Positions 1 to 64,000 of a stretch of DNA of 64,000 nucleotides are shown here, piece by piece. A program made the position numbers and the translations under genes. Location of the stretch: positions 1-64,000 of the forward strand of contig JBJCIZ010000028.1 in NCBI GenBank assembly GCA_051294375.1, read 5' to 3'. Under the pieces are notes generated by a model. It saw nothing but the letters and a program-made list of their open reading frames with translations, did not search any database and had not been told where the DNA came from. Source of the DNA: Paraspadella gotoi (taxonomy: Eukaryota; Animalia; Chaetognatha). Position 1 is the stretch's first letter. The number at the start of each line of letters is the position of its first letter.

Positions 1-120
1 CTCCGACAAGCACGGCAAGGTCATGTGCGACTCGGAAGAACAACACGACGAAGCGAAATTCACCATCGAAGTCGCAAACGACGGGAGCGGGCGATGGGCG
101 CTCAAGAACGCCTGTCACGG
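1..120 (+). CDS. FSCN: Fascin exon (partial, gene starts upstream of window)
   Basis: Frame 2 reads SDKHGKVMCDSEEQHDEAKFTIEVANDGSGRWALKNACHG, typical of fascin beta-trefoil 1; GT donor at 121, phase 2 matches the next exon. Confidence 0.9.
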
Positions 121-568
121 GTGAAGGGATTCATTGATACATTCATTCATATATTTATTCATTCATTCATTCATTAATTCGTTCATTCGTTCATTTATTT
201 TTTTCCTTCCTTCATTTGTTTTCTAATTTATTCATTTATTAATTTTTCAATCATAAATTATATATTATATTTTACCTTTATTCATTAGTTCATTCAATTA
301 TTCTTTCTTTCATTCATTCAATCATTCATTCAATTATTTATTCATTTATTTATTCATTGATTCATTCATTTAATCATCTATTCATTCATTCATTCATTCA
401 TTTGTTCATTCATTCCTCGATCCTCATCCTTCTCTTCAATCATTCCTTCATTCAATAATTCATTTAATCATTCGTTCATTCTTTAATTCATTCAGTCAAT
501 CATTCATTTATTTATTCAATCATTAATTCATTCATTAATTCCATTCGTTCATCCCTTCCCCTTCCCAG

Positions 569-676
569 TTACTTCTTCGGCGGCACTGGCGACAACCTCC
601 ACTGCTTCGCCAAACAAGTTGGAGATTCCGAACTCTGGACTCCGCATCTCGCCGTTCACCCGCAAGTCAATCTCAG
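569..676 (+). CDS. FSCN: Fascin exon
   Basis: cccag acceptor; YFFGGTGDNLHCFAKQVGDSELWTPHLAVHPQVNL (fascin YFGG...HLAxHPQVN motif); AG|GTGAAT donor. Confidence 0.92.
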
Positions 677-836
677 GTGAATTCATTCATTCGCTAGTCA
701 ATCTCAGGTGTATTCATTCATTCGCTCGTCAATCTCAGGTGAATTCATTCATTTGCTAGTCAATCTCAGGTTAATTCATTCATTCACTAGTCAATCTCAG
801 GTAAATTCATTCATTCGCTAGTCAATCTGAGGTGAA
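665..836 (+). repeat. 31-bp tandem repeat (~5.5 copies) made of the exon/intron junction
   Basis: Unit AGTCAATCTCAG|GTGAATTCATTCATTCGCT is reiterated, and each copy keeps the AG|GT. Confidence 0.9.
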
Positions 837-2003
837 AGCGAGTTAATTTATTCGCATGTGAATCTAAGGTAAGAGTAAGAGTGAATTTTATTTCCCAGTT
901 ACTAAGATAGTAAATACATCATTCATAGGCTGGTAAATCTCAGGTAAAAAGCAAATTCATTCATGTCCAAATCAAATCTGACTCGACTGAAACAATTTAA
1001 TTTGTAAAGTTTATAAACGTTTAAGTCAAAAATTATTTCCAGTCTTTGTATATCAAGTGACAGCGATTAAATTCGATTTCGCTGTTGATACTTGTCCGAG
1101 GAACATTCATCCCGTGTTTACGTTTGCAATCTCTGATTAGAAATGAAGAACTCCCATTGGCGGACGACCGCGGCTCCCGNNNNNNNNNNNNNNNNNNNNN
1201 NNNNNNNNNNNNNNNNNNNNNNNNNNNNNNNNNNNNNNNNNNNNNNNNNNNNNNNNNNNNNNNNNNNNNNNNNNNNNNNNNNNNNNNNNNNNNNNNNNNN
1301 NNNNNNNNNNNNNNNNNNNNNNNNNNNNNNNNNNNNNNNNNNNNNNNNNNNNNNNNNNNNNNNNNNNNNNNNNNNNNNNNNNNNNNNNNNNNNNNNNNNN
1401 NNNNNNNNNNNNNNNNNNNNNNNNNNNNNNNNNNNNNNNNNNNNNNNNNNNNNNNNNNNNNNNNNNNNNNNNNNNNNNNNNNNNNNNNNNNNNNNNNNNN
1501 NNNNNNNNNNNNNNNNNNNNNNNNNNNNNNNNNNNNNNNNTTTTAATTTTCTCGAAACTGAGAAGGAATTTAAAAATAAAATATTTCTTGAGTTAAAAAA
1601 AATGAAAATAATTTAATTAGCATTTTTATGGGAACTTATTTCTCTAAAAAGTCGGAGGCAATCTTTTAAAAATTTCTAAAGTTCTAAGATTTAACGGTTA
1701 TTTTTTTAAGCAGTAAATATCGTTTTAAAAATTTAAATTTTACTAAGTTATAAATGTTTAATTTTTGGAAATAAAATTTAACAAACAGACCGACCGACCA
1801 ACCGCCTTTTTTATTTAAAGTGGATTAAATCGTAAAAATCATTCGTAGNNNNNNNNNNNNNNNNNNNNNNNNNNNNNNNNNNNNNNNNNNNNNNNNNNNN
1901 NNNNNNNNNNNNNNGATTTTTTTAATGGAAGAGTAAGGAATAGCCTGACGCAAAAGTGGGTTAAAGAAATATTTTGCTCTCCTGGTTTTTATGTTGGTCG
2001 GTT

Positions 2004-2035
<32 letters not shown>

Positions 2036-2787
2036 TCNNNNNNNNNNNNNNNNNNNNNNNNNCCAACTTACCCTCAGCACGGGATAAGCTGTTTCGTTCT
2101 TTATTTACGTACACCTTAGGATATTTTACAGGAAGAGTAAGGAATACGCCTCGACGCAAAAGTGGGTATAAAGAGAAATCTATTTCTGCCCTCCTGGTTT
2201 TTATGTTGGTCGTGTCTTCTCTTCTTTTCTTTTCTTTCTTTCTCTTCCTTTCTATTACTTTCATTTTCTTTCTTGCTTTCTTTCTTTCTTTCTTTTCTTT
2301 CTATTCTTTCTTTCTTTCTTTCTCTCTCTCTCTCTATCTTTTCTCTCCGTTTAGATCCGTAAATCCAATGAAAAATCGCCCTCCAGATTTTTCAATCCAT
2401 CCATCATATCTCTACTCTCTCGTCCTCTCTCTACTCTCTCTCTCTCTCTCTCTCTACTCTCCTCTCTGCTCTCTCTCTCTCTCTCTCTACCTCTCACTTT
2501 CTTTCATCATTCATCAAGTTGACTCGGATAGTCAAGATAAGCATCTCATATTTTACTTCTTTTTTGTTGAAAAATTATCTTCCATCTTTTTTTCCCTTAA
2601 TCCATTTTAATTCGAATTTATTAAATTATTGGATAGTTTTTTTTTACTTTGGTTATACCAATTTCATAATCGTCAGCTCTTTGTATTTTGAAGATTGTGC
2701 GGAGTTTTACTTGATCTAATATTTAAGGGAATAATCCATTTTTACGACTGATGGAAAAACCAGGAGAGAATACACCTGACTGCGAGA

Positions 2788-2871
2788 GTCTTGATTGAAA
2801 GCTCGCAAGGTCATGCTATGTTCTTATCTTGTAAGAGTCATGGAGGCCTTAAACCACCAAAGCCTGTCCAA
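2788..2871. repeat. Short dispersed repeat (other copies ~29487-29567 inverted, ~37797-37878 and 46421-46468)
   Basis: TCTTGATTGAAAGCT..GCA.GG....TGCTATGT..TTATCTTGTAA core recurs. Confidence 0.7.
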
Positions 2872-3242
2872 AGTCAGGAGGCAAGATTGCTCGTTTATTA
2901 AATTAAAGAATAATTTTTATATTAGTAGTACCAATGTAATAAAAAAAAGGAACCAGCTGATAAGGTAAAATGTTATTTTAAAAAAAATTAATATAATCAA
3001 TTCAATCATTTTTTTAATCAAATGAAATAAAATCACTAATTGAGAAAAAGTTCAGAAATTATTTAGAAATGATTACAGCCCTGTGCAAAAAAAAAAGAGG
3101 ACACCCAAAAACATTATAAAATAAACCAAGTTAGATTTCTTTAAATTGAAAGAAAGAAGAAATAATAAATATTCAAAATAGGTCCCAAATATTCACGTCC
3201 GGTCCCGTCACCTCCCCCATTTTTTTTATTCACCTCCCACAG

Positions 3243-3424
3243 AAACGTGAACCGAAAACGCTACGCTCACTTGGAAGAGGAGGAACTTCACGTGAACGAG
3301 TTGATCCCCTGGGGTCACGACGCTTTAATCACGCTGGAGTTCAAGGCGCTCAAATACGCGGTGAGGAGCAGCAACGGGAAATATCTTCACAGATTCGGAC
3401 AACTCGTGGCCAATATCGATGAGG
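3243..3424 (+). CDS. FSCN: Fascin exon
   Basis: acag acceptor; NVNRKRYAHLEEEELHVNELIPWGHDALITLEF...NIDE (RKRYAHL and PWGxDALITL motifs); G|GTAAGT donor. Confidence 0.95.
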
Positions 3425-4247
3425 GTAAGTTAAAGATTATAAAGGGGGGTGAGGTCAGCGGGATAAGTTAGCGGCGCGCAGCGGGTTTACCCCGTTGCCT
3501 CATTCGTGAGCCGGTGGGTTGTTGAGTAAAGTTATCAGCAAATAGGGTAAGCAAGGTTAATAAAAGGTTCGAAAATAATGCTAAAAAAAACAAAAACAAA
3601 AAGTATATAAACAAATAACAAATAATAAATGTTATAACGTTAAAATAAAAAAAAGTTAGATGAAGTTAGTAGTTAGTAGAATGTTTTTGGTTAAATAAAA
3701 GATAAGCTTTTTAAACGAATTATTTTTGTATTTTAATTTTGTTCAGTTTTGTCGGGTAGGCCTAATACTGTTTTTTTTTTTATTTCTTACAACGTTAATG
3801 AAAATGGGAGAAATGGGTTTTTGATCGTCTTTTGTTTTTGAAATTGATTTTTTTTTAAACTTTCTATTGGTGAAAGAAACTGATACGAGCGACAAATGTA
3901 ACTAGTAGAAATTAAAGTATGCAAATGAGATTAAGATTTTTAGTAAAGTTAGGGAGAGAGGTTATGACTTATGAGTACATTAATAAAGTCTGTNNNNNNN
4001 NNNAAATCGCTCGTTCAGTTTTCAATTTAATCTTTATTTTAATATTTATTTTGCATGCGACCTTTTGCTACAAAAAAGAGACCAAAACATTTGAAATATC
4101 TTCCCCTCTCTCTCTCTATCTTTCCCTTACTCTCCCCCTCCCTCTCTTTCTCCCCTTCTCCCTCCCTCTCTCTCACTACCCCTCCCTCTCTCCCATCCCT
4201 CCCCTCTCCCTCTCTCCCTCCACGTCTTTTTTCCGAATCCAAAACAG

Positions 4248-4451
4248 AATGTCTCTACACATTGGAATATCACGGAGGCCACATCGCTCTCAAGGACAGA
4301 GACGGCAAATACCTGACAGCAGTTGGTCCTCAAGGCAACATGGTGGCCAAGAACAAGACGGTGTCCAAAGACGAGAAGTTTATCCTGGAGGACAGTCAAC
4401 CCCAGGCTTCGTTCACCGCGCACAACGGGAAGAACGTGTCCACGCGGCAAG
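4248..4451 (+). CDS. FSCN: Fascin exon
   Basis: acag acceptor; CLYTLEYHGGHIALKDRDGKYL...KDEKFILEDSQPQ...NGKNVSTRQG; G|GTAAGG donor; phases consistent. Confidence 0.95.
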
Positions 4452-5377
4452 GTAAGGGGGGGGGGCACTATTTTCTGAAAGCGCCGCCCCTTCTATCGCC
4501 CCTTGGGGAAGCCTTTTTGAGCGGCGTTATATCTCCATTTAATATTCATCAGAAACCGAAATGATTTTGTGACAAACAAGTTGTTGTTTGTTTGTTTGTC
4601 GCTTGTCACGCACCGTCGCTAAGGGAAACACATGCACGGCCGAAGATAGTTGGGGAGGGGTTAAGTCGAAAGTGGGTGAGGACGAAAAAAATGGTAAGTG
4701 ATGAAAGATAAAGCGAAGGGAAAGAACTTGAGAGTCACTCGTGAATTATTTATTATTCGTGTTTTTCACGCGTGAAAGAGTCGGAAATAAAAACCTAGGA
4801 ATGGAGATTGTGAAGCGTTGCCCATTAATATCTTAAAAGCTATTTGTATTTGTATTTGTAAATTTAATTAGTGAATTACTTTTTATTTAAAAAGAAATAT
4901 TATAGTTGAAGGCTGCCTCTTTTTTTTGTCATCTTTTTCTCATTGATTCTTTGAGGGGAAGTTTATTTTCTTATTATTACTTAAACAGATTTATATATTT
5001 TTTATGAGATCAGTCTATCTTCAATAATGATAAAAAAACTATTTATATTGATTTTTATGTTATCGCGTTAGTAAATTAATATAATTACAGATTTAACGAT
5101 TACTAACTGAATGTTGATAAAAATTATAATTTAAATGCATTTTAATTTAAAAAATATATGATAAATTGACCGACCAAAATAAAATATTAAAGAGAGGTGC
5201 CCCCGCGAGTACTCGCGACGCAACTTTAAAAAATAATAGCGAGTGATATCGTGAAAGTGAAACGTGAGATGAAACTCTGCGGAGTCACAAGCGTGAATAA
5301 ATAAGTTAGCGTGAGTTTCTGACTGAAAAGAGAGAGAGAGAGAGAGAGAGAGAAGAAGAGGAGAGAGAGAGAGAGAT

Positions 5378-5418
<41 letters not shown>

Positions 5419-5658
5419 GTGAAATATTTTATGATGACCTGTTTACTCCTTTTTTTTAAGCAGTGAAAGGGGTAAAAAAAAAGAACTTAAACTAGATATA
5501 TTTTTGTGATTATGTCACTGTTGTGCTAAAATTCCTTCTTTTAATGCTGTGATTAGTGATTTTGTGTCGATTTTGTAACAAGTACGGTTTGGTTTGGGGT
5601 GTACCAATTTTATAAAAGTTTTTGTTGTGGACAGATCGTATCGTAATGGCATAATATA

Positions 5659-5754
<96 letters not shown>

Positions 5755-5761
5755 TCCCCAG

Positions 5762-5918
5762 GCGTGGACGTCTCAGCCAATCAGGACGAACTGACTGCCA
5801 AAGAGACGTTTCAGCTGGAGTTCGACCACGACACGGGCTGTTGGTACATAAGGACCAATCAGGGCAAATATTGGTCGTTGGAGGCAGCCAATGGGATTCA
5901 AGCGTCGACGGATTCAAG
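5762..5918 (+). CDS. FSCN: Fascin exon
   Basis: GVDVSANQDELTAKETFQLEFDHDTGCWYIRTNQGKYWSLEAANGIQAS (fascin SANQDE...ETFQLE motif); ccag acceptor, AG|GTAAGA donor. Confidence 0.95.
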
Positions 5919-5920
5919 GT

Positions 5921-5984
<64 letters not shown>

Positions 5985-6071
5985 GATAAAGAAAAAGAGA
6001 AAGAAAGAAAGAAAGAAAGAAAGAGATAAAGTAAGAAGAAGTGAGAAAAATGAAAAAAGAGTGAGAGAGAC

Positions 6072-6104
<33 letters not shown>

Positions 6105-7655
6105 GTAAAGAAAAGATAAAAAAAACGAAAGAAAAACAATTTTCAGACCCTTTCCCTTTATCGTCGCCTCATTCTCATTTGCATATTACAGTCTGGTCGA
6201 AATTTCATGCTTGATTTTCGATAACCAATTCTCTTTCTTAGATTTTTGAGGAAAAATTGTAACAATAAACGAAGTGATTCCAGTTGTATCTTTATATTGG
6301 TAATTCTTGGTTTATGTTAGTAAATATTGGCGAATGTTATTTGTTTATATGTCACCGATTTTCAAAACGTGCGATTAACATTTATAAAGAATATTACAAA
6401 TTTGCTTTAAAATTCGGAGAAAACATTATCTTCCTTATGTTAATAATAATATGTTAATAAAAAAAGGGGAAAGTGTGTACATGTATATATGCATACATAC
6501 GGTAATGCTTTTTTCCTACCCCTGAATCATCTCTCCCTTTCCTCCTTCTGCGCGTTGTCGTTGCCGGCTGCGTCCCTCGTCCTGCTTCCTCGCGCACGGC
6601 TGCGTGCTCTCGGCCGCTGCTCTTCTCGGCCCCACCCGCGCCGCCGGGGCGCGCCGCCACTGTTTTCCCGCCCCCCCTGTGCCCCCCTCTGGCGCTGGCG
6701 CCTCGTCTCCGCTCCCTTCCATCCTCGCTGCATCCTGCGTCACTGCCCGCTCTTACTCTCTCTCGGCTCCCCCCCTCCGTCTCTCGCGCTGCTCGTCGTC
6801 TTCCGCGGCCTACTCTGCGTTCCCTCTCTGGTCCATCCCTCCCTCTTCTCCGGGCTCCCCTCTGCCTCCGCGCCTCTGCTCTGCGCTGCCCCATGCTTCT
6901 CTGCTCTCTTCCCCCTCTCCTCTCCCTCGTGGCTGTCTCGCCCGCCCACCGCTAGCGTCTCTCCCCTCTCTCGCATCCCTCCCTCTCTCCCCTCCCCTCT
7001 CGCTCGCGCCGTGCAAAGCCCCCCCCCCCGCCGCCCCGCCCCCCCCCCCCCCGTTCATCTCCTGCCCCTAATGCCTCTCTCCTGCCCCCTCTCTCTCCGC
7101 TCTCTCTCTCCCCTACTCTCTTCCCTCTCTGCCATCCCTCCCTCTCTCCCCCTCCCTCTCCTCCCCCTCTCTCTCCCCTGCCCCTCTTCTCTCTCTCCTC
7201 CCCCTCTCTCTCCCTCTTCTCTCCCCTACTCTCTTCCCTCTCTCCATCCCTCCTCTCTCCCTCCCCTCTGCCTCCCCTCCTCTCCTGCCCCTCTTCTCTC
7301 TCTCCTCCCCCTCTCTCTCCCTCTCTTCTCTCCGCCTACTCTCTTCCTCTCTCCATCCCTCCCTCTCTCCCCTCCCCTCTCCCCTCCCCTCTCTCTCCTG
7401 CCCCTCTTCTCTCTCTCCTCCCCCTCTCTCTCCCTACTCTCTCTCTTCCCTGCTCTCCATCCCTCCCTGCTCTCCCCTCCCCTCTCCTCCCCGCTCCTCT
7501 CCTCCCCCGTTATCCCCCTCCCTCTCTCCATCCCTCACTCTCTCCCCCCTCTCCTCCGCCCTTCTCTCTCTCCCTCCCTTTCTACCCTCCCTCTGCCCCT
7601 CCCTCTCTCCCTCCCTTCTCCCTCTCTCCCCCGCCGCTCCCTCCCCCTCTCGCAG

Positions 7656-7809
7656 AAGGCGAAAAGTGCCTTTTCGAGATCGAGTGGTTGGACAAAGGAA
7701 GAGTCGCCATCAAATCAGCGGAAAACAAAAGATACGTCACGGCGAAAATGGCGGGAAATCTCTGCGCCACGGTTGACGCCCCGACGGAGAAGGAACAGTT
7801 CCAGTTTAG
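7656..7809 (+). CDS. FSCN: Fascin exon (acceptor phase off by 1 nt, probably a sequence error)
   Basis: GEKCLFEIEWLDKGRVAIKSAENKRYVTAKMAGNLCATVDAPTEKEQFQF; AG|GTAAAG donor. It follows a noisy CT-rich stretch. Confidence 0.88.
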
Positions 7810-8409
7810 GTAAAGATATATTTATATATTATTTATTATAATTATAATTTTTACCGAGTATTTTCTTTTTATTTATAAATTATAAATTATATTATAAATT
7901 AAATGATTGATTAAATCATAAATGAAATTTTTTTGTTTAGTAGACATAACTCGCTTCCTACAATCAATCAATGATTGATTGATTGTTTGATTGTCTGATT
8001 GACTTATTTATTGCTCGATTGATTGATAGATTAATGGATTAACTGATTCCTTGATTGATTGAATAATTGATTTTGTCGATCAATTGATTGATAGATTGAT
8101 TGACTGATTGCCCTATTAAGTTATCCATTTGTCGAATAATCATTTAGTTTCAACCGATTGATTGCCGAATACCTTGATTGATTGATCGATTCATTGATTG
8201 ATTGCTTGATTGATTGATTGATTTTATCGATTGATTGATCGATAGATTGATTGACTGATTGCCCTATTAAGTTGTCCATTTATCGAATGATCGTTTAGTT
8301 TGATCGGTTAGTATGACGGATACCTGGCTTGATTGTTCGATTCATTGATTGCTTGATTGATTGATTGATTGATTGATTGATTCCTCGATTTCACTCATCT
8401 TCCCCTCAG

Positions 8410-8558
8410 ATTGATGAACCGTCCTCTCCTCGTGCTACGGGGAGAATTCGGTTTCGTCGACTTTAAAAGTTCGTCCAACGAAAAACTCGAATGTAACAAA
8501 TCGACTTACGAAATCATTCAAGTCGAGAACGGACAAGATGGCGCCTATCATCTCAAAG
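8410..8558 (+). CDS. FSCN: Fascin penultimate exon
   Basis: LMNRPLLVLRGEFGFVDFKSSSNEKLECNKSTYEIIQVENGQDGAYHLK (NRPxLVLxGExGFV motif); G|GTGAGA donor, phase 1. Confidence 0.95.
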
Positions 8559-9030
8559 GTGAGACAAAACAAAGGAACAATGGAATGGATGGATAAATTA
8601 AGCGATAAATAAATAATTTGAAATTATTGATAATGTGCAGGATGGAAGCCTACAAAAGGGTGTAGAGTAAACAGTAAATAAATATGTTTTTAAAAAAATA
8701 ACTCTAATTTCTAAAGTAAAAAAAAACCAAACAAAGTGTAAAATGTATGGTTATTTGTGGTCTGAAATGTTTTTTCAATAAACGAAAAAAAGTGAGAACG
8801 AGGCTCAACTAAAATAACAAAAGAATAACCAAAAAAATGATATAAAACAGATAATATAACCTTTAACCCCCCCAAAAAAAAACAAGAAAAAAGGATGTTA
8901 ACATTAAAGAACAAACGAAGGAAATAACAAACTAGCAAACTCAGAGAGCCCAAGACACATTGTTAAAAACAAAAAAAATAAACATGTAAAACATTTTCAA
9001 TTAAACCGAACAAACAAGGAATCATTTTGC

Positions 9031-9174
9031 AGCCAATCAGCGTTGAGAAAAAACTTTTTCTGATTCTGTGTTGATACCATTGCTCACAATGCTCAGCCAA
9101 TCATCGTCGATCTTTCTCTCATCTTTCAGCCAATCAGTAGTCGCGTTTTCTTCTTTATTTATTCTCTCTATAAA
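9031..9174 (+). promoter_or_regulatory. Candidate NF-Y promoter: three CCAAT boxes plus TATAAA
   Basis: AGCCAATCA at CCAAT positions 9033, 9097 and 9130 (spacings 64 and 33 bp); TATAAA at 9169-9174; lies just upstream of the nested ZNF cluster. Confidence 0.5.
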
Positions 9175-9198
9175 TTCTCTTTAAATTCCGGGTGGTCT

Positions 9199-9246
<48 letters not shown>

Positions 9247-9750
9247 CTCTTGCTCATCTTTATCACGGGTTTTTTTGCCATTTTAATTTCGTCGGATCCT
9301 TATATATATTTTTACTCTTGCGGATTTAAGAATCCAGTTTTTTTTTGCTATCTTGTCTCGCTTATATTATCTCTCAGATTTCCTATCTGCGTCTACATTC
9401 TCCTCTCTCTCTCTTGTCTATCCTTCGCTCCTCCCTCCTCTCTCCTCTCTCTCTCTCTCTAATCTCTCTCCTTTCCGTCTAGCTTTTTTCTTCATATGTA
9501 TTTTATTTTGTTTTGATTTCTCCCTTTCAATATTTTTTTTCAAGTTTATCTTTTTTCTCTCCCAAAAAATAGTGTGACTTTTACTCCCGCCTTTTCTCTT
9601 AGGCGACATGATTTAAACCCATCCCCTCCCTCCCAAAAAAAAACAAACCAGAGAAATAAAAAAAACAAAAACAAAAAACAAATTTGATGAAATAAGATTA
9701 CGGAAGCTGCCGCAAAAGCAGAACGTGATAAATGATCAAATAAAGAAATG

Positions 9751-9786
<36 letters not shown>

Positions 9787-10126
9787 ATGAGAATAAAAAA
9801 AATACTATTCAGTATTGATACGATACAACATCACATTATAGTAGCAAATTCCTCTATTTATCCTACTCCAAAGCAAACAAATAATGATTAAAGAATATTA
9901 ATCAAAATTTATTGCTCTTTCTCTTTTTCTTTATTAAAAATAATGTTCAAATTAACTAATAAGTACAAAACTCGCAGATTCTAAAGCAACGTTACATCAT
10001 ACATTATGTTTGAATATCTTATAACGGTTTTAACAAAGGCGCATTGAACATTACAAACTTACAAAGACAGTCCGTTGTCACGAAGCTTCCTTGTCTTTTG
10101 TTTTGGGGACAATAGCGGCGGTGGAA

Positions 10127-10127
<1 letters not shown>

Positions 10128-10200
<73 letters not shown>

Positions 10201-10208
10201 AACGACGA
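10128..10208 (+). repeat. (GAC)n trinucleotide microsatellite
   Basis: Long near-perfect GAC run; similar GAC/GTC runs at ~10570, 10775, 16100, 20875, 24140-24350 and 25520. Confidence 0.95.
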
Positions 10209-10405
10209 TAAATGTGAAATATGTCAAAACTGCTATTCATCAAAAAAAATATTTGAAACTACATTATAAAACTCATGCAAAAAAAGGAAAGTGCTCAGAC
10301 TAAAACATGGGTCGAAAATCTTTTTCACAAAAACTCCCATTATTTGACCAACACGAAAAAAAAAAGCCATACAAATTTTACATTTGTAATAAAAATTTTA
10401 AATAC
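10209..10405 (+). pseudogene. Decayed C2H2 zinc-finger relic
   Basis: KCEICQNCYSSKK, then a frameshift to YLKLHYKTHAKK, then KKPYKFYICNKNFK remnants. Confidence 0.65.
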
Positions 10406-10494
10406 AGTTGATTGAAAAATGTTTTTTGTTCAATTAGAAATGTAGATGGTATGTATGTATGTATGTATGTACATTTCATACTATATTCCATATC

Positions 10495-10552
<58 letters not shown>

Positions 10553-10572
10553 GGTTGATATGCACCACGTCT

Positions 10573-10604
<32 letters not shown>

Positions 10605-11039
10605 TTTTGAATCACTGCATCGTCAACTTTTACCAACAATAAATCATAAAAGATTAATTTCGAAACAAAGAGACTAAAAAATCTCAGAAGAAGAAGCGAG
10701 AATCGCTTTTCGGCTTCTTTTTATTTCTTTTGTTCAGATAGTCCGTCGGTGGTCAGTGGACAATGGACAATGGACGACGACGACGACGACGACGACTAAG
10801 TAAAAAACAACGAACAATGAACGAGTCAGTTATGCCCATCCTCATTTTTGGCTTCTAAATCTTCGACGTCAACAGTTTTCTGTGTTTTCTCCCGTTTGTT
10901 TAATTTCGAAGAGAAATTAAGAAAAAATAATCACTGTAAACATTCAAAACTAATTTACGACGAGCAATAATCATTGATACAACTTTAAACAAACAAAAAC
11001 GATTAAAAATTCGATTTCTCCCTCGGAAATTTGTAGGAA

Positions 11040-12797
11040 ATGATGACCGAAGACCGAAATCTCTTGATTTCTCCGCAACTTGATCTCAATTTGGAATCAG
11101 AACAAAATGTATCGACGAAAATATGTCAAGTAAAAAATGAAAAGAATTGCGCCGAAAATTTTGAAAATAAAAATATGCGAAAGATGGAACTAAATAATAA
11201 AGAAGAAAACGGATACAAATGCGATGTTTGTGAGAAGATCTACAAATGGAAGAATTATTTAAAAACCCATAAAAAAACAGTTCATTCTGATGAAACACCT
11301 TACAAATGTGATGTTTGTGAGAAAAGCTTCAAATTGAATTCAAGTTTAAAAGCGCACCTTATTACTCATTCAACTGAAAAACCTTACAAATGTGATACTT
11401 GTCAAAAATGCTTCTCAATATCTTATCATCTGAAAGTTCATTATCGAACTCATACAGGCGAAAAACCATACAAATGTGATACTTGTTTGAAGTGTTTTTC
11501 ACAGAAATGTAGCTTGAAGCAACATTATAAAACTCACACAAAAGAGAAATCATACAAATGTGATTTATGTAAAAATGGATTTTCAGATTATAAAGACATA
11601 AAAGTTCACTATCGAGTTCATAAAAAAGAGAAACCATACAATTGCGAAAGTTGTCAAAAGTGCTTTTCAGATCGTACAAGTTTTAAAGTTCATACTCGAA
11701 CTCATACCCAAGAAAAACCATACAATTGCAAAATTTGTCAAAAGTGCTTTTCAGATTGTACAAGTTTTAAAGTTCATACTCGAACTCATACCCAAGAAAA
11801 ACCATACAAGTGCGAAATTTGTCAAAAGTGCTTTTCAGAACGTAAAAATTTAAAAGTTCATACTCGAACTCATACCCAAGAAAAACCATACAAGTGCGAA
11901 ATTTGTCAAAAGTGTTTTTCAGATCGTAAAAATTTTAAAGTTCATACTCGAACTCATACCCAAGAAAAACCATACCCATGTAAAAATTGTCAAAGGTGTT
12001 TTTCAAAATCTAGCAGTCTAAAAGTTCATAATCGAACTCATACAAAAGAAAAGCCTTACAAATGTAAAATTTGTCAAAGGTGTTTTTCACAATACGGCAG
12101 TCTAAAAGCTCATAATCGAACTCATACAAAAGAAAAGCCTTACAAATGTAAAATTTGTCAAAAGTGTTTTTCACAATCCAGCAGTCTAAAAGTTCATAAT
12201 CGAACTCATACAAAAGAAAAGCCTTACAAATGTAAAATTTGTCCAAAGTGTTTTTCACTATCTGGCAGCTTAAAGAAACATCATCTAACACATACAAAGG
12301 AAAAACCACATAAAACGGATATATGTCAAAAGGCCTTTTCACTCTTTTTTCAGTCCACGCAAAACCATCAAAAGCATACAAAAGAAAAACCACATCAATG
12401 TGACATTTGTCAAAAGAGATTTTCAGAAAAAGGACAGTTAAAAATTCATTTTAGAACTCATGCTAAAGAGAAACCATGCCAATGTGAAACATGTAAGAAG
12501 TCGTTCTCACAAAAATCCCTTCTGGAATCACATTATTTTACTCTTACAAAAGTAAAACCACTCACATGTGAAATATGTTATAAGACTTTTTCATACAAAA
12601 GCAATCTAAAATCACATTATTTGACTCATTCGCCTCTTGTAGATTATATCAAAGATTGTGCAGAAAATTTGCAAATTGAAAATCCGGGACAGCAGGAGCG
12701 CAGTGATGTTAAAGAAAATTTATTTAAATGCGAGGTTTGTCCCAAGATCTTTATAAAGAAACAAAGTTTAAAAACTCATCTTATATCTCATATATAA
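11040..12797 (+). CDS. Intronless tandem C2H2 zinc-finger protein ZNF-A (585 aa, ~18 fingers, 2 degenerate), nested in fascin last intron
   Basis: Repeating YxCxxCxKxFx5LxxHxxxH with T(K/Q)EKP linkers; no KRAB, SCAN, BTB or ZAD domain recognisable in the ~58-aa N-terminus. Confidence 0.92.
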
Positions 12798-13215
12798 AAG
12801 AAACCATTCTAATGCGAAATCTGTCTTAAGTGTTTTTAACAGCATGTTCATTTAAATCAACACTATCAAATGCATACATTCGAGTCAACTCTGCCTTCCG
12901 TCCTTTTTGGCTTCTGAATCTTAAAAGTCAAAAGTATTCTATGATTTCTCCCGTATGTATATTTTCAAAGAGTAATTAGGAAAAAACTTATGGAAATTAA
13001 TATTTAAAACTACAAAGGAAAAAAATCAACAAAAACATCTAAAAGTTCACTATCGACCTCATACAGTAGAAATACGAATGTGAAACTGGTTTAAAGTGTT
13101 TTTCACAGAATCGTGGCTTGAAGCAACATTATTAAACTCAAGCGATAATTGTGATTTATGTCAAAAGGGATTTTCACTATCTAAAGACATGAAAGTTAAA
13201 GTTCACTATCGAGAA
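12798..13215 (+). pseudogene. Decayed finger plus degenerate partial duplicate of ZNF-A
   Basis: After the stop: KKPF*CEICLKCF*QHVHLNQHYQMH. 12880-13010 resembles the ZNF-A upstream region 10822-10955; 13035-13213 resembles ZNF-A fingers 3-5 (11426-11615) with indels and stops. Confidence 0.75.
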
Positions 13216-15308
13216 ATAAATAATTTTTTTTATCAGTTTTTTTTTTTAAATGGATGCCAATTCTTTGCTAAATAAAAGCTGCTTTTAGAAAATGCGTTAT
13301 ATTTTTTGCTTATGGAAAAATTCAGTCAGTCAACTATATTTATTAAGGCGGGCCAAAAAAGCGGGCTAAAAAAGATTATAACTCGCGTATTTGTTCATTT
13401 GTTATGAGAGGGAAAAACATCAAATCAAAGCAACTGCTAGCGTCGCCATTTGTTTTTAAAAGAAATCTAATATAAACTATAAAAAATAAAAGACTTTATT
13501 CCTATGCAGTACGTGATCAATCATAAGACGTTTGTTATACATAAATTTCATAGTAATGAAGTCATGTGATCACTGGGAAATAAACGAGAAAATAAACTCA
13601 CTGCGGGGAAAACACATTGGATGGACCGATCTTGTTTCTGAAGCCTTCTCTCTTTTCTTTTAACCCTGAGTTACACTGAGAGTGAATGAACTAGAGTGAT
13701 AAAGTCTTGATTGAAATCTTGCTCGGTCCTGATTTGTTATTATTATATATGACAGATAGATAAATAGATCAATTAATAAATATATAGCTACCATGATGGA
13801 AAAGTCGGTTAATTTCAGTGTTAAATATATTTTTTGGCCATTAAATAGGTTTTTATATGTAATATGACTTTTCGAGGACTGAATAAAAAGATTATTTCTC
13901 AATAGCATAAAATTATTTAATGCATACAATTAATTACAATTACTTCCAAAAGAGGTTGTTACCAACTGTTTTCACCTCTTTTTGTTTCAAGAGGACTACT
14001 CACATTATTGTTAATATTATATTTCTGAAGTGATATTTTTTATCATATTTGGAGCAAACAATGGTCTTTGGCAAGCAGTGAAAAAGATTGATCCCCTATA
14101 AAGTAAGCCAGGCTGTAGTTGTTGCTGCATAATGTGATGATGCAATGTTTTTCCTTTCAACAAAATCTTTGATTTTTCTTATTTCTGGATTTGTTTGATA
14201 CTTGGTTCTGATAATACATCCAGAGGTAAATAAAAATGATAACTTTGCTCACAGAAAGGTTACCCAGAGCCTTATAATTTTTATTGATACTTTACAATAT
14301 AAACAAATATTCTGGAGCATCTGCAGCATCAATGTATTTTTAATATCGCTCTTTTTTTGACATATGAATTAAGATTCATCCCTGAATCTATTCTAATGGA
14401 GATAATACAATAACAATTTGACATGAGACTGGAAAAAGGCAGGGCTTTTTAATAGTAATAGTTTAACTCAAAATGTAATAAGAAAGAACCGGAAATTTGT
14501 ATAAATGAAAAGAATAAATATAAAAAAAATTTTAAAAATGAAGCTTTTTTTTTTTATAGAAATTTTGTATTTTTTGTCGTACATAAATGAGACCCAGCTC
14601 ATATGAATCACAAGAGGCCAAAGTTTCTTGATATCTAAATTTTATTTTTCGATTCTTGCATTAAAATGCCGAAAAATAGCTGGAAAGTAACCGCGACAAT
14701 TTTTTTTCCATCATTTTAGTTAGATAAATAAAATAATAAATGAATAATTTTTAGCTTCGTTCTTACAATTTTTTTTACTCTGAAAAGGTTCCGGCCCGAA
14801 ATGCGTTTTTGTTGACAACAACGACGACGACCTCACAGCCGAAACCATAAACTATAAATACAAGGAAAAATTCAAATATTACTTGTTAATTAATATTATG
14901 TTTGAATATAAAAGAAGGAATAAAAAAAAATATAGTGCGTGAGCGTTCGAGGCTATTAAATATTAAATTGCTATATAAAATAAAATTTTTAATCGGATTC
15001 TGATAAAGCTTAAATAGATATTAATAATTTAATAAAATAGTTTTTTATCAGTAAAAACTTTTAAAGATTTTTTAAGGTTTTTTATTTTTTATTTTCTGCC
15101 CATTGCTTAGCAGAATTTTATTTAGAATTATTAAGAATTGATGTTTAACTTTTTAAGCTTTACTTGAATTCGTTTTTAAAATACAAAATTTATACTAGAA
15201 AAGAATATTTTAAATATTTAAATTTTAAATTCATTCATTCATCAACAAAAAGTAATTGAAGAAAGGAAAAAATAGATTTATTTCAGAATATTTCATATTT
15301 CTTAAAGT

Positions 15309-15358
<50 letters not shown>

Positions 15359-16726
15359 CTCCAATTTCTGGATTTATTGCTCCAAATTCCAAAGCTACCG
15401 CCTTATTGTATTTCCGTATCTCTACAGCCCCATTTAAAATGCGTGACTCATAACCACGTTTTTAGTCGGATCTGATTTGTCGGTCCGTCGGTCCGCCCCC
15501 TCAATCTTGTAGGGCATTGACTTATATCATGTCAGAACATCGAATTATGATAAATTATGCTAAAAAAACGATGTCCGTCCATCCGTCTGTCGTGATTGGA
15601 TGGTTGGATTAAAATGAATTTTTGTATGTGGGTAGAAAAGTGTGTGATTGAGTTGGATATAAAGTTTCGATGGAATCGTGCGAGTGGAAATGAGTTTAAA
15701 TGGGAAAAACAAACAATCTTTTTTCACTATTTGAACGCCAATTACTCATGAGTGGATCGGGCGATTGACCTAAAATTTTGTATGTGGGTTGGAAAGTGTG
15801 TGATTAAGCTGGAATCGTTTGAGTGGAAATGAGTTTAAATGAAAAAAAAACCTGTTTCACTAATTGAATATGCTTCTTTTTATTTTTATATTAAATTTAA
15901 ATGAAAGTTATATTAATTAATAAAATAATTAATCAGTTAATTAATCAATCAATTTTCCCATAATCAGTCAATTAATCAATCAATGAATTATTCAATCAAT
16001 CAATTTATTTATCTATTAATTGATTATTCAATCAATCAATTTATCAATTAATTAATTATTTAATCAATCAATAAATCAATCAAGTCAATCGTTATCGGCA
16101 TTATTGTCGTCGTCGCCATCATCGTCGTCGTTGCTTTTGTCGTGGTCACTGGTCAGTGACGAAAACATCTTAAACCAAACATTTCGGATCATAAATTAGA
16201 AATATCAAAAATTAAAATAAATAAATTTAAAAAAAATAATAGCAGATTTATCATAATTTATCATCTGATTAGCTGCTTACCTGCTAAATTATCGTGGGCA
16301 GATCCGACATTGTTTGCTCAAACTTGTTTTCTTTCTCCTGAAAAAAAAAAAATGTGAGAAGCCAAATTCGCTTTTTCCGTTTTCGGTGAGTTGACGACGG
16401 TGACAATAGAAACGACGATAATAACGACGACGACGTTTAGGTCAGTTTTTTTTTTTTTTTTTTTTTTTTCAACCGTCGTTTTCGGCTTTCATTCGAAACA
16501 CATTTCCAAATCTTTCGAATAAAACAAAACTTAAATTAAAAACAATCTTTTTCAAATTGTTTTTTTCACAACGAATTTATATCGGCGAAAAAAAAAAGGA
16601 CTCGACTAAAACTTCAAAACAAAGTTTTTTTTGTTTACGTTTGACAAGCGAACAACAATAAACGTCCAAAAAGTACTTCGACAAATCGTTAAATATTTTC
16701 GTTTACGTTTTGAAAATTGATACAAA

Positions 16727-18718
16727 ATGGTGGACATTAGCGAGGATAATCCTTCAAATTGTTCGGAACTTGACTTAAATTGTGAATCAGATTCATCGCC
16801 TCGTGGTTGCGAAGGACAAGATAGTGGCGAAAATTTGCAAAGATATGAAAACGAAATTCCCATGAAATGTGAAATTTGTCCTAGAAACTTTAAAAGTATG
16901 CGTCGTTTGAAAGCACATATTCAAACTCATACAAATGAAAAATTGTACGAGTGTGATGTTTGTCACAAGTGTTTTAAATCGGAACAATATTTAAAAAAAC
17001 ACCTATTAATTCATACAAATATGGAATCATACAAGTGTGAACATTGTCAAAAGTGCTTTTCACAGTCTGCTTACCTCAAGCGACATTATCACATTCATAC
17101 AACTGAAAAATTATGCAAATGTGATGTTTGCAACAAAAGCTTTAAGGTAAAAGAACAGTTAAAAAGACACCTTCAAACTCATACTTATGATAAACCATAC
17201 AAATGTGAAATTTGTTATAAGTGCTTTAAATTGAAGAGTTATTTACGGCTACATCTTTTAATTCATACAAATGAGAAATCATACAAATGTGAGATTTGTC
17301 AAAAGAGCTATACATCTAAGCAAAATTTAGAAAAACATAAAAAAACAGCTCATACTGATGAAAGACCATATAAATGTGATATTTGTCACAAATGCTTCAA
17401 ATTAGAGTTTATTTTAAAAGAACATCTTTTAACTCATACAAATGAAAAACAAAATAAATGTGAATTGTGTAATAAGTCTTTTTCCCGAGCTCAATACTTA
17501 AAAAGACATTATCTAATTCATTCAGGAGAAAAACCTTACAAATGCGAAATTTGTCATAAATGCTTTTCATTTCAAAAGCATCTCAAATTGCATCATTTGA
17601 CTCATTCGAAAGAGAAACCGCACAAATGTGAATTTTGTCAAAAATGCTTTTCTCAAAAAGTAGGTCTTCACACACATTTTCTAACTCATTCAAAGGAAAA
17701 ACAATATAAATGTGACATTTGTGAAAAATACTTTTCTTCAAAAATAAATTTGAAAAATCATATTCGAATTCATACACAAGAGAAACCATATAAATGCGAA
17801 ATTTGTCAAAAGTCATTTTCACTAAAACAGTATCTGAAATCTCATCATTTGACTCATTCAAAAGAAAAATCGCACAAATGTGAAATTTGTCAAAAATGCT
17901 TTTCTAATAAAACTAGCCTCAATTTACATTTTTTAACTCATACAAAAGAAAAACCACACAAATGTGAAATTTGTCAAAAAAGTTTTTCACAGAAAAGTAA
18001 CCTAACTTCACATTTGATAACTCATTCAAAGGAAAAACCATACATATGTGAAATTTGCCAAAAACGCTTTTCAAGATATGATGAATTAAATGTTCATCAT
18101 GTAACTCATAGCAATGAAAAACAGTACAAATGTGACATTTGTCAAAAATCCTTTTCACTCGCTCGATGTTTAAAATTGCATCATCGAATTCATACAAATG
18201 AAAAACCATACATATGTGAAATTTGCCAGAAATGTTTTTCTCTGTCTGGAAATCTAAAACTGCATTTAAAGAGCCATACTAACGAAAAATTACACAAATG
18301 TGAGTATTGCCAAAAATTCTTTTCTACTCGTAATACACTAAAAAAGCATCATCTTACTCATGCTAAAGAAAATCCACACAAGTGTGACATTTGTCAAAAG
18401 TTATTTGCACACTCTGCCTTTCTTAAACTGCATTATCAACGTCATACAACAGAAAAATCGTATCATTGTGACATATGTCCAAAATGCTTTTCAACATCAC
18501 AAGATTTGAAAGATCATTTCCGAACTCATGCTGAAGAAAAACCATACAAATGTGAAATCTGTCAAAAGTGCTTTGCAAATAAACAGAATTTGAAAGTTCA
18601 CTACCGAACTCATACAAAAGAGAAAGCATACAAATGTGAAATCTGTCAGAGGGGTTTTTCACATTCTAGTAGTCTCAAGCTTCATTATCACACTCATACA
18701 AAAGAAAAATCGTATTAA
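16727..18718 (+). CDS. Intronless tandem C2H2 zinc-finger protein ZNF-B (663 aa, 22 fingers), nested in fascin last intron
   Basis: 22 consecutive C2H2 units after a ~45-aa acidic leader; a decayed finger (CNIFQL*F*TSRDLKDHNQNHTEEKP*) follows the stop. Confidence 0.93.
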   Translation: MVDISEDNPSNCSELDLNCESDSSPRGCEGQDSGENLQRYENEIPMKCEICPRNFKSMRRLKAHIQTHTNEKLYECDVCHKCFKSEQYLKKHLLIHTNMESYKCEHCQKCFSQSAYLKRHYHIHTTEKLCKCDVCNKSFKVKEQLKRHLQTHTYDKPYKCEICYKCFKLKSYLRLHLLIHTNEKSYKCEICQKSYTSKQNLEKHKKTAHTDERPYKCDICHKCFKLEFILKEHLLTHTNEKQNKCELCNKSFSRAQYLKRHYLIHSGEKPYKCEICHKCFSFQKHLKLHHLTHSKEKPHKCEFCQKCFSQKVGLHTHFLTHSKEKQYKCDICEKYFSSKINLKNHIRIHTQEKPYKCEICQKSFSLKQYLKSHHLTHSKEKSHKCEICQKCFSNKTSLNLHFLTHTKEKPHKCEICQKSFSQKSNLTSHLITHSKEKPYICEICQKRFSRYDELNVHHVTHSNEKQYKCDICQKSFSLARCLKLHHRIHTNEKPYICEICQKCFSLSGNLKLHLKSHTNEKLHKCEYCQKFFSTRNTLKKHHLTHAKENPHKCDICQKLFAHSAFLKLHYQRHTTEKSYHCDICPKCFSTSQDLKDHFRTHAEEKPYKCEICQKCFANKQNLKVHYRTHTKEKAYKCEICQRGFSHSSSLKLHYHTHTKEKSY

Positions 18719-18939
18719 TGTAATATATTTCAACTATAATTTTAAACATCTAGAGACTTGAAGGATCACAATCAAAATCATACTGAAGAGAAACCATAGA
18801 AATGCTTTTATACTCCTATTAGTAATAGTATAATGTTTTTATAACGTTTTTGTTTTTTTTTGTTTGTATCTTTTAGAAAGGTTATCTTTTTTGGTTTCAC
18901 ATATTACAATTTAACATTTTGTTAAAAAAATATATACGT

Positions 18940-19195
18940 TGTGGCGGTATATTCACTCCGCCTCACATCCACCATCGTTCAGCCAAATCCATTGGCTAAG
19001 AAGGGGGAACACACCATCCCAGGCGTTGTGTTCAATGCAAAGTCCTAACGACTTCCCTCTGCGTTGGCAAAGCCAGACCGTCCTAGGGTAACCGCGCCAG
19101 TGACTGGAGGCGTCCCTGAGGGTCGCAAGCCCCCAAAGATAACAGTGAGATGCCCCATCCCATTGGGTATCACAGACAACCCTGCTGTTGCCGTA
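18940..19195. mobile_element. Solo-LTR-like element (256 bp) with 4-bp TSD ACGT
   Basis: Begins TGTGGCGG, ends TTGCCGTA; ACGT at 18936-18939 and 19196-19199; a second copy lies at 59344-59585. Confidence 0.75.
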
Positions 19196-20602
19196 ACGTA
19201 AACTTTTGATTTTTAACTGTTTTTTTTGTTTTTATGATTTTGTCATCTGATCTTTGAAGGTTCTTGAACGTATATTTTGTAGTTTCTTAAGAATTAGTTT
19301 GTAACATTTTATTAATGATTCCATTTTAAACATTAGTATGTTTTGTCTTTGTTAAATTTTAGTAGTTTAGTTTTTACTTTGTTTTCCAGTCTTTTACACT
19401 GTTACTGTTTTTAATTTTGTTAATTCTGTTTCTGATTATTTGATATTGTTTTTGGTATTAATAAAAAAAATAGTAATAGTTTAAAAATCATTATCAAACC
19501 CATTCGCAAAATTTTACAAAAGGACATTTGTCAAAAAAACCTTTTTTAAAATATAGAAACTAATGAAGGTATCATTTTATTCAAAACTTGTATTATTTAA
19601 TTGTTAATAAAAATTAGCGATGTTTGCCAACAAATTACATTTTCGCTTAAACTCATCTAATAATCAAAATATATAGACTTGAAAGTTAGTCAACAAGAAA
19701 CGACAAGTACAAGTAGTTTTGTCGCAGAGACTTTTTTTCGTGGCTGCATTTCCCATTACTCATGTGATTTTACAAATATGAAACATATGCACATTAACGG
19801 TCTTACCCTGCTAACAAATAAGAACTTAATTGACGAATTATTACCCGAGTTATTAGAATTTAAAACTTAAGTGGCATAGACTGACAAAAAGACCGACAGA
19901 CAGAAAGTATTATTAGCAAGTATTAACTTCAATGAATTAGTATTTCATGAATTATGCTGTGATTGTTTTTAAGGTAATGTAGTGAAAGCACAAGACAGAC
20001 AGAACGATCAAAAGGTGATATATAGAGTTGCTCCGCGAGTACTCAAATAATAAACCCAAACTAAAGAGATACTTTACAAATGCTAAGTTGTAAACCATAA
20101 AAATTTAGCATATTAAATATTGCATTAAAAATAATATAAAGCTACTTCAATGGTACTATCATACAGATCTTTAGTTTTTTTTTTTCTAATTAAATTTTGT
20201 TGGAGATAATTTGTATTTTGAATATTTTGAAATATATTTTTGATCAAAAAATGTAATACTTTGTTGAAATAAAAGCTGCTCTTAAAAATTTATGATTATC
20301 TTATTAGTAATGAGAACAATATTTTATAAAATTGTGAAGTAAACGGTTTGATAAACATGCTTGGTTACTCTTTTTTGTTGTAGATATCGTATAGAAGGCA
20401 AACTAATTTTTTTTCTTTTCCTATGAGAATTAAAACATTTTTGAAAGCCAGCTTGTAAAGTTGAATTTCGTTCAACGCTTTTATTAGAATGGTAAGAAAA
20501 AGTTTTAGAAATCTGGCAGGATCCTGTTTTGTTATTATATTACTGCCACAGGAGGATAAATATATAGATAGATTGAAGAATAGCTAATTAGATAGATTTA
20601 CA

Positions 20603-20768
20603 AGCAAGTTATTCGCCTCCCATCCCAAAGGTCCGGGGTTCTAGCCCGGTGGTCGCCTAGCAGTTAAGAGGGACGGGGCGCTTAATCCGCCTGTAACACA
20701 GTGTTACAGCCTGATCCGAAGCTCAGGGACTGCTTATATTGAACGGTTCTGTCACTAACATATAACAA
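20603..20768 (+). mobile_element. tRNA(Gly)-derived SINE, 5'-truncated
   Basis: TTCGCCTCCCA anticodon-arm remnant, B-box-like GGTTCTAGCCC, internal palindrome CTGTAACAC-N-GTGTTACAG; inverted copy at 23525-23712. Confidence 0.7.
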
Positions 20769-21780
20769 TAATTACTGTCTCTTCATATTTATATGAAGAA
20801 GAATGAATATATTTTATTTGCATACTGTGAAAAAGTTCCGGCCCGACGTCCGTTTTTGCTCATGACAAAACCTGTGACGACGACGACAACGACGACGACG
20901 TTCTCAAAACCCAAACCATAAACTATAAACTATACAAGGACAAAAATTCAACCATACGTTGTTAATTATTATTATGTTAAAGGAAACCGAGGAATAAATT
21001 CTTTCAAGAAAACAAAAAGATTTGTTTCCTTATTTTTTTCCCAAAATTGAAACTGCTAATATTTTTTTTCCCCAAGAAAATCTGAGCCTCGAAATTCCCA
21101 AAATTTAAGCAGACGATAATTTTAACTCGTTTCTTGTGTGGATGAAAATGACAATAGTAACGACGACGATAACGACGATAACAACCTGGTTTTTTATGGT
21201 CAGTTTTTCCTTCCCTCACTCACTAGGCTTTTGTGATTCGAAACTCTCCGTTAAAAACTATTCTTTCGCCAAAATATTCACAAGTTCACAAGCTCACACA
21301 TCAAAAAGAAAAAAAAAACGAACTGTAAAAAACAAACATTCTTTTCATCGTTTTATCTTTTCATCGTTTTAACTGTCAAATTGTTTCTTTTATTTCAGAA
21401 AAAAATAAACTTCTAATTCGCCAAACCAACGTCTTTAAGAAATACTTCAACGACCCGTCTTAAAATTAAATCAATAAGTAACTACTTTGGAAACCCTGGT
21501 CACAAAGAATTGGGTCGTTGATTAAGTTTAATCATATTTATACTAACTACTTAAAAAGTCGATAACAAAGGCAAAAAAGGCTTCTACGTTTCTTCAACGA
21601 ATTACAAATATTCAAAACAATAATAAACGGACGATATACTTGAAGAAGATACAAAGAGGTTAAAAATGTAGCAGATTCGAATGAAAGAAGGAGAAGTAAA
21701 GGTCAGCTGCCGACGACGACGACGACCGAGATTTCACAGTATTTCGGTGAAAAGGATTCTTTGTGACTGAGGTTATCTTG

Positions 21781-23091
21781 ATGACCGAAGTCAACTCGAG
21801 TCGCCAGACTCCGATTATTTTAATTACGAGATCCGTATTTATCCGATGCTCTCTTAAAATGTGCGTCACTGGCAAACTGGATCCTTCACTGAATTCACAA
21901 TCTAATTTTCAATGTGATATTTGTAATGAAAGTTTTTCTTCTGAATTAGAATTGAATCAACATTCATCGATTCGCGATGAAGAAGAAATTAAAAGTTTTT
22001 GCGTTAAAAATACAGAATTAGAACATAAACCAAAATCATATCAAAGTGAAATCTGCGAAAAATACTCGGCCACGAAAAAAAATCTGAAAATTCATTATAG
22101 TATCCGTACTAATGAAAAAACGTACCGATGCGAAACATGTCAGAAATGTTTTTCATACAAACAAACTTTAAACCAACATTATTTGACTCATACAAAAGAG
22201 AAACCATACAAGTGTGATATCTGTCAAAAGTGCTTTTCACAAAATGGTAATCTTAAACTTCATTATCGAACTCATACAAAAGAGAAACCATACAAGTGTG
22301 ACGTCTGTCCACAGTGCTTTTCACATAGTAGCAATCTTAAGGAGCATAATCTAACTCATTCTCAAGAAAAGCCTTACAAATGTTAGATCTGTGAAAAGGG
22401 CTTTTCACAAAATGGTCATCTCAAACTTCATAATCGAACTCACACAAAAGAGAAACCTTACAAGTGTGATATCTGTCAAAAGTGCTTTTCAAAAAATGGT
22501 AATCTTAAACTTCATTATCGAACTCATACAAAAGAGAAACAATACAAGTGTGATATCTGTGAGAAATTCTTCGCAATTGTTAGAGATCTAAAGAAACATT
22601 ATCGTACTCATACAAAAGAGAAACCATACAAGTGTGATATCTGTGAGAAATGCTTCGCACTTGTTGGAAATCTAAAGAAACATTATCTAACTCATACAAA
22701 AGAGAAACCATACAAGTGTGATATCTGTGAGAAATGCTACACACTTGTTGGAAATCTAAAGAAACATTATCTAACTCATACAAAAGAGAAACCATATAAG
22801 TGTGATATCTGTCAAAAATGTTTTTCACAAAATATTCATCTTAGACATCATTATCTAACTCATACAAAAGAGAAACCATACAAGTGTGATATCTGTCAAA
22901 AATGTTTTTCACAAAATAGTCATCTTAAACCACATTATCTAACTCATACAAAAGAGAAACCATACAAGTGTGAACTCTGTCAAGGGTGTTTTTCACAACT
23001 CGGCAATCTTAAAAGGCATCATAAAACTCATGATGAAGAAGTAATTAAAAATGAAACGCTTTTGAAACTAAATTCACAAAATATTTGTTGA
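21781..23091 (+). pseudogene. Intronless C2H2 ZNF-C with a single in-frame TAG at 22384-22386 (truncated gene, young pseudogene or readthrough)
   Basis: The frame continues past TGT-TAG-ATC-TGT through 8 otherwise intact fingers to TGA at 23089-23091, with no frameshift. Confidence 0.8.
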
Positions 23092-23524
23092 AAGTGTTTG
23101 TCAAAATCTACAATAAGACGGTTTTTGCAGTTTTAATGATTGATTCTTTTAGTTAATACTGATTGTATACATATACATAAATTACATAAGTATTTTTTAC
23201 ATTTTTTTCTTTTCTGTATTATTCCTTTTAGAAGATAAATTTACTTAGAAAATATAAAATCAAATAAAGATATGTAGCTGCTAGAAAATAAAGCAAAGAA
23301 TCTGTTGTTAGAAAGAATCTGTTGTTCTGACAAAGAAAGAGTAAGTTTGTCTGTATCTCTTCTGGTTGACGAATCAAAGAGGAGATTAGCCGGTTTCTGA
23401 TAGTTTGAGATTGATCATTGGTTGATGGTTAATGTCGGAAAAAAATATTATTAAATCGGTTATTTATTAATGAATTTGTAAGAAAAATTAAAATAAAATC
23501 TCAGTAGTGAAGAGACATTGATAA

Positions 23525-23712
23525 GTGTTATGTGTTAATGACAAAACCGTTCAATATAAGCAGTCCCTGAGCTTTGGATCAGGCTGTAACACCGTGTTAC
23601 AGGCGAGTTAAGCGACCCGTAACTTTTAACTGCTAAGTCGGCCCCTGGACTAGAACCCCGGACGTTTGGGTTGGGAGGCGAATGACTTGCCTCCGGCACC
23701 AATGGCCGCTGG
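23525..23712 (-). mobile_element. tRNA(Gly)-derived SINE, full head
   Basis: Minus strand reads GCGGCCATTGGTGCCGGAGG (A-box-like)...TTCGCCTCCCA...GGTTCTAGTCC (B-box); body matches 20603-20768. Confidence 0.75.
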
Positions 23713-23917
23713 TGAACGGTTGGTGAATTTTAGTCCATCATAGTAGGAAGTTTTTGATAATACGCGATGAAACACTTTGAAACTAATATTACTTATTTTG
23801 CTCTGTATATGTCGGAATGTATGTACGAATAACTTTTAAAATAAAGCTTTTGTAAAATTTATTCGGTAAAAGCGGGAACATCTCGTTATTTCGAGAGAAA
23901 GCGAGAAATGTCATTTG

Positions 23918-24020
<103 letters not shown>

Positions 24021-25237
24021 ACAGCACCTTATAATCATATAACATGTCATATCAAATAAAATCAAACCAAACCTGCCTCATTACATTTTTGCCTCATGAA
24101 CTTCGCCCAGAATACAAAAAATTCCATGACTCAGCAAAGTCGTCGTTCGTCGTCATTTGGTGGCAGTCGTCGTCTTCATCGTCGTCGTCTTCATCGTCGT
24201 TGTCTTCATCATCGTCGTCGTCGTCGTCGTCGTTCGTCGTCATTCGGTCGTCGTCTGCATCGTCGTCGTCTTTGTCATCGTCATCCTGCCGTCTCGACTT
24301 TTCGAACGACGAAGCGTCGTGCGTCATCTGGTTGTTGTTGTTGTCGACAAAAAAAAAGAGCATCTTTCACCCGATGAGTAATCATCATTTAACTTAAGTT
24401 ATAATAGAAAAATGTAGAAAACGTCGGCTATTTTCTAACCCTAAGGTCGCGCGTTCGTGGCGTCGTCCCTCCTTATTTTTCAGAGTATTGATTATTCTTC
24501 TTTAATTATATAGAATAATAATTGTTGTTAATAACGCCCAGAAACTTTAATAGGAATAACGAGAATCTTTGGAAATCCAACTACGAACTGGAGTTAACTT
24601 TTAAAAAATCGGCTTCGGTGACACTTAATTATTAATTTCGTATTAATTAATTAATTAATTAATTAATTAATTAATTAATTTCTTCTAAATACTTGACAAT
24701 TTACTTGGTCAAAAAATTTTCTATCGCTTAAATCAAGAAAAAAAAAGGAATATTTATCATTGACGATTCCATCATTATCATTATCATCATCTTCATTTAT
24801 CATAATCATAATAGTGTCGTCGTCGTCGTCGTCGTTGTTGTTGTTGTCGTCCAAAATTCATAATTGTTTACCTCCTCTTTTCGCCTATAATTCGCGGGGC
24901 CCCGCTACAATTCGAAGTCCAGCGAGAGAGAGAGAGAGAGTTTTTCTTTCATTCTTTCTTTCTTTCTTTGTTTCTTTGTTTCTTTTATTCTTTCTTTCTT
25001 TCTTTCTTTCTTTCTTTCGTTCTTTCTTTCAGTCTTTCTTTCAGTCTTTCTCTTTTTCTTTTTAACCCTTTTTCTTCCCTCCTAATTAAATATAACTAAT
25101 TTTCGACTCCCTACTTTTAAATTAACCTTTTACATTCTTCACAAATTGGCCTCACAGATTCTCACAAGTCTCACAGCGTGAAAAGCAGAAAGGAACCGAC
25201 TTTTTGTTTGATTTCCTTTGATTACTAATTTTTGCGG

Positions 25238-25363
<126 letters not shown>

Positions 25364-25601
25364 CACTTTTTTACCTCCCGCAATTTCACGCAACCAAAAT
25401 ACTTTTTCCCAAAAAAGTTTCTCATTTCATTTTTATTTGTATTCATATCTCTCGTTTTTTTACAACTTTTTTTTTGAAATCAAATTGACCAATTTTTGTG
25501 TTTGAGGTTTGGAAATCGTCATTGTCGTCGTCGTCATCGTCGTCGTCGTCGTCGTCCATTTTTATCACGATCGTACAAAATGGTTTCAACGCCCAAGAAT
25601 C

Positions 25602-25636
<35 letters not shown>

Positions 25637-25967
25637 AAATCAGAAATAGTAACAGTGTAAAAGATTTGAAAACGATAACCAACTAAAAACCAAACTATTA
25701 AAATTCAACAAAAACAAAAGACACTAACGTTTAAAATAGAATCATGAATAAAATGATATTAACTGATGCAAAAGAAACTACAAAATTCAACGTTTACAGA
25801 TCAGATGTCAAAATCATGAAATCATAAAAATCATAAAAACCTAATACCTAGAACCCTTCAAATTCCAAACAGTAAACGATCGAAAATATTAGTATCTCCG
25901 ATACGAATTTCCTCGTACTGGAATATGCAAATGAGATTTAAAGATATTTTCTTCAATTTCATTCCAG

Positions 25968-26173
25968 GCGGCAACGGAAAGTACTGGTCCTTGGAGGAGG
26001 ACAAGTCCATCTCGGCGAGCGGTTCCATCCCCGTCGACTTCTTCCTCGTCCTCCACGACGACGCGTTCCTGTCGTTGAGGACTAGAGACGGTGATTTCGT
26101 CCGCGGGGAACAATCGGGGATTTTCAAGGCGAACGGGAAGGAGGTGGAGAAGGCCACGTTGTGGGAGTATTGA
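25968..26173 (+). CDS. FSCN: Fascin terminal exon
   Basis: ttccag acceptor in phase 1, matching the donor at 8559; GNGKYWSL...GDFVRGEQSGIFKANG...ATLWEY*, the canonical fascin C-terminus. Confidence 0.95.
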
Positions 26174-26287
26174 GGGAGGGAGGGAGGGAGGGAGGGAGAG
26201 AGAGAGAGAGAGAGGAAAGGAGAGGAGAGAGAAGTGTAAAGATATATTGAGCGAGATAAAGAGATAAAGAGAGGAAGAGAAGTGGGC

Positions 26288-26556
26288 AGGATAGTCTGAG
26301 GGATAGAAAGAGGAAGGGATGGATAGTCTGAGAGATAGAAGAGGAAGGGATGGATAGTCTGAGAGGAAGGGATGGATAGTCTGAGAGATAGAAAGAGGAA
26401 GGGATGGATAGTCTGAGAGATAGAAAGAGGAAGGGATGGATAGACTGAGGGACAGAAACAGGAAGGGATGGATAGTCTGAGAGATAGAAAGAGGAAGGGA
26501 TGGATAGTCTGAGGGATAGAAGAGGAAGGGATGGATAGACTGAGGGATAGAAAGAG
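26288..26556 (+). repeat. ~32-bp purine-rich minisatellite (~8 copies) in fascin 3' UTR
   Basis: Unit GAGGAAGGGATGGATAGTCTGAGAGATAGAAA. Confidence 0.9.
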
Positions 26557-28026
26557 GTAGGGAAAAGTTGAGAGGACGGAGAAAGTAGAAGATGAGAAGG
26601 AAAAAGCTAAAAATAGCGAAAGAGATGAAGCTTGAAACGAAATTTTCACCTACTGTTGTAGACGACAGTCTGGAACAAACTTCCACTAGTAAAATTAACA
26701 TTTTGAAGACAAATTAGATTTGATGTCGATTAAGGTTGAGACTTGACTTTAGTTAATTTGTAATTAGATACAAAACATATACATACTATTTGTGAATAAG
26801 ACTCTGTTGGAATAAAGACGGGGGAAAGAAATGATACGTCGTACAGGAAATTTCGTACCATAAAGACTTTTTTTTTATTTACTTCCCTTCGACATTTGGC
26901 CATATTATCTAATAACGCCCAATTTCTGACTAAATTTTGATATTCAGATTGAGGGTTTGGGTTTAAGGGGAGTTGCTATGGATTTTGTTCAGGGATAAGA
27001 GCTAAGGATTAAAGTATTAAATTTAGGATTAGGGTTAAAGATTAGGGTTAAAAATCACAGTTAAGATTTAAGGTTTAAGTTAGGGATCAGGTAACTGATT
27101 AGTGTTCTGGTTAGATTTTAGATTTAACAACAAATTAGTCTTATATATTATATTTAAAAATTGAATTCAAAAAAACAAAAATTGGACGCTTTTGGAAAAT
27201 AGTGCCCGATATTTTTACTTTGAAAACAACGCATCGTTTGTTTTCGGAATAATTTGCTCAGTTTTGTCGTTTTTATATTCTTATCTGTGACAAAAGCTTA
27301 GTTTTATTATTATAGTTTTTTTTTTAACTAATGTACAAATATAACCAAGAGAAAATTTATTTGTAGCTTTTTTTTTCGTTTCTTCATAGGAGAGAAATAT
27401 TTTTATTCACTGCTTTTGATAATGTTCAAAATGCAATTGACAAAGAGAACTTTTAGTGCATGATGGAATATTTGTTACATTTAAAATTTAAAAAAAAAAA
27501 TACGCGAATTTTTCACACAAAAAATGCTTATATATCACAGGTAAAAATTATTGTATAAATACGTATAGTTCGTAATTTGATGAATCTCGAATATTTTTTT
27601 TTTTATAGAAGAGCGGCCTTATGAATTTGTCCCCCTGACTAGTCAAACGAGTTAACGAGTTAAACTGGCCGAAAACAATAAAAATTATCTTTAAAAAAAT
27701 AATTATAAATAACTTTTAAAAAAACGGACTCCCTGTACATTGTTACGACAAAATATCTTTGTTTTGTCTAGCGACGAGGATTAGCGAACTTTGGCTTTTA
27801 TTGTCAAAAAAATACTTTTTACGGCTAAAAATAAAGTTGGTTATATTTTTTTTAATCTTTTTCATGTTTTTGTGCCGTAATTTTCTTTAATATTTTTCGT
27901 TCATACCTTTGGCGAATAATTTTTTATTTTAATACATTTTCATATTAATAGTCTTGATAATTTAAACCTTATTAAGTTTTTTTGCCAAGAAAATTTATTT
28001 TTCGCCTTAAGTTTCGTTTGCCAACC

Positions 28027-28138
<112 letters not shown>

Positions 28139-28444
28139 CAGCGGTTGACGGTCTTCTAGTATAATTCGGCACAAAATGTCATGTTTTTTGTTCTGTTTCG
28201 TTCGAATCCTTTCTGTTTTCTTCTGTCATAGAACATTATTGTTTTAAAAACGAACAAACGATACCGTTTTACATTCAAATGTGATGCTTAGCGCTTCTAC
28301 TATGTTTTGTATGTGAATGTGATTATAAATAAAAGAATAAACAAATGAATAAAGAAATGATAAAAAATAAAACAATTAAATAATTCAATGAAGTATATAA
28401 ATAAATAAATAAATATATAAATAAATAAATAAATAAATAAATAA

Positions 28445-28528
<84 letters not shown>

Positions 28529-28943
28529 ACTTTAGTGTACGAGAAAGTAGATTTTTAGCAATTACTTTTCTGCCCCGCATAATGTTTTTTTTCCTAAATA
28601 GACCTTTTTTTTTGTAAACTGACTGACTTTTATTTCCAAATCTTGCTTTGTGCGTTTTTGTATTATTATTAAAAATACTATTATTATTAAATTAGTACAT
28701 ACGGTGCATCCGAAATCAGTGTTTTCTTTTTATTTTACGTAAATTGAGAAATTAGAAGTTCAGTTAAAATGACATTTTGAACAAATGGAGGAATAAGTCG
28801 ATTTTACAGCCCCCCCAAAAAAACACAACTATTATTTCACAAATCACGTCCAATCACTTCGAATCATCACTTCGAATCATCTCTTATCACCTCTCTTGAT
28901 TTCTAACTCATCACTTCTGCTACTTACCCTTTGNNNNNNNNNN

Positions 28944-29141
28944 GCGCGCCAATTCCACGCCGTCTCCTATGGGCGCGGTCGGATAACGAGCGGCGCCGGC
29001 GACGCCGTCGGCGAAGGGCAGTTCCACCTCGTTGAAGACGGCGTCGTCGAAGGCGGAGGAGTTGAAGGTGGCGCCTGGGGTGTCGAGGACGCGTTGGAGG
29101 GTCGAGGCGAAGAGACGCCATCGGGGGGCGTAGTAATCTTT
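28944..29141 (-). CDS. NAGLU: NAGLU terminal exon (partial, bounded by N-gaps)
   Basis: KDYYAPRWRLFASTLQRVLDTPGATFNSSAFDDAVFNEVELPF...RYPTAPIGDGVELAR, matching the NAGLU YYxPRWRLF...YPxxPxGDxVxLA pattern. Confidence 0.9.
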
Positions 29142-29690
29142 NNNNNNNNNNNNNNNNNNNNNNNNNNNNNNNNNNNNNNNNNNNNNNNNNNNNNNNNNNN
29201 NNNNNNNNNNNNNNNNNNNNNNNNNNNNNNNNNNNNNNNNNNNNNNNNNNNNNNNNNNNNNNNNNNNNNNNNNNNNNNNNNNNNNNNNNNNNNNNNNNNN
29301 NNNNNNNNNNNNNNNNNNNNNNNNNNNNNNNNNNNNNNNNNNNNNNNNNNNNNNNGAGAGAGAGAGAGAGATTTTGATGTGATGTGATTTGATTGATTGA
29401 TTGGTTCCATGAGATGCGATTGACTCATTTTTTTATTCATTCAATTATTCATTCATTTCTTTCTTTCGTTGATTGATTGATTGATTGAACAAGCTTTGGT
29501 GGTTTGAGGCCTCCATCACTTTTACAAGATAATGACATAGCAGGCCCTGCAAGCTTTCAATCAAGACACACGTTTATTCATCCCCAAATACCTGGTGTAA
29601 TGTTTCAAAGAATGTTTCAATTGTATGAAAAAAAAACCCGATCAATTAACTAATTGATTAACCAATTGATTAATCGTTTAGTTAACTCAC

Positions 29691-29876
29691 CAGCCCCGCC
29701 CACTGCTTGTTGGCGTAGTCCCTCAGACTTCCGCCCGGACTCCAAATCGTCACCAGCGTTCGCGCGTTGACGTCCCAGCGACGGCGTTCTGCCGCGTCGA
29801 CGCCACGCCGCCGCGCCGCCTCCGTCCAGCTGCCGAGGAGGAATCGAGGGTCGGAGGCGAGGAGTCGGTCGAGATC
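29691..29876 (-). CDS. NAGLU: NAGLU penultimate exon (intact copy)
   Basis: DLDRLLASDPRFLLGSWTEAAR...NARTLVTIWSPGGSLRDYANKQWAGL; aag acceptor, GTGAGT donor; 186 nt. Confidence 0.95.
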
Positions 29877-30346
29877 CTTGGAGGGGGAAGGATGGGGGGG
29901 TTGTGGAAGAGGAGCAAAAGAGGAGGGGTGTGGAAGGAGGGGTTCAGTATGATCTTAATTTGGGAGAAAAAGAGTCATTCATATTTATAGTCATATTTAG
30001 TCATGAGTCATAATTTGTCATTCATAATTATATTTTTAATTATTCTCAATTATTTGTCACATAGCCGTGGCAAAAATTAATATAATTCCATATCGCAAAT
30101 TTTAAAGAACGGCGACATAAAAAGCCCAAACGCTCAATTATCTTTTATCATCAATCAAAATCTTCATAAAATTACTAAAAATAAAATCGCCTAAAACAAC
30201 TGCTTTTTATTGAAAACCTTGACATTTAAATTCGCCGTTAAAAACTGCTTATATTATTTTTTCGAAGAGAGATTCGAACCACCCTGCAATATGCAAATGG
30301 CTTTATGATACCGATAATGGCGAAAAAGAAAAAAGAGAGAAAGATC

Positions 30347-38640
<8,294 letters not shown>

Positions 38641-38646
38641 TGGATC

Positions 38647-38708
<62 letters not shown>

Positions 38709-38930
38709 TCTCTCTCTCTCTGCTCTCTCTTCTCTAAAGAAATTTTAAATGAAACGGACCCACTGTTACCTATGAGTCCTTCTTGTCAGAAGGTACCTAG
38801 CGTCCATGTATAATTAATAAATTATCTATCCATCTATTTATCTCTCCTCTCTCCTCTCTCTCTCTGCTCTCCTCTTCTCTCTACTCTCTCTCTCTCAGCA
38901 CNNNNNNNNNNNNNNNNNNNNNNNNNCGAC

Positions 38931-39137
38931 CTCCAAAAGCTCCAACATCCTTCCCGACGCAACCCGAAACTCCTTCGAGTCTTTGCTCCTGTAGGCCGAC
39001 ATCATTCGGTGGTAGAGGAGCATCGAGGTCAACTGGAGCGACTCGCGGGTCACGTCGACGAGGTCGTAGCGGAAGAGGGAAGAGGAGAGGAGCGGGGATG
39101 GGGGAGCGGAGGAGGAAGAGGAGTTTAAAGAAGGTTC
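38931..39137 (-). CDS. NAGLU: NAGLU exon
   Basis: EPSLNSSSSAPPSPLLSSLFRYDLVDVTRESLQLTSMLLYHRMMSAYRSKD...LELLE (FRYDLxDxTR motif); ctcag acceptor. Confidence 0.92.
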
Positions 39138-39575
39138 CTGAGAAAAAAAAAAGGAAATAACGATTGATTAGTCAATCAATCAATCAATCAATTAATCTGC
39201 CATTGACATTTCATTTAATCAGTCAATATATAAATAAATAAATCAATCTATCTGTGATTCACTAAACCTATCTTTCAATTAGGCAATCAATAAATCAATC
39301 AATCAACCAATTTAATCTATCGAACAATCTATCAATCAAAATAATTTATTTCAGTAAATGATTTAATAATCATTATAACGATTTCATTAAAAAGGTTAGA
39401 AATCGATCTAAATATTTTATAAAGATACAAAATGAACTCAAAATTCTAAAAAGGCTTTATAGTTAATTTGATATTATATTAAATAACCAAAATTATTGTG
39501 CTTAAGAGTTTCGCGGTCGAATCCTTTGTTTTTTTGTTTTTTTTCAATTTCTACCCCGAGTTGCGCAATTATTAC

Positions 39576-39871
39576 CTCTCTCGCTCGCCAGATGTCGTCT
39601 CGGGCAGGACCGATTTCGTTCGACAAAAGAGCATCGCGGGATTTCCCCTCCTCCTCAGCTTCGGCCACGAAATCGTCCCAGGCCCGCAGCGCCTCTTCCG
39701 GCGGATACCAGACGTTGGCCGCCATCTTGCGTCGCGGGCGAGAGACGATGATGAATCGTCCGTGACGGTGACGCGTGTCCGTACAGTTGTAGACCGTACG
39801 GATCAGGCGTCGCCAGGCTCGAGTCAGGCGAGGTCGAGGTTGGGTCAGGCCGTAGCGACGGAGGTAGTAGC
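39576..39871 (-). CDS. NAGLU: NAGLU exon
   Basis: YYLRRYGLTQPRPRLTRAWRRLIRTVYNCT...RPRRKMAANVWYPPEEALRAW...; RRYG and AWxxLxxxVYNC motifs; GTAATA donor. Confidence 0.92.
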
Positions 39872-40060
39872 CTGCTTCGAATGTTTAGTTTATTTAGATT
39901 TCGTTTTGGTTTTGTTTCGTGTTTTTTTTTTGTTATTTCTTAATCAGATTTGTTGTTCGTAGTTATTTTTGTTAAAGTTATTAAAGAATATTAAAATAAA
40001 AATTACAAAATTAAATCAGTTGACAAGTTAGAAAAGATAACAAAAGTACCCTGAACTTTC

Positions 40061-40174
<114 letters not shown>

Positions 40175-40216
40175 CCCCATTAAACCCCCTTTACCCTCCA
40201 CCCTTTTAAAGCCCAC

Positions 40217-40381
40217 CTTCCACCCATTCGTCCAAATCGACTTCCTTCTTCCTCCAAACGAATTCGTTAAAGAATTCGTAGACGATCTCGTTCTGTTCGA
40301 TTCCTTCCGGCGCTACTCCGGTGCCGATCATCGTGTTGACAGCGCCGGAAAGCGGCGTCGCGGCGGCGTCTCGCGGCGTTC
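40217..40381 (-). CDS. NAGLU: NAGLU exon containing the catalytic PEGI motif
   Basis: NTMIGTGVAPEGIEQNEIVYEFFNEFVWRKKEVDLDEWVE; phases match both neighbouring exons. Confidence 0.93.
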
Positions 40382-40902
40382 CTGACGCGCCGACGATGAC
40401 GAAGTGGGGGAGGGGGCAAAAGTGGACATTGGAATAGAAAAGTAAAAGAAAATTAACGCGTTGGCAAAGTTTAAATAGTTTTTTTTTTTTATATAACGAT
40501 TCTATAATGTGTTAATTGATAAGAATTAATAATAATGACCTTATGATATATAAAAAAAATCTTGATAATACTTAATTAATAATACTAATAATACTAATAA
40601 TAATTATACTAAATATTACTTAAAAGTAACTCACGCTTAGAAATCAAGCGTTTTCTTCTTCGGGGTCAAAGCACTATTTTCCGAAAACGGCCCTTATCAG
40701 TGAGTTTTTTATTTTTAACCTGAATACTTAACACTCATTCCCATCCCAAAATACTTAACCTAACCCTAATGCTTAAAACATAACCAATATCCCTAACCCT
40801 CCAATTTAATTTTTAAACTTGAAAACTTAGTTAATTATGAATTTTAGGCTGAAATGGGGCTCTTTCCAAAAATAAGGCTTAAAAAGGTAAGAAAAACCTT
40901 AC

Positions 40903-41038
40903 CATCGCTGCCGCCGCCACCCAACGCTTCAACTATCCCTCGGTTAACGTTCCACAAATTTCCGTAGAGATAATTATTACCACCGAAATTGTGCAACATG
41001 CACCAGATGAATGGTTGACCGTAGAAAGAGTCGAATTT
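40903..41038 (-). CDS. NAGLU: NAGLU exon
   Basis: [28 protein letters not shown] (the GH89 signature [12 protein letters not shown]); ccag acceptor, GTAAGG donor. Confidence 0.97.
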
Positions 41039-41048
41039 CTGGAATGGG

Positions 41049-41097
<49 letters not shown>

Positions 41098-41603
41098 TGT
41101 AATTTGGAAAAATCATTATCGTGAAAAAATGTTTTTACAAGCAAATTTTTGATTATGTTTTTAAAAAATTGATATTTTTATACCAAGTACTAATACAGAA
41201 AACTTTTGTTGGCGTCGAATAAATCTGATGCATACTGTAAGCAAACGATTGTTCAGTTCACTTTTTGTACAATGTATTATAGTAATAGTTTAAGGTGAGG
41301 GGTTAGGGTTAGAAATTTGGTATAAGGTTTTAGATTTAGGTTAGGGATAATGGTTAGGGACTGAGTTATGAATTTAAAAATATATTCAAGTTTAATACAA
41401 ACTACAAAGGTTAAAATTTAATTCTGGGATCAAGGAACAGAGATGAAACCCTTTAAAAAAAGAGTGCCAAAACGTATTTAAATTAAATATTAAAGTTAAA
41501 ATTAAATTAAAACAAACGGAAATGGGGAACTGAGGGAAAACAGAGCCGTTATATAGATCTAGAATAAAATTTCATACAACGACGCCTCATCGCTTCAACG
41601 CAC

Positions 41604-41723
41604 CTTATATTCCGGCCTCATTTCCGCGTATAGATCGAGAAGGACTAACCGACCGATCGGAACCGCGCGGACGAAGGCTTCGACTCTGGCCGGAGTCCAG
41701 AAGGGATTGGCGAATGTCCAGGC
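41604..41723 (-). CDS. NAGLU: NAGLU exon
   Basis: AWTFANPFWTPARVEAFVRAVPIGRLVLLDLYAEMRPEYK; 120 nt, canonical sites. Confidence 0.95.
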
Positions 41724-41945
41724 CTGAAGGATAAGGGTCGCAGAGTACTCGCGGAGCGACTCTTTATAAGTCACTTTTCGGTCAGTATGTCTATCCGTCG
41801 GTCAGTCCCACTCGAGTTAAAAATGAATATATAAATCGCCTATAGTTAATTGCTCATTTGTTAAGACAGGAAAAAACCTAAAATCTAGTGAGTGACTATA
41901 ACCTAAGATTTTTAATTAACTAGTTAACCAATTTAACCACTTGAC

Positions 41946-42182
41946 CTGCATCAACCACACCGCCTCCGGATCCTCGGCCGTCATGGCGCCAAAGACGCCG
42001 GCCGCGACGCCGGACAAATAACCGGCGTCTCCGGACGGCGGCGCCATCTCGTTGAAGACGTCGGCGCCGTAGACGTGAGAGAAGGAAGTTGCGGCGCCGA
42101 AGAGAAGACGTTTGGCGATCGATAGGAAGAGTTGGGAGAGACGGAGGAAGAGAGGGGAGGAGGGGAGAGAAGAAGGGTTTCC
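41946..42182 (-). CDS. NAGLU: NAGLU exon containing the catalytic DxFNEM motif (5' part may carry an indel)
   Basis: SHVYGADVFNEMAPPSGDAGYLSGVAAGVFGAMTAEDPEAVWLMQ; CAG|GTCAAG donor. Confidence 0.9.
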
Positions 42183-42662
42183 CTGGGGGAGGGGAGCGGA
42201 GGGAGATGAGATGAGAGAGAGACGGAGACGCAGAGAGAGAGAGAGAGAGGACTGATTAAGACAAGAGAGAGAAAACAGAAAAGAAAGAGCGACATATAGA
42301 ATAGGAAGGAGAGATAAAAGACAAGAGAGAGTGAAAAGACAGAAGATAGAAAGAGAGGAGAGAGAGAGAGAGGAGAGAGAGATTAGAAAGAGGAGAGAGA
42401 GGTAGAAAGGAGAGGAGAGAGAGAGAACGAGAGAGATGCGACGAGAGAATGAGAGAGAGACGAGAGAGAGAGAGAGAGAAAAATAATAATCGCTGATTAA
42501 ACGCCAACGAATAGAAAAAAGGGAGAGGGTATGAATTATTCATACACACAAAAAAAACAAGTGAAAACTCTTCACACGAGAGCCTAAACCGACGGAATGA
42601 CCCCCTACCGATCCCCAACGATTAAAAGAACTTACCCCCACGTGACCCTTCGGTCGACTCAC

Positions 42663-42764
42663 CCGTGAATCGAGAATCACGAATTTTTCCCCAAAACGGA
42701 AGTCGGGTCACGTTGGCGTCGGGGAAAATGCGAAGGAGCCCGTCGGGCACGTGACCCGAGAAGG
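42663..42764 (-). CDS. NAGLU: NAGLU exon
   Basis: AFSGHVPDGLLRIFPDANVTRLPFWGKIRDSRFT (AFxGHVP motif); acag acceptor, GTGAGT donor. Confidence 0.92.
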
Positions 42765-43398
42765 CTGTGAGAGGAGAGGGAGGAGGAGGAGGAGGAGTCA
42801 AAGGAGGAGGAGGAAGAGGAGGGGGAGGAGGAGTCCCTTTTGTTATGTGCATAATTATTAATTAACAACAGAATTAAACACCTCAGGAGATTCTTTGTCT
42901 AATGAATTGATTGCTCTGTCTCTCTCTTTCTCTCTGTCTCTTTTTTAATTTCTCTCTCTTTATCTTTCTCCTTCCTGCCCTACCTCTCTCTCACTCTCCC
43001 TTTTTAATCCCTGCAGGGCTCGCTCGCTCTCTTTCTCTCTTTCTTTATCTCACTCTTTCTCTGTCCCTCTTTCTCTATCTCTCTTCCTATCTCTCTCCGC
43101 CTCTTTTCTTCCTGCNNNNNNNNNNNNNNNNNNNNNNNNNNNNNNNNNNNNNNNNNNNNNNNNNNNNNNNNNNNNNNNNNNNNNNNNNNNNNNNNNNNNN
43201 NNNNNNNNNNNNNNNNNNNNNNNNNNNNNNNNNNNNNNNNNNNNNNNNNNNNNNNNNNNNNNNNNNNNNNNNNNNNNNNNNNNNNNNNNNNNNNNNNNNN
43301 NNNNNNNNNNNNNNNNNNNNNNNNNNNNNNNNNNNNNNNNNNNNNNNNNNNNNNNNNNNNNNNNNNNNNNNNNNNNNNNNNNNNNNNNNNNNNNNNNN

Positions 43399-43548
43399 CC
43401 AGGAATCGGAGAGCGGACCCCGCCAGCGCCGCAGATTGCCCATTCGGCCCCAGGCCAGGAAGGCGGGACCCGTGAAGTGAGCGTTCAACTCGGAGGTTGT
43501 GAGTCCGAGGCTGAGATAGACATCTCGCCAGACGGCCTCTTGGGCGGT
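43399..43548 (-). CDS. NAGLU: NAGLU exon (partial, between N-gaps)
   Basis: [50 protein letters not shown], a strongly conserved NAGLU motif. Confidence 0.96.
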
Positions 43549-43897
43549 NNNNNNNNNNNNNNNNNNNNNNNNNNNNNNNNNNNNNNNNNNNNNNNNNNNN
43601 NNNNNNNNNNNNNNNNNNNNNNNNNNNNNNNNNNNNNNNNNNNNNNNNNNNNNNNNNNNNNNNNNNNNNNNNNNNNNNNNNNNNNNNNNNNNNNNNNNNN
43701 NNNNNNNNNNNNNNNNNNNNNNNNNNNNNNNNNNNNNNNNNNNNNNNNNNNNNNNNNAGAGAGAGACGGTTAGCATTTCAAAAGATAAAATCAACGAAAG
43801 AGCGAGACAAACAGATCGACAGACCGACGGACAGACAGAACAAGAAATTGATTGATTCAACCATCGAGATCGACAACAACAACGACGACAAACTCAC

Positions 43898-44075
43898 CCA
43901 AAGGTAAGTTAACCCCGTTGATCGCCATCCAATCGATCTCTCTCTCCCAACGCCTCCAGTTCCAAAACGCGTAGGAGTAACTCGAGGAGCAGACGTTTTG
44001 GTAGAAGCGGAGCGGACGGTTGGAGCTGAGACGGAGAGGGGAAGGGAGGAAGGGGAGCGGAGAGGGTAGGCAGAT
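43898..44075 (-). CDS. NAGLU: NAGLU exon
   Basis: ICLPSPLP...[37 protein letters not shown] (YQNVCxxSYS and WEREIDWMA motifs). Confidence 0.97.
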
Positions 44076-44187
44076 CTAGAGGGGGGAGGAAGAGGAGTGA
44101 GGAAAGGTGGGGTCAGGGATTAGAGAGAGAAAAGAAAAGAACAGAATAAATAAAAGTAGAAGAATTGAAGAATGGAAGAACACCAAT

Positions 44188-44426
44188 GGAAGAGAATAAA
44201 ACACAATCAAATAGATTAGATTAGAAGAGAATAAAAACACAATCAAATAGATTAGATTAGAAGAGAATAAAAACACAATCAAATAGATTAGATTAGATGA
44301 GAATAAAATACAATCAAATAGATTAGATTAGAAGAGAATAAAACACAATCAAATAGATTAGATTAGAAGAGAATAAAACACAATCAAATAGATTAGATTA
44401 GAAGAGAATAAAACACAATCAAATAG
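44188..44426. repeat. 35-36-bp intronic minisatellite (~6.5 copies)
   Basis: Unit AGAAGAGAATAAAACACAATCAAATAGATTAGATT. Confidence 0.9.
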
Positions 44427-44485
44427 CGCCAAAAAATTACTTCACTCTCTCTCTCTCTCTCTCTGTCTCTGTCTCTCTCTCTCGC

Positions 44486-44658
44486 CTGTTTTCCTCCCCA
44501 CGAGACTTGAGCCCCGCAAAAGGTTTTGATGTAATGATGGAATCCCCAGGTGGCGGCGAAACCGGAAGTGGCTGAGACGGTGACAATGACGGAGGAGGAA
44601 GAAGAGGAGGAGGAAGTGGAGAGGACGAAGGTGGAGACCGGGCCCAAGTATGGAACGA
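44486..44658 (-). CDS. NAGLU: NAGLU exon 2 (probable GC donor)
   Basis: VPYLGPVSTFVLSTSSSSSSSSVIVTVSATSGFAATWGFHHYIKTFCGAQVSWGGKQ; ttcag acceptor in phase with exon 1. Confidence 0.88.
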
Positions 44659-44663
44659 CTGAA

Positions 44664-44705
<42 letters not shown>

Positions 44706-44724
44706 AGAGAGGAGAGAAAGAGAG

Positions 44725-44794
<70 letters not shown>

Positions 44795-44804
44795 GAGAGA
44801 GAGA

Positions 44805-44884
<80 letters not shown>

Positions 44885-45044
44885 AAGAGAGAGAGATTAG
44901 AACACATGACGATGACGACGATGAAGATGACATAAAGACGACAACGACGACGCCGCCGATGACGACAACAAAAAGAACAAAAACAAATAAAAACAACAAC
45001 CAATACAATAAAACGATTGGACAATATAATAAAGACAACAACAT

Positions 45045-45305
45045 TGGATAAGGCGCTAAGTGGGGCTGAAGACGACAATCCGCAACTTCTTTAACCTCCT
45101 CTAGCAGCCATGGAACGGGTCCTGGGCTTGGAACCAAGCTTGACGGTTTTCAAGGCTCCCAAGACTGATTACGACTGTCCCGACGCTTCCCGCAGGGTAG
45201 GTACCATTGGGGATCGATCCCGGTACCAAACGGTCATGAGCTGATGGTATTAATCAATAGGCCATGACTATGACTATGTCTATGACCATGACAATGCCGG
45301 ACTAC
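45045..45305 (-). mobile_element. tRNA(Met)-derived SINE-like element, copy 1 (NAGLU intron 1)
   Basis: ~260-bp match to 54993-55260; the minus strand shows a CTCATGA anticodon-loop-like segment and B-box-like GGGATCGATCCC. Confidence 0.7.
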
Positions 45306-45390
45306 AACTGAACAATAATAACAAACACTCAACAAAATATAAGAGACAAACAAACAAACTTCGACGACAACAACAGCGACGAGAACTCAC

Positions 45391-45691
45391 TCCGCACGCG
45401 GAAGAGATGGGCGTGGCGCGGCGTCAAACGGCGAATAACGCCCATCGCAGCAGCCTCTTGCGACGCTGGTCGAGGCCGGGTCAGCTTTGGATTGAGGCGG
45501 GGAAGAGGGGGAGGGATGAGGAGGAGGAGGCAGGGAGGAGGAGGGAAGCTATAGGAGAAGAGGAAGTGCGCAGGGGCGGAAGGAAGAGGAGAGAGAGGGA
45601 GGGAGGAGGATGGAGGGGGAAGGGACGGAGGGAGGGAAGGGGGAAGATGAGGAAACAGACGCCGTTCGTCGACGATGAAAAATCGTACCAA
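45391..45691 (-). CDS. NAGLU: NAGLU first coding exon (start codon uncertain)
   Basis: ...RPRPASQEAAAMGVIRRLTPRHAHLFRVR followed by a GTGAGT donor; resembles the NAGLU N-terminal EAAAxxxxxxRL. Upstream part is low-complexity. Confidence 0.7.
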
Positions 45692-46999
45692 TCATTTCGT
45701 TATGTTTTTACTTAATTTTGTTTTTTTTTGTTTTTATTTTAATTTTGTTTTTTGTTTTTATTTTAATTTTTTTCTATTTATTTAATTTTGTTTTAATTTA
45801 ATTTTGTTTCGATTGTTCATTATTCGTTTTGTTTTGTTTTTGAGGCATATTTATATCATAGGCACGTATTATGTAGAGATTTATTTGCAAAAAAATACCG
45901 TTCGTTTTTTTGAAGTTAGATAAATTTAGAATCTTGCCAAGTTTTTTTTTTTGTGTTTTTGTTGCATTTTTTTTTTTTTTGGTTTCGGTTTGTTTATTTA
46001 TTATTTTTGACTTATAACTTTATTATCTATCAACCCGTATTACTTAATTTACTTCATGGTTATTGTTTTTAGTCATTTTTTTTCTTTCGATGCGATGTTT
46101 ATATCAGATAATACTTTTTTTCTTTTGGACAAAAAACCCTAACGTGGTACGAAGAGAGAGTTAATCTAATTAATTAGATTTAGCCTCGATCTATAGGCCT
46201 GATTTCGATCGATATGCCTTATTTCGAACCTGATTTTAACCTTCGATCGATAGGCCTGATTTCGATTCTGATTTTAACTCTCGGTCGATAGGCCTGATTT
46301 CGATCGATAGGCCTGATTTCGACTATTCTAATCTATTTATAGAAAATACAAATAAAACATTCTTTTAAATATTTTACTACTTCATTGGTAGGGAAGCCGA
46401 GTACTCTGGGAGTGAGATATTCTTGATTGAAAGCTTGCAGGGACCTGCTATGTCATTATCTTGTAAGAATCTTATTGAGATAGCTTATTTATTAATTCAA
46501 TGGATAATTTTATATTGGTTTTACTAATTCCACAAATATTAGCTTATTTCATAACTTAGCCTTGATTTCGACTAAATTTCAGAATGGGAACTCAACAATT
46601 GCCTATGTTACAAAGTTATCTCTCAAATACTATACTTTACTATACTATAACTATAAGTATAACTATCCCAGGAGGTTTTTTTTTTTTTTTTTTTTTTTTT
46701 ATTCCAGCCCATGAGTATTATTTTTTAAAATATCAAAACATCTAACATCGTAAATGTAGAATATTGTAAATCCACGTTCCTTTTTGTAAGCATAAAATAT
46801 ATCAATGGTCGTATTATGTTTTCTACTTCATCACAAAAAAAAAAAATATTTCTACTGTTTTTCCTTATTTGTATATTTTTTTTTATAGCAGAAGTGAGTT
46901 TTATGAATGAGATTTCTCCAAAACTGCAATATGCAAATGATATTAACGATAGCGGTATTTTTTTTCAATAGGGGCCGACGGAGATGTAGAGAGATTTAA

Positions 47000-47068
<69 letters not shown>

Positions 47069-47591
47069 ATCCTTTAAAACTGAAGCTCGGTCTCGCGGTC
47101 GACGGTTCTTTTGTTTTCTCGTCGTCGATGGTGGCGCCAGAGGAGGACCTTGTGGAGAAATGAAGAATTACTGGCCGAGTAGGATCTTTTGTTTTAAAAA
47201 AGTGAACATAATTTGATAATCGGACAAGTTTGAAACGGATACTATTTACAGTATAACTACACTTTTTCATATTTTTAATATTTTACATTAAGACCAAGCA
47301 TGAAGAAGATAAATTTACAAAAAATTGTTTTGTAACTAGTTATAAGAAAATTTAAAGTAAATAAGGTATTAATCTATTGACGATAAAACTTTTCGAAGCA
47401 ATTTTTTAAAATAATAAACTAATTAATTGCCTTTCGAACAGAAATAATAAATCTGAATATATGGATGACGTTCCGATATTCGCTTCCCATTGTCCTCACG
47501 CCTTCATAGATGCTAATTAAGTCGGAATTTATATCCAATTTTTAAAAAATTCGAAAAATAAACAAGAAAATATAGAAATCTCTCTCGGTTG

Positions 47592-47630
47592 GACCAATCA
47601 GCACCGATCGTCGCACTTTCAGCCAATCAG
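47592..47630. promoter_or_regulatory. Paired CCAAT boxes in the divergent intergenic region
   Basis: GACCAATCAG (47594) and AGCCAATCAG (47623), 29 bp apart, between the NAGLU 5' end and the + strand membrane gene. Confidence 0.4.
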
Positions 47631-48104
47631 AAGAGATTTGAAGATGTAAACAAATGCAACGAATTAACGATAAATTGATACCAAATTGATACTATGGCTT
47701 TTACGAATTAAAGAAAACAAGAAAAAAGAAAGATTTCTCTTTTATTGGTTTTTTTTTGTTTTATAAAAAAATTCTTTTAACAACATTGATTATATTTTTT
47801 TTTGTTATCTAACTTACGCGGACAAAAAAACGTGCACAAAAACGATATTGAGTTATTGATATTTAGTAACAGATGGTAACCCTTTTTTTAGGCTAAAATT
47901 AAGTTACGGCATTCGGAACAGAAACGAGGCGCTTTCGTAAAATAGTGCACTCCTATCTTGGTTCTACTCGGGAGCCAGGTCCACTCTGGATGAGAGGAGG
48001 AGATGGAATCGAATGGAACCGGTTTTGAGATTTGGTTGAAAAAGACCCAAAGAAGAGCACGTCCATTTGTCTGTCTGCTTGTGCGCGTGTCTGTGGATTC
48101 TCTT

Positions 48105-48153
<49 letters not shown>

Positions 48154-48229
48154 GTCTCTCTCTCTTCTCTCCCTCAGTTTTTGTTTGCGGAAATGTATTA
48201 TATGTAGAGGGTCACTTTTGAGCTTTTTT

Positions 48230-48283
<54 letters not shown>

Positions 48284-48795
48284 CTCTCTCTCCTTCTTCC
48301 CTGCCGGATTAGACAGTTCTTCATTCTCAGAAATGACGCATCCATTTATATTTATTTTTCTTTCTTCTCTTTCAGCTTAAACCTTCTTTCCAGATCTGAT
48401 TCCTACGTCTTGAAAAAGAAACAAAAAAAGAAACAAAAGAACAAAAAATAAACAAAAAGAAAAAACACAAGACCAAAAAAGAAACAAAAGAACCGAAAGA
48501 AACAAGAGGAAAATTAAAAGAATGAAAAGAAAGAAAAGACACAAAAGAACGAAAAAAAACAAACAATAAACGAAAGGAAAAACAGAAGAACAAAAAAAAA
48601 TACAAGAGATAGATAAAAAAGGAACAAATATAAATAAAAACAAGTTTGAGCAAACAATGTCGGATCTNNNNNNNNNNNNNNNNNNNNNNNNNCTCGGTAG
48701 CGATCCAACAAGAATCCGAGGTCGATTACAAAAAATCAGAGCCTTTTCTCTTCCTCTGCCTCCTCGCGTCTCTCTCTTCTCTCTCTCTCTCTACT

Positions 48796-48826
<31 letters not shown>

Positions 48827-50143
48827 CTCTCTGTCTCCTGTCGCCACTGAGTAATGACCTTCTCTGCTCCGGTCTGTTTTATTCTCCTCTTAATCGACTT
48901 TCATCTTCGCCTCCGCCGCCATCTTAAACGTTTTCCTTCCTGGACAGATATTCGTGACTTAGGGCTTTCGGATTACAAGTTACATAACTTCTTAAACTCT
49001 ATCTAACATCTTAATACCCTTCTTATGAAACTTTAATATAACACAGTTTATTAATACAATCTAGTTCTCTTCTTTAGTGTTTTTTGTATTTGCCAGGGTA
49101 TAAAGATCATTGATTAAAAAAAATTGTCCTAGTTATTTTCTGAGCCTCCCAAAATAGTATAATATAGCCGTTTAAACACATTTCTCGGTGAATTAGAAGA
49201 GAAAGAATAGAGGGAGGGGAGAAAAAGTAAAATAGCGATATAGAACTGTGAAATGTGGTAGGGAAGTACATGACATGAAATAGGGCTGTTGACCGAGAGT
49301 GGGGCGGTGGGAACCAACCCGGGGGGGGTCGCGTCAAATGAAGGAAATGAGAAAAAAGGCGCGTTATAGTAATAGGAGAGGATAGATTAAGGATAGTGTA
49401 AAAATAAGAAATGAAAAGCAAAAGAGTTTAAAGCACAAGCCAGGTGTCACAGTGTTGAGACTAGCTCTGCCATGCAATCCATGTTTGTCTCTTCCTCCTC
49501 TTCTCTGTCGTCTCTTCTCGCTCCTCTCTCGTCTTCTTCTCTCTCTCTCTACTCTCTTCTTCCTTTTCCTGCTCGGCGCGCAATATAGACTCACGCGATT
49601 CCTTCACTTAATGTTACTCGCAGACCTCAATGCACGCATTTGCCAAATTTATATCTTATCGTTTCTTCGTTTCCTCTTTCAGCTTAACACGTTCTCCTTT
49701 CCAAGATGGTGCACTCTGTCTACGTCTTTGAAAAAGAAAAAAAAAAGGATTTACATAATAAACAAGAACAACAAATATAACTTTTATGAGGTCATCGTAC
49801 ACCAACAAACAATGATACAGAGAGGAGAAGGAAAAGACAAAGGAAGACCATAAAAGAAGAAGAAAAACAAAGAGAGAACAGAAAGGAACAAAGGAAAGAG
49901 GAAAATATGGAAAACAGGATGAAAAGAAAGAAAAGACAGCAAAGTAAGAACGAAAGAAAAAAACAATAATAAGACAGAAAAAAGAGAGAAAAAAATCGAG
50001 AAGGAAGAGCAAAAAGAAAAATGACAAGAAGATTAGATAAAAAGATAAGAGACAGAAGGAAGTATATTTAAAGAAAAAATCGAAGAGGCAGAAAATGCAA
50101 AAAAAAAGAGAACAAATAAGATATTAAAGAAAGAAAGCACAGA

Positions 50144-50210
50144 AGTTTGAGCAAACAATGCCGGATCTTCACGCGGCCATTTAGCGGTAAGCAGCGAATC
50201 AGATAATTTA
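50144..50210. repeat. Dispersed repeat end motif (copies ~16255-16325 inverted, 48642-48667, 53552-53620, 60950-60972, 63838-63865)
   Basis: AAGTTTGAGCAAACAATG(C/T)CGGATCT...AGCGGTAAGCAGC.AATCAGATAA recurs; probable non-autonomous DNA element terminus. Confidence 0.6.
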
Positions 50211-51162
50211 CGATTAATTACGCAATTTCTTTCTTATTCAATATAATTCACCAACAATATTCATAATTTATATATATCTATTTTAATTCTGGTGATAATG
50301 CAGGTCATAGTTTTTATGGTGGTTAGAGATTTTCTCTAGAAGCCGATCCGGTTAAAAAGATAAAAACATACAAATTTAAAACTTTCGAAGGAACGTATTT
50401 TTGAGATCTGTTTTAGACTCACAGTTTAACTCTGAAGAAGTTTCTCCTTTACAACCGTCGGCCCACAGTGTGAACTTTCTCACTCTCTTTCTCTCTTTTC
50501 TCTCTTTCTCTTCTAAAAAAAAAAAAAAAAAAAAAAACTTATCAAAAAAGAAAATTTTGGTCGGATTGAACCGGAAAATTTCCTCTGCAAAGCATCAGTT
50601 AACTGTCGGCTGTAGCCAGCTTGGCCCAATGCCTACATTGTGCGAAAAGTAGGATCAATAGGACCATCCTAGTGGTAGACGATACACACTGCACATTGCA
50701 CAATGAGGCTTTCGTCGACATGACAGCGAATCATTGCATTTTGAGCTCAGCCCCTCATTTGGTAATGTAGAAAATTAAAAAAGAACATGGAAGTCTCGGG
50801 AAAAGATATGAAAAATGTAATGAATGTGAATGAAACAGGAAATTAGATTTATAGATTGACAAATTGATTTTTTTTTCAAACACCTGTCCTCGAAAAATTA
50901 ATAAATTAATCAAAGCGATCATAAATTAATTTTTTCTCTCTCTGATTAAATTCTCTTCTCTCTCTCACTCTCTCTCTCTCTATCTAGTCTTTTCTGCATT
51001 GCACTGGCCGCCAGATGGGTGTTTCCACAATTATTTCAGTCATGGTGATTTTCTCAATATTGTAGTGTTTTTACGACTTGAGAACGACATTATATTTATT
51101 GTAAAAAAAATTTTATGTGGAGTTATTGGATTGTTTTTCCATGGCCATCGTTTTAGGGACAC

Positions 51163-53349
51163 ATGGCCTTGCATGATATTGCAATGTTGGGGCATCATTG
51201 TAAAAAAGATGCCACAAAATATTTGCGTCTCTGGAATGGTCCTGGACGAAAAACAGCCACAACGATTTTCTGTATGGCAGGTCTGGCCAACAGCTTGGTT
51301 GCAATCGACGACCATCTGGACAGAATCTATGGGATGGTGAAGTCTTCAACAACTTTGGCAGAATCATTGTCCATTCCCAAGAAAGAGTTGGTCGCGACTC
51401 TGGATTTATTGCATCTTCTTTTGGAGACTTTTCCTCAAATTCTTCTTCAAGCCGCCGCAATTGTTGTCTCTTTTACTAGCGGGACTGACAAGTTCTGTTT
51501 ACCATTTAAAGAAAATGACTATGATTTTCGGAATTATTCACTTATCCAACTGAACAGTGATAAGACCATGCCAACCCAATGCACTTGCATCTTATTACAA
51601 GAGAGATCTTTGATTGATAGGTTTTCCTGTAGCTGGGAGCTTGATCACTATGATATCATAGCTTCTTTTACACTTTCAACCGTAGGAATCACAACTGCAG
51701 CCACGACATATCGCGGCTTCACTGTGGCATCTTTACAAGGAACGCTCGGAATCTTTCAAGGAGTCACTGGCATTGTTGTCTTCATTCTTTTTATTTATGT
51801 TTGGGCACTGAATTATTATCTTTGGTTGGTTCTTCTCACGCCTCTGGCTATCTTAAGAATCTTTACAATTCCCGAGTTACTTGATATCTTTCGTCTCCGG
51901 TTTGTGTCTTCACATAAGGGGACAAAGATTTTTTGTTTTACTCCATTTCTAATAATGATATCTTGTTCTGCACAAATGGTCTCAATTTTTTTTCACCTGG
52001 ACAGGAACATGAGAATAGAAACAACCCTGACAAATGTTTATGATTTAGAAAGTGATGGTACAAAAATGGGCCTCCAAACAGATACAGAAAAAGGAAAACA
52101 CAGTCCACGTTTCAAAACCACACGGGATACTAATGACACATATGATTGCTTTGTAATGGATGGTGTTGTAGATTATTCAAGATGGGAAGAACAGTTCCCA
52201 GCCACATTCATGATGTCATGCAAAGCTTTAAAAAAAATGATACCTGAAATAGAATTTTATAAATCATTTACTGAATACAATGTAGGAAATTATAAACTTC
52301 TGAAACCATCCCACGAGACGATTCTTATCCTACTACTAATCGATGTCTTTTTGGGTACTCTGTATGTTTCAACAATTTTCACTTTAGGTAATAAAATAGC
52401 AAAACTCATCAATATTTTAATTGCATTGCTGCCGCTTGTTGCCATAACGGTTGTCAATCTGTCCCAAACCTTAAACCACTTAATTGTAAGCAAAGAATCC
52501 GGTCTTTTTCAATGTTTTCTTGAGCCTTGTCGGCATATAGTAGATTATAATAAACTTTTTGCCACTAAATTGAAACTATACAGAAGCTTTACACTTTACT
52601 CGAATATTGCATACACATCTCCGGTATTATATATGAGTCTCCTGATGTTGGAAGCGTTTAGTGGAAAAGCATTCATTAACCTGACGGCGAGAAAGATCCT
52701 TGGATTCATTGGGCTTATTGCTTGCTCTCTGCCTTTTTGTGGATGCCTCATTAAAAGTACAATGTATACTCGTCAAAAAATTTGTTCTGATCTTATTGAT
52801 TACAGTTGGTCAAGTCCTTGGTATCTGCAGCCACAAAAATATTACGCTCATCATATAACCTCGCTTATCAGGATAAATGAATATTTTTTTTTAATACTTA
52901 ATATTTCTTTTTGCCCTTTTTTTACATTTTCATATTTAATTCTGATGAAGGTTATCAAGAAGAAAAAAATTTTCATTAAAGCACTTTTTTTTGTAGTTGT
53001 AACTGCTTTTCATTGTTGTCTTTTTGAGATTTTAATTATTTCAAAGAAACCCAAAGCGAGCCAGTGTGAAGATTTCTACTACCCACTTTACGATTGGTAC
53101 TATCCAAATGATAATCGGCATGCAATTCTTTCAACACAATTACCAGCAGAGTCGCCTAATTTTATATTCATGCTTTCAGTTTCAGCAGAATTTCGTTATC
53201 AAGCTGAACGTAAAGATGGTAGAGAAAGAATTCTTCTCCTTTATAATATTTTTTTAAAATGCATTGACAGAGAACAATACAACAGTTATGAAATTTTTAA
53301 TATATTATCTTTGTTCTTACCTGTTATGTATGCTGTAATAATCCATTAA
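51163..53349 (+). CDS. Multi-pass membrane protein A: XK-related-like N-half plus divergent 7TM-like C-half, intronless; disrupted 5' extension from ~51015
   Basis: 728-aa ORF with many hydrophobic segments; LDLLHLLLETFPQILLQ resembles the XK-family ExxPQxxLQ motif; colinear with the paralog at 55875-60104. Confidence 0.75.
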   Translation: MALHDIAMLGHHCKKDATKYLRLWNGPGRKTATTIFCMAGLANSLVAIDDHLDRIYGMVKSSTTLAESLSIPKKELVATLDLLHLLLETFPQILLQAAAIVVSFTSGTDKFCLPFKENDYDFRNYSLIQLNSDKTMPTQCTCILLQERSLIDRFSCSWELDHYDIIASFTLSTVGITTAATTYRGFTVASLQGTLGIFQGVTGIVVFILFIYVWALNYYLWLVLLTPLAILRIFTIPELLDIFRLRFVSSHKGTKIFCFTPFLIMISCSAQMVSIFFHLDRNMRIETTLTNVYDLESDGTKMGLQTDTEKGKHSPRFKTTRDTNDTYDCFVMDGVVDYSRWEEQFPATFMMSCKALKKMIPEIEFYKSFTEYNVGNYKLLKPSHETILILLLIDVFLGTLYVSTIFTLGNKIAKLINILIALLPLVAITVVNLSQTLNHLIVSKESGLFQCFLEPCRHIVDYNKLFATKLKLYRSFTLYSNIAYTSPVLYMSLLMLEAFSGKAFINLTARKILGFIGLIACSLPFCGCLIKSTMYTRQKICSDLIDYSWSSPWYLQPQKYYAHHITSLIRINEYFFLILNISFCPFFTFSYLILMKVIKKKKIFIKALFFVVVTAFHCCLFEILIISKKPKASQCEDFYYPLYDWYYPNDNRHAILSTQLPAESPNFIFMLSVSAEFRYQAERKDGRERILLLYNIFLKCIDREQYNSYEIFNILSLFLPVMYAVIIH

Positions 53350-54638
53350 ATTCTAAGGATAATTTAAAAAATATAACATAAAAAACTAAAAAAAGAAATG
53401 TTTTTCCTTGATTTTTTTTCTACATGAAAAATCAGCTGAAGAAATATTTCCAAATTGGTAAAAAATAACTAATCAATAACTAATCAATCCATTTTAATGT
53501 TTTTTCAGGTTTTTATTTTAAATATGATTATTGAACCGCTAATTAACGAACAAGTTTGAACAAACAACGTCGGATCTGCTCACGGTTTTTAAGCGGTTAG
53601 CAGCTAATCAAATAATTTATTAAGTAATTAATTAATTATTTAATCAACTAATTTATTAATTATTTAACTTTTAACTTTTAATTTTAATTACTTAATCAAA
53701 ATATTAATTGATTTAGAGTAATTAGTTAGTCTCTCTCTCGCCCTCTTTCTCACTCTTTAATCCTCTTTTCCCTCCGCCATTCAAATTAAATAATTAATAA
53801 TTAATTAATTAAATAATTAATTAATTATTTTTGTAATGAATTATTTAATTAGAGTTGCAGTTTATAAAAATAAAAAAGCAGATTTTTTATGTTTTTTTCC
53901 ATTTAAACTCAGTTCCATTGGGACATCGTTTTTTAAAATTTATCATAATTTGATGTTCTGATATTATGTAAATGATTTACCGACAAGATTTAGCCTAAAT
54001 TATAGGGGGTGGACCTGTAGATGATGCAATGTTCTCAATTTGACGTTGCGTCAGGTTTTAAGTTCCAGTGACGACTCTGGCCGAGTCATTGCCCGTAATT
54101 GAGTAATCTGCTGTTCAATCCTACAGATCCGACAAAGTGAATCTTAGAGCCGGAATCTGCTATAAGCAGATCCGGCTAAAAATGTTAAAAATAAACTAAA
54201 AAAAACTAACAAAAAAGGTTTAAAATTATATAAAAAGGAACCATAACTTATGGCATAAGAAACAAATGTTCAAAAATAAATGTAAAGTAGAAACAAAAGA
54301 CAAAAATCAACAAGAAACCCAAAAAAGAAAATAAAAGAAACTAAGGGAAAAAAAAGGAAAATAACCAACAGAGATACTAGAATTCTTATTTCTCTTTTTT
54401 TTTCGTATTTTGTCTGTTTTTTTCCTCTTTTTACACTATATTGTTTACTTTTCTCCTGTTTTGTTTCTTTTCAGCCTTGTTTTGTGTTTTGTGTTTTGGT
54501 TTTTTTTCTTCTGAGGTCGCGACTTACTGTGTCCGAGGAATCCAATTACATCCCGATCTCCGTTTTCTTAGTTTCCGTATGTAATAGGAAGCGAGTGAGC
54601 GAGTTTGGAATACTAATCAGGATGCCAGAAAAGGGGAA

Positions 54639-54689
<51 letters not shown>

Positions 54690-54809
54690 ACACAATCCAC
54701 CGACTTTAAACTGTCAGTCACTTCCTTCAATTTTTTTTAATGAAAAATTTTTCAACTTATTTAATTTTTTTCCCTACATAGTATCTAAGCTTATGTTTTA
54801 GACTGATTT

Positions 54810-54848
<39 letters not shown>

Positions 54849-54992
54849 CTTTCTTTGTCTCTCTCTCTCTCGCTCTCTCTGACGCGAAACTTCCGGTTTC
54901 GACTGATGCTTCATGTTTCGTCTTCGTTTCAAGTTTCTTTCTGTTTTCTTTCTTTCTTTCTATCTTTCTTTTTTTTTCTTTCTTTCTTTCTG

Positions 54993-55260
54993 TGGATAAG
55001 GCGCTACGTGGGCTGAAGATGACTGTCCGTAACTTCTATAACCCCCTCTAGAAGCCATGGAACGGGTCCCTGGGCTTGGAACCAGGCTTGAGGGTTTGCC
55101 ATGCCCCCAAGGCGGCTTACGGCCGTCCTCACGCTTCCCGCAGGGTAGGTACCGGGTTGGGATTGAACCCAGTACCTAGTGGTCATGAGCTGATGGCTTT
55201 ACTCAATGAGCCACCGGGTCACAACTGAAAGTGTCATGATTCTAGGCAATGCCCGACTAC
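54993..55260 (-). mobile_element. tRNA(Met)-derived SINE-like element, copy 2
   Basis: Minus strand: A-box-like TGGCTCATTGAG, CTCATGA loop, B-box GGGTTCAATCCC; inserted in (TTTC)n. Confidence 0.72.
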
Positions 55261-55323
55261 TTTCTTTCTTTATTTCTTTTTATCTCTCTTACTTTCTTTC
55301 TTTCTGTTTTCTCCCTGTTTTTT

Positions 55324-55359
<36 letters not shown>

Positions 55360-55874
55360 TTTATATCTCTTACTTTCTCTCTTTCTTTCTCTCTTTCTTT
55401 CTTTCATCCCTCTTCCCTCTCCATATTTTAATTTCCTCTCCTTCAAGAATAAAAATATTTTTTCTTTTCAATGCGCATATATTTGTCTCCTATCTTTAAT
55501 ATCGTGTTTTTCTTTTTAACCCAATAATAATTATTCCTCATTTATGATATTTTTTGGATTGCTGCTTAATCACAAGATATTTTTAAACGAGGCCGTCCTT
55601 TATCGAAATAATAATACAACTAATGAGGCCTATATTTTAATAATGGATTTCCGTTTGAAGCAGAGAATGATGAATTACTAAATAATTTGACGTTCATTAC
55701 GCTGGACACCGAACAGTAGACAGCTTAGTATCTAATAACTTTTAATATGCATTTAAAAAAAAGATTTTGAAAATTTAATTTGAAATGCTTTATTTTAATC
55801 CCTTAAGAGCCAGTGTTTTGTCACTGGTTAATTAGCAGGGTATCTTATATAATTTTGTATCTCAGTATTGACTT

Positions 55875-57094
55875 TTAATAATACACAAACGCACACATTG
55901 CTGGCAACCAAAATGAAATCAAACATAATGAGTCATATTTTCCATACATTCGGTTCTCTGTAAACTTCATAAAATCCTCAAAAAATTTTGGCAAATCCGT
56001 TATCATACAGCTTTCTAAATTTGTTTGTATTTCCAACTGTTCGATAAATTTTTTTACAAAAACCGAACCCGGGGAATCCCACTGAGTTTTGGGCAAAAGC
56101 AGTTGACGAATTCTATGGGGATTTTTCAGATAAATATTCGCGTAATCGTTGTAAGATTCAAGCGTTTCAAGCCGCCGCTGGGTTAATGCATAAACATGAA
56201 GGTAAGATATAATAGAAAAAACAATGATAGATGTAGATATTTTAACAAAAATGACCCATTTTCTTTTGAGAAACGTTTTTGCTAAAAGGCTCATCCAAAT
56301 CGTTAAAGGTGAGAGAGATATAGCGAGTTTAGCCCGAAACATGTTGCCTGCTAAACGGTAAATGATTCTTGCTTTATAATATTTAAAAATTTGTTCAAAA
56401 CTATCGATTTCATTACATCCGGATACGAAATATGTTTCTACCTTCAGCCAAAAATAATCGGTAGTTTTCTTTATTACCAGAAATAGTAATGGTATTACGG
56501 CTGCTAAGCAACCTATAAACGAAAAAACTTTTTTATCAGTAGCGGATAAAAGTTGATAAGATTTTTTAGCGTATATCTCTAAAAACAAAAGTGAAAAATA
56601 CAATGCCATAAAAGTGTAAAAGAAATTTGTAAAAGCCGTGAAGCTTTGATAAAGAGATTCCTTCGAATCTATCAACGGATGCAGACACTGTTTATCCTCG
56701 CATTGTTGCAAACCAAATTTATTAGATGCCTTTTTATGAGACAAATCGCTCCGGACGTTGAGGATCAAAACCGCCAATAACGTAACCTGGGCAACGATAA
56801 ATATCAAAAATTTCCCACGTTCTCTCCTTTTGACGAAATGAAGAGCGACGTAAAATATTCCCAGACACGAATCCACGAGGGATAAAACCAAAATGCTCAT
56901 TCGATTCGGCAGCAAGAACTTGTAATTGCCGATAGCGTGGGATCTCCCGTATACGAGGGTTTCCTTGGGAGGTTTCCATTTGAAGTTTGTGCAAGAAACG
57001 ATGATGTCCTCAGAAATAATTATTTCCCATCTTTGCTTATGGATCAATCCGATTGTTGAAAAGCAGACGTTAGGCCTCCTTACTTTAATCCGAT
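55875..57094 (-). CDS. Membrane protein B terminal exon (7TM-like half)
   Basis: VCFSTIGLIHKQRWE..VSC aligns with A DCFVMDGVVDYSRWE..MSC; IGNYKFLLP with VGNYKLLKP; YQSFTAFTNFFYT with YRSFTLYSNIAYT; WLPAMCA with FLPVMYA. Confidence 0.8.
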
Positions 57095-57415
57095 CTAGGT
57101 CGATTGGGGGGTATGGGTTTAAGTTAAATTAGGGAACCTCCCAAAATGAAATTTTATACATTTTTGTCAAAAAAATTAAATTGATTAATTTTTTTTAAAT
57201 ATCTTGATACCTTAGCTATGATTATTTTTATATTTATTTATAAATAAAAATATTACAAATTTAAACACAAGTTTGAGAAAGTATTAAATAGTATCATAGT
57301 AATGTAAATTTTTTTTATCAGTTTATTACCGATAGATCAGAACATTTTTTAAAATATATAAATCCATTATATACTTATACATTATATACAGTTGAATTTT
57401 TTCGCTTAGCACTAC

Positions 57416-57623
57416 CTAAAAATAGCAGTTGCATATCAAAGTAAACTAATTTCGGACTTTGAATCAAAGTCGCGTCAATCTCTCGATTTTTGATCCCTAA
57501 AAATTTGGAATCGATTCCCTTTTGTTGGTCAACAACAGAAAAGAAGGCGAGAAGAAAAGAGTTCCATGAGATCATGATTATAAATTGGGCGAAAGACGGA
57601 CTGCCCCTCTTTTCAAGTTGTTT
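57416..57623 (-). CDS. Membrane protein B internal exon (donor position tentative)
   Basis: cacag acceptor; SFAQFIIMISWNSFLLAFFSVVDQQKGID aligns with A CFTPFLIMISCSAQMVSIFFHLDRNMRIE. Confidence 0.65.
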
Positions 57624-57795
57624 CTGTGGGAACAGAAGTAAAATTTTGAAAAAAATTATTATTTCTTCCGTTATCTCTTTCTTTCTGCATCTCTCTCTTT
57701 TTCCATTCTGCATCTATCTCTCTTTCTCTCTGTCTTTCTCTCTTTCTATTTCCCAATCTTTTTCTTTGTCCATATCTGTTCTCTTTCTCTCTTTA

Positions 57796-57856
<61 letters not shown>

Positions 57857-57884
57857 ACTCTCAATCTCTCTCACTAAAACTCAC

Positions 57885-58092
57885 TTTAAATACATTTTTC
57901 TTCAATTCTCCAAACGTAAAAATCCTCAACAGAGCCAGTGTCGTGAGCAAAGAAAACCACGGAGAAATTTTTAAGGCCCACACGTAGATGACATAAAAAT
58001 TGACAATTATCGCGCATACGCCTTCGAGTGAACCAAACGCGACCTCTATGGTCGCCATGTGGCAGCGAGACCGCGCGGCGAAGATGGCCAAA
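57885..58092 (-). CDS. Membrane protein B internal exon
   Basis: ttcag acceptor in phase with the upstream exon; VIYVWALKISPWFSLLTTLALLRIFTFGEL aligns with A FIYVWALNYYLWLVLLTPLAILRIFTIPEL; GTGAGT donor. Confidence 0.8.
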
Positions 58093-58811
58093 CTGAATTA
58101 GTAGAGTGGAGTGAAAATTGTACAATTTTCTAAAATCTGAATTGAGAATTCAAAATTTAAAGATAAAGATTTTTCTCATTGTTTTATTTAAAGAGAAAAC
58201 AAAGTTTATTTCTTTACAAACAACGGATTTTTTATTTTAAAAAACCGTGTTTCAACTTTAACGCGGTGATAAAGACTGAAAAACTTATCCTTTTTCTTAA
58301 TAAAAAAAACGTTTTTTGTAAACAAATAAACTGTTTTCTCTTTTACTAAAAACGCAATGAAAAAGAGAGTCTTAACACAATGTCTATAAAAAATTTTAAT
58401 GAATTTTTAAGAAATTTTACAAATAGTAAATCATATTTGTAATATGATGAGCTAGAATTTTAAAAATACAATTCCTAAATTATAAGTGGCTTTTTAAAAA
58501 TATTTATCATAATTAAATTTTTTTTGTAATTTAATCTTTTTTCATTATCTAAATACAAAATATTTGTTATCTACTTTAAAAGTTTTTTAAAATTAGTTTT
58601 TAAAAAAGATTATTATATTTTTTTATATATATAATTTATAAAAAAATTAAAACTTGCTGCCAGAAATTTTACAAAAACAATAATTTTTTACAACTTATAT
58701 GAGCTATATAAAGCTAGTTCTTTATACATAAACCCAAAAAATATCAATAATATACTTATTAAGAATTAAAATATACCTTAGATAAACTTAGATTCCAAAC
58801 TTTTTATTTAC

Positions 58812-59197
58812 CCTATTGTAGATATGCCAAAGGAAATTATGGTTTCATAATCTTGTACGTCCCAAGAGCAAGTGTAAACATTTTTAGTATATGGATGACA
58901 CTCGCAATGCCGTTTCGTCCTTGTCAGTGATCCATTTCCATCGATTTCGAATAAAAAGCTTCCTTGATTGTCGATTTCCAAGCATTGCTCATTGGCTCCG
59001 CTTGTAAGGGCCAGAATGAGTGCGGCCGTTTGCAAAAGCATCTGGGGAAACGCCTCGAGAATGATGTGCAGAAAATCAAGAGATTGGATCAATCTAATCT
59101 TTGTTGTCCTTTTCGTTGTTGCTGTCATTGCATCTGCCCAATCATCCATCTCACAATCCAGAATGATTAGCAAATGTCCTAAACCTGTAGCGGCCAT
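58812..59197 (-). CDS. Membrane protein B exon with XK-like motif (5' boundary unclear)
   Basis: SLDFLHIILEAFPQMLLQTAALILALTSGANEQCL...CSWDVQDYETIISFGISTIG aligns with A; GG|GTAAAT donor. Confidence 0.75.
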
Positions 59198-59343
59198 TTC
59201 TCAGGTTTGTATATATGTATAAATATAGCCTACTGCATAAATTGCTAAATTTAGAATAAATTTTTTTATACATTAATGTTCAATGTAATAATGTACAATA
59301 TTAATATTAGTATTAATGTATTAATGTACATTAATGTTCATTC

Positions 59344-59585
59344 TGTGGCGGTATATTCACACTGCTTCACGTCCACCATCCTTCAGCCAAATCAGAGGGG
59401 GAACACACTATCCCAGGCGTAGTGTTCCATCCACAGTCCTAATGACTTCCCTCTGCTTTGGCAAAGCGAGACCGTCCTAGGGTAACTGCGTCAGTGACTT
59501 GATCCGTCACTGAGGGTCGGAAGCCCCCAAAAGCCAACAGTGAGATGCCCCAATGGGCATCACAAGCAACCCGGCTGTTGCCATA
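59344..59585. mobile_element. Solo-LTR-like element (242 bp) with 4-bp TSD ATTC
   Basis: TGTGGCGG...TTGCCATA; ATTC at 59340-59343 and 59586-59589; homologous to 18940-19195. Confidence 0.75.
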
Positions 59586-59768
59586 ATTCCTCACTTTTAG
59601 AATTTTAATAAAAGATTAATTAAGAATTTTTACTACGCTTTAGTGTTTAATCCCAAACCAAAGCATGAGGCGGGCCAAAAGCCCAGTTTCAAGTCCAGAA
59701 CCTGTTCCATAGCTGCTAGCGACAGCTAAGGAAATTACAGGAGACATCTTAAGTCAACTTAGTGTGTC

Positions 59769-60104
59769 TCATCCATAATGATGATCCTTTCTTGTAAACC
59801 TGGAAATTGCCCGATACAAACCTAAAAGACAGAAGACCACTGTGCCTGCGACTCGCCAGCTGCCACCAACAAGACGGGGATAAAACATTCCCTCTTTTGC
59901 CATCTCGCGCCAGACCACTGTGCCAGAAATGATGCCGTGCATGGACAAAATAACGCCCATGGCCACGCCCAAATAGCGCTCCAAGTAGAAGTCCTTTTGA
60001 TAAAAGCGAATTGTCGTTCTGATGTCGGTAACGAGGTCGGCTACGTTGAGAACAACGACGAGGACATTGATGAAAAGTCTGCTGAGATTCATTGTTCGGG
60101 CCAT
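59769..60104 (-). CDS. Membrane protein B first coding segment (XK-like TM1-2; 3' boundary unclear)
   Basis: LNVADLVTDIRTTIRFY resembles the XK-family DxxTDxxxxxxYY start; YPRLVGGSWRVAGTVVFCLLGL aligns with A YLRLWNGPGRKTATTIFCMAGL. Confidence 0.65.
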   Translation of the reverse strand: MARTMNLSRLFINVLVVVLNVADLVTDIRTTIRFYQKDFYLERYLGVAMGVILSMHGIISGTVVWREMAKEGMFYPRLVGGSWRVAGTVVFCLLGLYRAISRFTRKDHHYG

Positions 60105-60388
60105 CTTTTTTGAAAGAGCTCAATTTCAGTTTTAATTCTGAACTAAGTTGGTTTTTAGGGTGAGGCTAGGTTTTAGGTTTTAGGTTAAATATTAAGCAAG
60201 AGATTCGGTTAGGGATTAGGGTTAGGGACTAGTGATAGGGTTCAAGATTATGGTCAGTGATTAAGGATTAGTATTAAAAATTAGGTTTACAAATTAAGTG
60301 AGGTTTAATAATAATTGAGAGCAATTAGATTTAGCTTTTTTTTATTTATTAAAAACAAAAACTATATTAACATAATTAGATTTAGGCT

Positions 60389-60425
<37 letters not shown>

Positions 60426-61409
60426 NNNNNNNNNNGATATTAAGATTAAAACTAGGTTTCAGAATTAGTAACCGAAATGGTGCCTTTTTTTTGCAGAAAA
60501 AGTTTTCTTTTATTTTTTTTAATTTTACTTTTTTTTTTGCTTTTCCTTAGTGAAATTTTTTTTTGTTTATTCTCTGTTCTTAGTTTTTGTTTCTCTCAAA
60601 ATCAAAAACGTCAATTACACTGTGTTGTAAATTTATTTCAAATGAATAGAAAAGATCATGAATCATAATATAATTTATCTAAAGGTAACACCATAATTCC
60701 ATTTAAGGTAAAATACACTTATATAAATATATATCTGCCAAGTAATAACTACAATTGCTGTTTATAATATATTTGACAGTCATTTAAGCTTGAGGAAAAT
60801 AAATAGATATACAGACAGAAAAATTAATGAAAGATATGCGATTAGAGACACAGACCAACCGACAACAAAATCACCTCTACATAGCGTTGCTCTTTCCATA
60901 TTCGCAGCACAACCAACAGCAGATTAAAGATTAGGGATAGAAGTGGAAAGAAAGCAAACAACGCCGGATCTACCCGCTGGCATTTAATCTTACAATTTTT
61001 TTTTTCATTTTAATACAATTCACCAATAATGTTTATAATTTCCACTTAAACTCATTTCCACTTTGAAAATTCCATCGAAAATTGATTTCGAGCTTAAACA
61101 CTCGTTTCTCAAAAAACACCAAAAAACATCACACAAAATATGTAGACTAAAGTAACAGCAATGACGACGAAGTTGGCAACAACGATGACGATAATTCCGA
61201 TGATGATTGATTGCTTAATGAATAAAATAACTCCAAATACAGGGTGTTGCACCGCATTAACTTATTTTCTGATTTATGTAAATTTTTTTTTAAAAAAATA
61301 GAAAAGATCATGAATCGTAATTTAAGTTATCTAAAGGTGACACCATAAATCCCTTTTAAGGTTCCCTCCAACCTTTTAAGTTTTAACATATATCTGTTAT
61401 CGTCCGTTC

Positions 61410-62135
61410 TATAACCCATTCCTGAAAAAAAAAAAACTCTAAATATTATCGTCTAATTAGCTGAAAAATCTTGTTTCGCTAATTAGCAAGAAATCGTTTT
61501 TGATATTTGACCTAAAAGTCAGATTTTTTAAGCGAAAGCTTCGACATATTCCGACGTTGTTGTTGTTGTTGTTGTCATCGTTGACGTCATCGTCAATTCG
61601 CGCCAATTAGCGGCACCATTTTCCGAGAGTCATATTTCTCTTCCTAATCCCCGAACATTTTTTTTTTAAACCTAATCTTTAAGCCTAATCTTATTAAAAT
61701 TGTTTCGTTTAATCCATAAGCTTTATTCTTAACCCTAACCCAACCCTGAAGGACAGAAAGCCTATTCCCTAGTTTTTGTCCCTGATTCCTAACCCTTATT
61801 ACTAACCTAAACACCGACCATATCTCTAACCTAAATCTTAAGTTAACTTAATCCCAAATACTAATCGGGAATGCCCGGGGTCCGGATGGGGGAGAGACGG
61901 AATTTATTAAATATTAAAAATAATTAAACTACTTCAAAACTATTTCAAAACTTCATAATCCATATTAAATACTATGATATCAATGAATTTTCTTTGTTCG
62001 GGCAACGATGGAGAAGAGAGAGAGAGAGAAGAACGAGAGAGAAGAGAGAGAGAGAGAGAAATATTTAAATATTGAAAGCAAAAGTGAGTGTTTAAAACTG
62101 CCTTTAAAAGCTCGTTTTTGAGAAATAATTTAAAT

Positions 62136-62185
<50 letters not shown>

Positions 62186-62251
62186 GAAATATTGAAAGCA
62201 AAAAGTGTTTAAAACTGCCTTTAAAAGCTACGTTTTTGAGAAATAATTAAT

Positions 62252-62301
<50 letters not shown>

Positions 62302-62370
62302 GAAATATTGAAAGCAAAAGTGAGTGTTTAAAACTGCCTTTAAAAGCTACGTTTTTTGAGAAATAATTAA

Positions 62371-62420
<50 letters not shown>

Positions 62421-62493
62421 ATATTGAAATATTGAAAGCAAAAGTGAAGTGTTTAAAACTGCCTTTAAAGCTACGTTTTTGAGAAATAATTAA

Positions 62494-62549
<56 letters not shown>

Positions 62550-63320
62550 AATATTGAAATATTGAAAGCAAAAGTGAGTGTTTAAAACTGCCTTTAAAAG
62601 CTACGTTTTTGAGAAATAATTAAATAGAGAGAGAGAGAGAGAGAGAGATAGAGAGAGAGAGAGAAATATTGAAATATTGAAAGCAAAAGTGAGTGTTTTA
62701 AACTGCCTTTAAAAGCTACGTTTTTGAGAAATAATTAAATAGAGAGAGAGAGAGAGAGACTGAGAGAGAGAGAGAGAAAATTACTTTGTTTTACTTTACT
62801 TTGAATTTCCTTTTTGTTTTTTTTTCAATAGTGCCCTATTTAAGGTTTTTATTTTGAATTAGAGCAGATTTTAAATTTAAAGATTCGGATATGGATTAGG
62901 TTACGGATTAGGATTAGGATTAGGATTTAGGAATAAGGATTAGGTTACGGATAAGGATTAGGTTAGTTTAAGAATTTTATTAAGTAGGAGTTTGTGTTTA
63001 GTGTTAAGAGTTCGTAAATTAGAGTTTAGGGTTAAGAGATAAAGAATTGGGTTGAGGTTTAAGCTTATGGATTAGGCTTAAAAAATTAGGATTAAGTGTA
63101 AGTTCAAGGATTAGGAAGAGACATTGGGTACTCTCGGAAATAGTGCCCAACGGCAATGACTTCATCCACGGCAACAACAACAACGTCGGAATATGTCGAC
63201 GATATTGCTTAAAAATCTGAAATTCATGTCAAAAAAAGATTTCTTGCTAATTAACGAAAAATATTTTTTTTTCGCTTAATTAATGAAAATATTTAAAGTT
63301 ATCCAGAATTTGGTTATCAA
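61410..63320. mobile_element. Foldback/MITE-like element: ~0.4-kb imperfect inverted arms around a tandem array
   Basis: 61410-~61870 is the reverse complement of ~62880-63320 (e.g. TAATTAGCAAGAAATC, TCGACATATTCCGACGTTGTTG, TTTCCGAGAGT, CTCTTCCTAATCC); the arms include degenerate TTAGG(G/A) repeats. Confidence 0.65.
62058..62777. repeat. Composite tandem repeat: ~78-bp unit plus (GA)n, 6 copies
   Basis: AAATATTGAAATATTGAAAGCAAAAGTGAGTGTTTAAAACTGCCTTTAAAAGCTACGTTTTTGAGAAATAATTAAAT alternates with GA microsatellite. Confidence 0.92.
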
Positions 63321-63357
63321 ATGAAAGATGTACACAAAATAGTTTAAAAATAGTGAG

Positions 63358-63393
<36 letters not shown>

Positions 63394-63556
63394 TACAGAA
63401 AAAACAAAGAGAAATATAAAGTAGGTTTAAAAAAATGCTTCTGCCAATACATGACCTAGCGAGATTTAAAAAAAACTATAAAAATAAATTTGACTTTTTG
63501 AATATCAACTTGCTTAATCAAGTGCAAAAGTTCATCGGACGCAAATCCCACTCTCT

Positions 63557-63603
<47 letters not shown>

Positions 63604-64000
63604 ACTAGATATCTTGGTATGAAAAAAATCCGAAGAACGAAGCGGTTTCTAATTATTTTTTGAATCAGTTTAGCGCAGTAAGTATTACAAAACCATGATA
63701 GGTTTTGAAACTACAGTGTTTGGCTCTCTTTGGATAGTATCCAAAGAAGCCCGAACAAAGAAAATCCATTAAGTTTTTGACTAAAATACTGAAAATAAAC
63801 TTTAAACTTTTATTATTTTTGCGGTATTTACACGATCATAGCGGTAAGCAGCTTATCAGATAATTAAGTAATTAATAAATTAATTAGTTAATTAATTAAT
63901 TAATTAGTTAATTAATTAATATGAATTTTTTTATTCGTGTCATAATATTTTTCACTTTGTCTCGCAACTCAATCACAAAACAACAAGCTTCGGTTTCTAA

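Follow-up and report, generated by a model that had tools for sequence, protein, structure and literature searches.

Two Paraspadella gotoi genes join a probably XK-derived membrane module to a seven-helix module: a possible receptor-scramblase

The window analysed here, 64,000 nucleotides of Paraspadella gotoi contig JBJCIZ010000028.1, contains two homologous genes, A and B, each with an N-terminal multi-helix part, a Cys linker and C-terminal hydrophobic segments. The two paralogs with a two-part architecture that an earlier note had described are thus present. Their "colinear" order is not, because the genes lie on opposite strands, tail to tail, with 2.5 kb between them. Gene A has no introns, and gene B, which requires four, was modelled as five GT-AG exons without a stop (763 aa; 60104-55875, minus strand). 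The features are as follows.

51015..51174, plus strand: broken 5' part of gene A, the first two XK-like helices (frameshift-aware alignment to B exon 1; tblastn E 2e-5)
51157..53349, plus strand: intact intronless frame of gene A with both halves (730 codons; 728 aa from the Met at 51163)
51424..51450, plus strand: ExxPQxxxQ motif of A, XK-like third helix (PF09815 positions 121-149, E 0.0075, under the cut-off)
51994..52320, plus strand: hydrophilic linker of A with a conserved Cys pair, putatively extracellular (sequence comparison)
52321..53346, plus strand: predicted seven-helix module of A, without a C-terminal tail (tblastn, hydropathy, loop charge)
59822..60104, minus strand: gene B exon 1 with the start Met (DxxTD at 60038-60024)
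58812..59184, minus strand: gene B exon 2 with the four-Cys loop (ExxPQxxxQ at 59056-59030; PF09815 E 0.048-0.14)
57885..58092, minus strand: gene B exon 3, helical hairpin (homology and splice model)
57416..57623, minus strand: gene B exon 4, last XK-side helix and linker start (from splice signals and frame; weakest homology)
55875..57094, minus strand: gene B exon 5, Cys linker and entire seven-helix module (acceptor 57094 or 57082)

At the base composition of the sequence, a stop-free frame of 730 codons would arise by chance with P of about 4e-22. The proposed fusion in one frame holds at the DNA level in A, and in B it is a property of the exon model. A 170-base contig from one run, guessed to be RNA, covers 51415-51584 with one difference and spans neither both halves nor the 5' end. 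The first 160 bases of gene A are broken and leave the first stairway Asp unreadable in A. Aligned to B, this part (51015-51174) has a Met at 51015 followed by four frameshifts and one stop, which would reflect either an assembly error or decay.

Searching the window with A by tblastn yields three matches to B, of 27.6% identity over A329-726 (E 7e-29), 29.5% (E 5e-14) and 44% (E 6e-8), and the two proteins are 31% identical. Codon identity between A and B at positions 1, 2 and 3 is 0.45, 0.59 and 0.34, against an expected 0.26-0.28, and position 2 is the highest in the N-half, the linker and the C-half alike. The paralogs are real, and, judged from these codon comparisons, the N-half and the C-half are both under codon-position constraint. 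The outside loops are very different between the two. Both products are predicted to be membrane proteins with ~14 membrane crossings.

The family is rare. Among 1.84 billion proteins, two relatives were found, P0001 and P0002, both covering the N-half only. Word-based searches, each within one length range, recovered just these two with the N-half profile (7999 candidates) and no protein with A (7996 candidates, E 0.01) or with the C-half profile (7997 candidates, E 1). Locus scans of metagenome contigs, viral contigs and prokaryote genomes returned no confirmed relatives. The tail of P0001 was considered as a linker start and rejected, its match being at chance level (928 and 1279 of 2000 shuffles). 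Since the relatives cover the N-half only and the end of P0001 is unlike the linker, the XK-7TM fusion is known from this genome alone. The searches made found no other pairing of XK-like and seven-helix modules in one gene. Such a fusion is not described in the literature searched, mostly at the level of abstracts and outside subscription papers and domain-architecture databases, and the main text of a GPCR survey of choanoflagellates and relatives does not mention XK.

Motif content suggests that the N-half is probably XK-derived, and its XK ancestry can be regarded as very likely. One of the two motifs earlier claimed for both paralogs, ExxPQxxLQ in the form LE(T/A)FPQ(I/M)LLQ, is indeed present in A and B. 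The other, DLVTDIRTTIRFY, occurs only in B, and the matching stretch of A (51015-51174) is frameshifted. In helix 1, the stairway pair of acidic residues, spaced by four, is D23/D27 in B, with D113 in P0001 and D56 in P0002 at the corresponding site. In the three intact sequences, the DxxTD-to-ExxPQxxxQ spacing is 115 (B), 117 (P0001) and 116 (P0002). According to the parts of PMC12334663 used here, the XKR8 residues are D26/D30/E141, with a D26-E141 spacing of 115, and the XKR4 spacing is 188, so the stairway spacing is not fixed in the XKR family. The Pro three residues past the Glu of ExxPQxxxQ is placed as in XKR4 E313/P316 (same source). The E, P, Q and Q of this motif and four loop Cys are invariant in A, B, P0001 and P0002, and ExxP, the Glu with the Pro that breaks helix 3, is thereby kept in 4/4 sequences. 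When each protein was shuffled 20,000 times, E..PQ...Q turned up in 0.05-0.09% of the shuffles and D..TD in 3-9%, which makes D..TD weak evidence on its own.

Profile searches point in the same direction at lower strength. A and B both give sub-threshold matches to PF09815, over one and the same part of the profile (119-149); the best match, 15.7 bits and E 0.0075 over about 30 of 337 positions, does not reach the curated cut-off of 24.8 bits. It came from one of 21 fragments, and an unrelated family scored E 0.0088 in the same search. Pfam gave no PF09815 match in P0001 or P0002, the Atlas an XK lead for A (0.83, low recognition), and PDB sequence searches up to E 10 no XKR or GPCR chains. 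The XK-like N-half thus stands on motif identity and spacing relative to XKR8, the sub-threshold PF09815 matches and the weak Atlas lead, and not on a significant profile or fold match. The N-half of B has eight hydrophobic segments, read as seven helices and a re-entrant hairpin; XKRs have eight helices (PMC12334663, in the parts used) and a further three re-entrant helices, arranged in two repeats. It is very improbable that neither assignment is right and that the proteins form a fast-evolving family of multi-pass membrane proteins with a chance resemblance of short acidic motifs to XK: every XK signal lies under curated thresholds and the structure models have a pLDDT of 40 and 43, but three intact sequences have the two motifs in the correct helices and order and at the correct spacing, and Pfam and the Atlas both point to XK.

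The Cys-containing linker described earlier is found in both proteins (C329/C368 in A, C353/C392 in B; RWE in both). Behind it, the seven hydrophobic segments reported for the C-half are all detected in B; in A, six exceed the threshold and the seventh was placed by alignment. With helix limits set by hand, the K/R fraction in both paralogs is 0.22-0.62 in loops 1-2, 3-4 and 5-6, and 0.11-0.17 in loops 2-3, 4-5 and 6-7. The predicted topology is N-out, C-in with seven helices, and hydropathy and loop charge in both paralogs fit the proposed GPCR-type C-half. The outside loops measure 41-46, 45-46 and 82-85 residues and the inside loops 5-13, with neither a tail nor a helix 8. Outside loops of this length and a missing tail are unusual among GPCRs. 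The topology of insect gustatory receptors was compared with these loop charges and ruled out, loops 1-2 and 5-6 being the basic ones. The C-half as a second XK-like repeat of the N-half was likewise ruled out (hhalign probability 0.06).

The class A, or rhodopsin-like, assignment of the earlier note finds no support. Of the class A motifs DRY, CWxP and NPxxY (PMC9747925), neither C-half has any (0/3 per paralog). The Asn of helix 1 and the Asp of helix 2 are absent from their class A places in the C-halves, and matches resembling GN and LAxxD lie outside TM1/TM2 or in one paralog only. Pfam searches up to E 10 with whole halves and 12 C-half fragments, under HMMER filters that drop weak matches, listed neither 7tm_1 nor 7tm_2. 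"Rhodopsin-like" is not supported because the three motifs and any GPCR profile match are missing, and the weak signal present leans towards class B/Methuselah-like receptors. A degenerate class A receptor is accordingly quite improbable, despite S-x-x-x-P in helix 7 of both paralogs, P-x-x-Y there in A only, an acidic residue at the end of helix 3 and a Pro at the end of helix 4.

Judged by eye, the C-half resembles class B/Methuselah-like receptors no less than class A, and weak Foldseek rows, none of them significant, agree. Neither C-half has GWGxP, QG, HGK or D[IL]W, and PxxG occurs only in A and out of place, which leaves the Pro of helix 4 and a relaxed pattern in helix 3 as the traits of that group. 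The relaxed Mth-type helix-3 pattern, picked post hoc, is present in both paralogs and in ~3% of 5000 shuffles of each. The stretch from helix 1 to helix 2 of B can be aligned by eye and without gaps to Drosophila Mth as given in part of the supplement of PMC4768249. AlphaFold2 modelled A alone with a pLDDT of 40 and the C-half of B, from a two-row alignment, with 43. Among the Foldseek matches listed for the latter model, 15 of 43 were class B1 receptors (best rank 2) and two other GPCRs, all at E 0.5 or worse and an rmsd of 12-28 Å on this pLDDT 43 model; GLP-1R alone accounts for 14 of the 15. The class B resemblance had been seen by eye before these rows. Five fold searches with low-pLDDT models gave no significant match, just generic helical bundles, and the Atlas no usable match for the B C-half. 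GPCR ancestry of the C-half is somewhat favoured, and a class B/Methuselah-like origin is considered roughly twice as probable as class A.

An XK-derived protein with a C-terminal extension unrelated to GPCRs is a less probable but serious alternative. The first "receptor" helix would then be XKR helix 8, placed behind a long outside loop, and the remaining six would belong to another fold or a new one. XKRs have eight helices (PMC12334663, in part) and only seven with a hairpin precede the linker here, no GPCR family matches in Pfam or PDB sequences, the motifs of both GPCR classes are absent, and the loops and missing tail are unusual in GPCRs. The short basic inside loops, by contrast, alternate as in GPCRs, the post hoc helix-3 pattern (~3% of 5000 shuffles) is shared by both paralogs, and a second XK-like repeat was ruled out for the C-half. 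If the extension were not GPCR-derived, its 340 residues would form a conserved membrane domain for which the libraries searched gave no relatives.

The reading preferred here, at a probability of about 0.4, is a chimeric receptor-scramblase like GPR155/LYCHOS but with an XK module, in which the seven-helix part may regulate scrambling in cis. Given XK and GPCR ancestry, retained and cis-controlled scrambling is reasonably likely. The XK module would comprise seven helices and a re-entrant hairpin, with its N-terminus inside, and would retain the acidic "stairway" by which XKR4/8 thin the membrane. Because its helix count is odd, the 100-residue Cys linker would lie outside and act as an ectodomain for the seven-helix module. 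The latter probably does not signal through G proteins, because class A and class B motifs are lost and it ends right after helix 7. It may rather sense an outside ligand or lipid and pack against the XK module, taking the place of the eighth XKR helix and the inhibitory C-terminal helix, and lipid scrambling would be switched without caspase cleavage.

G-protein signalling is the core of another, unlikely explanation, a lineage-specific GPCR, class B/Methuselah-derived or chemosensory, with the XK part as a non-scrambling scaffold, chaperone or lipid sensor. The topology with basic inside loops is of GPCR type, 26-30% paralog identity and divergent outside loops fit ligand diversification, and, if the 5' damage of A is real, the first stairway helix is lost and the rest of A intact. 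The most conserved positions across the four sequences, however, are those of the XK stairway motif, and a tail, helix 8 and a DRY-type Arg are missing, with inside loops of 5-13 residues.

In its most specific and rather speculative form, the receptor-scramblase reading would make these undescribed animal one-chain ligand-gated scramblases, in which a class B/Methuselah-derived sensor replaces the XK caspase switch. Phosphatidylserine exposure on living cells would then follow directly from an outside cue, without an intervening G protein or protease. The regulation of XK-type scramblases in living cells is described as unsettled in the parts of PMC12334663 used. If true, an outside signal would control lipid flipping within one protein, and the kept stairway with a swapped regulatory C-terminus would be a natural test of which XK parts suffice for scrambling. 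It would also be a second kind of membrane-module-plus-7TM chimera beside GPR155.

The family shares with XKR8, XKR9, XKR4 and CED-8 (PF09815) a helix-1 DxxxD and a helix-3 ExxP, spaced as in XKR8, and has a hydrophobic segment at the expected site of the re-entrant hairpin, between helices 2 and 3. A and B depart from XKRs in that a long linker follows after only seven helices, helix 3 leads into a four-Cys loop, and a further seven helices stand where XKRs have helix 8 and a C-terminal tail. Compared with XKRs, a D-x-x-D-[GSA] site is lacking in A and occurs once, internally, in B. Methuselah and Methuselah-like class B GPCRs (7tm_2) are, by eye, similar at helix 1-ICL1-helix 2 (GK), the end of helix 3, the helix 4 Pro, the start of helix 6 (FxK) and helix 7. 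A and B differ from them in lacking HGK, D[IL]W, AWGxP, QG, a Cys at the start of helix 3 and a profile match, and in their much longer outside loops. The Methuselah-like family expands and is often lost across animals (PMC4768249, in part). Oomycete GPCR-bigrams, as outlined in part of PMC6033456, also combine 7TM and effector in one chain as a proposed signalling shortcut; their effector is a soluble enzyme, nearly always C-terminal, whereas A and B carry an N-terminal membrane module. In GPR155/LYCHOS, a transporter-like N-module precedes a class-B-like 7TM, with unclear G-protein signalling (PMC12716839 and bioRxiv 10.1101/2024.09.24.614577, both in part), and a multi-pass N-terminal membrane module is thus fused ahead of seven helices, as in A and B. 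Unlike that of A and B, the GPR155 N-module is a 10-helix PIN-type transporter, and GPR155, in the same partial accounts, retains GWGxP and QG and carries a DEP domain; Pfam finds neither a PIN-type transporter nor a DEP domain in A or the exons of B, and PDB sequences give no match. GPR155/LYCHOS is an analogy to this family, not a homologue.

A and B are two paralogous genes oriented tail to tail, and they are a true, constrained pair of two-part membrane proteins, each with an XK-like N-half, a linker and a seven-helix C-half.

51157-53349, plus strand: gene A, intact single open frame of 730 codons
60104-55875, minus strand: gene B, five modelled exons

The proteins share 31% identity over 683 aligned residues. 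Identity per codon position is 0.45/0.59/0.34, against a composition expectation of 0.26-0.28, and position 2 is the most alike in all four regions compared, which implies that both halves were kept as protein. Among 1.84 billion representatives, phmmer found two proteins at E ≤ 0.001, P0001 (4e-6) and P0002 (3e-5), each one sequence on a single contig (2456 and 1709 bases, respectively) matching A over the N-half only. Neither this search nor one with a C-half profile revealed relatives of the C-half beyond the other paralog; the fusion is known from one genome only.

The first helix carries DxxTD in B, P0001 and P0002, and ExxPQxxxQ occurs in all four sequences. According to excerpts of PMC12334663, the XK-related (XKR) scramblases possess a conserved "stairway" (D26, D30 and E141 in XKR8), and their helix 3 is broken by a proline three residues past the glutamate (E313/P316 in XKR4). 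The D-to-E distance is 115 in B, 117 in P0001 and 116 in P0002, compared with 115 in XKR8 and 188 in XKR4 (same excerpts). The Pfam XK-related profile matches the ExxPQ helix of A and B (profile positions 119-149, E 0.0075-0.14), under the cut-off and not above noise matches from the same search; it does not match P0001 or P0002. In the Atlas, an XK-bearing cluster ranked second (0.83, weak on the tool's scale), with the family in 16% of its members. Individually weak as the signals from motifs, spacing, Pfam and Atlas are, they agree, and XK ancestry of the N-half is thus very probable, a chance resemblance being highly improbable. The XK-like N-half claimed in the earlier note is supported by motifs and XKR8 spacing, with Pfam matches only under the cut-off, and the proteins are not assigned to PF09815. 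Past the ExxPQ helix, a four-cysteine loop (C, CxC, CxW; A 51496-51630 and B exon 2), invariant in all four members, likely forms a small outside domain with disulfide bonds.

The seven hydrophobic segments already described come after a linker, about 105 residues long, that contains a conserved cysteine pair. Loops 1-2, 3-4 and 5-6 are basic and comprise 5-13 residues; loops 2-3, 4-5 and 6-7 comprise 41-85 and are not basic, a pattern that is the predicted sidedness of a GPCR. Reading the N-half as seven helices plus a hairpin would place the linker outside, in agreement with this sidedness. The "rhodopsin-like" label finds no support: the class A motifs DRY, CWxP and NPxxY (listed in part of PMC9747925) are absent from both C-halves, and Pfam and PDB sequence searches of A and B yielded no GPCR family up to E 10. 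Helix 7 does agree with class A (SxxxP in both paralogs, PxxY in A), but with the motifs absent such an ancestry is very unlikely. The class B motifs GWGxP, QG and HGK are likewise absent. Compared by eye with Methuselah-like (Mth) sequences from part of the supplement of PMC4768249, the C-half fits class B/Mth in the helix 1-ICL1-helix 2 register, the helix 3 end, the helix 4 proline and the helix 6 start. A relaxed Mth-type helix-3 pattern, picked after the fact, is shared by both paralogs and arises in about 3% of shuffles per paralog; two further relaxed patterns are frequent by chance (14-70%). With a poor C-half model, Foldseek placed class B1 receptors in 15 of the 43 rows listed (14 of these being GLP-1R), all at E ≥ 0.5, and the top VIA-align matches were generic bundles; neither half gave a significant profile or fold match. 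A C-terminal extension of non-GPCR origin is rather unlikely. Sidedness, the by-eye fit and the Foldseek rows argue for GPCR ancestry, with a probability of roughly 0.55-0.6, class B/Mth being favoured over class A.

In XKR4 and XKR8, membrane thinning comes from acidic residues in the N-terminal repeat and is held in check by the C-terminal repeat together with the tail (PMC12334663, in part). The corresponding acidic residues are the best-conserved positions in the A/B family. In place of XKR helix 8 and the tail stand the linker, a putative ectodomain, and a seven-helix module without tail or G-protein motifs. The simplest working model would be regulation in cis: the seven-helix part may sense a ligand or lipid and thereby free the scrambling part of the same chain. 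An ordinary signalling receptor carrying a passive XK module would share the GPCR-like topology; set beside the conserved acidic residues and missing G-protein motifs, it appears quite unlikely.

Four GT-AG introns give B an open protein of 763 residues, the frame being kept by 2 of 11 candidates for the last acceptor. The introns span 59821-57095 (minus strand), and intron 1 has AGGTTT at each junction. A lacks all four, and P0001 and P0002 run in single frames through the sites matching the first three, which may reflect intron gain in B or retrocopying of the others. From the methionine at 51015, probably its natural start, A tracks B exon 1 over its full length in a frameshift-aware alignment. 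The reading frame of A shifts near 51052, 51063, 51074 and 51174, and it is interrupted by a stop near 51104. These five lesions lie within 160 bases, with none across the next 2.2 kb. A short contig from X1, a sequencing run guessed to be RNA, matches 42 bases of A (51281-51322) with five differences, is divergent beyond, and possibly represents a third paralog.

The DNA is animal, with fascin exons and C2H2 zinc-finger genes upstream of A and B. The fascin gene (3169-26170, plus strand) has Pfam matches at 3169-5919 and 25940-26170, and three zinc-finger frames on the same strand (11037-12794, 16721-18715 and 21751-23088) appear nested between its last exons. A tandem block of about 8 kb (22395-30321 and 30340-38640; 95.5-97% identical, many small gaps) suggests a false duplication, or long-read fill that was left uncorrected; its zinc-finger frame is broken into fragments in the second copy. 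As the longest aligned block of this duplicate has 163 gap openings in 5752 bases, the assembly is prone to error around here. Given such indel-rich duplicates and the clustered lesions, a local sequence error at the 5' end of A is favoured over decay.

The two proteins thus combine a probable XK module with an unassigned seven-helix module probably derived from a GPCR. Neither the titles and abstract beginnings searched nor the consulted part of PMC9333335 mentions an XK-7TM fusion. The nearest published layout found is GPR155/LYCHOS, whose transporter fold precedes a class-B-like 7TM (parts of PMC12716839 and bioRxiv 10.1101/2024.09.24.614577), and the oomycete GPCR-bigrams, as portrayed in sections of PMC6033456, offer a looser parallel.
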